Source: Balanoglossus misakiensis (taxonomy: Eukaryota > Animalia > Hemichordata). From it: 64,000 bases of DNA. Positions 1 through 64,000 of the stretch are shown here, piece after piece. The notes beneath the pieces were generated by a model, which saw nothing but the letters and a program-made list of their open reading frames with translations, did not search any database and had not been told where the DNA came from. How positions within the stretch are numbered: the stretch's first letter is position 1; each line of letters begins with the position of its first letter. Both the position numbers and the translations under genes were made by a program. Location: assembly GCA_040954595.2 (NCBI GenBank), contig CM082594.2, forward strand, positions 1,072,247 through 1,136,246, read 5' to 3'.

Positions 1-3000
1 ATAGTTAAACTCCAAAAATCTTCTTCTCCAGAACGGGCGATGACTGAGTCGCAAGATTCGGGGAGTATGGTCACTACACTGATGTCTATCAAGTTTGCAA
101 AGAGCATTGTGATTGGTTGAAGATTATGGCGGCCATATTGGATTTTGTAAAAAGCAGTGAAAAATTGAAATTCCGTTTTCTAGTCCAAAAATTGATAGCA
201 TACACATTCTTTTTATGGATATCAATCGTCATGTGACTAAAATATGTTACAATTTTTTGGCGATTTTTCACATGACCTTTGACCTACTTATCACGCGTTA
301 TTATTTCTGCATATCTAATTCCAGGCTAACCTATAGGGCTAGACGTTTGGTTTTTGATGCTTGTGGATTAGTGTGTGATCAAAATATTTTGCTACTTTTC
401 ATGACCCCTTTGACCTCTGCTGACCTCATTAATTATGTGCATAGCTAATTACAGGTGAACCAATAGAGCTAGAGGTTTGGTTTTTGTTGGACATGGACAA
501 GTATGGGATCAAAATTTTTTGCCCAAATGTTGGGTGACCTCTGGTGACCTTTGACCTACTTTCGCATATCTCAGCATCCAGAGCAGATACAGCCATGGCA
601 TTTGATAGGATGGGACCAAAATGTAAAGCCACATTTTTGGGTCACCTGTGACACCTGCTGACCTCATTAAATATGCACATACCTAATTACACGCGAACCA
701 ATAGAGCTAGAGTTTTGGTTTTTGTTGGACATAGACCAGTATGGGTTCAAAATTTTTTGCCCAAATGTTGGGTGACCTCAGGTGACCTTTGACCTACTTC
801 ACCCTATTTCAGCAGCAAAAATACACACATCCTTGTTATGTCATGAGATAATACATCTGATAGAAAATTATGTTTCTTCTCATTCATACTGTGCATATAT
901 AATTCAAGATCAGCGCTTGGGCCCGACAATGCTGCTCGCAGCTTTAATCTTTCTTTCTTTCTTTAGGGCCCAAGCGCAAGCCAGCGCTTGGGCCCTATTG
1001 GTTTCGTTGGGGTTTTTCTGTCTTTCCTTCTTTCTTTCTTCTTTCTTTATTCTTCTGTCAATTCTTTGTCGCTCTAGATCTCAGACACCACTGCAGGTAC
1101 AGTTCTCAAACTTGCTACAGTGGTCAAGGTCAATGAGTAGTCGTGCATTGAACCCATGAATTTTTAATTAGTCACATGACCTGGCGGCCATCTTGGATTT
1201 TCTGAAAAAATGCAAATCTCAGATCTCAGAAACTACAAGTCAGATCAACTTCAAATTTGGCGTGCAGGTAGACTACCTTCTGTCAAACATTTTTGTAATT
1301 GGAAATTATGCTGTCAATGTTGCAGTTTTTTTGCTACAATTTTTTTTCTGAAATCTGGCTTAAATTTCAAAAATCTTCTTCTCCAGAACCGGTGATAACC
1401 GAGACACGGGGTTTGGGGTATGTGGTCACCTAACTGATGTCTATCAAGTTTGCGAAGATCATTATGATTGGTCGAAGATTATGGCGGCCATATTGGATTT
1501 TCGAAAAACCCTAGTAAAATTTCAAAAATCTTCTTCTCGAGAACCGGCGATAACCGAGTCACAAGATTTTGTGTGTGTGGTCATTCAACGGATGTCTATC
1601 AAGTTTGCGAAGAGGAATGTGATTGGTCGAAGATTATGGCGGCCATATTGGATTTTGTGAAAAACGATTAAAAAGTAAAAATTCCCTTTCTAGCCTAAAA
1701 GTTGATAGCACAGAAATTCTTTTTATGGATATGAATCATCATATGCCAAGAATAAGCTATAAATATTTTGGTAATTTTGGCAATGACCTTTGACCTACTT
1801 TTGACGCATCAATTTTCTGCATATCTAATTCCAGGCTAACCAATAGGGCTATAAGTTTGGTTTTTGATGTATGTGGATTTGTATGTGATCAAAAAATTTT
1901 GCTACTTTTCATGACCCCTTTGACCTCTGCTGACCTCATTAAATATGCGCATACCTAATTACAGATGAACCAATAGACCTAGAGGTTTTGTTTTTGTTGG
2001 ACAGGACAAGTATGGGGTCAAAATTTTTTACCCAAATTTTGGGTGACCTCTGGTAACCTTTGACCTACTTTCGCAAATCTCAGCATCCACAGCAGATACA
2101 GCCTTGGCGTTTGGAGGTATGGGGCCATAATGAAAAGCCAAAGTTTTTGGTCACCTGTGACACCTGCTTAACTCATTATTTATGTGCATACCTAATTCCG
2201 GGCTAACCAAAAGGGTTAGAGGTCTGGTTTTTGTTGGACATGGACCACTATGGGTCAAAATTTTCTGCCCAAACTGTGGGTGACCTCTGGGTGACCTCTG
2301 ACCTACTTAACACTATATCAGCACTAAACATAGATATAATCTTGATATTTCATGGGATAAAACACAGCATTATGTTTCTACTCATTAATTATGTGCATAT
2401 CTAATAATCAAATCAGATAATAGAGCTTGGGCCCGGACAATGCTGCTTGCAGCTTTAATTCTTTCTTTCTTTTTTCTTGTGTCAATTCTTCGGCCAACTA
2501 AATCTCTGAAACTACTGCAGGTACACTGCTCAAACTTGCTACAGTGGTCAAGGTCTATGAGTAGATGTGCAGTGACTTGTGAATACTTAATTAGTCATGT
2601 GACCTGGCGGCCATATTGGATTTTCTGAAAAAAATCAAATCTCAGATCTCAGAAACTACAAGTCAGATCAACTTCAAATTTGGCATGCAGGTAGACTACC
2701 GTCTACCCATCATTTTTGTAATTGGAAATTTTGCTGTCAATGTTGCAGTTTTTTTGCTAGAATTTTTTTTCTGAAATCTGGCTTAAAATTCAAAAATCTT
2801 CTTCTCCAGAACCGGTGATAAACAAGACACGGGGTTTGGGGTATGTGGTCACCTAACTGATGTCTATCAAGTTTGCGAAGATCATTGTGATTGGTCCAAG
2901 ATTATGGCGGCCATATTGGATTTTCGAAAAACCATAGTTAAACTCCAAAAATCTTCTTCTCCAGAACGGGCGATAACTGAGTTGCAAGATTCGGGGAGTA

Positions 3001-6000
3001 TGGTCACTACACTGATGTCTATCAAGTTTGCAAAGAGCATTGTGATTGGTCGAAGATTATGGCGGCCATATTGGATTTTGTAAAAAGCAGTGAAAAATTG
3101 AAATTCCTTTTTCTAGTCTAAAAATTGATAGCATACAAATTCTTTTTATGGATATCAATCGTCATGTGACTAAAATATGTTACAATTTTTTGTCGATTTT
3201 TTACATGACCTTTGACCTACTTATCACGCGTTATTATTTCTGCATATCTAATTCCAGGCTAACCTATAGGGCTAGACGTTTGGTTTTTGATGAATGTGGA
3301 TTAGTGTGTGATCAAAATATTTTGCTACTTTTCATGACCCCTTTGACCTCAGCTGACCTCATTAATTATGTACATAGCTAATTACAGGCGAACCAATAGA
3401 GCTAGAGGTTTGGTTTTTGTTGGACATGGAACAGTATGGGATCAAAATGGTTTGCCCAAATATTGGGTGACCTCTGGTGACCTTTGACCTACTTTCGCAT
3501 ATCTCAGCATCCAGAGCAGATACAGCCTTGGCATTTGGCAGGATGGTACCAAAATATAAAGCCACATTTTTGGGTCACCTGTGACACCTGTTGACCTCAT
3601 TAATTATGTACATAGCTAATTACAGGCGAACCAATAGAGGTAGAGGTTTGGTTTTTGTTGAACATGGACCAGTATGGGGTCAAAATTTTTTGCCCGAATG
3701 TCTGGTGACCTTTGGTGACCTTTGACCTACTTTCGCATATCTCAACATCCAGAGCAGATACAGCCTTGGCATTTGGCAGGATGGGATCTAAATGTATAAC
3801 CAAATTTTTCGGTCACCTGTGACACCTGCTGACCTCATTAAATATGCACATACCTAATAACAGGCGAACCAATAGAGCTAGAGTTTTGGTTTTTGTTGGA
3901 CATAGACCAATATGGGTCAAAAAATTTTGCCCAAATGTTCGGTGACCTCAGGTGACCTTTGACCTACTTTACCCTATTTCAGCAGCAAAAATACACACAT
4001 CCTTGTTATGTCATGAGATAATACAGCCGATAGAAAATTCTGTTTCTTCTTATTCATACTGTGCATATATAAATCAAGATCAGCGCTTGGGCCCGACAAT
4101 GCTGCTCGCAGCTTTAATTCTTTCTTTCTTTATTCTTGTGTCAATTCTTTGACCCACGAGATCTCAGACACCGCTGCAGGTACACTTCTGAAACTTGCTA
4201 CAGTGGTCAAGGTCAATGAGTAGTCGTGCATTGAACCCTTGAATTTTTAATTAGTCACGTGACCTGGCGGCCATCTTGGATTTTCTGAAAAAATGCAAAT
4301 CTCAGATCTCAGAAACTACAAGTCAGATCGACTTCAAATTTGGCATGTTGGTAGACTACCTACTGCCCATCATTTTTGTAATTGAAAATTATGCTGACTA
4401 AGTTGCAGTTTTTTGCTACAATTTTTTTTCTGAAATCTGGCTTAAATTTCAAAAATCTTCTTCTCCAGAACCGGTGATAACCGAGACACAGGGTTTGGTG
4501 TATGTGGTCACCTAACTGATGTCTATCAAGTTTGCGAAGATCATTGTGATTGGTCGAAGATTTTGGCGGCCATATTGGATTTTCGAAAAACCCTAGTAAA
4601 ATTTCAAAAATCTTCTTCTCAAGAACCGGCGATAACCGAGTCACAAGATTTGGTGTGTGTGGTCATTAAACAGATGTCTATTAAGTTTGCTAAGAAGAAT
4701 GTGATTGGTCGAAGATTATGGCGGCCATATTGGATTTTGTGAAAAACGATTAAAAAGTAAAAATTGCCTTTCTAGCCTAAAAATTGTTAGCACAGAAATT
4801 CTTTTTATGGATATGAATCATCATATGACAAGAATAAGCTATAAATATTTTTGTAATTTTGGCAATGACCTTTGACCTACCTTTGACGCATCATTTTTCT
4901 GCATATCTAATTCCACTCTAACCAATAGGGCTATAAGTTTGGTGTTTGATGTATGTGGATTTGTATGTGATCAAAAAATGTTGCTACTTTTCATGACCTC
5001 TGCTGACCTCATTAAATATGCACATATCTAATTACAGATGAACCAATAGACCTAGAGGTTTTGTTTATGTTATACATGGACCAGTATGGGGTCAAAATAT
5101 TTTGCCCAAATAATTGGTGACCTCGGGTGACCTTTGACCTACTTTTGCATATCTCGACATCCACAGCAGATACAGCCTTGGCGTTTGGAGGTACATGTAT
5201 GGGGCCATACGGAAAAGACAAAGTTTTGGGTGACCTGTGACACCTGCTTGACTCATTATTTATGTGCATACCTAATTCTGGGCTAACCAAAAGGGCTAGA
5301 GGTTTTGTTTTTGTTATACATGGACCAGTATGGGGTCAAAATATTTTGCCCAAATGTTGGGTGACCTCGGGTGACCTTTGACCAACTTTTGCATAACTTG
5401 ACATCCACCGCAGATACAGCCTTGGCGTTTGGAGGTATGGGGCCATAATGAAAAGCCAAAGTTTTGGCTCACCTGTGACACCTGCTTAACTCATTATTAT
5501 GTGCATACCTAATTCTGGGCTAACCAAAAGGGCTAGAGGTCTGGTTTTTGTTGGACATGGACCACTATGGGTCAAAATTTTCTGCCCAAATTTTGGGTGA
5601 CCTCAGATGACCTTTGACCTACTTTTGCATATCTCGACATCCACAGCAGATACAGCCTTGGCGTTTGGAGGTATGGGGCCATAATGAAAAGCCAAAGTTT
5701 TGGTCACCTATGACACCTGCTTAACTCATTATTTATGTGCATACCTAATTCCGGGCTAACCAAAAGGGCTAGAGGTCTGGTTTTTGTTGGACATGCACCA
5801 CTATGGGTCAAAATTTTCTGCCCAAATTTTGGGTGACCTCAGATGACCTTTGACCTACTTAACACAATATCAGCACCAAACATAGATATAACCTTGATAT
5901 GTCATGGGATAAAACACAGCATTATGTTTCTACTCATTAATTATGTGCAGATCAGATAATAGAGCTTGGGCCCGGACAATGCTGCTTGCAGCTTTAATTC

Positions 6001-7158
6001 TTCTTCTTCTTCTTCTTCCGAGAAATTCGGCCAGGTAGATCTGGAAAACCGCTGCACCTAGGGGGCTAAACTTGGTAGGGTGATAGGGGCCAATGAGTAG
6101 ACGTGCAGTGGCTCGTGAATATTTAATTAGTCACGTGACCTGGCGGCCATATTAGATTTCCTGAAAATCGTTAAACGAGTCCTTCTCAAATTTGGTGTGC
6201 AGGTAGCCTACCTTCTGTCCATCATTTTACCCCATTGAAATCATGACGTCACACATAAAGTTTTTTTGCTACAATTGTTTTTCTGAAAAACTACTTAAAA
6301 CTTTAAAAATCTTCTTCTCCAGAACCAGCGATTGCCGATTCATGGGATTCGGGGTATGTGGTCACCTAACCTATGTTTATCAAGTTTGCGAAGCGCACTG
6401 TGATTGGTCGATCATTATGGCGGCCATGTTAAATTTTCGGAAAACCATTGAAAAATGTTGACAGCACGTAAATTCTTGTTTTGGATATGAGTCATCATAT
6501 GACCGGAAGTTGTTACAATTTTTCGGGGCAATTTTGACATGACCTTTGACCCAGTTTTAAAACAACTAATTATATATGCATATTCCCCATACCTCCTATT
6601 GTAAAAGCACCACAGTCATGAATTTTGTGGACATGGGTACCAATGCTGCCAGGACATGACACAACTATTTTGGTAATTTTGGCAATGACCCTTGACCTAT
6701 TTCTGAAACATCATTTTTCTGCATATCTAATTCCAGGCTAACCAATAGGGCTAGAGGTCTGGTTTTAGTTGGACATGGCCCACTCCGGGGTCAAAATTTT
6801 ATGCCCAAATTTTGGGTGACCTTGGATGACCTTTGATCTAATTTCCCATATCTCAGCATCCACAGCAGTTAGAGTCCTGGCTTTTGGAGGGCCGATGGAG
6901 CAGATATGGAGTCTTACACAAGACCTCATTAATTATGCGCATACCTAATTCTAGGCGAACCAATAGAGCTAGGTGTTTGGTTTTTGTTGGACCTAGACTA
7001 GTATGGGGTCCGATTTTTTTGCCCAAATTTGGGGTGACCTCAGGTGACCTTTGACCTACTTTCCAATATCTTGGTATCCACAGCAGATACAGCCTTGGCA
7101 TTTGCTTGTTACCATGGGAACCGCTTGTGCCCCGCCAACGCTGCTTGCAGCTTTAATT
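1..7158 (+). mobile_element. Stack of at least 5 non-autonomous Helentron-type (HINE/DINE-1-like) elements in an intron
   Basis: 5' end at ~964 has subTIR plus its inverted copy (AGGGCCCAAGCGC..GCGCTTGGGCCCT), followed by a (CTTT)n microsatellite. 3' ends (GCTTGGGCCC subTIR, stem-loop GCTGCTyGCAGC, TTTAAT) occur at ~948, 2460, 4118, 5999 and 7158. Internal ~240-bp subrepeats vary in copy number. No coding capacity. Confidence 0.8.
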
Positions 7159-7395
7159 GTATTTTGCATTTTCTCACGGTGGCGACCATATTCCTTTGCG
7201 GCGAAGATTTATTATTTGTCTGGTTTAAACTTGCATATGCACTCATACTTAGGGTTCATAATACTTGTACATAGTTCAGTGCATACTTCTGTATGGGCTA
7301 AAGGTGGTGCAGTTTGAAAAAAGGGTGATAATTTCCCAAAAGTACCAGCTGATGCACCGATTTATGTCTAATCTCTGTTTTGAATTTCTTGGCAG

Positions 7396-10300
7396 CTTAA
7401 CCCAAGTTGATAGTACCCTTCTTGTCCTGGACAGAAGTCTATCTGTCAGTACAAATGGTGTAACCGTATCAGTTGATGACAACTCGTGGCATAATGTTGT
7501 CATGGTAATTGAAGAAGGCATTGTGGCAGTTTACTTGAATGGTGTTGCAGTAACATCACCCCTTCCATCCTGGACAGGTATCGCTAACTCAGAAAAGTAA
7601 GTTGCTAGTAGAACTCCGAACATTTTTAACTCCTACAAAGCCATAGAAAATTGTCATCATCACATGTTAATATTCTATATTTTTCTATACTGTCAAGTTT
7701 TCCCAAGCCTCAAGAGAAGTGAACCATTTATTTGTGAAGCAGTTATCTTGTTTATAACTTATCTGCTAGGTAGCTTGTCTTACTCCTACATGACGATACA
7801 ATATCATCATAACATGTTGCGACTTACAACAAAACTGGCCAAAAAAATCAAGGGAGCTAACTATGGACATCAGCAAAGCTATCTTCGTGGCACTTTCAAA
7901 TTCAAACTTATGCGGAACGATACTGATTTTCACAGTTTATTTTTGACAACTTCTTACCAGCACTTTTAATGAATTCATTATTCTCTTGTTTTTCAACAGC
8001 TGTATGGTAATTCTTGGTCAAAGCTATGACGAAAATGGACTCCTTGACAACTATTTTAGCTTCCATGGTGATGTTACACAGATGAATGTATACGATTATG
8101 TATTGACTCCTGTTGAAATCCAGAGTCTGGCTTTGAACTGTTCACAAAGTCCACTTGGCAATCATGTCATGTGGGTTGAAATGGATCAAGAGTTATTGGG
8201 AAGTGTGGTCAAAATCCAGCCATCAGCTTGTGGAAGTACCAGGTGCCCAATTGGTTACTCTGGTTCACCATGCACACCTGTTGGTAAATAGCCTTATTCA
8301 TTACTATCAAACAATTTTATGCATAATCTGATGAGGAGAAATTGGGTCATATTCACAGAGTTGATTAATCCTAAATCCTTACTTTAACACAGCTCTCCTT
8401 GTAATGTTGTGTCTGTCCAGGGAAAACTGTGTGAAATTTTGAGTAGTTTTTCCTGTGTACATTCACCAGCCCCTAGCTGTTGTGTGTTGTACTCCAATCA
8501 CACAGCCTGCAATCTCCCTACTTTAGGAAGTATAGGGAATCATCATCTGCCCATGCCTGTATCGCTCACTCTTTTTGTTTCTACCGTACATGTATTTAAC
8601 ACTGAATGTAATGATACTATTCACAACCAACATCACCATCATCATCATCATAATCATCATCACCACCACCACCACCACCATCATCATCATCATCGTCATC
8701 ATCATCACCATCATCATCATCAGTTTCTGCTGTTCCAAGAACTAGGCTTATCATGAGTGTAATTGATCATATCAGTTATTATGCCTATGGATACCATCTC
8801 ATGACTCCTGTCCTATCTTGTAGTGTTTCTTGACAGTGATCTAGTCTATTCACATGTATCAGAAAACAAGCACTTAACAATATCTGGATTTCTGAATATG
8901 TGACAGATATTAACATCTAGTAGTGCATTTACCTAAATGTACCAGTGTATGCATAGGGGGTGTGGACCAGTTGTTTAATTTACAAACATTTGTTATTCTT
9001 TAACTTTTTTTTCTTCAGATAAACACGCTCCTGAAGTCATTTACTGTCCCAATACGACCCGTATAATTAGTCCTAATAGCTTGACAACAGGAGTATGGCA
9101 GGAGCCTATATTTACAGATGATGTCGCCATTGCCAATGTGACACAAACCTACACAATGGGTAAGTTTCCTATAAAATATCATTTCTGATTATAGATAATA
9201 TATAACATTCACACTAACTAAGTTTTTTTTATCGGGGTGGGGTGGGGAGTTGATCTAAACAGAAACCAACAAGCTGAGACAACTTTCCTAAGATTATGGT
9301 CAGTATGAAGCATACTGGTACAGTTTATTCTTGTGGCCGTTACTCATATATGGCTAGCACATCCTATGTGCGACAGATGATCTTGCTTCCAAGTATTAAA
9401 GCCTCAATTGCTGATACTATTACCATATGTTTATAGGCCCTTTCCTCGATCCCAGGGCAGTACAATGAAGTTAAAACTCGAAAGCATTTGTGTTTGCACG
9501 TAATTGTTTATTGGAAACAAAAGATTTGACCAACTGTTGAGCAAGGCCTTTAATCAGTAAAGTACTTAATATTCTCCACTACTACTGGGGATACCCATAC
9601 CACAAATGTTGTGTTCTCTTACAATGGGCAGTTGAATAAACGTGTGCGGCACCATATCTGTTTAGTATACATATCTTGTTCATGTTTATATGTACAGTCA
9701 CAATCAGGAGTTGATAATATGCCTGTGTATACCCACCAGATAGCTCACTTAAATGGACCATTCTAAGTTTGAAAAGAAAATCATGAAAAACATTCAAGAA
9801 ACGGAAGCTATTTTGGCTTTAGCACCCATGCCTGTAATGATGTGCATAATTTTGTTCTTACAGGTGACACCTTTTCCTGGGGAACCTACCAGATCAGCTA
9901 TGTTGCTTCAGATACAGCTGGCAACAATGCACAGTGCAACTTTTTACTCTATGTACTGCGTGAGTGAATTTTTTTATCATTCATACATAAACTTTACAAA
10001 TTAATTAATATCTTGACAAATTGTTATCTCTACCCCTTGTTATGTCTTGTCACATACTGTAAAACGGGACATTTTCGTGACAGAAAATATTTTGCAATAT
10101 ATCAAAAGAGGCAACTGTGACACGAGAATTAAATTTCCGCATTCTAGTATTTTACTAACTACTCTGTTATCTCTGAAAAACATTTTATGCGACTTTATTT
10201 TCTTCTTCTTTTTTGCCGAAGTTTGGGAAAATTTGCCGTTTTACAGTAATATGATTGCATCATTATCACTTTTGTCCCTATGTAACTATCAAAAATTATA

Positions 10301-13237
10301 ACAACATCATTCAGAACATACAAGGACACTCAAACCCGTCTAAAACAAACCCTGTCTAATCGGGAAACCTCTCTTCAACCAACAGTTTTTCCTAGTCCCT
10401 TTTACATAGAAACATGTTAATGTGTTGGTGTTCTGTTTAAAAGATTTGACTGTGTAATAAATATGGTTGTCACACATACACCATTAAGACAGTTCTGAAG
10501 CATCTCAGAATTGATACTGTCTTAAAAAACATGTGTGGACGGTGTAAGTGGTCCTGAAACGTCTCAGATTTGAGACGGCTCTGCCAGCCAGACCTGAGCC
10601 GGTGTAAGGATTAACACCTCTCCGCAACCCATTGTCTATGGGGCCGAGCCTCAGCGCCCATACATAAACTTTGTGTGTGTGGACACAACATGACTCAAAG
10701 GATTAATGCTCTGTGGTTAGCACTGGCAAATAGTGTCTCAAATTTTACCCTGTGTGAACCTGGTAAAAGAGGCATTGTGCCCTAGTGGCTAGGGTTGTGG
10801 GTTCGTTACCTAGACCTGGGCATTTGGGTAGTATTTGCCTGTTGGATGATATATGAGACACAGACATTTGGGTAGTATTTGCCTGTTGGATGATAGATGA
10901 AATAAAATTAAAAATATATAGACAAATAAACTGTGTTCTCCTTTCTTTTACAGCATTTGATTGTGAAAAGCCAGCACCACCAGTTAAAGGTATTTCCATC
11001 TGTAATGAGTTTGAGTCGGGTGTGTTCTGTCAGGTGGATTGTTTACCAGGATACAAGTTTGCAAGCCTGCCAGCACCTTACTATCTCTGCCATAGTGAAG
11101 GATATTTTAATCCTGAGAATCCAGACGAGGAATTCACCTTCCCTGGATGTTCAGGTGAGAAAAAAATGATTTGGTATCAGTAAAGAAATATAATCAGGTT
11201 GCACATGCACATTCAGAAAATGCTCCAAAGAGAGAGAGTTGTGAGAGGGGGTATTCCAGCATTGAGACAATTTTCTTTTAGTTATAAATGAAAAGAGAAA
11301 TATGAGTAATGCAAATTCTTGCTTTACAGTATGTCAAGGTTGTGATTACAGGTAGATAATTTGTTAACATCATATCTGCTTACCCCAATATAAAGCTCCA
11401 GTACATTTGAGCTATTTTCTTAATATTTTGTTCTGGGTAAGCAGCTGTAACTTTCCTGATTGGCTAATCGGTTTCGCAGTCTAAGTCAATACATCGTTCG
11501 CTAGATTGAAAATTGCATCTTTAACAAAATTTGTTTGTTTGTATTGTTCTACTGCAGCTCCTGGGAAGACTCAACGTGGAGTGAATTGTGGCGTGTCATA
11601 CAATTCACAGGCTGGTACATGTAACAATGGTGTCATCCAGCAATTGAGGATCAGTTTTATGAACACTATCAACTATCTGAATGATTTGTTTGGTATTTGT
11701 GGCGGTGAATGCAACTTTGATGACCTTGAAATAACCTGCAATGCCTCAAACCGAAGAAAGAGACAGGCTGATACTCAGCTTGTGGTTCAGTTCAGTTTCA
11801 CAACCAATGCGTGAGTAGTAATTGTAATTTTTCGAGTATTTTATTCCCCTTCTGTTCTATTGAAATGACTTTGGTGACATGTCTAGGGTACTGATCCCAG
11901 GCTGTGTGAGGACCAGCTCTGTATTCCCTATACAGCTGGTGTTTGCATTATTGCAAAATATTCCATTCATGCAAGTGAAAACAAATTATTTTGTGTCTTA
12001 ACACTCAAACATTTTCAGTTTTTGGCAACCCCATCATTTCTGCCCACCTTCCTTCATGTTGCGGCATCCTGTATTCTAAAGATTCGTGCATTCGAAATAT
12101 ACTGCAAAACGTGTTATTTTCGCGAGCAGTAAATTTCTGCAAAACATGCGCTGGTCAAAAAAACGTTAAAATAAAAAGTTGTGTAAAATGTTTTTGGAGA
12201 TAATGATGCAGTTAGTGAAATACGAGAACTCGAAAATTCGTCCTCACGTAACAGTCGCCTCTTTTAATATCGCGAAAATTTCCTGTCGTGAAAACAACCC
12301 AGTTTACAGTACACACTTCTGGTTGGTATTGTAATGTGGCATATGTAAGAATTTTTTGCCTGTTGTTTTATCCATTAGCTCTGCTGATGCTGCAGCTGTA
12401 GTTATTGAAGATGCAGTCAAGAAAGGTACTTTTGATACAGCTGAATATTCGGTCGACGCTGAGACATTACAAGTTGAAAGTACGATATTCTGTTCCAATG
12501 GTAGTGTTCTTGTTGGAGAAGAATGTGGTGAGTGCCTATACTCCTCAGTTGTTATGTACTTTAACCCTTTCACTCCCAGTTTCCTCTATAGAGGTCAAAC
12601 CTTACCATAGAAAACAATTGGTTTGGACTGAACCATGGTGGTGAAAGGATTAAAACTGTGTCCAAAATTAATATTATAAAAAGGTGTAGATGTTAATATG
12701 TTTATATCGCCTGATATGACCTGTTAGGTGGGCCGTATTGCTGCGAGTGTGGTTGTGAGTCGCAGTGTACAAATCAAAGACAAGTGTGAGTGGTAAATAA
12801 AACCCAACCAAGAGGTGATATAAGGAAATAATTGATTTGATATGCTCATACCAAGGAGGGACAAAGTCTCTTTCTCGCTGCCCTTTTTCCATTAATTATG
12901 TTTGATAGAAGACACAGTTAATGTTATTCTACATGTGGATATATAGTGAATCAACATTCAACCACACACAACTGCCATCCCACTTGTAGACACAAGAGTG
13001 AAAAACTGGCCAAAATGAATGCTGTGTGTTACAATTGTAGTTGTGTTTTAAACCATTAATGCATAATGATCAGTACATGAACAATGTATACATCTGCCTT
13101 CAACATTTTGTATTTCCACAGTATTGTGTCCTGAAGGGTCGTACCATGACACTGAGCTGAGTCAGTGCCATCCTTGTGCAATTGGATATTATCAACCCCT
13201 TGAAGGACAAACAGCATGCAATGCCTGTCCAAATTAA
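7396..13237 (+). CDS. Host gene segment upstream of the insertion (pentraxin, EGF, HYR, CCP exons and first half of the split exon)
   Basis: Half-exon 13122-13232 reads VLCPEGSYHDTELSQCHPCAIGYYQPLEGQTACNACPN and runs into an element-derived TAA at 13235-13237. Confidence 0.85.
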
Positions 13238-16200
13238 AGCTGCAAGCAGCGTTGAAGGGGCCCAAGCATAGAGTTAATAACCATTAGACTCCATTCAGGG
13301 TTGTACCATTCAAATGCGTAGGCTGTATTTGCTCTGGATGTGGAGATATGGGGAAGTAGGCAACCACCCGAAATGGATGTCTTACAAGTACAAACACAAC
13401 AACCAAAGGTGAACTTCTACGTTGTAAGTACTTCAGTTACTTCAAAGGTCAGCTGAGGGTATCCAAAAATTGGGCCAAAAATTAGGATTCTTATTTGGTT
13501 CATATTCAAGACAACGGAAAATCCTCGCTGTTTGGGTTTGTCAAATTAGATATGGCCATAATAATGAGTTACGCAAGTAAGTTACAGGTAGCCCCTAAAA
13601 TTTAGCATTTCATGACGCAGAGGGTCCTACCCTACCCCTCCAAACACCTGGCTATACATGATGTGCGTGCTAACATATGGAAAGCAGGTCAATGGACACC
13701 TGATGTCACCCAAAAATTTGACAAAAATGTTCATTCCTGTTTATGTCATGTGCAAGAAATCCTACATTTGCAGCCCTTTCACTTAGCCTACCATTAGGTA
13801 TGCACGTAATACATGAATCAAGCAGGTGTCGCAGGTATCCGCCTGTATTTGGCATTTCATGATAGTTTCGCTCGGAATACCAAAGCTGCACTTGTACAAC
13901 GGGCTGAGATATGGCACTGTACGACAGAGGTCATCCAAATCAACTTATACATTTGGGCAAAAACAAACTGACACTTACATTCGTCCCTGTGGAACAAAAA
14001 CCACACCTATTGCCCTGTTGGTTAGGCTGCATTCACAAACACCTCTGGAGGGGGGTGGGCAGGAGAATTGAGGGGGGGATTTGAAAAAATTTAGGGTATG
14101 TAAGGGGGGGATTTGAAATAATTTTGGGACTGTAAAGGGGGGGGGGGCTTGAAAACTTTGAGGACTAAATATTTATTTTGAGTCCACAAAAATGCAGTTT
14201 TGAACCCTTCATAATACAACATTTTCTAATGTGGGAGGGGAACACCCCCTCCCACACCCACCCCCGTCATTCATCAGCACCTTTAAATCATTGACTGTTT
14301 TATCTAGTGTCCCAGGTCAGGGGACTTGCCCCCACCCCATGATAACTTTGAGCAGCGACGGTTAAATTTGTCCTCCCCAACATACCGGTAGTTGAGTTAA
14401 TTTGCTTTTGCCGGGTTCATTAAAATGCAGTTGTGAACTCTGTATTTTATAAAATTTTCGTACGTGGGAGGGGGACACCCCCTCCCAAACCCACCCCCTT
14501 CACTTCTCGATTTACAATGTCTCCCAACACAGAATACTAAGTTAAAAAAAATAGAAACAATTATGTTCAGTTTTAATACCCACTGATAAGGGGAAACATC
14601 AGTTTCAAATTCTTTTCATGAGAGCGCTGTTTTTCTTTTTTACAAGATAGATAGGTGATGTGTTTTGCTGTGTGAAAGAAAATTGGGGGGGGGGGGATTT
14701 GAAAATTTTAGCAGTTCGGAAGGGGGGGATTTGAAAATATTTCGGGTTGTTGAGGGGGGCATGTGAAAATTAACGGTAAAAAAAATTGAATTCTCCTGCC
14801 CCCCCCTCCAGAGGTGTTTGTGAATGCAGCCTTAGTGTCCAATTAAATGTACAAAATCAATGACTTAGGCAGGTGCAACAGGTGACCCCGCCTTTGGTAT
14901 ATCTTTATGGTCCCATCCGTATATGCCCCCCCCCCCACGCCAAAGCTGCATGCATCTGCTGTGGATGCTCACTAAGCAAAAGTAGGTGAAATGTCACATA
15001 AGATCGCCCATAAGGCTGCATTCACAAACACCTCTTGAGGGGGGGGGGGGGAATTCAATTTGTTTTACCGCTAATTTTCACATGCCCCCCGTACACAACC
15101 CGAAAAATTTCAAATCCCCCCCTTCCGAACTGCCAAAATTTTGAAATCCCCCCTCCCCATTTTCTTTCACAGAGCAAAACACATCACCTAGTATCTATCT
15201 TGTAAAAAAAGAAAAACAGCGCTCCCATTTTTTATGTATTTGTATCCTGTGTTGGGAGACATTGTAAACCGAGAATTGAAGGGGGTGGGTTTGGGAGGGG
15301 GTGCACGTAAGAAAATTTTATAAAATACTGAGCTCAAAGCTGCATTTAATTAGAAAATTTTGTAAAATAAAGGGCGCGAAACTGCATTTTTGTGGACTCA
15401 AAATAAATATTTAGTCGTCAAAGTTTTCAAGTCCCCGCCCTTTCAGTCCCAAAATTATTTCAAATCCCCGCCTCAATTCTCCTGCCCCCCCCCCTCCTGA
15501 GGTGTTTGTGAATGCAGCCTAACTTGACAGGAAAATCGGACTTCATATTGATCCATTTGCAACAAATACCACACTAGCATCCCTTTCATTGACCCCACAA
15601 TTACGCATGCACATAATTGAGTTACGCAGGTGTCACAGGTGACCCCCGAATCGGGCGTATTATTTTGGTCCCATACAGCTGCATGAAGCTGCGTGCCATT
15701 ACGGGCGATCTGATAACCCCCACGGCCACCTGCGGGCCAACCCCCATACTGAACGTTCAGTTGCAACGTCACGACTGAAGTAGGAACTGTTGAACGGCAA
15801 AGAAGCCTGATCTCTGATTATTGCTGGTACCATACTCCCTTCGTGCAAGAAAATCATTGGTCTGCTGCCGCAATACATTGAATGTTAACCAGTGCAGGTA
15901 TTTAAGGGTGTCGAAAAGACAAGAGTGAGGGGCCAAAGTGCGGGACACGCACAGTGCAATAAATGGCACTCTGCGGGAATTCACGCACAATGCAATATAT
16001 TCGACTCTGCGGGAATACGCACACTGCACAAGATGTGGGAGGACCCTTGACTTTGATTACATTTGAATTTCGAGGAGTTCGATCGTGTTTTTGACAACGT
16101 CCGACGACATTCGGGCGAATGATCGGGCGATCAACCACCCACGATCGACATTTTCTACTTTCATGTTGCATTTCGAGGAGGTCGATCGTGTTTTTGACGA

Positions 16201-19200
16201 TGTCCGACGACATTCGGGCGTTGAAAATAATAAATGATCGGGCGATCAACCACCCACAATCGACATTTTCTACTGTCCTGATGTTGCATTCGTAAGTGGT
16301 AAACCCAATGACCAACAGAGCAAGGTCCGTTCCCTGCGTGTCGGATCACATCCCATCGCGCAACAATTTCGCTGGAGACTGTCGCTGCACTCACGCCATA
16401 TGCACATCTTTGCGTTCTAATTCGAGCGGGAAGTGAGTTATCCCGTCTATGCTTGTTCCGGAAAACCCGTGTTATGACGTCAAGGTCATTCATTGATACA
16501 AGATCGCACTGTTGACGTGCGACGCGTTTGCAAATCAAAATCCACGCAAACGATTTTCCGGGCAGGACTATGACATGTTCACAGGATGAATGCACTGCAA
16601 AAAACGTGATGTCTGCAGAGCATGTATGTGCCATCACCCATATGACAGGCTGCAGCTTCATGAACACGAGCTAGAAACAAAGGCCATGCGTATGTACGTG
16701 TGCACGTTCCGTGTCTTCTCCTTGCTATATGCATTCGCGTTCCGAAAACACACGGTAAAACTCATCAAAATGTGTTGTTATTTTATATGCGATGTCTGTA
16801 CAGTGTGCACGCAATTTTCGCCTTTTATGTGCCAAATAAACTATTGAAACTTCTGTTGTCATGCTCTTGTCTTGGTATTTTTCTTCTTCTTGGCATCGCT
16901 ATTAAACCTCTCTTGTACATATACGTTCAATTTTAGAGATAACGTGTAGGCCCCCTCAAAGAAAGCCGGTTGCCCCCTCAAAGAAAGCCGGTGTTGCTAG
17001 TTTGGCATTTGTTGCTAGTATTCTGAATATCTCCCCTGTGACAGCACAAGTCCACGAGCACCTGTGGTCCGAGGTCTGGGACCGTCGATTTTAAGTGTGT
17101 TAAAAGTAAAGCAAACTTAACCTCAAAACTGAATATTTTCCCTATACTTGAACATGCATAATTACAATAGAATAAATTAAAATAAAAGACTAAATGAAAT
17201 CAGATCTTTAAACCAAATAGTGTTTTGAATAGAGCAATTACTACTCTATATCATATATAAAAGACAAAACAAATACATTAAAAAAAATTTCCAAGTGTCC
17301 AAAAAAATTATTCTTTTGTTTTTATACATGTTAAGTCTATGGGCATTATTTCAGTCTATTTTGCAACAACATTTGGAATACTTAATGGCGTCCAATCTCA
17401 AAAGTGTAAACTTTTTTATATTCTAGAACATCTCATGATGGTTTCTGGAAAGTTTCATCTTTGAAATGCTTAAAATAAAAAAATAATCTTAAAAAAGCAA
17501 AGTGTATATTAAAAAAAGCTAATTTACAGCTAATTTACAGAAGTTTGCTTTTTGGTCAAAAAAGTGCTTTTATGTTAAAATATTTAAATGTAACTTTTGT
17601 CAAGAGTTTATAGATAGACACTCTACTTGTGTACCAAATTTCGAGGTCAAAGGTCAAAGGATAATGAAATCCGACATAGGTAAACCAACAACTATAAGCA
17701 ATGGCGAAGTTGACCTTGACCTTCGAATTTCAAAATTTTTTCACCACACCACATTAAAACAACTTATTATCAATCTATCCTGTAATTTTCAGTGGTTTCC
17801 AACTATATTAAGGGGGTGACACCGCGTACCCTAAAAAGTATGTTTTTTTCAATAGGTTTTTCCGCAATAACTTTTCAAGGTCAAGTTCAAAGTTGGTCAA
17901 ATTTTAGTATGTTATAAAACTCGCCGAGACCTTTCTGAAAATATATAGTTTGTTATGGTTTATGTAAAATTTAAAAGTACCTACCAAGAAATCCGTCCAT
18001 GCACAATTTGGACTTGCCGTCTGGAGCAACTTGCATATACCCACCAAGGCATTTTTTTGGCCTTTCTAAAAATGTTTTTTTTTAAAGGCTGGGGTTAGAC
18101 AGGGGACCAAAATCAATAACAACAACCTAAAAGATAACAAAATAAATCCAAACAATTTTTTCTAACCCTCTTTTTTTGGCCAAACAAGACATAAGTTGGG
18201 CATTGTGGGACTCGACCTTAAAAAACATGGAAGGGTTGACTTGTTTTTGTTGATATTTTTTGTTGTTGTTGTTTACATGTTTACCTACATTGTATCAAAA
18301 GGAGGGGTAAAAAAAACATTGGCAAGGCAGTAGGGTTAGAGCCCGAAATCTCAGGTCCCCTAATGCCCGTTGGACCCTAATTAGGGTTAGGGTTAGGGGG
18401 TTTAAGATCACATACTGGTACATGTGTATGTTTTGTGAGTTGTGTGATGTATTTTGTAGTACAAGGGATGTCAATACATCCATACAGGAGTGCCTATATG
18501 AGCGCAAGTCTCTTTTCAGGATTTCTCTGTAACACTTCAAATTTTTGACATTATCGGTGTCATCCTTGCACAAAAATTAATGACCCTCCCCTTGACAAGT
18601 GCCCAAAACGTAGCGGCCCTCCCCCAAACCGTTGCATGAGAAATGGTGACCCTCCCCCCAATCGCACCGGCCCTCCCCCCTTGTTAATTCTGACCAGGCC
18701 CTTACCGCGCGGCCGATGCCTCCCCTAAGTTGGCAGTAGTTTCGACTAGAATTTCCACTGCAAACCAAAACATGGTTCATGCACGCAAACTTATGTAAGA
18801 GTAAAAGCTCGGGTCATCAGTAACATGTGTCTGAAATATTGCATTTTCTTGTGTGAAAGTTTTGCCATCCAACGTGCATGTAAGGCTGTGCATGAATGTA
18901 CATTGTACTGCACTGTAAACTTGGACATTGCATTACCGCAAGGATTTAATTTCATTCCACCAACAAATCAGGGCCATGGGCAGATATTCACCCATTTAGG
19001 CCGAAACCATCACTTTTAGCTTTCAATAGTTAACATGACTTTAGTTGGGGTCTTAATCGGCAACGGGGCTGAAATCGGCAGCTTTACCTGCCGATCTTAT
19101 CCCTTAGAAGCCATGGTTTGTTTGTCAAGGCATGCGCGGGGACGTATTCGGCATGGTGCCGAATTCGGCACAACACCGGGACTAAAATAAAATGTTTGCT

Positions 19201-22200
19201 GATAAAAATGTTAATGGTGTTGCATCATTTTGTCGTTCATCCTGGAGTGACTGTGATCCTGTCAATCATATTGCGACAATTATTTTTTTCAAGGTTGTAC
19301 CAATAAAAACCTAACATATCCAATAGTGTTTGTCGTTTATTTATTATCTTATTTGGGGTGCCCCCGATGCCTACACATGTACATACTTCGTACTGTATTA
19401 CGTTCGCTTCTGCTTTTAATCTCGTTTGAAATGCCGTTTTCTTCGTGTATACGTTTGCATTTGTGCCTAATCTTGAAATGTTTTTGGGCTCACGTGATAA
19501 AACCGCGATTATTTGACCCTTTTTGTGAGATTTTTATTATGTGTTGTATTCTTTGGGTTCATTTTGTTTTACTGATAAGGGTTTTCCTTCATGTCTACGT
19601 GATGCTAAGATGCTCTATGTGAATCGGTCTGGGCGGGGTTCATCGGTACGCTCATTTTGCGCAAGGCAATCTGCGCCACTCAACTAATATTTCTCTATGA
19701 ACTGGTTGACATGTAGGATGAGTCGGTAGAAGGGAAAATAAACTTATAAGACCGTTTCATTTTATAAGCAGTCTCATTTAGAATGATGTCCCATCGGATG
19801 CAATACTTATGCTAAAAGTATACCTACTGGCACAGAAATTTAAGTTCAACCAAGACTTCATCGTCACATTCGACCGAGTTAAAACATAAATAATCACTGT
19901 GGACAAATACTGTGGAAGTTATATCTCACGGTGGTATTTCCTCCCGAGTAGAATGGTTAAAAGCACTAATAGCTCGATAATCGGAGTGAGAAAAACGAAC
20001 AACATTTACACCTGTTTTCAGTTATTGCCTTGTTCGTTTTATCACAGACAATTTGACTACTAGTATTTTTCTGTGGTTTTATTCCATGAGAGTAGCGTGT
20101 TGACTGAAGAACTTGTGGAGATCATTATTGCCTACATTTGTGAACTCTGTTATAGCGCTCAACAGAAACAAATTTTAAAACCTTGTTGACTGACATCTTA
20201 GTTGACAACCTTTTGCTTTCCCAAGTTGTAGGCCTACTCAATATATGATATTCATTTTGCAGTTTTTTCTCGAACAACTTCCTACCGATAAGGTCGTCAC
20301 CCGGTGACCAGCACACAGACTTGTACACCGTAACGCCATTCAAGGCCGTGATGTCGGGCGAGACTTAAAGTTATCAGAAATTGATTAAGTTCGTGGTTAC
20401 AACAACTCACACATATTCATAATTATAGGCCAATGTACCGAAATATCGTACGTTCGTTCAGTGCAGCACTCAAATGATATAGTTTTATAATAGGTCTGGT
20501 ATGTTAGTCTTGCCAGTTCGCGTTCTTATTGCCGAAAGTTGGGTCATTTAGCTCGCTATCATCAACGGTGTAGTATGGTAATGTGGTGATAGGACGACGA
20601 TGTAATAAGGGGTCAAAGGTGGAAGATCCTCGGAATCTGACGAAAGATGGGTGAGGGACGATCGTTTAGGGTAGCCTCGATTTCGTTGAGGACCGTCTGT
20701 AGCTCATCAACAGACACGAAGCGTCGACCTAGAACTTTTCTGTGAGATATTTTAGTGGGGAGCGCGTTTTGGTATAAAACACCATTCTACGGGGCAATTT
20801 GCATACAATTAGTGTTAAACACACCTGTTCTCGCACGTTTAGTACAGGGTAAAGGTCACTTGCCCGTCGGACAAAAGACTTTTATTTTTCACTTGTCCGG
20901 GCTGTCCGATCTTCTCTATGTCATGATGCAGTTCCCAAAGAAGTACCAAAGGCAACAGTGGCAGTCACTGACTGCACACTTTGACAAATTTCACACGAAA
21001 ACACAGATTAAAGCTGCAGTTGTTGCAACGTTTTTCGATCCCGTCACCAAGAAACGGATTTTTGTCATCCATGGCACCCAGCCACTTGCCAGAACCCTTG
21101 AAGCAAACGTTTCAACATTTCTGACTGTACCAGCGCATCCTAGTGATGATAATGATCAACAACCCCCAGAAAGCGTACTGCCAGATCTAAGAAACCACCA
21201 TAAGAAGAAGCTCTCTTCGTTCACTTACTATGATGTAAGAGAACTTTTACCAGCATTGGTAAAATGCACCACAAATCGTGCCCAACCTTTGTGGGACAGA
21301 CCAGACATGAAGCCAGTATGGTGGCCAGCCGAAACACCGTACTGCAACCCCAGTCGGCCCGGTAAAGTGGTTGCTTCAACGTCTTCGTGGGTCACGCGCA
21401 TGAAAGACGTTGCTAAGTCATGTTACCAGTATTATGGACAGGTCGAGTTGACAGGTACGTACCATTTAAACGGTTATTTAATTAGAATGGTGAAAGTTTG
21501 CTAGACATTACTCCTGAGAATGTATAGATTCAGCAATAAACAAAATCATCCGTTTTACACGAGCTATACATTCTTTTGAGATGAAGGCCTTGAAAACGAA
21601 CATCGACTGACAAAGTTTAATTAACCACAGTACCGAAAATGACGTTTTTTTGTTAAAAGTGGTTTTTAATTTTGTTCAGCTGGTCTCTTGGTAAGTACTT
21701 CTCTGCAAAACAGTGAGAATATTTTGGCTTACTAAACTTGTTCTCACTTTTTCACAGGCGATGATGAAGACAGTAGGCCTACTGATTGTCCGACTGGTGA
21801 GGGTGCAGCGGTTACCCGAGACCCACAACTTGAAAGCGATATTGCCCAATTTTTCTCAGGCAATAATGAAGTCAGTAGGCCAACTGATTGTCCGACTGGT
21901 GAGGGTGCAACCCAATATCCACAACCTGAAAACGATATTGCTGGGCATTCTATTATAGGTAAGCGTGTCTTTTATTGCAACTATAATGTAGATCGTGAAG
22001 AGTCATAGTCTACAAGGTAAATGTTTTTAGCCTTGACTGTAAAAAAGAAAATGTAAAAATCATACACCAGGGTCCAGTACATACATTTTTGTTCTATTCG
22101 CATCATACAGTAAAATTATTCGTGCAGATTCAAATTCGAAGTAAATTCCTCGATATCATCACTTGTTGCGCTTTTCTTGTTTTTTTTTTTTTTTTTTTTT

Positions 22201-25200
22201 TTTGCTGTTTGCGATGCATCGTACGTGTCATGTGAGACACTGTCGGGAGTTTGGACTTGGGTTTGTCGTGTCGAATTCACCTATGTCAAATTTATAAGCC
22301 ACAGTCCCTCAAGAAAGACGGTCGGGAATCGCCCATTGTTCGGACGTGCGAATGAGGGGATTAGCTGTAGGATGCGCATTATGGTCACGTGACCACCTTA
22401 GAGTTGCGTTTTTTCCCCTTGGAAGCAAGCGGCAGTCGCCCTACTATCTATGATTTTCCCGATATGTTAGTTATGTTTGTGGAGGAACTGTGTATAAGCC
22501 AACTGACATCATTTTGTAGGTTTATATGATTCCGCTGGCAATTTTCAGGATCTAATACATTTGAATGCACCATACGATACGTGACAATTTTATATTGAGT
22601 GTGCTCCGAGAAAAGTAACAGCGCAAAAATAGAGGACAGCGCGACATTGCACATTTATACGATATCGGATATTTATCGTCTAGTATCGTCTAAAACATTA
22701 AACTAGACTGTACTTTAACAACAACTTTGCCTGCTTCCCGACTATGTCGGACCTCAAAAATATCCGATAGTATCGATACTATCGATACTAGAGGCTAGTA
22801 TCGTCTAAAACGTTAAAGTAGACTGCACTTTAACAGCAACTTTGCCTGCTTCCCGACTATGTCGGACCTCAAAAATATCCGATAGTATCGATACTATCGA
22901 TACTAGAGTCTAGTATCGTCTAAAACGTTAAAGTAGACTGCACTTTAACAACAACTTTGCCTGCTTCCCGACTATGTCGGACCTCAAAAATATCCGATAG
23001 TATCGATACTATCGATACTAGAGTCTAGTATCGTCTAAAACGTTAAAGTAGACTGTACTTAAACAACAACTTTCAATACTAGACGATACGTGGTGTACTG
23101 ACCTCTTGAGCCGTCAGTGTGGATTTTGTGTTTTTAACGTTTGGCATTTTCAGTCATGTGTATGTGTACATTTACCCAATTTAGTTCTACAATATTTACA
23201 AAGGTCATTTTCATCTTTTCTCTATAAAGGCACAAACACAGAAGTTGGAGCAGTGCTATCATTCATACAGCATGAATCAGATCCTCACTACCTCACACAA
23301 GATCTGAGTACAATAAATTTTGAGGATCTTGGTAAGAAATATCCCTATTACAATGTATTACTTTCTTTATCACAGTGAAACCTCTCCAAGTTCTATGTTT
23401 AACCTCGACCATGTGGTGGAGTGATCGTGATTTAATATGTCTTAGCAAACTTAAATATACTTAAATATACTTAAACAACAAGCCAACCAACAGGGGAAAA
23501 CGGGTTGTAACTGGAGAGATACAGACTGAATTTCTTGCTTACAATCCTTTAATCAAAACAATCACTCTTTATCTGTCCATTCAGTATTTATCTCTCCTGT
23601 TACAAGCAGTTTGTTCCACTCTGGTCAGTTTGATTGCTATCATTGTCATTATGAATTTTGCAATTACTTAAGCAATAAAACACCCCCAGCCATGGTATAC
23701 CACGAGATTTTTGACCAGTTCACGACATATACGCACGAGCGATAGCGAGTGCGTATATGGAGTTGAACTGGTCAAAATCGAGTGGTATACCATGGCTGGG
23801 GTGTTTTATTGCTATTATATTATGCCAGTATATTGAAACTTTGCATATAACATTTTAAAAAGGCATTTTCTTTGACTATGATATATGACTGTGGTATATG
23901 GCTAATATATCACGGTCACGTGTCGTGTCTCGACCAATCAAATAGCGTGATTTACACCATCAATATACGGTATAATATAATAATTATTTAATAATAATGG
24001 TGTTAATGATTTTGTATTTGAATACACATAGTCATTTAAATGTGACTAGGACAATTATTATAGTTTAACCTTTGTTCAGTGGTTGTTTCATGTACTTCTT
24101 GTATGGAGAGAGGGATACCTCAGTGTTAAAAAATACCAAATTTTGCTATGTGTCTGTAAAAAGGGGTAAAAGCCATTATGTAGTCAATAGGTTTTTAATT
24201 TTTATGTTTTACCTGTGTTCTGATGACTTAAGTAAAACTATTGAATAATGTCAACCAATACACTTCTATATTTCATTTTCTTTTCAGGTTCACATCCCAT
24301 TCACCCATCACCCCAGCCAGCAACTCCATCAGCCAACAGTTCCATCAACACAAGTGCAGAATTATCACCAGTGTCTTACACACTACCACAGCAACAGCCA
24401 GCAGCACAAATCCAACAGCCAGAATCACCACCAGCAGCACAAATCCAACAGCCAGAATCACCACCAGCAGCACAAATCCAACAGCCAGAATCACCACCAG
24501 CAGCACAAATCCAACAGCCAGAATCACCACCAGCAGCACAAATCCAACAGCCAGAATCACCACCAGCAGCACAAATCCAACAGCCAGAATCACCACCAGC
24601 AGCACAAACCCAACAACCAGCATCACTACCGCCACGCCGCAGTCAACGGTCAGGAAGGAAGACCAGAAAAGTTCAAGATGATGAAGAACTGCAACAAGAG
24701 CTGGCAACCCTGAAGAAACTCCACCAAATGAAGAAATCAGGGGACCTTCTTGACCTGGTGCTCAGTTGCCCAATTCCCAAAAAAAAGCGTCGGACAAACC
24801 CATTCCATCTAGTGGCCCTAAAAAGACAAAATCCCACTGAGTACAACAGATTATTAACTGCATTTGAAGCATCAGAAGTTAGTGTGAATGTGGTTCTCCA
24901 GTTCATGCACCAGCACATAAAACAGTTCAAGAACCTGCAAATCGATCATGCAGAACAAGTTTTGGGCTTCATTTGTCAAAAACTCAACTTATGAGTTGAT
25001 ATTTTCATTGTCTTTTAACTCTTTTTCCCATTCTTGTCTTTCTGTGTTAATTAATGTACATTTCAAAACGCAGTTATCAATCTGTTGTATTCTGCGGGAT
25101 TTTGTCTTTTTAGCTGGGAAAATGGGAATTTGGTCAAAACTCGGTAACTTAATTATTGGTCAGATTGCTTTGCAAAGTGGTGTGTACTTTATTGAGACAT

Positions 25201-28200
25201 CATATAGATTTTTTTGTGGTGATATCATAAAATGACTAATTTTGGTGAATTTTTTATCTTTTTCCCAAAATCTTCTTTTACAAAAAAACTTTTCAAATTC
25301 ATAACAAAAATCATTTGAGGGTGTGTAGAGGTTTTTCATTTTTTTTTTTTTTTTGAATCATGGTAAGAATTCAATAGTATATTTTGGGGTGATTTTTGCC
25401 ATTTTTGGTCCAAACTCTCAGAACCCTCTACCCCCATTGCTTTTAAATTTGATTTGCAGGTTACCAGGTGTGTTCTCATAATGATTTACAAAATCTATGA
25501 TGAAAGTGTCAATATTTTGTGGGGGCAATATCTTGTATTTATGGTGCATACTTTCCAATTTTGATTTGAAAAAACTATATTTCTCAAAGTGTTGGGCTGA
25601 TTACAAATGTACTTTAGAATTTAAGTTGTGAGTTAATGGGATGGGGTTCTTTAAAATTGTAATGGAATCAAATCGTAGGTATTTCGGAATTTGGCTGTTC
25701 TATTTGGTGTATGTACAGTACACGTGCCATTAGCAGCTTATGGGTCAGTGTTTGCCCATTGATCTCTCTCTATGTGTGTGTGTGTCTGTCTGTCTATGTA
25801 CTTCAGTGTAGACTTTTTCTTGATTAATCCCTAAATGGGACCAGTGTCCTTGACGCTGTTTTTGACAGTTATCTTTGAGTAGTGATTGTTTTTGACAAAT
25901 ATGAACGGTATATTAAAATAACACTAAAGTCCACCTCGGGTGTGTGGTGTACTTCTTTATTCAATTTTATATACATGTGTGCCTGTGTAATGATTTGTGC
26001 ATTTCTTCTTTATTAACAAGTTTATCGGTGTACGGTAGTTCTCTTTTTTAAGGATGTGGTGGCCCTGAGAAGGGCCGTTTGATATGCAGAGCATACGTCT
26101 CTGAGACGCTAAAAAACTTCCATGAAAACACCTCCGTAGTTGTCCTCTGATGACTGAATTTCTTCTTTAGTACCCTGCGAACACACCTCCTATACATTCC
26201 ATCTCCCCATAGATGTATATGGCTGGTCTACATTCTCATTCTGATAACAAAATGGAAATTCGACACGTCAGTACAACAATACAATAAACTGTAAAACACC
26301 ACTTTCTCTTATGCATCTTGTTTTGTTTTGTCAGCACAGCAGCAATGTAAAACCATGCAGCAAGAATTTTACTGATACAGATGATAAAGCATCATGTTAA
26401 AGTTATCTTTTACCGTTTTCATCAGCACAGTTATAAAATCGCATGATTCCAAGCATCTCATGTCTTTGGGAATATGGGTCATCTTGTTACCTCGTGTAAC
26501 ACATCATCCATGGATTTGCCCTCTTCATTATGGACAGTTTGTCAGTACTTCTCAAAAACTGAAACAAAATAACAGACAGACTTTATATGACGGCAGTCAT
26601 GGGGAGTGACTGTGATGATGGTCTACCGTTCATAAATCTGGAAAAATATAGTTTTTGTTTTCTTGAAGTGTCTAATGCTGCAGTCACACAATCAACTGAA
26701 ACAGTCAGAGAATTAATTAATAGTATTCTGTGTAATGTAAGTTGACCACAATGAAAGCAAGAATGGTCCTAAATCAATATAAATCCAGATGGTTTCAGCT
26801 ATAACTCATTTGAAAAAATGTCCGAGCTAGACAGTTAAAGTGCGGTTTTCAGAACAAACAAAAGACCTTATACTTTATATCAGTCATTGCTTTCTGTTCA
26901 ATTAAATAGAAAAATCGGAAAAACAAACTTATCTATTTTAAAACCTTGAACTACAAGTAGTTCAGGTGACTTTTCTTCTTTTGATTCCAGATTGCAAGGA
27001 ACAGTCTGACATGGAAGATGAAATTATCTGGGGTCATATAAGATACTTGTGCCTTAATTTTCTGTAATGCTGCATTGCTCTGCTCACAGATCTGGGTATT
27101 TATGTTGGCCAAATTTCTGTTGTCCTTGTACTGTTGCAGGCTATAACCTGATGAACAACTGATCAGTAAAATATAAAAGAAGATTCTTCTGTGAAAATTT
27201 TAACAGTATAAAACATAAACAATTTTTTTCAGACAAATTGATATCGTTCCTTAGAAAATTGACACACATGCCCTGAATACATTTCAGATACCTGATTAAC
27301 AGAGCTTATGAGCCAGTCAGAAGTTGTAATTTGAGCAAACCTGTTTATGTCACCAGTCCGGGTTATGTCTCTGAGTGGAATAATAGAATTGACCAATCGG
27401 TGATTGCCATTGTGAAATTTGATTTTATCAGAGCAAAATCCTTTCCCTGTCTCCTACCTCCTAACTGACTCCAAATATGATGTGGTTAACTGGTCGTATA
27501 CTTCTTAGCTGTTCCAGTCAACTAAGCTCTGCAATTGCCAAACATAGATGATTTGAAAAATATTCTTTTGAGCTTTTTAATCTGATACTCACCCAATGTG
27601 GTTTTTCCAATGGAGACGATCCACTAAGAAAACTGTCTTCATGAAATAGTTTGGTTCTCTGAAGAAAGACAAAAAATCACTTCATTAGTTCTAATCTTTA
27701 TATTCTTGCTGAAAGGAGTAAGCAACGTCAATTCATCAAATTCTTGATTTTTTTTTTTTGGGGGGGGGGGGGTAAAACACAAAATTAACCATATGACAAG
27801 CTGACATCTCAATATGAAAAAATTGTAACAAAGTGGCTGCCAGACCACCATCTTGGATCATATCGCAAAAAAAATTGAGTTAAAGGCAAGGGTGGGCAAG
27901 CATAATTGAGCATAAAATAAAGCTTAGCCACCCTTCTCTTAAGTTTAACAGAAGTGTGGTAATCACATTAACATACAAAACAGTATATCAAGGTTGAAAT
28001 AAGACTTACCGATTTAAACAGTACTGATGCAGCCGACATGCATTGTCATATATGACAATGGCTGGAGGTTGTCTTAGTCTTGTTGTCATAATGTTGAATG
28101 GCACTTCGGGTGACTCCACTTGCCTCATAGCCTGGAAGCCATAGCAGAACCCATGTTGACAGAACACAGTGAAAATGCCAGGTGATAACGTAGGGTGTTT

Positions 28201-31200
28201 GTTGGAGATCTTTTGGCAAGTGTCATCACCATGTGCAAGTCTGTCTTTGTCTTGCCGGTACAGAGGTTTCCTATTAAATGAAAAGTGAAAGCATGATAAC
28301 TAAGAGAATGGCAATGGCATGCATAGCACATGGGTACATAAACTTCCATTTTGAATACATATAAACATGTATACAGAAAGGTATGTCTAAGTGGGAAATG
28401 AAAATTCACAAAAGTAATGAAAATAATGCAAAAAGTGGCAGCTCTAGAGGCTTAAGACAGACTTCAATTAACTTTCAAGTTACAGTGAGATATCCTTACC
28501 CATGAAGCTTTGGTAGGCAAGGGAAGCAAGCTACAGGGTCTTCTATTGGATCTGGATATTGCACAGTACTATCAGGTCCCTGGTTACATACTTTGTATGA
28601 GCTCCTCACTCGTAACAACACATCTCTAAGAAGGCGACGCACTTCTCTTGGGATACCATGAGGATTGTGCCCGAAATGTGACAGCAATTTGAAAATAAGA
28701 GGAGCATCTTGCTGTACAATTTCAAGTTCCCCTTGATGTCTGCTGTCAAATATATCGAGTCCGTGTATTATTTTCTTGATGACATGTTTAGCCTGTGAAT
28801 CTGGGGTCAATTGCAGAAGAGCACTTGCAGGCGAGTTTTTTGACAAATCTTGAAGAAATTGGCAGAACTCCTTTGGGGCTAGCAGATTTCTTCCGTGTCC
28901 ACTGACGAGTTGGAGAAATTCCATAAGCGAATGGAGGTGACTGTACTTTCTCATCAAATTAATCATCACTGTGTACTCAAGGGGTGTAAGTGGTTTCTCA
29001 GCTGGCTTGTTGGTACTACAAAACTGTAATAACAGTTTCCTGACCTTGGCATTTGGTATATACACTCGGTCACAGTGACGTGTACCAATATCCAAAGGCT
29101 GGCCTTGGTCACGTGATGCCCTCTCTGGGTCTGGAAGTTCTTGCAAGAGGCGTTTGTTCAGTCCTACACTCGTACCATCACATATCAGAACAGAAGGCTG
29201 CAGCTCACATATAGGGCATTGGTATACAGTGCCATAATTTATGTCCAATAGCCTTGCAAATGCATTCCAGGCATTCCTATGTTTGTGGTATTTCAAAGAA
29301 ACAGACTCTGATAACATAGCATGTTTTTCAGAGTAGGCCCTATTTAAGAACAGAAAGAAAGATTAATGTCAGGTGATTGCCAGGAGTGAAAGAAAGTTTA
29401 TAATGTTTATCTGTTGTAACATTTTTATACTGTACCTTCTCTGATAAGAGCCCCCAAATTAATGGGGGGTGGGGGTGAAAAGAATACAACCTGGTACATC
29501 AAGAAATGTGTTTTTGGTGGGCTTCCTAATCACCCTGTAAATTATATCATGGGAAAAATGGCGCTCTTGAGCATGTGACAGGTCTAAACAATTATCGGAC
29601 TGGTAAAAGCAACAATGAACTTTTGAAATTTGATGACTGACTATATGGGTAACAGCCTTCCCTAGAGAATATTTAGACAAAAATTTTGCTTACCACCCCT
29701 TCGTTCAAGTATTAATGGGTAATTTCAGTATTGATCTTTCCTTGCTGAGCTACCAAATACATAAGTTCCCTAGTCAATGATTATATTTTTAGAAATACAA
29801 AGTATATGTACTTACCTATGGAAAGATGCCAACGGATTTCTGGACTCTACCATCAAATGAAGGTAGGAGAGTAATAAACTGTAGTGAATAATGTCCTTGT
29901 TGTTCAGATTAAACATCAAATCTCCATGCCCATCATAATGCAACCTGCACATACATGGACCAACACTTGGACGATAGTACACTGCAAGGAAAATAATGAC
30001 TATGTTAATATAATTACCAATACATGTAGGAGATCATTAGATAAGTGGGATGGAAGTTGCGTGTGGTCGAACGGTGATTCACTATATAGCCATATGTAGA
30101 ATAATATTCACGGTGTCTTGTATCAATCAAACATTTTAATGGAAAAATGGCAGTGATCCAATGCAACCTTAAACCAATGGTACAGTAAATAAGGTTAACT
30201 TACCCTTGATAGTTTGTTCCTCTCCTTCTACATAAACATGCTGAAGTGAATGTGTCTCATAATACACAATGGCATCTCCAACAAGCCAATGTTGTTGTAC
30301 AGGGTCATCAACATCCCATGCATGTCCATGTTGACAGGTAGAATGGGGGCCAGCACTTGGTATCTCGGGAATTAGATTATGCTGTACAGGCTGTTCTCCA
30401 CTTTGTTGTTGTTGAAACTTTACCTTCAGAGAGTCATCAAGAGGGTATGAGATTGGCTTAAATGACACGCTTGGGAAAGTACTTTCTTTCAAAGTGCGTT
30501 CAGTTTCTTGAATCTCAACCTCATTTTGTCCACACCATATTCGGTATTCTTCAACATGGTCACATGTGGTTCTACCATATGCGCAGGTCTCACAGCTAAG
30601 TTTTTTACCAACATGTTTGTTCCTCAGAGATATTATATGTGTGTCTTCACCTATGGTAACACTAGTCAGGAACGGATTCAATGACAGGCAATCAACAATG
30701 ACTGATGTGTCTGCAGAGTTGGGGTCCACTTCAACAGGTACATCAGGAAAAAGTTCACTTGCTGCCCAGGCATGAAGACAGTATTTATTTTTTTCAGTTG
30801 TGATGAACTCATCAAAGTTTTCTGGTATCCCACGCTGAGATGAGGATAATCTGGCTGCTTGGATTAACCCATCCTGACATGAACATGTATACAGGAACTC
30901 CTGAGACGTACTCTGCACACTGTAAAATCGCAGGTTACGTTTGACAATAACGTGCTGTGATATCAACTGCCCAGTCTCAATTTCACAATCTGACAATACA
31001 TATGTATTGCCAGATGATAGCTCCCACTTTCTGTTCTGGGCTTGTAACTGATGCAGGTATTCTTCCCTTGCGTTATTGCCAATTGTACCAACTACTGAAG
31101 ATATTCTGAAGAGAAACAAACAAAACTTGGTCACATATAAACATTTATGTTCACTGATTCCTCTAAAAAAGTATCTATTGTTTTGAAAGAGCATATCAAT

Positions 31201-34200
31201 AACTAAATAAATTTTCATTGTACTCAACACATATGATACTAATTAAAAAAGCAGATCTGACCTAACCATATTTAAACACAGAAATGTAAAAAGAAATTAA
31301 CAATAGGCCAATAAAGTGTCATGTGTGATGGCAATTTTAGAGAGGCAGTGCTAGAGAAATTGATATTTGACTAAAATGATATACAAACCATTACATTACC
31401 AGCAGCTAACCTCCCCCCCCCCCCATTTTTATCTCAAGTAATGTACACACAAGGCAGATAAGTCCCCCATAAACCTGGCTTCCTATCAGGTGTTTGCTGA
31501 TAACATGCCAAATTTAAAGTAGGGATACATAACCAAAGTAAGCTGTTGTAAAAATCAGTGAAATTTCCATATTTGTGTTCTTGGGGCAATTTTGGCCGTT
31601 TTTGGTCTTAAATCATTTTTTTCTCTGATTGATTTGAAATTTGGGACTCAATTTTTATAACACATAAATGTTTGTGTACAACTTCTATTAAATCCTGATA
31701 TCACATTTTTTTGTGCTTTTCTTTGTTAAAAATAAAACTAAAACCCTAGTTAGAAGGCCTAACTCCAGTCTATGGTCTCCAGTCTTGGTGATCGAGTGCC
31801 AGAGATCAATTCCCCTGCTATGACTGATTACCCTTACAGAGTATTCATTGGCAGGATTTTTTTGGTTTGAAATAAAATAGTAGTTGCTGAAAACACAGGT
31901 CTTCAGGTACTTCCCCCCAGTCGTCCCACAATGCAATGCGGTTTTCAAGATGGCGGTTAATACAGTTTTGCCCTGAGAGAGAAGGGAGGACACGATCACC
32001 CCGCCGGGATAAATCAATCAAACTATTAAAAGAATTAAATTAATGACACCTATCAACGCCTGTTGTCAGACATTTAATGAGCGACTTTCGTACCTGAAAA
32101 GGGCAAATTAATACCGGCCTTTGTCTCCTTCACGATCACATGATACTGCACGCTATGTGTTACAAACAGTGCAACTCTAATATATACTTACTCAAAACGT
32201 TGGCGCTTTACGCTTTTAGCGATCTCCTGGTGTGGCCGCTTCTTTCTTCGCACATTCGATGGATGGGATTCAAAAAATCGACGACGTTGTTTGCGATCCA
32301 TTCTCTATTGAAATGTAATCTATAATAACGAAGTACTGCCAAACTATATGCATGACGTAACGCTATTTAAACGTTTCATTTCATATCGTTGAGGGCGCCA
32401 AGAGTCCCGCAGAGTCGAATATATTGCATTGTGCGTGAATTCCCGCAGAGTGCCATTTATTGCACTGTGCGTGTCCCGCACTTTGGCCCCTCACTCTTGT
32501 CTTTTCGACACCCTTAAATACCTCACCAGTGTAGCCAGGTCTAGATAGAAACATTTGAACGGCAACAGCTAACAAACTCAGCGTAATTCAATAAAACGCC
32601 CTAACACAGCCTGAACTCGGATAATGTGTTATCCCAAAATTCATTCCGTGGAAAATAATCACTGGTCTGTTTACGTATTTCACCCGATTTTCCAAGGACT
32701 ACGGCAACCCGCCAGAAGTGAGTAGCCTGCTAATGAGATCTCCACAACATTACGTAATGACGGTCAAAGTCCGATGCCCCAGTGTCCGTCCTCAGCCCAC
32801 CAAAAATGCGAAAAATATTACAAAAATCTTCTTCTCAAAATCGACGTAGCCTAGGACCTTGAAATTTGGCACAAAGGATTTTGGCCACATGGTCTACAAA
32901 AATCGCGAAAAGAATGTACATTCCCCCATTAACGTGCAAATTAGGTCAATTTGAAAATTTCGCTCGATTATAGCCACCAAGTCACGTGACTAATTACAAA
33001 TTCAAAGGGCAGGTGCACTAGTACTCATGGGCCCCAATCATCGTGCCAAACTTCATAGGCGCAGGTGCCGGAATTTCAGAGAAAAACGGGAGCAAAAAAA
33101 CGACTCAAGAAGAAAGAAGAAAAACTCCAGCAATAACAGAAGGGGACCAAGCGCCTGAGGGCGCTTGGTCCCCTAATAATGGAGTCACCAGGGGAAAGAG
33201 ATCATTATCCATCTTGCAGTGTTTTGGTATGTATAACAGAAGGCAATATCTCCTCCTCGTCCACAGCCATAGCCTAGTATCTAGCCGTATTTTGTCCGCT
33301 TTGCTTCCAAAACTAGCATCTAGCCTCACTCATGCCACTGGCCCGATAAAACCCCATACCCCTTGCCGGGAATTGTGACGTATATATCAAATTATTGTGG
33401 TGTGATCCAATATGGAAAGAATGACAATTGGAATGTTCATCTCTTTGGTTGAAAAAATAATTTTTCAACAATGATGTCTATTGCAGAGAGGTGCGATGTT
33501 GGTCACTACTTTGACAACGGGACTTCTCAGTGCCAAAGCTGCCCCATTGGATTCTGGCAATCAGAAGAAGGAAAGTTTGTGTGTAATACTTGCCCAAAGG
33601 GAATGCTTACATTAGTTGAAGGAGCTACTGATGAGTCACAATGTCAGGGTAGGTACTTGTGTTATTTGCTATTCTTGACTATCAATCACATGATCTGGCC
33701 ATGTGACGTACCCATGGCGTTATCATTTGTTAGTGACAGGCAAGCAATATTTCGGCATCCAGTAAACTTTTTTCCGAGTAGGTTTTTACTTTAGAACCGC
33801 CAGATATGTAACATATTCAACAGTTTAACAAATTCACGTGAGTGAAAAGCAGATAATCGTGAATATCAAAAAATTAATCTTCTCAATTCCAGAGGTATGT
33901 AAATCAGTGGGAGTCCAACTTAGTGTCAATGGGTCTTGTGAGTCGTGTCCCATGGGAACCTATCGATCAAATGCTGAACTTCAGCCATCTTGTATGCCGT
34001 GCCCATTTGGCTTCACCACAAGAACAGTCGGTTCAACCTTAAGTGAAGATTGTAATGTTCGTAAGTATTATGTATACAACTTTTCATGTTGTATCTCAAC
34101 TGTACTGAACTGAAGGTTGTATTATTGTGCCTCAGTTGTTCAGAATAATGATAGTCCTCCAATTTTATTCTATGCTCTTTTTCCATTCCATCAACAGCTT

Positions 34201-36471
34201 ACTGCAATGTTGGTTGGTACTTGAATCAGGAGTCCTATAGATGTGAGAAATGCCCTGATGGAACATATAACTTTGAATTCAACCAGGATGCTTGTCAACC
34301 ATGCCCAACTGGCTACACTACAGGCAGAGAGGGTGCCCTATATGAAACAGAATGTGATGGTAGGAATAATTTTTCATAATCATAGAACTGATAACATGCA
34401 TTAAGTGCTTGTGGAGATCAACCTTAACTGTTCAATCTGACACAAACACTTCATTATAAGAACTTTTCTTCTTTATTTAGAGTATCATTTGATATGTTGT
34501 GTGATCCAATATTTTTATATAATTTAATAATGCTCCTCTTTTAACACCTTTTCTGAAAATTTCACGGAAATAACAATATTGTAATACTGTTTTCTCAGAA
34601 TTCTACATGTTAGGCTATGGAATGTGATAACCATGCACTGCATCTGGGTAGTCATCTAACTTAAAGGTATACAGTCACCTCCAATTTACAAATGCCCATA
34701 TATGGCTGAAATGGAGTATATGAGAGTTCTAAAGAACATATGGTGGCGCTCCTTTTTGCATGTGCCACCCACTGAAAATCTGTGATTGGCTAGATCTCCT
34801 TTTGCCATGGTAACTATAGCTAATTTTCCATAGGTGACCGTATACCTTTAACTGGTGATATGTATGAAGATCCCATAGTTTTATTTGGTGGTCAGTTAAA
34901 GACATTGCAAGAATTTTTGTTTTCTAGATGCACATGAATGTCGTCTTGGTCTGGATGACTGTCACCCAAATGCCACTTGCAGGAATCTTGTACCAGGATA
35001 TGAATGCACTTGCAAAACTGGTTTCACTGGTGATGGAATAACTTGTACAGGTATGTAACTATCTACAACTGAAATGTCAACAGAAATATGTACAGCTAAA
35101 ACGTAGACACTACTGTTGATTTTATGCTATTAAAAGGACAAAGTATCTCTCTTGCTGCCCTTTTTCCATTAATTATGTTTGATACAAGACACTGTTTTGT
35201 TATTCACCCGGTACATGTGGATATATAGTGAATCAACGTTCGACAGCACACAACTTCCATTCCGTTTGTAAGAAATCAATCTACAAGTGGGTTTAGTTCT
35301 TGTCTAATACAAATGGTTCGTCAGGTAGAATAATGTGATGTGATTTTATTCTTGTGTCTAGACAAATGTGAAGGGTTCTGCTCAAACAATGCTGTTTGCA
35401 TCAAGGACAGTGATGGCAATCCTGTTTGTAAATGTACTGATGAATATCAAGGTGAAACTTGCCGCCAGAGAATACCAATGCAAGTTAAAGGTGTGTATAC
35501 ATTTCTTTGTCTTTAAATAACTCAAGAATAAAATACAATATTCACTAAAGTTTACACATTTGTTTGATCTACATGATTACAGTTTACGTTGTCTTGAAAA
35601 TATTTGTGAAAATGGTGAAACTGCAACATCTGCAGTATAACTAGATTTTTGGTCAACTAACCATTTTACAATAGTTAAGCATCATAATGAATGGTTTTCT
35701 TGCTTTTATCATAGCATATCGCCCCCGTGACAAATAGAAATATTTAAACTCTTACAGATTCCTCCGTTGACACAGCTGTCATCATTGGTGGTGTTGCGGG
35801 AGGTTTAGCGGCTGTGTTAGTGCTTGGTGTAATAATGTTACTCATGTACCAACGGTAAGTTATTTAGTACTACCAGAGTAGAATCGAGACAGCTGTAGAA
35901 ATGTTGCCCATCAGAAAACTGGGAATTTACCTGTATCTTTCCATACATGCATGAGGCAACGTGAAAAATAATCTCATCTGTATCGTGGAAGCAAATTTAT
36001 TCAAAGAGTTCATGCATAGACCTATTCGCGTATAGGGTAACTGCAGTGCATCATGGTATAATTTGCGTTCAACATGCATGGCGGCTAACAAGGCAAAGTC
36101 ACGCGACCAGACCGCAAAGTGTCCAACAACCACCTGCGTTATTCTACAGTAGTAACCACATCACAACAAATCCCACATTGATGATGTTCAACTATTTGAC
36201 ATTCAGGTGTGCTCTTGGAGGAAAGAAACATCCAGGCTGGGAAGAACAAGAGGCAACTATGGATATCCATTGGTTTGATGATACAGATGATGTTGATAGC
36301 AAGGCAGGGGAAAGTGTGGAAGATGAGGAAGCCTTCAGAGAAATCTATCACTACAATCCCATGTATAGTGGCGACAGTGGTAGTGCCAGTGGAAGTGAGG
36401 AATGGAGACCAAGGCCTCTTAAGAGTAGAAATGAACTATTTCATGAGAGTCACGGAGACAGATACTTCTAA
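7396..36471 (+). CDS. 3' part (15 exons) of an uninflatable/SVEP1-like type-I membrane protein: pentraxin/LamG, EGF, HYR, CCP, furin-site linker, 4x ephrin-receptor-like, 2x EGF, TM, tail; one exon split by an insertion
   Basis: Phase-consistent GT-AG exons: 7396-7596, 8000-8283, 9019-9159, 9864-9959, 10954-11154, 11558-11810, 12379-12527, 13122-13232+33176-33226 (split), 33487-33648, 33893-34060, 34198-34359, 34928-35050, 35362-35490, 35758-35854, 36207-36471. Motifs: WHNVVM..ILGQSYD..FHGDVTQMNVYDYVL (pentraxin); DKHAPEVIYCP..YVASDTAGNNAQCNF (HYR); RRKR; CPxGxY repeats; DAHECRLGLDDCHPNATC (EGF-Ca); IIGGVAGGLAAVLVLGVIMLLM (TM). The 5' exons lie upstream of the window. Confidence 0.88.
8629..8720. 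repeat. (CAT/CAC)n trinucleotide microsatellite, intronic
   Basis: Seen directly; explains the poly-His and poly-Met spurious ORFs. Confidence 0.9.
10057..10246. mobile_element. Small MITE, TA-flanked
   Basis: TA|CTGTAAAACGG ... CCGTTTTACAG|TA; related copy at 12102-12309. Confidence 0.55.
12102..12309. mobile_element. Small MITE, TA-flanked (same end type as 10057-10246)
   Basis: TA|CTGCAAAAC ... GTTTACAG|TA with internal (TT)CGCGA motifs. Confidence 0.5.
12561..12653. mobile_element. Tiny piggyBac-like MITE
   Basis: TTAA-CCCTTTCAC ... GTGAAAGGA-TTAA. Confidence 0.45.
12858..12990 (+). repeat. Dispersed ~130-bp repeat (second copy ~35136-35270)
   Basis: GGACAAAGT..GCTGCCCTTTTTCCATTAATTATGTTTGAT..ACATGTGGATATATAGTGAATCAAC occurs in two host introns. 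Confidence 0.7.
14025..14831 (+). mobile_element. PIF/Harbinger-like MITE
   Basis: TIR GGCTGCATTCACAAACACCTCTGGAGGGGGG; 3-bp TSD TTA (14022-24, 14832-34). Confidence 0.8.
15014..15519 (-). mobile_element. PIF/Harbinger-like MITE, same family, shorter, opposite orientation
   Basis: Same TIR; TSD TAA (15011-13, 15520-22). Confidence 0.8.
15896..16014 (+). repeat. Left terminal inverted repeat (119 bp)
   Basis: Exact reverse complement of 32405-32523, checked base by base. Confidence 0.95.
20520..20757 (-). pseudogene. Frameshifted BEL/Pao-type integrase C-terminal fragment
   Basis: Minus strand reads RKVLGRRFVSVDELQTVLNEIEATLNDRP, then after a frameshift LTHLSSDSEDLPPLTP..PITTLPYY..DPTFG. 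This matches the recalled BEL integrase motif E.E..LN.RPL..LTP. Confidence 0.7.
20773..20779 (+). promoter_or_regulatory. Candidate TATA box of the NRF1-like gene
   Basis: TATAAAA 150 nt upstream of the ATG at 20923. Confidence 0.4.
20923..24994 (+). CDS. Transposon-borne protein (~513 aa) with N-terminal NRF1/EWG/P3A2-like DNA-binding domain, Pro/Gln repeats, NLS and a helical C-terminal region
   Basis: Exons 20923-21454, 21758-21958, 23230-23331, 24288-24994 (1542 nt, all phase-1 GT-AG introns, no stops). Motifs FVIHGTQPL, VRELLPALVKCTTNRAQPLW, KPVWWPAETPYCNP and SWVTRMKDVAKSCYQYYG are collinear with the NRF1 DBD as recalled. NLS PKKKRR. Confidence 0.8.
22680..23075. repeat. 115-bp minisatellite, ~3.5 copies, in intron 2 of the NRF1-like gene
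   Basis: Units start at 22680, 22795, 22910 and 23025; each full unit holds the palindrome GATAGTATCGATACTATC. Confidence 0.9.
23671..23981 (-). mobile_element. Non-autonomous hairpin-ended (Crypton-like) element
   Basis: Long hairpin 23671-23813; the adjacent 23814-23836 is inverted to the far end 23960-23981. Same layout and loop motif as the 47896-50300 element. Confidence 0.6.
24398..24622 (+). repeat. 33-bp coding tandem repeat (PAAQIQQPESP x6 plus a variant)
   Basis: Identical CCAGCAGCACAAATCCAACAGCCAGAATCACCA units. Confidence 0.9.
26951..32301 (-). CDS. KDZ-superfamily transposase (~850 aa; SWIM and CxC zinc clusters plus DDE core; Kyakuja/HMGXB3-like)
   Basis: Seven exons: 32301-32192, 31105-30204, 29981-29816, 29339-28500, 28270-28010, 27658-27593, 27158-26951 (2553 nt, phases consistent, no internal stop). 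Motifs: YTCSC..CLH; SCETC..CDH; CMCRLHYDG..DLMFN; CPIC..LICDGT; PGIFTVFCQHGFCYGF..ES; IYDNACRLHQY; VDRLHWKNH; NTQICEQSN. Confidence 0.9.
32405..32523 (-). repeat. Right terminal inverted repeat (119 bp)
   Basis: Exact reverse complement of 15896-16014. Confidence 0.95.
33176..36471 (+). CDS. Host gene segment downstream of the insertion (second half of the split exon, ephrin-receptor-like, EGF, TM and tail exons)
   Basis: Half-exon NGVTRGKRSLSILQCF ends at donor GTATGT (33227); the following seven exons are open and in phase; stop at 36471. Confidence 0.88.
34665..34847. mobile_element. Kolobok-like MITE
   Basis: TTAA|AGGTATACAGTCACCT ... AGGTGACCGTATACCT|TTAA. Confidence 0.65.
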
Positions 36472-37730
36472 TGTGCCATCTCTGTGTGTACATGTATGGT
36501 ATAATTCAAATGATAACTAGAATGGTTTTCATTTTGTGAGTTGACACAGTACTGTGATAAGCTTGGTATAATCCCATAAATGATAACAATAATAGTTATG
36601 CTTTGTCAGACGACAGTACTGTGATAAGCGCACATTAAATTGGTTGGAGTGAAACAGATCTTTATTATTACACTCTTAGCAACATCTGAATGAAATGATC
36701 ATAAATAATCATCTTTAAAGTATGTTGGTTATAAGGCTATATATTTTACATATTTTAAAGAATTTTCCTTAAAAATTTGTTATGACTTATTATAAGGTAT
36801 TGTGTAATGAGAAAGATATGATAATACGTAAATTCCTAAACAACAACATATTTGTGTTGAATTTGGAGGACAAATTTAACAGTGTACCAATTCAGCTCTC
36901 CCTTTGCATGCTGACTTGCTTCTGTATTCATACAAGGCAGCATTTATCCTTAACTTGATCAGATAGAAGGTCTTTTCATCCAAATGCATAGATTATGAAT
37001 TATTTCTCTCAATATATTCAGTGACTACCTCCCGATGATATATATCCTCCTGAATTAGTGCTTCAAATTTTGATATTTTTCTTGATATTTTTCTTTAATT
37101 TGACTTCAACTGTCACCATTCTCCAAGACTGTAAAAGAAGGGAGATGATGATTAACTATTATCAATTTTTTTGCCCCTTGTACTGTCTTTACAACTGGCC
37201 GTATAAATCTGATATTTGTTTGGCATGCGAATTTTGGAATATGGATGTGTATGATCACAATTATAAGATCCTCAAAATAAAAGATCCTATCATTTCATTT
37301 GGTTAATAACCAGTTCATAGGTGAATGAAAATATAGTTACTCACTTTGAGACCTGACATGTATATATAATAATTCAAAGTATTTATTCGCATATTTTTAT
37401 ATTATTCATGGTGTTATAGATCAATGGAAATTTTTCAAATTAAATTCATGTATATAAAATGTAGCAATGTAATGTCATATGTGAAACCCTTAATCTTGAT
37501 ATTGTAATTCATTGTAGAATATGATTATATTGTGTTATTCACTCAACTTGTGCATGTATGTTTAAGATTCAAGCAAAATTACTTTTTTATACAAACTGTT
37601 CCTTTTTGTATTGTTCGGTGACAACTCATCAACAATGAAATAAGTTTGGGAAATTTTTGAACAAAGTCATGAAGTATAAGTACTATAAATAAGTTTAATA
37701 TCTGTTTGAGTTGTCCTGCCAGAAGTCAAC

Positions 37731-38359
37731 ATTTTTAGCTTTTACAAATACTGGTGCAACTACAGAACAGTTGAAGAATTTCATCATTATATTTATGTTT
37801 TAATTACAAGTATATCAATTGTACCTTTTCCTTATATTAAAAGCATATTTTTATTATAATATTTAACTGAGTTCTTTGTCTACTTTTTTAAACTGACAAT
37901 TTGTCAGTCATTACCATAACCCTGGTGTGTATTTCACTGTGTCCAGAGATTCTTCTGTAGTTGTTATAATAAGACATCAAACCAGGTCCAATAATCAATA
38001 TTACTCAAGCTAAGCTAATTACCAGGTCCAGGTTCAAAAAAGAAATTTTTAGCTTATACAAATACTGGTGCAACTACAGAACAGTTGAAGAATTTCATCA
38101 TTATATTTATGTTTTAATTACAAGTATATCAATTGTACCTTTTCCTTATATTAAAAGCATATTTTTATTATAATATTTAACTGAGTTCTTTGTCTACTTT
38201 TTTAAACTGACAATTTGTCAGTCATTACCATAACCCTGGTGTGTATTTCACTGTGTCCAGAGATTCTTCTGTAGTTGTTATAATAAGACATCAAACCAGG
38301 TCCAATAATCAATATTACTCAAGCTAAGCTAATTACCAGGTCCAGGTTCAAAAAAGAAA
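37731..38359 (+). repeat. 314-bp local tandem duplication, copy A only
   Basis: Units start at 37731 and 38045; single copy in B (~47449-47763). Confidence 0.9.
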
Positions 38360-38421
38360 TAAGAGAAAAACTTACAATATCAACAAGATCATCTTGAACC
38401 ACTGCTAAGTGGTAGTACTCG

Positions 38422-38870
38422 CACAGGGGGCTGCAAACATGAAAGTTATAAATGGCGGAGTTCCTGCATTTTCCCCCAATAAACATTAATTGATGAACAG
38501 TCTTTGTGCTTGTTTATTTTTCTGTGTTACCTCCACCTGTCTTAGCAGTTGCTAATCCAGAATACAAGCTATTGCATTTCCCATTAAGCACCTGCTAACG
38601 ACTTAATCTGTGTGCCCCATCCACGGATTTAGTGGATTAAGTAAACATCGGTCAGTTCTCACTTGGTAAGAGAATACCCAGTACTCGCTGACCGATGTTT
38701 ACTTTATTAACTTAATCCGTGGATGGGGCACACAGATTAAGTCGTTAGCAGGTGATTAATGGGAAATGGATAGCTTTTATTCTGGATTAGCAAATGATAA
38801 GACAGGTTGGGAAAACGCAGAATGGAACGTACTTCGCCATTTATAACTTTCATGTTTGCAGCCCCCTGTG
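38422..38870. mobile_element. Fold-back MITE with CACAG termini (second copy 47826-50684, interrupted by the Crypton)
   Basis: CACAGGGGGCTGCAAACATGAAAGTTATAAATGGCG and its reverse complement at the two ends; almost the whole element is self-complementary. Confidence 0.8.
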
Positions 38871-41471
38871 GTACTAGGTGTCGGAAATGGGTAAGCACAC
38901 CCTTCCAGCATGCTACACCCGTTAAGACTGACCCAAAGAGACAGATTTAAGTTGAATTTGACTTAACTAACAAATTACTGTTGCAAGTCAAATCCATATT
39001 TTGACTTTATCTCTGACTGAGCGCAGCGAGTCTGGGGACACTCCACGTCTTCCTCTTCACAAGCAGCCCACTTCAAGTTTCAGCAACATCCATAATAGTC
39101 CTAAAGTTGAGGTGCCAGTTAAAATTAGGTTTTTGGACCAAACTGGAATAGCTGCCGAAGTTTGGTATTTCAAATGATTGTCAGGTCACCTGTTTATTAT
39201 ATGACTGTCAGGTTTCTAACAAAAGGGAGATGACATACAATCACAAGTGTAAATCCAATATTGAACATTACTTAAAGGGACAAATTGTTCAAATCCTCTT
39301 TTGAGCTTATTTGGTCAATTTTGTTTGATATGAAATGTGCCTATTATGCTGTTTGACTTCCTTAAACATGCTTAAATACTGGCCAATAAATAACTCCACT
39401 ATGTTTGAAATTAAACCAGATAGTACAATAATACATTCCAAATGTCATCTGTGATAACATCATGCTTTGGACGTTTTTACTTTATATATTACATAACATG
39501 TTACGAAGGGGGGAGATAGGTGAGAAAAGGAATGTGAGAAAGGAGAAGAAAAGCAAGAGGGCGGAAATGAGAATGTCAGGATGGAAAGGGAATGAGGGGA
39601 GGACTTTGACAGAAGGGGAGGGAAGAGACCGAATAAGTGAAGGTGAGAGAGGAAGTGGTTAGACAGGAAGAAAGGAAAATTAAAGCTCAATCACCACCAC
39701 CACTACCACCACAATCATCATCATCACCATCATTGCCATCATCATTCTGGAGGCATCGTGGCCTGTATTGGCCCATGGGCATCATGGGCCAAAAAATGTG
39801 CATAAACCACACTTTTGTACGAACTCCTGTAACCGGTGACGCAAGTCGTGAGTGAATTTGTGGGCGTGTCGCGACCTTTTCTGTGAACGTGATGCAGAGT
39901 GATATATTGATGACCCCCAGCCACCCCACACCCTTTGGTAACACACTTCTTAAACTTTCTTTACATAGAATGGACTTCTCAAACCTTCCTTACCAAAGTT
40001 CTGATTAAAGACATCTATCTTCTAGGGTACTACCAACAGCGTTTCACGTGACTGTAGACAAGCATCAAGTACCTGTACACAGACAAGGGCGTGCGCGCGT
40101 CCACAATAATTTAAAACGAATGTTTCCACCGCCGTGTGTTTTATGCACATAAACACTGAATCAGCTTTAATATTGTCCCATGATGCCCCGTGAGTTGTCA
40201 GGGTACCAAACTGACAATGCTGGAGAAAAAATGAAGTGTTGACATGCATGTTGTTGAGGGGTTTCACAATGCATGTTACGGACGCTGGTTTCTCTTAGGA
40301 ATAGAGTAGAGGCGTAAGGATGGGTTGATCTTGTGATTAAGAATTTTGGCAAAGAAACAGAAATTGTGTCATTTAGTTTTGTATTAAACCCTATTCGCGT
40401 ATTTTGTGTTAAAGCACTAAATACTGCAATAATGAGATACGGTAGTATTTAACACATATCATATATGATATAATATAGCTTTATCAATACCAGTGAATTT
40501 TGTGACGTCATTGCTGTACATTTTTTTATCTTTTATTTAAAACGCACAATGTTACATCAACAAATCAAAAGAAGAAACGAACTGAAAACTCACATCATAG
40601 CTTCAAAATTTATTACACTTTCTGGATGGTTGCATGATTCCTAAGGCTTGTATACCTTCAACCTCAATGTCACGCGGGAGGATTGGTGTTGGGAATGTAA
40701 CGGGGAATTAAACTCTATCGATGGGGATAACTCGCTTGGCTAATACTGAGAGGTACCTATATGGAATCGTGCTGACGTCCAGATACATCGACACGAACAC
40801 TGGGTATTTATGGTAGCAACTGAGGATATAAGAATTTAATGAAATAAACCTACTCGACCACTTGCGTTCTGAGGACAAGAAGGACACAAATAGTCCGCCA
40901 TCCAAAAGACCGTTCCAGCATTTTATTTTTACCTGCCAAAAGACGCGGAGATATATTTTTAGATGAATGATCCATGCATACTCTGATTGCATAGTACTTG
41001 TCTTCCTTGTGTTCCTTAAAACAATAAATGTATTGTATTTTCTTTTCTTTTCATCAGGAATGCGATAACTTTCTTAACACTTCAAAAGTTTCTTTACTCT
41101 TCAATCACTTCTGTCTCAACTTTTAAGTTTAACTTTTACTTCCAAATCTCAGGTCACAGACTCTATAGACTGCTAAACAATTTTCTTCCTAGTGTTGTAT
41201 GCGCCACTTGTGAATTTTTGCGAGTGAGATTCACGGGCGTTTGAGCACAATTTATACAAAAGATGTTTATCGCCATTAGAAAAACGTTCGCGTAGAATCA
41301 ATGGCGTCATGGTAAATTTTAGCTGCATGCTCCAATAGGGATGATAGGGAGACTACTTGTTGTAGAGCACCTGAAAATGTACGTATTTCGTCACTTCCTT
41401 TTCGCGAAATTTAATTCTTAACGGCATCTTAGTTTTAAGATTTGTGATTCCGTTTTTCTTCAGTTGTACAT

Positions 41472-41760
41472 TTGCATCACGGGATACTTCTTTGTAGACT
41501 ATCGAACCTTGGCATCTCAGACACAGTACTAACATGGTTTACATCTTACCTTCAATATAGATATCAAACTGTAATCATCGAAAACACTGCAAGTTCACAG
41601 TCACCTCTCGTATACGGGGTGCCACTGCCCCTCTGTTGTTCACCATTTATATAGCCCCACTTTATAGTAAACTGATTCGTCCCCACATCCTACAATTTCA
41701 TCAGTACGCCGATGATAACCAGCGATACCTCGCCTTTTCCCATCAAGATTCAACCTCTGA
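41472..41760 (+). pseudogene. Degenerate LINE reverse-transcriptase fragment (copy at 53268-53560)
   Basis: HGILLCRLSNLGISDTVLTWFTSYLQYRYQ..YGVP followed by frameshifted YADD. Confidence 0.75.
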
Positions 41761-41807
41761 CGTTCCTGTCTTCTAAGAATTGTTGAACTTTAATTCATGC
41801 AGTTTGT

Positions 41808-42347
41808 TGTTACGGCCGGTCGTCCTCCGGACGTTTACCTCATCGGCTTCTGCGGGGAATCAGCCACGTCCGAAAGCTGACGGCGTACATTCTCTCCATC
41901 TCCTTCTCCACCCAACATATTCATAAAGTCCGAGAGAGGTACCCGGCAGATCATAAACCTTTCGTAGACAGAGACTTGCAAGAAGTTTTCCGAGTAACAC
42001 AACGTTCTGGTTTATTACTGGTCACACGTAAGAATTACACGACTCGATCCATGCTCGTTGACTCCCATCACGGATCTCCGGTGATAAACGTGTGATCTCA
42101 AATTTCACCACACGTTATTAATACGTTAGTCAAGTATTAAGTCATAAAAGGAACACGTCATCTTGATATTTCTTAAACATGAACTTAGCGCGTGATATCT
42201 CTATCTCGTTCTGACATGTATCAATTACACAATCTTGTTTACTCTGGGTCAAGTACCAATGTCAATACTGGACTAAAACCATATAAGTGAATGACTTTTT
42301 ACGTAATCATAAACAAGATCTATGATCGTTAAAACTCAATCGTGACA
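41808..42347 (-). mobile_element. 540-bp LTR (3' LTR, duplication copy A)
   Basis: TG..CA termini (TGTTACG..CGTGACA); preceded on the minus strand by purine tract GGAAAAGTGGGAAG. Confidence 0.8.
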
Positions 42348-43196
42348 CTTCCCACTTTTCCAATAATCGAACTTCCACGTTCGATCAAAGAAAGAATGAA
42401 AACGAAAACCAGGTCTGCGCTATCGGTTTTAAAAACACTACGTCAAAATCAAACTCAATAATCCCCTTTAAAATATCACAGCCTGTTCAAACAAATTAAA
42501 GAAAATCGCATAAAACGTTTTCAATGTCAAAATTCAAAACGACTTCACTGTTCTGACTTCTCGTCAAAGAGTGTCTCTTTTCCAGTGCAAAATTCAACAG
42601 TCAATAACCGCGTAAAAAAATTAAGTCTATAGTTCTTTCGTACAAACATTCTCTTCACTGCTGTACTAACGGAGCAGGCACATTCCAAAGATGCTCTCGA
42701 ACACAATAACGGTTCCGGATAATACCGCCAAGTACGGAGCATTTCAGAGTGGATCATAATGCAATACAAGCTCGTAATAAACAGTAAAAATGAATACACT
42801 TCATCATACTGTCACGTTCAAAAATAACCACGAAACGAATTCTTATGTGAAAGGATGCGTAAGACTACAATAAAATCACGCTTAACTTCAACTACACTCT
42901 GGGACTTCTCTCTTGTCCCTCGTTTGAACTCACATGTCAACTCAAAGGGCCATTTTCATACGCCAGACCGTCTCCCTTGCGGTCATTAAAACATCACGAC
43001 TTCATCACCAGACCGTCTCTCTTGCGGTCATCACAAAAACTTCAACAACTCCTCAAAAACCTATTAAACTTCACTACACTTCACGGCATCACTTCAACAA
43101 AAGAATACACATTTACAATGTCGAAAACAATGCAAAAACTTGGTGGAAAACAATATCAAATCAAAAGCGGTTAATAACGGTCAGTCAACTCACGTC

Positions 43197-46100
43197 TACT
43201 AACTCTTCTTATGTGAAAGGATGCGTAAGACTACAATAAAACTCAAAGAACCACTCTTCAATGTAAGTCATCATACCCTTCCACCCTGTGATTTTGATGA
43301 ACACTTCCCCCCCCCCCCCCCCAGCTTTATAATTCATTTTGTGTTTCCCATCTAAATGTCAGATCATTACACAGAAACGTTGATGCCTTAAAATTACTAT
43401 ATGAAGATATTATAAAGTCCAAATTCGCTATCATTGGAATCTCTGAAGTATGGGACCCAAATAACTTAAGTATTTATAATATGCAAGATTACACATTGGA
43501 AGTGAAGTCTCGTGAAGTAGGAAGGGGCGGTGGGGTTGGGGCTTACATACATTCATCAGTAATCTACAAGCTGCTTCGAGCAAGTGTCAGTCACTCAGAA
43601 TCACTCTGGATGGAGGTACAGGTTAAAAATACGAAGATAATTTATGGGAATAATCTACAGAAAACCTAATACTGATATAACAGAATTTCAAATTAGTCTC
43701 ATGCAAGTTTTAAACGAGCTCAGATGTGACAAAAATAATTGTATTTTAATGGGCGATTTTAATATTGATACTAACATAAGACTGACCAACCCCAATATAG
43801 ATTCATATCTATCCTCCTTGGAATGTATAGGCTTAAGACAGCTGATATCTACCCCAACCAGAGTGACTAGTTCATCTGAAATTTAATTGACCACATCTAC
43901 ACAAATATTAATCAACGTCCTATTCATGCTGGCACTATAATCACTGATATCTCAGACCATTTCCCTGTGTATACTCTTTTAGAAAATATTCCTCTAAAAT
44001 TGCCACAAAAAGAGAAAATTATTTTCAGAAATTTCAAAAACGATAGTCCCTCCCAATTTTACGAAGATCTTGAAAACACAACCTGGGATTCTGTGTACCA
44101 TTGCTCTGATGCTAATGAGGCTTACAACAATTTTTATTCAGTCTTTAATGAAATTTGTGATAAACATGCACCTATTTCTACCAAATCCTATAGTACCAAA
44201 AAAATAAAAAAACCTTGGACCACCAAATCACTTAGAAAATCTATTAACACCAAACATACGCTATATAACAAATTATATAAATCAAAATTTAATAATGCTG
44301 TTGCTGTTGATAATTATAAAAAAAATATCGAAATATTTTATCGGCTTTACTCAGGAAAGCCAAACCGATGTACTATAGCAATATTTTTATACAAAATGAA
44401 AATAACACTACTGCAATATGGAAAATAATTAGAGAGATACTTGGAAGCCAAGGTAATGCCAGTCAATCTCTGCCAGATAATCTGTGTGTTAAGTCTAATG
44501 GTAAGGTACGAACCGTAAATAAGAAAACTGACATTGTCAATGAGCTAAATAACTACTTTGTTGGTATTGGTCCAGACCTTGCTAGTAAAATAAAGTCTAA
44601 CAATTGCAACTTTAATAATTATCTCAAGGCACCCATCTCAAACTCAATCTTTCTTGCCCCAACAACTCAGTTTGAAAAATTATTTGTAGCCTAGATCCTT
44701 ATAAAGCTTGTGGCCAAGATCAAATTCCTGCTAGACTTCTTATAGATGGAGCTGCTGTAATATCTAAACCATTAGAATACATATTCAACCTCTCCTTTCA
44801 TTCAGGAATATTTCCGAAAGCCCTAAAATCAGCAAAAGTTATACCAAGTTTCAAGAAAGGAACCACTGATGATCCAGAAAATTACAGACCAATATCAATT
44901 TTACCTCTTATAAGCAAAGTCTTAGAAAAAATAGTCAACTCCCGTCTTACCAACTTTGTAGAACAATTTGATATTCTATATGAACATCAGTATGCCTTTC
45001 GACAAAAATATAGTACCAAACTCTCTCTGATCAATCTTGTCAATTATCTCATTAAGCAACTTAATGCCGGCAGAATTACACTTGGCATTTTCCTTGACTT
45101 TTCAAAAGCCTTTGATACCATTGATCATACAATATTACTATCTAAACTCTCTCACTATGGTATACGTGGACGTCCTCTACAATGGTTTACAGATTATTTA
45201 AAAGATAGATGTCAACATGTTTGTGCTGATCAGATGGCCATATCTCATCTAGCCATAATATTACATGTGGAGTTCCACAGGGATCTGTCCTTGGACCTAC
45301 TCTATTTTTATTATTTATTAATGATATAGCCCTTTCAACATCCTTCTTCAACTTTCGGCTGTTTGCTGATGATACAAATCTGTTCCATACCTTCCCTGCA
45401 AACAAAAGTGATATCAATCTGAACCATGTTGACAGCCAGTTACAGCTGGTGCTAGATTGGTGCAATGCCAACAAACTCACTATAAATCACCTAAAAACAA
45501 ATTACAGTATTTTCAGAAACCAAAGACGAAACTTTTCCCATGTTGGTTCTCTCCACATAAATAATATGGTCATAAATGAGGTAGAAGCTGCATCATTTGT
45601 TGGCATTCTCATTGACAGGCATCTTACCTGGTCAAAACATATCCAGATGCTAAACACAATCATCAGAAAGAAAGTTGGCATTCTCTTTAAACTCAGACAT
45701 TTTGTACCTACCCATAATACTTACCTTACTCTACAAATCACTTATCCAACCACATATAACATACGGCCTCGAAGTATGGGGGTCAACATATCCTTCATAT
45801 CTCAACCGTATTAAGTTATTACAAAAAATGGCAGTAAGAGCAATAACCTTCAGTGATTTCACAGCTCATTCAACTCCTTTATTCCATAAATTGAAAATCC
45901 TTGATATTTTCAAATTAGATAAGCTCCAGGTATGCTTCTTCAGGTATGATCTTGTAAACAATAATCTTCCACAAAGGCTGACAACCTACTGTCAATTACC
46001 TCTCCATGATTACAGTACACGCCACAAAAACCAAGGTAATCTCCATATTCCAAGTGTAAATACAACAATGGGCAAATTTGCAATATCTTATAATGGCCCT

Positions 46101-46525
46101 CTCTTATGGAATTCATTACCAGAACAAATAAAAAACAAAAAATCCCAACAAACTTTCCGGTACTCGCTCAAACAGATGTATTTAGAAAATTAACTATAAA
46201 TATATATATATTTATATATAGTAGTTCAATTTATACATTCAATGTATTTATTTCATTCAAGTTTAGCTACTGTCTATGTACATAATTGCCTTTACAGTGT
46301 ACATGCCTAATATTGCTTCTCTCTAAGAAATACACTGCCCTCAAAATGAAATGTAACTAATTTTTATACCGCAATGTACAGAGGAATGGGAACAGACTTG
46401 ACTAGCACCTGCTATTTTCTGTTCCCAATTACCCTTTCATTCAACCTGTCTCACTCGTGAGTTATGTAAATACTTTTCAACTTTTCAACAAGGGTAATAA
46501 ATTGAATTGAAATTGAATTGCATTG
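43197..46525 (+). mobile_element. 5'-truncated CR1/L2-group LINE (APE endonuclease + RT), frameshifted; copy A
   Basis: GIIYRKPN..MGDFNID..IDH..SDHFP (APE); GVPQGSVLGP..LFADDTN (RT); (AATTG)n tail; TSD AACTCACGTC at 43187-96 and 46526-35. Confidence 0.9.
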
Positions 46526-47895
46526 AACTCACGTCATCAGAGTAGACAAAGACAATACGATCACGCAATATTTCAATGATCAAATCTCCCAAACTATAGA
46601 TTAAAAAGGCTGATTATTCAGTTGAATGTCATTCTATCTCAGTTCTTTTGCGATAGCAGACGATTCAAGAGTCTTCCCTTCTTCATTCCACGAGACCTCT
46701 TTTCTTCGTCGCCAGAACTGCTTCAACTACATGCTTCTGGATACGACGCCCCTCTGATCAAACAACAGATCCATCCTGAAATAGTGCTTCAAATCTTGAT
46801 ATTTTTCTTTAATTTGACTTCAACCGTCACCATTCTCCAAGACTGTAAAAGAAGGGAGATGATGATGAACTACTATTATTTTTTTTTGCCCCTTGTACTG
46901 TCTTTACAACTGGTCGTATAAATCTGATATTTGTTTGGCATGCGAATTTTGGAATATGGATGTGTATGATCACAATTATAAGATCCTCAAAATAAAAGAT
47001 CCTATCATTTCATTTGGTTAATTACCAGTTCATAGGTGAATGAAAATATTGTTACTCACTTTGAGACCTGACATGTATATATAATAATTCAAAGTATTTA
47101 TTCGCATATTTTTATATTATTCATGGTGTTATAGATCAATGGAAATTTTTCAAATTAAATTCATGTATATAAAATGTAGCAATGTAATGTCATATGTGAA
47201 ACCCTTAATCTTGATATTGTAATTCATTGTAGAATATGATTATATTGTGTTATTTACTCAACTTGTGCATGTATGTTTAAGATTCATGCAAAATTACTTT
47301 TTTATACAAACTGTTCCTTTTTGTGTTGTTCGGAGGTGACAACTCATCAACAATGAAATAAGTTTGGGAAATTTTTGAACAAAGTCATGAAGTGGAAGTA
47401 CTATAAATAAGTTTAATATCTGATTTTGTTGTCCTGCCAGAAGTCAACATTTTTAGCTTACACAAATACTGGTGCAACTACAGAACAGTTGAAGAATTTC
47501 ATCATTATATTTATGTTTTAATTACAAGTATATCAATTGTACCTTTTCCTTATATTAAAAGCATATTTTCATTATAATATTTAATTGAGTTCTTTGTCTA
47601 CTTTTTTAAACTGACAATTTGTCAGTCATTACCATAACCCTGGAGTGTATTTCACTGTGTCCAGAGATTCTTCTGTAGTTGTTATAATAAGACATCAAAC
47701 CAGGTCCAATAATCAATATTACTCAAGCTAAGCTAATTACCAGGTCCAGGTTCAGAAAAGAAATAAGTGAAAAACTTACAATTTCAACAGGATCTTCTTG
47801 AACCACTGCTAAGTGGTAGTACTCGCACAGGGGGCTGCAAACATGAAAGTTATAAATGGCGGAGTTCCTGCATTTTCCCCCAATAAACATTAATT

Positions 47896-50300
47896 ATAAT
47901 ATGCTTGGTGCTGGAGCCAGGGTTTATATTCTCAACAAGATGACCTGGCCCAACTTGGCCCTGAACGGAGAATAGCTAATAAACTTTGCATTTGATTGGC
48001 TGTGGGATGGTGGACTGCATTTGATTGGCTGTGGGATGGTGGAAATGTCGTCTGCTGCAATCAGCTCGTGCAAATTTTGGAAATATCAAGAAGAGCTCAA
48101 AATGCAGCCAGCCGCCATGTCTGAAAGGCTAGATTCTGACTTTGATTTGAATTTTAACCTCGAACAACTTGACGAAATATCTGACGAAGAACTCCTACAA
48201 GCGGCGACGATACTCGAGAATCTACCGGGACCGTGCATTCCTCCAGCAGTAAATCATGCCTACCCGCAGACGCCGAGATTCCCCGAGTTGTCACACGAAA
48301 AGGTGGAACAGTCAGCGGCGAAAAAAAATGAGGCAAATACAAATGCATCGACCAAGTGGGGAGTTAAGTTACTGAAAAGTAAGTATTCAATAAAAAAATA
48401 GTAGTCGTATATTTTATCGTTCACGCCGAAATGGGCGCCGCCATTTTCATTGTTTGTAAACAATCGCGTTAGTCGTTTCACCTGTTGACCTTAAAATCAC
48501 GCAGTTGTTGTTGTATTTACCGTCTCTATTTTAACCGTTGCAGCCTGGTGTATGGAGCGATCGATTTCCCCAGATTTTGAAATGCTGCCAGTAGAAGACC
48601 TGGCAAACTTACTGAGGCAGTTTTATGCCGAGGTGAGAACAAGAGAAGGAAACGAGTATAGCATCCGGAGCTATTCTGGGATCAGAGCTGCGATACACTG
48701 ACATATCACCAACGTCCCATTCAACCGAGCTATCAATGTCTTGAGGGATCGGGAATTTCTGGTGGCCAACAATGTATTTGTCGGGAAAATAAAGAGCCTA
48801 AAGCGAGATGGAAAGGACACCATCAATCACAAAACACCAATAAGCGAGGGCGATATCCAGAAGATGTTTGCTAGCGGTACGCTATCCGACTCTGATCCAC
48901 TGTCATTATTACGTATGGTATGGTTTTATGTAGAATTTTTCTTTTGTCGAAGGGGGCGGGAGGGTCTGCGAGATTTACATAAGGGGAGTTTCATTCTTAA
49001 GGTTGACGACCAAGGGAGGGAATACATTACATTGGCCTACTTGGAAGCCACTAAAAACCACCCCGGGGATTTGAAAGATAATTTTGAAAGTGAGAAGCGG
49101 ATGTATAAAACGGATTCTCCCCTCTGCCCAGTTACGGCCATTTTGAAATATATCGGTAAACTCCATCCCAACTGTAATGCGTTTTTCCAGCGTCCCATTC
49201 CCAATTTCTCCGGCAGTGAAAACACGTGGTATGTAAACAGCCCCCTTGGGCACAATTCACTAGGGGAAATGATGAAGAAAATATCAAAAGCGGCAGAGTT
49301 GAGTGTAATATACACAAACCACTGTGTGCGAGCAACAACCATTAAGTCGCTGAACGACGCTGGGGTCCCAACGAGAATAATCATGAATCTCAGCGGTCAT
49401 CGCAACGAAGGAAGCATTCGTAGTTATTGTCGTGACAGTTCGAATGAACAGAAACGACAGTGTAGTGACATTTTAATGTCATCGATTCACGATAAACATA
49501 CCGGTAACATAACAGCTGATGGGACCCCAGCTCCGTCTGCTACGTCTTTGGCGGGTGCTTGCTCACCACAACGGTGTGAGAGAAATATACCCACATGCCA
49601 AACTCTCCCCTCAAATTCCATAACACCATCCAATATGTTCAATAACTGCAACTTCCAGGGCAATGTATATGTTTATACAAGTACCTATAATTCCTCCAAG
49701 CATAATTAAAGATGTACATTTCTAATGTTGATTGATCGGAAACGTAATACTCCCGTGGTGTTTCTGCTGACTACTTCGCAGACATGATGTAAACATATTC
49801 TTGCGCATTTTTTTAATAGTTCCACTTTATTAATGTATTTAAGACTAAGAGTAACATTATTTAGGTGTTTTTTAATTCCCATTGAGCGTTTTTAAAATAA
49901 ATGTTTTCAAAGTTTATGAAATATAGAAATGGGTCAGTGTACTTCATTGTTTGAGACGAGTGCTAGTGTGCGCGAGATCGGAATGACATGCGTTGAAGGT
50001 GTGATGAGGCCCCTGAACCGGCATGACAATCCCCGTACATGATGGCTGTCCAACTTCGGAACCGGGCGAGATTTTCATTTTATCGACTTATATCAAACGA
50101 AATCATATTATAATGAGGTTATAAACGGTGCGCTCGGGTATTTGGTTGCGGATATAAGACCTCTCAGGTGAAAATTAGCATATTTGGGTGAAATAATCAC
50201 CTCGCTGCGCTCGGTGATTATTTCCCGCCAAATATGCTAATTTTCACCTGAGAGGTCTTATATCCGCAACCAAATACCCTCGCTAGCCGTTTATAACCTC
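47896..50300 (+). mobile_element. Crypton-type tyrosine-recombinase transposon with terminal hairpin
   Basis: Absent from copy A (empty site AAACATTAATTGATG at ~38481-38495). Flanked by TAATT on both sides. Hairpin 50115-50300. Encodes a tyrosine recombinase. Confidence 0.88.
48117..49709 (+). pseudogene. Crypton tyrosine recombinase (DUF3504/ZMYM-QRICH1-KCTD1-like), ~475 codons, one premature stop
   Basis: Exons 48117-48378 and 48544-49709. Catalytic R (CRRGREG), HxxR (TNHCVRAT), GH (SGHRNE) and Y (IRSY) are present. In-frame TGA at 48699-48701. Kozak context GCCGCCATG. Confidence 0.85.
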
Positions 50301-53300
50301 TAATTGATGAACAGTCTTTGTGCTTGTTTATTTTTCTGTGTTACCTCCACCTGTCTTAGCAGTTGCTAATCCAGAATACAAGCTATTGCATTTCCCATTA
50401 AGCACCTGCTAACGACTTAATCTGTGTGCCCCATCCACGGATTTAGTGGATTAAGTAAACATCGGTCAGTTCTCACTTGGTAAGAGAATACCCAGTAGTC
50501 GCTGACCGATGTTTACTTTGTTAACTTAATCCGTGGATGGGGCACACAGATTAAGTCGTTAGCAGGTGATTAATGGGAAATGGATAGCTTTTATTCTGGA
50601 TTAGCAAATGATAAGACAGGTTGGGAAAACGCAGAATGGAACGTACTTCGCCATTTATAACTTTCATGTTTGCAGCCCCCTGTGGTACTAGGTGTCGGAA
50701 ATGGGTAAGCACACCCTTCCAGCATGCTGCACCCGTCAAGACTGACCCAAAGAGACAGATTTAAGTTGAATTTGACTTAACTAACAAATTACTGTTGCAA
50801 GTCAAATCCATATTTTGACTTTATCTCTGACTGAGCGCAGCGAGTCTGAGAGACACTCCACGTCTTCCTCTTCACAAGCAGCCCACTTTGTTTACATAAG
50901 TTTCAGTAGCATCTATAGTGGTTCTAAAGTTGGTTGCTCGAGACAATATTTCGGGCAAATTGGACAGCTGCCGAAGTTTGGTATTTGGAATGATTGTCAG
51001 GTCACCTGTTATTATATGAACGTGAGGTTCACAAGTGTAAATCCAATATTTAACATTACTTAAAGGGACAAATTACTCAAATTCTCCTTTGAGCTTATTT
51101 GATCAATTGTGTTTGATATGAAATGTGCCTATTATGCTGTTTGACTTCTTTAAACATGCTTAAATACTGGCCAATAAATAACTCCACTATGTTTGAAATT
51201 AAACCAGATAGTACAATAATACATTCCAAATGTCATATGTGATAACATCATGCTTTGGACTTTTTTACTTTATATATTACATAACATGTTACGGAGGGGG
51301 AGAGAGGTGAGAGAAGGAATGTGAGAAAGGAGAGAAGAAAAGCAAGAGGGCGGAAATGAGAATGTCAGGATGGAAAGGGAATGAGGGGAGGACTTTGACA
51401 GAAGGGGAGGGGAGAGACCGAATAAGTGAAGGTGAGAGAGGAAGTGGTTAGACAGGAAGAAAGGGAAATTAAAGCTCAACCACCACCACCACCACCACAA
51501 TCATCATCATCACCATCATTGCCATCATCATTCTGGAGGCATCGTGGCCTGTATTGGCCCATGGGCATCATGGGCCAAAAAAACTGATTCAGTTAAATGT
51601 GCATAAACCACACTTTTGTACGAACTCCTGTAACCGGTGACGCAAGTCGTGAGTGAATTTGTGGGCGTGTCGCGACCTTTTCTGTGTACGTGATGCAGAG
51701 TGATATATTGATGACCCCCAGCCACCCCAACACCCTTTGATAACACACTTCTTAAACTTTTTTTACATAGAATGGACTTCTCAAACCTTCCTTACCAAAG
51801 TTCTGATTAAAGACATCTATCTTCTAGGGTACTACCAACAGCGTTTCACGTGACTGTAGACAAGCAGCAAGTACCTGTACACAGACAAGGGCGTGCGCGC
51901 GTCCACAATAATTAACGAATGTTTTTACCGCCGTGTGTTTTATGCACATAAACACTGAATCAGCTTTAATATTGTCCCATGATGCCCCGTGAGTTGTCAG
52001 GGTACCAAACTGACAATGCTCGAGAAAAAATGAAGTGTTGACATGCATGTTGTTAAGGGGTATCACAATGCATGTTACAGACGCTGGTTTCTCTTAGCAA
52101 TAGAGTAGAGGCGTAAGGATGGGTTGATCTTGTGATTAAGAATTTTGGCAAAGAAACATAAATTGTGCCATTTAGTTTTGTATTAAACCCTATTCGCGTA
52201 TTTTATGTTAAAGCACGAAATACTGCAATAATGAGATACGGTAGTATTTAACACATATCATATATGATATAATATAGCTTTATCAATACCAGTGAATTTT
52301 GTGACGTCATTTCTGTACATTTTTTTTTCTTTTATTTAAAACGCACAATGTTACATCAACAAATCAAAAGAAGAAACGAACTGAAAACTCACATCATAGC
52401 TTCAAAATTTATTACACTTTCTGGATGGTTGCATGATTCCTAAGGCTTGTATACCTTGAACCTCAATGTCACGCGGGAGGATTGGTGTTAATGTAACGGG
52501 GAATTAAACTCTATCGATGGGGATAACTCGCTTGGCTAATACTGAGAGGTACCTATATGGAATCGTGCTGACGTCCAGATACATCGACACGAACACTGGG
52601 TATTTATGGTAGCAACTGAGAATATAAGAATTTAATGAAATAAACCTACTCGACCACTTGCGTTCTGAGGACAAGAAGGACACAAATAGTCCGCCATCCA
52701 AAAGACCGTTCCAGCATTTTATTTTTACCCGTCAAAAGACGCGGAGATATATTTTTAGATGAAAGATCCATGCATACTCAGATTGCATAGTACTTGTCTT
52801 CCTTGTGTTCCTTAAAATAATGAATGTATTGTATTTTCTTTTCTTTTCATCAGGAATGCGATAACTTTCTTAACACTACAAAAGTTTCTTTACTCTTCAA
52901 TCACTTCTGTCTCAACTTTTAAGTTTAACTTTTACTTCCAAATCTCAGGTCACAAACTTTATAGACTGCTAAACAATTTTCTTCCTAGTGTTGTATGCGC
53001 CACTTGTGAATTTTTGCGAGTGAGATTCACGGGCGTTTGAGCACAATTTATACAAAAGATGTTTGTCGCCTTTAGAAAAACGTTCGCGTAGAATCAATGA
53101 CGTCATGGTAAATTTTAGCTGCATGTTCCAATAGGGATGATGGGGAGACTACTTGTTGTAGAGCACCTGAAAATGTACGTATTTCGTCACTTCCTTTTCG
53201 CGAAATTTAATTCTTAACGGCATCTTAGTTTTAAGATTTGTGATTTCTTTTTTCTTCAGTTGTAAATTTGCATCACGGGATACTTCTTTGTAGACTATCG

Positions 53301-54595
53301 AACCTTGGCATCTCAGACACAGTACTAACATGGTTTACATCTTACCTTCAATATAGATATCAAACTGTAATCATCGAAAACACTGCAAGTTCACAGTCAC
53401 CTCTCGTATACGGGGTGCCACTGGCCCTCTCTTGTTCACCATTTATATAGCCCCACTTTATAGTAAACTGATTCGTCCCCACATCCTACAATTTCATCAG
53501 TACGCCGATGATAACCAGCGATACCTCGCCTTTTCCCATCAAGATTCAACCTCTGACGTTCCTGTCTTCTAAGGATTGTTGAACTTTAATTCATGCAGTT
53601 TGTTGTTACGGCCGGTCGTCCTCCGGACGTTTACCTCATCGGCTTCTGTGGGGAATCAGCCACGTCCGAAGGCTGACGGCGTACATTCTCTCCATCTCCT
53701 TCTCCACCCAACATATTCATAAAGTCCGAGAGAGGTACCCGGCAGATCGTAAACCTTTCGTAGACAGAGACTTGCAACAAGTTTTCCGAGTAACACAAAG
53801 TTCTGGTTTATTACTGGTCACACGTAAGAATTGCACGACTCGATCCATGCTCGTTGACTCCCATCACGGATCTCCGGTGATAAACGTGTGATCTCAAATT
53901 TCACCACACCTTATTAATACGTTAGTCAAGTATTAAGTCATAAAAGGAACACGTCATCTTAATATATCTTAAACATGAACTTAGCACGTGATATCTCTAT
54001 CTCGTTCTGACATGTATCAATTACACAATCTTGTTTACTCTGGGTCAAGTACCTATGTCAATACTGGACTAAAACCATACAAGTGAATGACTTCTTACGT
54101 AATCATAGAAAAGATCTATGAGCGTTAAAACTCAGTCGTGACACTTTCCCACTTTTCCAATAATCGAACTTCCACGTTCGATCAAAGAAAGAATGAAAAC
54201 GAAAACCAGGTCTGCGCTATCGGTTTTAAATACACTACGTCAAAATCAAACTCAATAATCACCTTTAAATAATATCACAGCCTGTTCAAACAAATTAAAG
54301 AAAATCGCATAAAACGTTTTCAATGTCAAAATTCAAAACGACTTCACTGTTCTGACTTCTCGTCAAAGAGTGTCTCTTTTCCAGTGAAAAATTCAACAGT
54401 CAGTAACCGCGTAAAAAAATCAAGTCTGATAGTTCTTTCGTACAAACAGTCTCTTCACTGCTGTACTAACGGAGCAGGCACATTCCAAAGATGCTCTCGA
54501 ACACAATAACGGTTCCGGATAATACCGCCAAGTACGGAGCATTTCAGAGTGGATCATAATGCAATACAAGCTCGTAATAAACAGTAAAAATGAAT

Positions 54596-54997
54596 TTAAT
54601 GAATGTTAAAAGATCTTAATTTAATACCACTATCTGATCGCAGGAGAGAACAGCGGCTTCATCTTATGTACAAAATCGTAAATAACCAAATCGCAACTCC
54701 AGCCGAAAGTCATATTAAATTCAACCCACGTACATCCAGGAATTCACACTCAAGACCCCTGTTCATACAAATGTGCAAAACAGATACTTACAAACACTCC
54801 TTCATTCCGCGAACCATTATTGACTGGAACCACTTACCTGATAACATTGTAACTAGCACAAACCTAGAGCAATTTAAAGCTGGTCTTTCAGGAATAACTA
54901 GTCATCACGACTAAATTCACCTTGCGCACCTGCAGGATTACTGCTCAATTTCTGAGTTACTCTGCAGTATTATACAGATACAGATACAGATACAGAT
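54596..54997 (+). mobile_element. 5'-truncated CR1-like LINE 3' end, copy B only
   Basis: ORF2 C-terminus LSDRRREQRLHLMYKIVN..YKHSFIPRTIIDWNHLP; (CAGATA)n tail; empty site TGAAT|ACACTT in copy A. Confidence 0.85.
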
Positions 54998-55398
54998 ACA
55001 CTTCATCATACTGTCAGGTTCAAAAATAACCACGAAACGAATTCTTATGTGAAAGAATGCGTAAGACTACAATAAAATCACGCTCAACTTCAACTACACT
55101 CTGGAACTTCTCTCTTGTCCCTCGTATGAACTCACATGCCAACTCAAAGGGCCATTTTCATACGCCAGACCGTCTCCCTTGCGGTCATTAAAACATCACG
55201 ACTTCATCACCAGACCGTCTCTCTTGCGGTCATCACAAAAACTTCAACAACTCCTCAAAAACCTATTAAACGTCACTACACTTCACGGCATCACTTCAAC
55301 AAAAGAATACACATTTACAATGTCGAAAACAACGCAAAAACTTGGTGGAAAACAATATCAAATCAAAAGCGGTTAATAACGGTCAGTCAACTCACGTC

Positions 55399-58391
55399 TA
55401 CTAACTCTTCTTATGTGAAAGGATGCGTAAGACTACAATAAAACTCAAAGGGCCTCTCTTCAATGTTAGTCATCATACCCTTCCACCCTGTGATTTTGAT
55501 GAACACTTTTCCCCCCAGCTTTATAATTCATTTTGTGTTTCCCATCTAAATGTCAGATCATTAAACAGAAACGTTGATGCCTTAAAATTACTATATGAAG
55601 ATATTATCAAGTCCAAATTCGCTATCATTGGAATTTCTGAAGTATGGGACCCAAATAACTTAAGTATTTGTAATATGCAATATTACACATTAGAAGTGAA
55701 GTCTCGTGAAGTAGGAAGGGGTGGTGGGGTTGGGGCTTACATACATTCATCAGTAATCTACAAGCTGCTTCGAGCAAGTGTCAGTCACTCAGAATCACTC
55801 TGGATGGAGGTACAGGTTAAAAATACGAAGATAATTATGGGAATAATCTACAGAAAACCTAATACTGATATAACAGAATTTCAAATTAGTCTCGTGCAAG
55901 TTTTAAATGAGTTCAGATGTGACAAAAATAATTGTATTTTAATGGGCGATTTTAATATTGATACTAACATAAGACTGACCAACCCCAATATAGATTCATA
56001 TCTATCCTCCTTGGAATGTATAGGCTTAAGACAGCTGATATCTATCCCAACCAGAGTGACTAGTTCATCTGAAACTTTAATTGACCACATCTACACAAAA
56101 AATAATCAACGTCCTATTCATGCTGGCACTATAATCACAGATATTTCAGACCATTTCCCTGTGTATACTCTTTTAGAAAATATTCCTCTAAAATTGCCAC
56201 AAAAAGAGAAAATTATTTTCAGAAATTTCAAAAACTATAGTCCCTCCCAATTTTACGACGATCTTGAAAACACAACATGGGATTCTGTGTACCATTCCTC
56301 TGATGCTAATGAGGCTTACAACAATTTTTATTCAGTCTTTAATGAAATTTGTGATAAACATGCACCTATTTCTACAAAATCCTATAGTACCAAAAAAATA
56401 AAAAAACCTTGGATCACCAAATCACTTAGAAAATCTATTAACACCAAACATAGGCTATATAACAAATTATATAAATCAAAATTTAATAATGCTGTTGCTG
56501 TTGATAATTATAAAAAATATCGAAATATTTTATCGGCTTTACTCAGGAAAGCCAAACAGATGTACTATAGCAATATTTTTATACAAAATGAAAATAACAC
56601 TACTGCAATATGGAAAACAATTAGACAGATACTTGGAAGCCAAGGTAATGCCAGTCAATCTCTGCCAGATAATCTGTGTGTTAAGTCTAATGGTAAGGTA
56701 CGAACCGTAAATAAGAAAACTGACATTGTCAATGAGCTAAATAACTACTTTGTTGGTATTGGTCCAGACCTTGCTAGTAAAATAAAGTCTAACAATTGCA
56801 ACTTCAATAATTACCTCAAGGCACCCATCTCAAACTCAATCTTTCTTGCCCCAACAACTCAGTTTGAAATACAAAAAATTATTTGTAGCCTAGATCCTTA
56901 TAAAGCTTGTGGCCAAGATCAAATTCCTGCTGGACTTCTTATAGATGGAGATGCTGTAATATCTAAACCATTAGAATACATATTCAACCTCTCCTTTCAA
57001 TAAGGAATATTTCTGAAAGCCCTAAAATCAGCAAAAGTTATACCAAGTTTCAAGAAAGGAACCACTGATGATCCAGGAAATTACAGACCAATATCAATTT
57101 TACCTCTTATAAGCAAAGTCTTAGAAAAAATAGTCAACTCCCATCTTACCAACTTTGTAGAACAATTTAATATTCTATATGAACATCCGTATGCCTTTCG
57201 ACAAAAATATAGTACCAAACTCTCTCTGATCAATCTTGTCAATTATCTCATTAAGCAACTTTATGCTGGCAGAATTACACTTGGCATTTTCCTTGACTTT
57301 TCAAAAGCCTTTGATACCATTGATCATACAATATTACTATCTAAACTCTCTCACTATGGTATACGTGGACGTCCTCTACAATGGTTTACAGATTATTTAA
57401 AAGATAGATGTTGGTTTTCTCCACATAAATAATATGGTCATAAATGAGGTAGAAGCTGCATCATTTGTTGGCATTCTCATTGACAGGCATCTTACCTTGT
57501 CAAAACATATCCAGATGCTAAACACAATCATCAGAAATAAAGTTGGCATTCTCTTTAAACTCAGACATTTTGTACCTACCCCTATACTTACCTTACTCTA
57601 CAAATCACTTATCCAACCACATATAACATACGGCCTCGAAGTATGGGGGTCAACATATCCTTCATATCTCAACCGTATTAAGTTATTACAAAAAATGGCA
57701 GTAAGAGCAATAACCTTCAGTGTTTTCACAGCTCATTCAACTCCTTTATTCCATAAATTGAAAATCCCTGATATTTTCAAATTACATAAGCTCCAGGTAT
57801 GCACCTTCATGTATGATCTTGTAAACAATAATCTTCCACAAAGGCTGACAACCTACTGTCAATTACCTCTCCATGATTACAGTACACGCCACAAAAACCA
57901 AGGTAATCTCCATATTCCAAGTGTAAATACAACAATGGGCAAATTTGCAATATCTTATAATGGCCCTCTCTTATGGAATTCATTACCAGAACAAATAAAA
58001 AACAAAAAATCCCAAAAAACTTTCCGGTACTCGCTCAAACAGATGTATTTAGAAAATTAACTATAAATATATACATCTTTATATATAGTAGTTTATTTAT
58101 TAATTCAATGTATTTATTTCATTCAATTTTAGCTACTGTCTATGTACATAATTGCCTTTACAGTGTACATGCCTAATATTGCTTCTCTCTAGGAAATACA
58201 CTGCCCTCAAAAAGAAATGTAACTATTTTTTATACCGCAATGTACAGAGGAATGGGAACAGACTTGACGAGCACCTGCTATTTTCTGTTCCCAATTACCT
58301 TTTCATTCAACCTGTCTCACTCATGAGTTATGTAAATACTTTTCAACTTTTCAACAAGGGTAATAAATTGAATTGAAATTGAATTTAATTG
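55399..58391 (+). mobile_element. CR1/L2-group LINE, copy B (526-aa open APE region, stop at 57001-57003, ~330-bp deletion of the RT core)
   Basis: Paralogous to 43197-46525 with the same TSD; the segment containing GVPQGS and FADD is deleted at an ATGT microhomology near 57411. Confidence 0.9.
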
Positions 58392-58988
58392 AACTCACGT
58401 CATCAGAGTAGACAAAGAAAATACGATCACGCAATATTTCAATGATCAAATCTCTCAAACTATAGATTAAAAAGGCTGATTATTCAGTTCAATGTCATTC
58501 TATCACAGTTCTTTTGCGATAGCAGACGATTCAAGAGTCTTCCCTTCTTCATTCCACGAGACCTCTTTTCTTCGTCGCCAGAACTGCTTCAACTACATGC
58601 TTCTGGATTCGACGCCCCTCTGATCAAACAACAGATCCATCGTTGAAAACCCATCCACGCATTCCACGCAGTCAACAGTCAGCACCAACCTTTTTTCTGT
58701 TCTCGTTTCCTTCTGAAGCAGACCATTGGATCGTCCGTTTCGCCAGCTTTTTTTCTTCTTACTTCTTTCTCGGTTCAGGAATCAGTGGCAACATCTCTGC
58801 CTACCCGGATTCTAACACCATCTTGTTACGGCCGGTCGTCCTCCGGACGTTTACCTCATCAGCTTCTGTGGGGAATCAGCCACGTCCGAAGGCTGTCGGC
58901 GTACATTCTCTCCATCTCCTTCTCCACCCAACATATTCACAGAGTCCGAGAGAGGTACCCGGCAGATCGTAAACCTTTCGTAGACAGA

Positions 58989-60947
58989 GACCCTTTTCTC
59001 ACGTGCCGTCAACGCCGCCCCAGCGGCGGCGCTAGGGCGGCGTTAATTTGTAAGTGCCACGTGTGAAAAGGTGAGAGCGGCCCTGCGCCGCTCTTTTTTT
59101 GTGACGGTGTTGAGGGGTGGGACCTGGGTCGGGGCGCCGCACTAAACAGCGATTCAAATCACGTGTGAACAGAAACACCGCACTAAACGCCGATCTAAAC
59201 GCACTCTTCCGACGCGGTTTGAGGGGATACAAGTGGCAGTTTCTAATGAGCTTGCATGTAAAATTACCCCTCTGAAAAGAGCGATGTTTAGCACCTTGCT
59301 TAGTCAACGGTCAATTTGCCTTGTTGCTGATGGTCATCAGTAAAATGAGGAGCCCCAAAACCTACAGGCAAAGCCTTGAGGTAGTCGGAACTTACTGCAG
59401 CTGGGGCTCTGCTGAAAAAATTGAGACGCCCAGTGGAAGTGGTAGTGAAACTTGTAGCAAAGTTCACGGTGATAATTGCTAGGCAACTAGGTCTTGCCAT
59501 TGTCTGGCTAAAAATACATCCCTGTGCGTGAATAAATTAAAAACGTCTTTGTCCCAAGGGACCAACTCAAAGCCACATCCCGGTATGCTTTTACTACTAG
59601 CATGGAGTCATGCTACTAGTATATTACGCACTGGTTTCAAAGCTGTAAGACTCACAGGCGGTACCGTAGAAGCGCTTATACTTATAGGATGACTGTACAA
59701 AAACTGGAAAAGTGTGGATTTTCTCGGATCTTCCATTTATTTGATGTGGAACAACAAATGGGACAAGTGGCGAAATGTGTCCTTGATTTTCAATCGCACC
59801 ATGAAGCCTATTTGAACCTAATTTGCATAAATGTCCGAGTGCGGTGATCCCGTCCCTTTTATACACGTGTGAATGCAAAACTATTTGAGTCGCTGATAAG
59901 AAATGTTTGCCAACTTTTATAATCCTCAAAAGGGCGCCCTAATCATTTCACGTGTGCAAGCGACTATATAAACCCTTTTCTCACGTGCCGTCAACGCCGC
60001 CCCAGCGGCGGCGCTAGGGCGGCGTTAATTTGTAAGTGCCACGTGTGAAAAGGTGAGAGCGGCCCTGCGCCGCTCTTTTTTTGTGACGGTGTTGAGGGGT
60101 GGGACCTGGGTCGGGGCGCCGCACTAAACAGCGATTCAAATCACGTGTGAACAGAAACACCGCACTAAACGCCGATCTAAACGCACTCTTCCGACGCGGT
60201 TTGAGGGGATACAAGTGGCAGTTTCTAATGAGCTTGCATGTAAAATTACCCCTCTGAAAAGAGCGATGTTTAGCACCTTGCTTAGTCAACGGTCAATTTG
60301 CCTTGTTGCTGATGGTCATCAGTAAAATGAGGAGCCCCAAAACCTACAGGCAAAGCCTTGAGGTAGTCGGAACTTACTGCAGCTGGGGCTCTGCTGAAAA
60401 AATTGAGATGCCCAGTGGAAGTGGTAGTGAAACTTGTAGCAAAGTTCACGGTGATAATTGCTAGGCAACTAGGTCTTGCCATTGTCTGGCTAAAAATACA
60501 TCCCTGTGCGTGAATAAATTAAAAACGTCTTTGTCCCAAGGGACCAACTCAAAGCCACATCCCGGTATGCTTTTACTACTAGCATGGAGTCATGCTACTA
60601 GTATATTACGCACTGGTTTCAAAGCTGTAAGACTCACAGGCGGTACCGTAGAAGCGCTTATACTTATAGGATGACTGTACAAAAACTGGAAAAGTGTGGA
60701 TTTTCTCGGATCTTCCATTTATTTGATGTGGAACAACAAATGGGACAAGTGGCGAAATGTGTCCTTGATTTTCAATCGCACCATGAAGCCTATTTGAACC
60801 TAATTTGCATAAATGTCCGAGTGCGGTGATCCCGTCCCTTTTATACACATGTGAATGCAAAACTATTTGAGTCGCTGATAAGAAATGTTTACCAACTTTT
60901 ATAATCCAAAAAAGGGCGACCTAATCATTGCACGTGTGCAAGCGACT
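58989..60947. mobile_element. Head-to-tail dimer of a 977-bp non-coding element inserted in the 5' LTR
   Basis: Copies 58989-59965 and 59971-60947 separated by ATATA; absent from the other two LTRs; flanking AGA (or AGAGAC) duplication. Confidence 0.8.
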
Positions 60948-61473
60948 AGAGACTTACAACAAGTTTTCCGAGTAACACAAAGTTCTGGTTTATTACTGGT
61001 CACACATAAGAATTACACGACTCGATCCATGCTCGTTGACTCCCATCACGGATCTCCGGTGATAAACGTGTGATCTCAAATTTCACCACACCTTATTAAT
61101 ACGTTAGTCAAGTATTAAGTCATAAAAGGAACACGTCATCTTAATATTTCTTAAACATGAACTTAGCGCGTGATATCTCTATCTCGTTCTGACATGTATC
61201 AATTACACAATCTTGTTTACTCTGGGTCAAGTACCTATGTCAATACTGGACTAAAACCATATAAGTGAATGACTTTTTACGTAATCATAAACAAGATCTA
61301 TGATCGTTAAAACTCAATCGTGACACTTGTATTACCGCTGGTTTCTCATGATTGTTCATGCATCGGGGAATCTGTAGCGATGAGGTAACGGGCTCTGACG
61401 GGAACCGTGATCCACGGAGACACGGATCTGATTTACGTTCATTTATTGTCCGGAATTATTATAGTACAGTGTC

Positions 61474-64000
61474 GTGGCCAGCGTCGTGCCCATCAATTTT
61501 GAGTGTTTGGTGGGGTCAACCTTTGCGTCAACATTGATTAACCAGGCCATGCAGAGCTAGTGGCCAGTGTCGTGCCCATCAATTTTGAGTGTTTGGTGGG
61601 GTCAACCTTTGCGTCAACATTGATTAACCAGGCCATGCAGAGCTAGTGGCCAGTGTCGTGCCCATCAATTTTGAGTGTTTGGTGGGGTCAACCTTTGCGT
61701 CAACATTGATTAACCAGGCCATGCAGAGCTAGTGGCCAGTGTCGTGCCCATCAATTTTGAGTGTTTGGTGGGGTCAACCTTTGCGTCAACATTGATTAAC
61801 CAGGCCATGCAGAGCTAGTGGCCAGTGTCGTGCCCATCAATTTTGAGTGTTTGGTGGGGTCAACCTTTGCGTCAACATTGATTAACCAGGCCATGCAGAG
61901 CTAGTGGCCAGTGTCGTGCCCATCAATTTTGAGTGTTTGGTGGGGTCAACCTTTGCGTCAACATTGATTAACCAGGCCATGCAGAGCTAGTGGCCAGTGT
62001 CGTGCCCATCAATTTTGAGTTTTTGTGGGGTCAACCTTTGCGTCAACATTGATTAACCAGGCCATGCAGAGCTAGTGGCCAGTGTCGTGCCCATCAATTT
62101 TGAGTGTTTGGTGGGGTCAGCCTTTGCGTCAACATTGATTAACCAGGCCATGCAGAGCTAGTGGCCAGTGTCGTGCCCATCAATTTTGAGTGTTTGGTGG
62201 GGTCAGCCTTTGCGTCAACATTGATTAACCAGGCCATGCAGAGCTAGTGGCCAGTGTCGTGCCCATCAATTTTGAGTGTTTGGTGGGGTCAGCCTTTGCG
62301 TCAACATTGATTAACCAGGCCATGCAGAGCTAGTGGCCAGTGTCGTGCCCATCAATTTTGAGTGTTTGGTGGGGTCAGCCTTTGCGTCAACATTGATTAA
62401 CCAGGCCATGCAGAGCTAGTGGCCAGTGTCGTGCCCATCAATTTTGAGTGTTTGGTGGGGTCAGCCTTTGCGTCAACATTGATTAACCAGGCCATGCAGA
62501 GCTAGTGGCCAGTGTCGTGCCCATCAATTTTGAGTGTTTGGTGGGGTCAGCCTTTGCGTCAACATTGATTAACCAGGCCATGCAGAGCTAGTGGCCAGTG
62601 TCGTGCCCATCAATTTTGAGTGTTTGGTGGGGTCAGCCTTTGCGTCAACATTGATTAACCAGGCCATGCAGAGCTAGTGGCCAGTGTCGTGCCCATCAAT
62701 TTTGAGTGTTTGGTGGGGTCAGCCTTTGCGTCAACATTGATTAACCAGGCCATGCAGAGCTAGTGGCCAGTGTCGTGCCCATCAATTTTGAGTGTTTGGT
62801 GGGGTCAGCCTTTGCGTCAACATTGATTAACCAGGCCATGCAGAGCTAGTGGCCAGTGTCGTGCCCATCAATTTTGAGTGTTTGGTGGGGTCAGCCTTTG
62901 CGTCAACATTGATTAACCAGGCCATGCAGAGCTAGTGGCCAGTGTCGTGCCCATCAATTTTGAGTGTTTGGTGGGGTCAGCCTTTGCGTCAACATTGATT
63001 AACCAGGCCATGCAGAGCTAGTGGCCAGTGTCGTGCCCATCAATTTTGAGTGTTTGGTGGGGTCAGCCTTTGCGTCAACATTGATTAACCAGGCCATGCA
63101 GAGCTAGTGGCCAGTGTCGTGCCCATCAATTTTGAGTGTTTGGTGGGGTCAGCCTTTGCGTCAACATTGATTAACCAGGCCATGCAGAGCTAGTGGCCAG
63201 TGTCGTGCCCATCAATTTTGAGTGTTTGGTGGGGTCAGCCTTTGCGTCAACATTGATTAACCAGGCCATGCAGAGCTAGTGGCCAGTGTCGTGCCCATCA
63301 ATTTTGAGTGTTTGGTGGGGTCAGCCTTTGCGTCAACATTGATTAACCAGGCCATGCAGAGCTAGTGGCCAGTGTCGTGCCCATCAATTTTGAGTGTTTG
63401 GTGGGGTCAGCCTTTGCGTCAACATTGATTAACCAGGCCATGCAGAGCTAGTGGCCAGTGTCGTGCCCATCAATTTTGAGTGTTTGGTGGGGTCAGCCTT
63501 TGCGTCAACATTGATTAACCAGGCCATGCAGAGCTAGTGGCCAGTGTCGTGCCCATCAATTTTGAGTGTTTGGTGGGGTCAGCCTTTGCGTCAACATTGA
63601 TTAACCAGGCCATGCAGAGCTAGTGGCCAGTGTCGTGCCCATCAATTTTGAGTGTTTGGTGGGGTCAGCCTTTGCGTCAACATTGATTAACCAGGCCATG
63701 CAGAGCTAGTGGCCAGTGTCGTGCCCATCAATTTTGAGTGTTTGGTGGGGTCAGCCTTTGCGTCAACATTGATTAACCAGGCCATGCAGAGCTAGTGGCC
63801 AGTGTCGTGCCCATCAATTTTGAGTGTTTGGTGGGGTCAGCCTTTGCGTCAACATTGATTAACCAGGCCATGCAGAGCTAGTGGCCAGTGTCGTGCCCAT
63901 CAATTTTGAGTGTTTGGTGGGGTCAGCCTTTGCGTCAACATTGATTAACCAGGCCATGCAGAGCTAGTGGCCAGTGTCGTGCCCATCAATTTTGAGTGTT
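61474..64000. repeat. 86-bp tandem satellite, at least 29 copies, running off the window
   Basis: Unit GTGGCCAGTGTCGTGCCCATCAATTTTGAGTGTTTGGTGGGGTCARCCTTTGCGTCAACATTGATTAACCAGGCCATGCAGAGCTA; no unique spacers. Confidence 0.97.

Follow-up and report, generated by a model that had tools for sequence, protein, structure and literature searches.

Few DDE transposons are as poorly characterised as the KDZ/Zisupton elements. The transposase of the fish element Zisupton carries SAP and Ulp1 domains. It also contains a CxC7 cluster, according to the available text of PMC12062965. As far as the accessible part of PMC12730594 goes, Zisupton alone is well described with ends and target site duplications (TSDs), and SWIM, CxC4 and KDZ are given as its canonical domain set in the sections at hand of PMC11343200. 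Its multi-exon KDZ transposase with SWIM and CxC4 modules, terminal inverted repeats (TIRs), TSD and large size (PMC12730594, PMC11343200, PMC9297572 and PMC12062965, each in part) all have counterparts in the element described here, and the fungal Zisupton termini CAGATATG/CGGATATG, as quoted in these extracts, resemble its CAGGTAT end. The KDZx1 element of Cryptococcus deneoformans likewise combines a KDZ, CxC4 and SWIM transposase with a second ORF, whose function is given as unknown; it differs in being fungal and 6.4 kb long, with an 8-bp TSD and no TIRs detected (available part of PMC11343200). Kyakuja and Dileera share the KDZ domain and the presence of an accessory gene, TET/JBP. In the sections available of PMC12730594, Kyakuja has 7-bp TSDs, CA..TG ends and no TIRs, and Dileera has GACCTTT-type termini and an 8-bp TSD in two of its six mentions in the supplement. 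Their cargo, as presented there, is an enzyme, whereas the partner gene of the present element encodes a DNA-binding factor. Its fold is that of NRF1/Ewg/P3A2 (PF10491; PDB 8K4L, 8K3D), which comprises a MADS-like dimerisation domain, a flexible linker and a DNA-binding domain, and NRF1 is described as reading TGCGC half-sites with 0-7-bp spacers (PMC10810270, in the part seen).

The window, a 64-kb stretch of Balanoglossus misakiensis DNA, contains an apparently intact 16.6-kb DNA transposon at 15895-32524, which bears out the original prediction of a complete two-gene KDZ element with defined ends. Its 119-nt TIRs (15896-16014 and 32405-32523, spaced by 16,390 nt) are 100% complementary, as had been claimed, and sequence identity drops to background at once outside them. 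The left terminus consists of a terminal C and the TIR (15895..16014, plus strand; 5'-CAGGTATTT...) with 36-bp subrepeats inside, followed by two subterminal direct repeats (16068..16275, plus strand), and this left end is CpG-rich (CpG o/e 1.27). The right TIR with its terminal base occupies 32405..32524 on the minus strand (5'-GAGGTATTT... reading inward). The flanking sequence reads ACCAGTG (15888-15894) plus C on the left, and C plus ACCAGTG (32525-32531) on the right, a duplication that had been put at either 7 bp or 8 bp with one mismatch. The asymmetric ends 5'-CAGGTAT...ATA(C/G)CTC-3' are common to all five bounded insertions, and since the four others show the same C.AGGTAT / G.AG(C/G)TAT asymmetry, the single C at either end belongs to the element. 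The TSD of this copy is 7 bp, which settles the question, and the mismatched 8-bp version is rejected. Across the five bounded insertions the TSDs measure 7, 8, 7, 8 and 7 bp.

The transposase gene lies on the minus strand, in seven exons with GT-AG borders that join to 850 aa without an internal stop; this model, like that of the partner gene, is predicted from homology and splice signals. Its ATG at 32301 is 104 nt inward of the right TIR, in agreement with the earlier placement at about 100 bp. Predicted exon 1 (32192..32301), spliced in frame to exon 2, carries the ATG and a basic NLS-like stretch. Exon 2 (30204..31105) contains two SWIM-like CxC/CxxC...CxH motifs, kept in 24-33 rows each; SWIM was called by motif, and Pfam returned no SWIM match on this exon. 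A CxC4 cluster is found in exon 3 (29816..29981; Pfam CxC4, E 2.3e-3, below cut-off), and homologs P0157, P0159, P0177 and P0191 score at or near the cut-off. Exon 4 (28500..29339) holds a CxxC, the first catalytic residue, D447, and a helical insertion, and exon 5 (28010..28270) a CxH, an ESP, the second catalytic residue, D748, and a KDZ match (PF18758, E 3.9e-4), which is below cut-off because a single exon served as the query. Precomputed PF18758 annotations are present on homologs, and P0177 is above cut-off for both KDZ and CxC4. A DxxHxxxH motif occupies exon 6 (27593..27658), and exon 7 (26951..27158) provides the catalytic E807 and the stop. The D447/D748/E807 triad is invariant in 58/58, 59/59 and 58/58 of the aligned rows having a residue there. 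The modelled structure of P0155, a homolog with 46% identity, matched ISCth4 best (Z 8.3, rmsd 4.3, 216 aligned); its best 31 rows were nearly all RNase H-fold proteins, with DDE transposases and integrases aligning best. A Foldseek search with the transposase model found nothing at E <= 0.001. Across 630-800 residues the transposase is 42-45% identical to RefSeq proteins from Amphiura and Glandiceps. It shows no SAP or HMG domain, nor any other recognised DNA-binding domain. The protein is predicted to be a DDE transposase that cuts and pastes the element, which would be autonomous.

Domain content and termini, rather than a position in a tree, indicate that the element likely belongs to the Zisupton branch of the KDZ group, though not to the fish type. 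The SWIM, CxC4 and KDZ set and the TIRs are all present, whereas CxC7, SAP and Ulp1, which mark the fish transposase, gave no Pfam match in a scan of five of the seven exons and 11 homologs. The suggestion that the element was probably not a classical Zisupton therefore holds against the fish element only, and fails on the domain set and the fungal-like termini. It differs from Zisupton, as given in the available descriptions, in its TSD (7 bp here and 7-8 bp across the five insertions, against 8 bp), in its fixed C/G terminal asymmetry and in its separate NRF1-fold gene. The 119-bp TIRs, CA..TC ends and family TSD of 7 or 8 bp set it apart from Kyakuja, and it has neither the 8-bp TSD and GACCTTT-type termini of Dileera nor the CxC1 of its Cryptococcus members, as these are given in the part of the literature at hand.

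The second gene is convergent with the transposase and open, as had been anticipated. It lies on the plus strand, its four exons encode 513 aa with no internal stop, and Pfam assigns it an NRF1-type domain. Exon 1 (20923..21454) encodes a complete dimerisation and DNA-binding domain, which matches Nrf1_DNA-bind (PF10491) with 54.2 bits against a curated cut-off of 23.5 (E 2.1e-14). Its AlphaFold model (pLDDT 88.6) finds NRF1 (8K4L) as the best Foldseek match (E 1.4e-7), and both NRF1 subdomains are retained. Acidic exon 2 (21758..21958) and exon 3 (23230..23331) are predicted from splice signals and frame, and exon 4 (24288..24994) contains a Q/P-rich 11-aa repeat present seven times, a basic RRSxR motif and the stop; its C-terminal region of about 100 aa matched no Pfam family. 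In exons 2-4, homology support was found for a short basic motif only. The protein has the NRF1/Ewg fold, but it is not an NRF1/Ewg ortholog. Two of the three base-reading residues are kept (R206 and N242) and R244 is replaced by S, the whole domain is in one exon inside a transposon, and identity to NRF1/Ewg/P3A2 is about 22%. Twenty canonical NRF1 proteins, 59% identical to one another and 15-23% identical on average to the partner domains, form a separate clade (97/96) that excludes the partner, in an unrooted NRF1-domain tree built without G004. The NRF1-like exon gave no match in a word-index search; a HMMER search returned 149 proteins.

The association of this transposase with an NRF1-like gene is very probably a heritable trait of the family. 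Consecutive RefSeq accessions were found at two loci of Ptychodera flava (XP_070537884-887 / XP_070537888 and XP_070541358 / XP_070541359) and one of Amphiura filiformis (XP_072021477 / XP_072021476), in each case with contigs of equal length; such numbering only stands in for neighbouring genes and says nothing on shared TIRs. Among the matches listed, the neighbour is present at three of seven comparable RefSeq transposase loci and at three of eight divergent NRF1-like loci, with none of two in Glandiceps. Both genes lie between the TIRs in L082, an element of 5,442 bp whose TSD is 8 bp long and whose genes are arranged head-to-head; its partner scores 57.2 bits with an HMM from which L082 was left out, where the best of 500 shuffles reached 5.2. 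L083, whose flank agrees with that of L082 over 15 kb at 99%, was treated as the same insertion. In G004, three independent insertions of 41-45 kb, more than 99% identical and with different flanks, again enclose both genes between TIRs, of about 50 bp; the partner exons and the transposase converge, and the partner scores 19.9 bits, against 4.7 for shuffles. The transposases of L082 and G004 are only 35-46% identical to that of B. misakiensis. The second gene and a TSD thus recur in independent copies of other families, as the original prediction required, and support its proposal that this animal KDZ element has an NRF1-like partner dedicated to it.

That the two genes are an immobile host pair, domesticated and framed by relic or chance TIRs and TSD, is a most improbable reading: a single insertion site, and neither an empty site nor a second flank, was seen in the species, within the 64-kb window, yet the 119-bp TIRs are perfect and the TSD is flush, the G004 insertions have distinct flanks and TSDs, and the L082 insertion interrupts another ORF.

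The partner is not universal, since G002 encodes a related transposase and gave no NRF1-like match in 100 kb. No such match was found in any of the 80 metagenome loci retained out of 156 (75 of the 80 being shorter than 8 kb), nor in the 20.8 kb of the IMG/VR locus L081, which encodes a distant transposase. Ends were looked for and not found in the degenerate G004:C58 family. The PF10491 profile search of genomes missed the L082 partner, and alignment A1 as the query found one exon only, so that blanks in these searches mean little. Co-divergence of the pair is weak (six pairs, rho 0.51, exact Mantel p 0.08), and the paired transposases are scattered in the tree without clustering (7/7 changes); the transposase trees are quick trees of the homologs found here, one of them omitting four long or half-filled rows. 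This scatter, the variable layout (convergent in B. misakiensis and G004, head-to-head in L082) and the varied cargo picked up by large KDZ elements would suit a passenger derived from host NRF1, captured once or more and of no service to the element. However, an ancestral partner would produce the same scatter, every paired partner falls outside the canonical NRF1 clade, and the partners keep open frames and a WWP/NP/W/CY core at 13-36% mutual identity (the transposases beside them are 31-46% identical), which indicates long retention under selection. Passive carriage is accordingly judged very unlikely.

Three spaced palindromes, TGCG-N5/N8/N6-CGCA, are found at the left end (15939..16021), the third extending beyond the TIR, and two in the right TIR (32432-32480), 130-180 nt upstream of the transposase ATG; they are candidate binding sites for the partner. 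TGCG-N3-9-CGCA occurs six times in the window against 1.28 expected, and five of the six are at the element ends. The L082 ends also have spaced palindromes, of different sequence, and the L082 partner differs in the residues at the base-reading sites. Conservation of the NRF1 TGCG/CGCA motif in all ends was considered and rejected, the TIR zones of L082 being without any.

Binding of the ends is, on this evidence, somewhat favoured as the task of the partner, and the fuller picture, a TIR- and TSD-bounded two-gene KDZ transposon, likely of the Zisupton branch, whose NRF1-fold partner likely sits as a dimer on its own ends and aids movement, stands about evenly balanced. Dimerised through its MADS-like domain, the partner would, like NRF1, use two tethered DNA-binding domains to read spaced palindromes, which here take the form TGCG-N5..8-CGCA. 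Once bound, it could recruit or position a transposase that has no recognised DNA-binding domain of its own, or alternatively keep the CpG-rich ends accessible; the element would be excised at the tips of its TIRs and inserted across a stagger of 7 or 8 nt. End-binding is weakened by the non-independence of the end motifs, by their partial match to the half-site and by the G004 ends, where no array of spaced palindromes was found. The five end motifs are copies of about three repeat units mirrored by the TIR, and they match the NRF1 half-site at four of five bases. It also speaks against end-binding by the partner that in many cases the transposase itself binds the subterminal repeats. In Harbinger the Myb protein binds subterminal repeats. 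If end-binding by the partner holds, the element would parallel PIF/Harbinger, in which a transposase is accompanied by a Myb/SANT protein (available text of PMC12730594), in having a second gene for sequence-specific DNA binding; PIF/Harbinger differs in its unrelated transposase, 3-bp TSD and DNA-binding fold.

A more doubtful proposal is that the partner acts outside the cutting complex as the element's own transcription or anti-silencing factor, which would switch on the transposase promoter or bring chromatin enzymes to the element. A DNA-binding domain with a long acidic, Q/P-rich tail is the architecture of a transcription factor, and the right-end palindromes, ahead of the transposase ATG, lie in a CpG-rich stretch with an o/e of 1.16, where the transposase exons have 0.30-0.38. 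In two families of G004 the NRF1-like exons run into OTU, PHD and SET exons, which suggests a role in chromatin. TET/JBP enzymes in fungal KDZ elements and the sequence-specific anti-silencers encoded by Vandal offer precedents (PMC12730594, in the part available). Against this, the head-to-head genes of L082 have their palindrome arrays at the 3' ends of both genes, distant from the shared promoter region, and the left-end copies in B. misakiensis are 5 kb from any gene.

A literature search, Repbase lying outside it, found no paper on the pairing of this transposase with an NRF1-like gene. The locus provides an intact animal element whose ends are exactly placed, along with a terminus rule for the family, a TSD that varies between 7 and 8 bp, and a second gene that recurs and has a fold so far known as a host transcription factor. 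The 5.4-kb L082 element and the B. misakiensis copy make KDZ excision testable in cells, together with the roles of KDZ accessory genes and the question of whether NRF1 was derived from, or captured by, a transposon. Genes of acorn worms and brittle stars that RefSeq labels 'Ewg-like' or 'NRF1-like' may belong to transposons. Canonical NRF1 forms one long-stemmed clade amid far more diverse transposon-type domains, and the unrooted tree therefore allows domestication. A broader scheme, which we consider unlikely, would make these elements an undescribed ancient animal Zisupton-like lineage with CAGGTAT / GAG(C/G)TAT ends, 7-8-bp TSDs and an NRF1-fold end-recognition subunit, from whose gene family host NRF1/Ewg/P3A2 descended by domestication.

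The element had been called young, in agreement with its identical TIRs, its open frames and the 13 letters in about 7,600 at which it differs from the eight longest X1 contigs shown. One contig of run X3 skips 33648-33891 and resembles a spliced host transcript; cover on the element's exons in that run is next to none and carries no weight on expression. Contig depth is similar over both genes within X1 (about 200-250) and within X2 (mostly 700-1,240), and a variant at 24333-24352 has a depth of 50 in X1 and 180 in X2. These depths hint at about five to six copies, as a lead only, depth not being a copy number. A joint from 16346 to 32438 in contigs similarly hints, as a lead, at a short deleted derivative of the element.

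The identical terminal inverted repeats (TIRs) and two intact genes of the original prediction were confirmed for the 16.6-kb KDZ-type element. An inverted-repeat search placed the TIRs at 15896-16014 and 32405-32523, each 119 nt long with 100% identity, which is lost abruptly outside the repeats. Among the 25 longest listed of the 64 inverted-repeat pairs in the window, this was the sole long pair with 100% identity. Script-joining of exons at GT-AG borders gave a predicted minus-strand transposase of 850 aa from seven exons, and a predicted plus-strand partner of 513 aa from four, both with no internal stops. The introns, together with the closest homologs, suggest an animal host, perhaps hemichordate-like. 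On either side of the element are exons of a host gene on the plus strand, with Ephrin_rec_like (GCC2/3) repeats and an EGF exon (10857-13234 and 33453-35513). The upstream Ephrin_rec_like repeat exon covers 33 of 48 profile positions before its frame meets a stop at 13235; the gene could be broken at this point or otherwise spliced. Element introns contain a repeat at 30043-30156 (also present at 12875-12985 and 35155-35263), a very high-depth repeat at 23680-23960, and a 115-bp tandem repeat at 22678-23073. Contigs from two sequencing runs (X1 and X2) join 16346 to 32438, possibly representing a short non-autonomous derivative.

The pairing of the transposase with an NRF1-like gene is a family trait. 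Both genes were found in independent insertions of related elements, namely L082 and three in G004, each with a target-site duplication (TSD). The contigs were filed under bacterial genome bins; their genes contain spliceosomal introns, and the DNA is therefore eukaryotic. Several GTDB bins labelled bacteria (L082-L086) hold such large, intron-bearing eukaryotic contigs. In L082, a transposase and a two-exon NRF1-like gene stand head to head inside a 5,442-bp element bounded by TIRs and an 8-bp TSD; L083 duplicates the same insertion event. The insertion splits another ORF (7281-7702 and 13145-13471), which lies within a 15-kb segment present twice on the contig. This ORF, possibly BEN-like, gave no matches in a Pfam search. 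The G004 insertions are 41-45 kb long, more than 99% identical, and differ in their flanks, and in all three the NRF1-like exons are convergent with the transposase. When joined, these exons scored 19.9 bits, whereas none of 500 shuffles exceeded 4.7. Downstream are OTU, PHD, Ulp1-like, and SET exons, and the elements (G004:C89:490985-532064; L119, L120, L139, L140) further contain an 11.5-kb satellite, with 64 copies of a 180-bp unit, and a retroelement-like ORF of 1,344 aa. The NRF1-like domain and the chromatin domains may belong to one protein or to separate ones. Upstream of the transposase in a second, degenerate G004 family lie a single WWP exon and OTU/PHD/SET exons homologous to those above. 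No partner was detected in 100 kb around the G002 transposase, whose N-terminal part is missing, or in 20.8 kb around the distant L081 transposase. Counting the window, a partner accompanies four of the six families with at least 20 kb of context, one of the four resting on a single weak exon.

Three further pairs with consecutive accessions, on contigs of equal length, were identified among RefSeq genomes; two belong to Ptychodera flava and the third to Amphiura filiformis. They account for 3 of the 7 transposase loci, and 3 of the 8 NRF1-like loci, that could be compared. Accessions were checked for 26 of 149 NRF1-like matches and 4 of 42 transposases, the other transposases already having LOC numbers; the protein lists had been clustered and were not complete, and the order of accessions serves only as a proxy for gene position. 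Even a single consecutive pair is unlikely to arise by chance, because each genome encodes tens of thousands of proteins. Another P. flava pair shares a scaffold, 144 accessions apart, and two Glandiceps transposases had no NRF1-like neighbour among the lists compared. The seven paired transposases are scattered across the transposase tree, and the distances of transposases and partners correlate weakly (p 0.08), a pattern that would fit an ancestral partner or repeated gains. A literature search, with most subscription papers outside its coverage, returned no description of a KDZ/Zisupton element that carries an NRF1-like gene, and "NRF1" is absent from the supplement of PMC12730594. Possibly, the family is already catalogued with its second gene unannotated.

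RefSeq proteins from Amphiura filiformis and Glandiceps talaboti show 42-45% identity to the predicted transposase. When the C-terminal region of the Amphiura protein served as query, 42 relatives were retrieved at E <= 1e-20; the named ones are from acorn worms, amphioxus, molluscs, a brittle star, and a single green alga. In a 59-row alignment, D447, D748, and E807 are invariant in every row with a residue there, as are the cysteines and histidines that bind zinc, among them those of two SWIM-like motifs on the N-terminal side. A P. flava homolog with 46% identity was modelled by AlphaFold (pLDDT 87.9), and the model aligned best with DDE transposases and integrases; the Z score of the ISCth4 alignment (Z 8.3, rmsd 4.3, 216 residues) is middling, but almost every top row is an RNase H-fold enzyme. 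Foldseek by itself returned no matches for this model at E <= 0.001. Pfam KDZ and CxC4 each matched the transposase weakly, on single exons, and no SAP or HMG match was obtained in the domain search. The prediction that the element is not classical Zisupton held in part: the CxC7 domain of fish Zisupton, described in PMC12062965, was not found on the five of seven transposase exons scanned or on 11 homologs, whereas KDZ, CxC4, and SWIM-like motifs, the canonical Zisupton set according to PMC11343200, are present.

The termini read 5'-CAGGTAT ... ATA(C/G)CTC-3' in all five bounded insertions. ACCAGTG lies at both flanks of the window element, with one additional C per side; the predicted 7-bp duplication was retained, and its 8-bp alternative with one mismatch was not. 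Exact duplications flush with the ends measure 7 bp in the window, 8 in L082, and 7, 8, and 7 in G004. In two G004 copies, the terminal base could instead be assigned to an 8-bp TSD, but this reading fails in the window and the third G004 copy, so fixed asymmetric ends with a 7-8-bp stagger are the simplest rule. In PMC12730594, Zisupton and Dileera have 8-bp TSDs, whereas Kyakuja has 7-bp TSDs and no TIRs; fungal Zisupton consensuses start CAGATATG or CGGATATG in five of the nine Table S1 rows seen.

Because of the TIRs, TSD, and DDE fold, the transposase would be expected to cut and paste the element. The putative role that we favour for the partner is binding to the element's own ends. Its exon 1, a clear Pfam Nrf1_DNA-bind match, gave 149 matches among 1.84 billion representative proteins, the nearest named ones being hemichordate proteins (38-48% identity) rather than canonical NRF1. 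The domain model (pLDDT 88.6) comprises a dimerisation part (helix, hairpin, helix) and a DNA-binding part, and NRF1 structures were its sole significant PDB matches. In a 41-domain tree, 20 randomly chosen canonical NRF1 proteins formed one clade (97/96), with the transposon-linked domains outside it; the G004 domain was included in a separate quick tree. According to PMC10810270, NRF1 reads DNA through R206, N242, and R244, and tolerates half-site spacers of 0-7 bp. The window partner retains the R206 and N242 equivalents, whereas serine replaces R244. Near its end is a basic RRSxR motif, which 5 of the 8 divergent RefSeq relatives examined share and none of 77 canonical ones does. P0110 and P0119, from a mollusc and an annelid, fuse an NRF1-like domain to a region that the source names C2H2-type.

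TGCG-N3-9-CGCA occurs six times in the window (1.28 expected), five times at the element ends, although these five are repeats of one another and not independent. L082 ends carry arrays of another spaced palindrome, and its partner has other residues at the reading positions. The absence of a SAP or HMG match in the transposase also speaks for end-binding. The lack of such arrays at G004 ends counts against end-binding. The right-end palindromes also lie a short way upstream of the transposase start codon, where the DNA is CpG-rich, and the G004 partner is accompanied by chromatin-enzyme domains, which makes a function in transcription or anti-silencing nearly as plausible; this and end-binding could coexist. 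Passive cargo is unlikely, as partner frames stay open at 13-36% mutual identity.

Intronless KDZ-type transposases occur as a tandem pair at L031:2115-10609 (a metagenome contig), and singly at L081:8675-10849 (a 57.8-kb IMG/VR record). Elsewhere in the window, a 335-aa ORF at 48702-49706 matches DUF3504 and Phage_integrase, and we take it to be a Crypton-like tyrosine-recombinase element. LINE fragments lie at 44676-45811 and 55405-57000 (reverse transcriptase in two frames; an endonuclease ORF), a hairpin-like repeat of about 300 nt at 38520-38822 and 50334-50636, and an 86-bp satellite with at least 29 copies (99% matches) at 61474-64000.

What the first reader, a model, noticed from the sequence alone, without database searches (positions are those of the whole stretch)
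20923..24994. Transposon-encoded divergent NRF1/Erect-wing-type DNA-binding protein
Seen: intact 4-exon ORF inside the TIRs. Recalled NRF1 DBD motifs FKVFGAAPL, LRAFIPEMLKYSTGRGKPGW, KPIWWPEDIPWAN and SWTQALRTIVKNCYKQHG correspond in order to FVIHGTQPL, VRELLPALVKCTTNRAQPLW, KPVWWPAETPYCN and SWVTRMKDVAKSCYQYYG. Known: host NRF1/EWG/P3A2 is a strongly conserved factor, so this divergent copy is unlikely to be the orthologue. Inference: either a captured transcription-factor domain repurposed as an accessory protein, or evidence of a mobile reservoir or origin for the NRF1 fold.
Basis: partly seen in the sequence, partly recalled or inferred. Interest (0 to 1): 0.9.

Follow-up and report, generated by a model that had tools for sequence, protein, structure and literature searches.

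The report
Transposon carrying an NRF1-type DNA-binding gene
An intact 16.6-kb cut-and-paste transposon in an animal genome carries, beside its transposase, a second gene for a distant relative of the gene regulator NRF1, and the same two genes have consecutive database numbers in acorn-worm and brittle-star genomes, so the NRF1-like protein is likely a resident helper that would bind the transposon's own ends.

Summary
Confirmed and extended. The 4-exon ORF (513 aa) is open. Exon 1 matches Pfam Nrf1_DNA-bind (E 1e-14, above cut-off) and folds like human NRF1, with both the dimerisation and DNA-binding domains (Z 14.5 and 13.8). It lies tail-to-tail with an open 7-exon, 850-aa KDZ transposase. 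Both sit inside 119-bp TIRs with a perfect 7-bp TSD (Kyakuja-like), in an intron of a host gene. Linkage recurs: 3 of 8 named divergent NRF1-like relatives (two Ptychodera flava, one Amphiura filiformis) have RefSeq accessions consecutive with a KDZ transposase on the same contig. That adjacency is read from accession numbers, not DNA. One metagenome contig shows a weaker hit in the same layout. These proteins branch apart from canonical NRF1 (97/95) and keep base-contact residues R206 and N242 but replace R244, so specificity is probably altered. Best reading: a Harbinger-like two-gene design, with an NRF1-type dimer binding the element's ends; binding and expression are untested. Origin of NRF1 from transposons is neither shown nor excluded. 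The scan earlier noted a decayed KDZ+NRF1-like pair in another genome (e1-6728510). None of 10 paper searches listed such an element.

The parts
15888..15894 (+). left copy of 7-bp target site duplication (ACCAGTG)
   Evidence: element 15895-32524 gives a 7-bp match with no mismatch; an 8-bp reading with one mismatch (element 15895-32523) is not excluded
15895..16030 (+). left terminus (5'-CA), 119-bp TIR (15896-16014) and three ~33-bp units, each TGCGGGA followed 2-5 nt later by CGCAC (units start 15939, 15972, 16008)
   Evidence: three contigs of run X2 leave the window at 15896 with disagreeing flanks
20923..21454 (+). NRF1-like gene exon 1: MADS-like dimerisation domain (aa ~5-74) and NRF1 DNA-binding domain (aa ~80-177)
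21758..21958 (+). NRF1-like gene exon 2 (acidic, internally duplicated, low complexity)
   Evidence: splice signals and phase; duplication 21745-21845 / 21847-21941; no homology support
23230..23331 (+). NRF1-like gene exon 3 (carries the short S-T-I-N motif shared with five relatives)
24288..24994 (+). NRF1-like gene exon 4: 33-bp P/Q/A tandem repeat, basic RRSxR..RKT motif at aa 395, and a ~110-aa predicted helical tail without detected relatives
   Evidence: tail: Pfam none, AF2 pLDDT 49, Atlas no usable hit
26951..32301 (-). KDZ transposase gene, 7 exons (32301-32192, 31105-30204, 29981-29816, 29339-28500, 28270-28010, 27658-27593, 27158-26951), 850 aa, open; candidate catalytic D447, D748, E807
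   Evidence: open, GT/AG junctions, 46% identity over 853 columns to G. talaboti P0156; Pfam KDZ E 3.9e-4 and CxC4 E 2.4e-3 on single exons, both below cut-off; triad assignment is recalled, not tested
32405..32524 (-). right TIR (119 bp) and terminal base; ends ..TC, not the ..TG expected from the left end
32525..32531 (+). right copy of 7-bp target site duplication

Best explanation
The window holds an intact two-gene KDZ DNA transposon whose second gene encodes an NRF1-type protein that is likely a resident accessory factor, predicted to dimerise and to bind the repeated TGCG-containing units at the element's own ends, where it would help the transposase act. Shown: element boundaries, two open genes, NRF1 homology over both domains, and separation from canonical NRF1. 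Inferred from accession order: the pair recurs in hemichordate and echinoderm genomes and has been inherited together. Inferred from the NRF1 crystal structure: dimerisation and major-groove binding through R106 and N142, with changed specificity because the R244 equivalent is S144. Untested: that its sites are the TIR units, and that it assists excision or nuclear import as the Myb-like protein of Harbinger elements does.
For: Homology and fold: pLDDT 88.9; 8K3D Z 13.8, rmsd 2.5 A over 98 residues; next unrelated entry Z 6.1. Element: TIR, TSD and open 850-aa transposase. Recurrence: XP_070537888 follows KDZ XP_070537884-887; XP_070541359 follows KDZ XP_070541358 (both P. flava); XP_072021476 precedes KDZ XP_072021477 (A. 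filiformis); each pair shares its contig length. A rough chance figure for 2 of 6 adjacent is 1e-6 to 4e-4, assuming 5-50 KDZ loci among 20,000-35,000 genes. All four paired NRF1-like proteins lie on one side of a 97/95 branch from 11 canonical ones. All four paired transposases fall in one 9-row hemichordate/brittle-star group (SH-aLRT 95, quick tree). Subgroups mirror each other: window+P0001 with window+P0181, and P0003/P0002/P0012/P0085 with P0182/P0152/P0154. R206, W224, N242 and W258 equivalents are kept in the window protein at ~26-28% overall identity to human NRF1. The TIR unit holds two TGCG cores (2.2% of base shuffles do), resembling the TGCGC half-site of NRF1 (PMC10810270, passages). 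Precedent: Harbinger Myb-like protein binds TIRs, binds the transposase and co-evolves with it (PMC9179366, passages).
Against: 5 of 8 named divergent NRF1-like proteins had no adjacent KDZ accession among the transposases found, and 7 of 10 named hemichordate/echinoderm KDZ loci had no adjacent NRF1-like accession among those found; both searches are incomplete. No TIRs could be checked around the named pairs. The TIR units are not NRF1 consensus sites: 0 TGCGC in the left 136 bp and no GCGCA-n-TGCGC site anywhere in the element, and the two TGCG cores face the opposite way to the NRF1 palindrome. Repeated TIR units are normal transposase-binding sites, so they need no second protein. Of four pairs only one split is informative for co-divergence, and it is weakly supported (86/82). 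Many related KDZ transposases (Branchiostoma, Patella, unnamed contigs) were not shown to have such a partner.
Confidence: 0.5

Rival explanations
1. Resident gene, but a transcription regulator only: the NRF1-like dimer binds unmethylated CpG-rich DNA at the element's promoters and switches on, or shields from silencing, the transposase gene, with no part in the cutting step.
For: CpG observed/expected is 1.1-1.4 at both ends and 1.0-1.1 upstream of the NRF1-like gene, against 0.23-0.32 over the transposase gene body. The transposase start codon lies ~100 bp inside the right TIR. Host NRF1 is methylation-sensitive and activates unmethylated retrotransposons in mouse germ cells (PMC12420836, abstract). 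Fungal KDZ elements carry TET/JBP genes read as anti-silencing cargo (PMC12730594, parts 1-3 of 7).
Against: No activation domain is recognisable by Pfam or fold. CpG-rich ends and CpG-poor gene bodies are common in invertebrate genes (own knowledge). It shares most predictions with the best explanation.
Confidence: 0.2
2. Passenger: a host NRF1 fragment captured once by an ancestral element and carried along with little or no function for transposition.
For: The C-terminal two thirds are low-complexity and differ among relatives. Several relatives are truncated models. 5 of 8 show no adjacent transposase.
Against: Paired proteins are only 27-38% identical to each other yet keep open frames, the P-x-W-W-P core and most DNA contacts. 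A new shared RRSxR motif occurs in 6 of 9 divergent proteins and 0 of 111 canonical ones. Neutral cargo should have decayed over such distances.
Confidence: 0.12
3. Targeting factor: the protein binds host sites or chromatin through the NRF1 domain and the basic RRSxR motif and tethers the transposase there, biasing where the element inserts.
For: Conserved basic RRSxR..[RK]T motif near the C-terminus, which resembles nucleosome-binding arginine-anchor motifs (recalled, no call). A dimeric DNA-binding domain could bridge two DNAs.
Against: Only one insertion site could be read, in a host intron among other repeats. The motif may simply be a nuclear localisation signal.
Confidence: 0.13
4. The NRF1-like gene is a host paralogue that lies next to the transposase by accident, or was picked up by this one copy.
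For: Other divergent NRF1-domain proteins with long host-like tails exist (e.g. P0087, P0104, P0108, P0117).
Against: It sits between TIRs with a TSD, inside an intron of an unrelated host gene. Three accession-adjacent pairs in two phyla.
Confidence: 0.03

Closest known systems
Kyakuja lineage of KDZ (Kyakuja-Dileera-Zisupton) DNA transposons (PMC12730594; Pfam PF18758, CxC4 PF18717)
   Same: KDZ-type transposase, 7-bp TSD, 5'-CA start, large size (16.6 kb; a fungal Kyakuja consensus in Table S1 is 16.5 kb), cargo gene beside the transposase.
   Different: Animal host; has 119-bp TIRs whereas the two Laccaria Kyakuja families have none; right end is ..TC in this copy; cargo is an NRF1-type DNA-binding protein, not TET/JBP; 'NRF' occurs 0 times in that paper's main text.
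PIF/Harbinger two-gene elements with a Myb/SANT-like DNA-binding protein (PMC9179366)
   Same: Transposase plus a separately encoded, faster-evolving DNA-binding protein whose tree follows the transposase tree. This is what the element most likely works like.
   Different: Unrelated transposase family, 7-bp not 3-bp TSD, NRF1 fold in place of the Myb trihelix; binding to TIRs and to the transposase is shown for Harbinger, not here.
NRF1 / Erect wing / P3A2 transcription factors (Pfam PF10491; PDB 8K4L, 8K3D; PMC10810270)
   Same: MADS-like dimerisation domain followed by the NRF1 DNA-binding domain; T201, R206, W224, N242 and W258 equivalents kept.
   Different: About 26-28% identity; N-[VI]-R becomes N-P-S-R (R244 to S; Q202, G220, G223, S245, D246, T259 also changed); no N-terminal acidic/NLS extension; unrelated C-terminus; multi-copy and transposon-borne, whereas canonical NRF1 is listed as one gene in six of nine animal genomes in PMC8122590 (table passage).
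Zisupton (8-bp TSD, TIRs; described in PMC12730594 and PMC12062965)
   Same: KDZ transposase, inverted termini, extra domains such as F-box reported in the family.
   Different: Best TSD here is 7 bp; Pfam finds weak CxC4, not CxC7; the extra function is a separate gene.

Membership tests
NRF1 DNA-binding domain family (PF10491) | Profile score above Pfam gathering threshold | tested here: met
   55.1 bits against 23.5, E 1.1e-14; 12 of 12 divergent relatives scanned also reach the cut-off
NRF1 DNA-binding domain family (PF10491) | Two-domain fold: MADS-like dimerisation domain plus NRF1 DBD | tested here: met
   AF2 model pLDDT 88.9; Foldseek ranks 1-3 are 8K4L/8K3D, then MEF2; VIA-align Z 14.5 and 13.8, SRF Z 6.1 over aa 5-71
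Canonical NRF1/EWG/P3A2 orthologues | Base-reading triad R206, N242, R244 | tested here: not met
   R106 and N142 kept, S144 in place of R244; R244 is kept in 18 of 18 canonical and 1 of 22 divergent rows
Canonical NRF1/EWG/P3A2 orthologues | Branches within the canonical group | tested here: not met
   11 canonical rows form one side of a 97/95 branch that excludes the window protein; 15 of 40 rows (long, short or redundant) were left out of this tree; same split at 91 in the 40-row quick tree
Canonical NRF1/EWG/P3A2 orthologues | Binds GCGCATGCGC as a homodimer | not testable with these tools
   needs a binding assay
KDZ DNA transposons | KDZ transposase domain with associated CxC cluster | tested here: met
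   Single exons score below cut-off (KDZ 20.6 bits; CxC4 18.2 bits), but the model is 45% identical over 654 columns to P0152, which passes the KDZ cut-off at 34.3 bits
KDZ DNA transposons | Defined termini with 7- or 8-bp TSD | tested here: met
Kyakuja lineage | 7-bp TSD | tested here: met
   perfect 7-mer on both sides of 15895-32524; single insertion only
Kyakuja lineage | 5'-CA..TG-3' termini | tested here: inconclusive
   left CA, right TC in this copy; one substitution would explain it, other copies' right ends were not read
Kyakuja lineage | No TIRs (as in Kyakuja-1/2_LB) | tested here: not met
   119-bp perfect TIR
Kyakuja lineage | Transposase groups with reference Kyakuja, not Zisupton or Dileera | not tested
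PIF/Harbinger two-gene elements | Harbinger DDE transposase, Myb/SANT second protein, 3-bp TSD | tested here: not met
   Pfam gives KDZ and Nrf1_DNA-bind, no Harbinger or Myb family; TSD 7 bp; an analogy of design only

The most novel reading that the evidence does not exclude
KDZ transposons of marine animals are an old reservoir of the NRF1 fold, and the single-copy host regulator NRF1/Erect wing is a domesticated transposon accessory protein, as Harbinger Myb-like genes were domesticated. The transposon-borne forms are far more diverse than all canonical NRF1 together, share the full two-domain layout, and may reach from sponges to hemichordates.
Probability: 0.12. Interest if true: 0.9.

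Novelty: new variant of a known kind. Interest (0 to 1): 0.66.

Why it matters
It defines an apparently undescribed two-gene design in a poorly studied transposon group and adds the NRF1 fold to the DNA-binding domains that transposons carry. It explains the 'uncharacterised' and 'Ewg-like' NRF1 paralogues in hemichordate and brittle-star annotations as likely transposon genes, which matters for transcription-factor counts. Both genes are open and the ends are intact, so this copy is a ready test system for how animal KDZ elements move. The natural variants at the R244 position offer a direct test of how the NRF1 fold changes its DNA specificity. It also makes the direction of transfer between host NRF1 and transposons testable with rooted trees.

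Tried and rejected
No whole genome is held for the window, so copy number and other insertion sites could not be counted. No RNA holder was listed; this says nothing on expression. Contig depths in runs X1/X2 (one sample) are ~240 and ~1,100-1,300 on the main form of the element against ~26-50 and ~150-200 on variant contigs; this hints at several near-identical copies, but the tool states depth is no copy number, so it is not used as evidence. No contig bridged an empty site. The word-based protein search with exon 1 found 0 of 600 candidates; the full HMMER search found 149. Viral contigs: 0 of 52 pattern matches encoded a KDZ relative. Of 10 metagenome KDZ loci only L007 has long flanks on both sides; the other nine are 1.5-6.3 kb, three overlap L007, and none of the nine gave an NRF1-like hit. 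The L007 hit is not detected by Pfam and no TIR was found in L007. The C-terminal tail gave no family, fold or Atlas match. The Atlas search with exon 1 scored below its recognition level (2234 against 2300); its hits at 0.88 and 0.86 were NRF1 clusters, and the first hit (0.90) an unnamed cluster. The careful transposase tree did not finish in two runs, so only the quick tree is cited. No further gene was found in 15895-20922 or 24995-26950 by tblastn with the session's proteins. EIN3 (Z 4.4) and GTF2I (Z 4.8) fold matches are too weak to use. The 2014 paper that named KDZ was not held, and Repbase could not be searched. Paper searches: Zisupton+NRF1 gave 0 papers; searches listed none on NRF1-like genes in transposons, judged from titles and abstract starts; some searches were for background.
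Full report
Observation. The ORF is as described. Four exons (20923-21454, 21758-21958, 23230-23331, 24288-24994) have GT/AG junctions, all phase 1, and give 513 aa with a single terminal stop. Exon 1 scores 55.1 bits on Pfam Nrf1_DNA-bind against a cut-off of 23.5 (E 1.1e-14) and matches human NRF1 chain 8K4L over residues 6-176 at E 6e-14. An AlphaFold2 model from a 19-row alignment has mean pLDDT 88.9. Foldseek ranks 8K4L and 8K3D first, then MEF2 structures. VIA-align gives Z 14.5 for 8K4L and Z 13.8 for 8K3D (rmsd 2.5 A over 98 residues), then SRF at Z 6.1 for residues 5-71. So both the MADS-like dimerisation domain and the DNA-binding domain are present. No RNA run was listed, so the splice model rests on signals and on short motifs shared with annotated relatives in exons 1, 3 and 4.

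The element. A 119-bp, fully complementary inverted repeat spans 15896-16014 and 32405-32523. Taking one more base on each side (15895-32524, 16,630 bp) gives a perfect 7-bp duplication; an 8-bp reading needs one mismatch. The ends read CA..TC. Three contigs of run X2 leave the window at 15896 with flanks that disagree with each other (agreement 0.63), which fits other insertions of the same end. On the minus strand a 7-exon gene encodes an open 850-aa protein, 46% identical over 853 columns to a Glandiceps talaboti protein and 45% over 654 columns to P0152, which passes the Pfam KDZ cut-off. The two genes are convergent, with 1.96 kb between the stop codons. Plus-strand exons with pentraxin (E 1e-7) upstream and ephrin-receptor-like domains (E 8e-14, 7e-12) downstream indicate that the element sits in an intron of one host gene (one gene is my inference). 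Kojima 2025 (PMC12730594; parts 1-3 of 7, passages, and three rows of Table S1 seen) gives 7-bp TSDs, CA..TG ends and no TIRs for Laccaria Kyakuja, and 8-bp TSDs for Zisupton and Dileera. The element is therefore Kyakuja-like, but I did not test membership by tree.

Relatives. HMMER over 1.84 billion representatives returned 149 proteins. Of the ten looked up first, six are from the hemichordates Ptychodera flava (four) and G. talaboti (two), three are unnamed and one is an insect protein. The host is thus probably a hemichordate or close to one (inference). In a DBD tree of 148 of 150 sequences the window protein falls in a group with N-P-x-[KR] where canonical NRF1 has N-[VI]-R. In a careful tree of 25 of 40 selected rows (15 long, short or redundant rows left out), the 11 canonical rows are one side of a 97/95 branch and the window protein pairs with P. 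flava P0001 at 99/98. It is not the orthologue.

Is the linkage recurrent? A search with the conserved part of a relative's transposase gave 30 proteins among 51 candidates. That is 3 of 8 named divergent NRF1-like proteins looked up and 3 of 10 named hemichordate/echinoderm KDZ loci. A fourth NRF1-like protein shares a 4.77-Mb scaffold with a KDZ gene but is 144 accessions away; four have no KDZ hit on their contig. That consecutive RefSeq numbers mean neighbouring genes is my own knowledge of the annotation pipeline; the DNA was not read, so orientation and TIRs are unknown there. A rough chance estimate for 2 of 6 adjacent is 1e-6 to 4e-4. Among 10 metagenome KDZ loci, L007 has a weak NRF1-like exon 1.5 kb past the transposase on the opposite strand, the same tail-to-tail layout: E 3.7e-4 among 2,812 six-frame pieces with an HMM of canonical sequences only, best reversed-sequence control E 0.88. 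Pfam does not detect it, so it counts as a hint. The other nine loci are short and gave no hit. The four paired transposases lie in one 9-row group (SH-aLRT 95, quick tree), and subgroups mirror those of the NRF1-like tree, but only one weakly supported split is informative among the four pairs. An earlier scan note (e1-6728510) reports a decayed head-to-head KDZ and NRF1-like pair in a probable sponge; I could not check it.

How it likely works. In the NRF1-DNA structure R206, N242 and R244 read bases, and the homodimer tolerates varied half-site spacing (PMC10810270, passages). The window protein keeps T201, R206, W224, N242 and W258 equivalents and has Ser at R244. R244 is kept in 18 of 18 canonical and 1 of 22 divergent rows. 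DNA binding with a shifted specificity is the natural prediction. The TIR region has three ~33-bp units, each with two TGCG cores; 2.2% of shuffles of one unit have two. Against this, the units are not NRF1 consensus sites, no GCGCA-n-TGCGC site occurs in the element, and the transposase alone could use such repeats. The closest working model is Harbinger, whose Myb-like second protein binds the TIRs, binds the transposase and shares its tree (PMC9179366, passages). I put end-binding cofactor at 0.5. A transcription-only role gets 0.2: the ends and the region upstream of the gene are CpG-rich while the transposase body is CpG-poor, and mouse NRF1 activates unmethylated retrotransposons (PMC12420836, abstract). 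Target tethering gets 0.13, on a basic RRSxR motif in 6 of 9 divergent and 0 of 111 canonical proteins. Passenger gets 0.12 and chance 0.03. Residence in the element lineage, whatever the role, is about 0.85.

Novelty. Two-gene DNA transposons and cargo in KDZ elements are known; an NRF1-type partner was not found in print. Zisupton+NRF1 gave 0 papers, and searches listed none, judged from listings. The brittle-star genome paper has no occurrence of KDZ, Zisupton or transposase in its main text (PMC11310086, passages); PMC12062965 has none of NRF1 (passages). Subscription journals, the 2014 KDZ paper, supplements of the genome papers and Repbase were not seen and may hold such elements. Fast evolution after one capture explains that equally well, and the trees have no root. 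Verdict: real, a new variant of a known kind, interest 0.66.

Noticed in passing
window 48702-49709 (+): 335-aa ORF with DUF3504 (E 1.7e-11) and phage-integrase (E 1.9e-6) domains, typical of a Crypton-like tyrosine-recombinase element (label recalled); flanked at a distance by palindromic repeats at 38575-38768 and 50389-50582.
   Followed up: no
window 7262-12610 and 33453-34113 (+): Host gene exons with laminin-G/pentraxin, weak sushi and ephrin-receptor-like cysteine repeats, an SVEP1-like layout (label recalled), interrupted by the transposon.
   Followed up: partly
window 43301-46193 and 55405-58060 (+): Two broken copies of a non-LTR retrotransposon with endonuclease and reverse transcriptase domains.
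   Followed up: no
window 61334-64000: Homogeneous 86-bp satellite, about 29 copies at 98-99% identity.
   Followed up: no
window 22678-23073, 23671-23813, 30043-30156: Repeats nested in introns of both transposon genes: a 115-bp tandem array, a 143-bp palindrome and a repeat shared with 12875-12985 and 35155-35263. Neither reading frame is disturbed.
   Followed up: partly
window 24818-24865 and 25066-25113: 48-bp inverted copy (87.5%) of coding sequence from exon 4 lies 70 bp past the stop codon, so a transcript running through could form a hairpin.
   Followed up: no
window 21010: Contigs of run X2 read G here at full depth, giving Glu instead of Lys at residue 30; relatives mostly have an acidic residue there.
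   Followed up: partly
window 16314-16346 joined to 32438: A contig in both X1 and X2 joins these places; possibly an internally deleted or related non-autonomous element end. Only 33 letters lie on the short side.
   Followed up: no
proteins P0087, P0104, P0108, P0116, P0117, P0141, P0142: A second set of divergent NRF1-domain proteins of 600-1300 aa with shared downstream blocks, two with an N-terminal cysteine-rich CXXC-like repeat; they look like an unannotated host family.
   Followed up: no
model of window 20923-21453: Weak fold matches of the DNA-binding domain to GTF2I repeats (Z 4.8; Atlas 0.76) and plant EIN3 (Z 4.4), and a weak Pfam PF11001 hit (E 0.15); all below trust level.
   Followed up: no
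L007 10076-10945 (-): Spliced, weakly NRF1-like gene tail-to-tail with a KDZ transposase gene at 6239-8740 (+) in a metagenome contig.
   Followed up: partly
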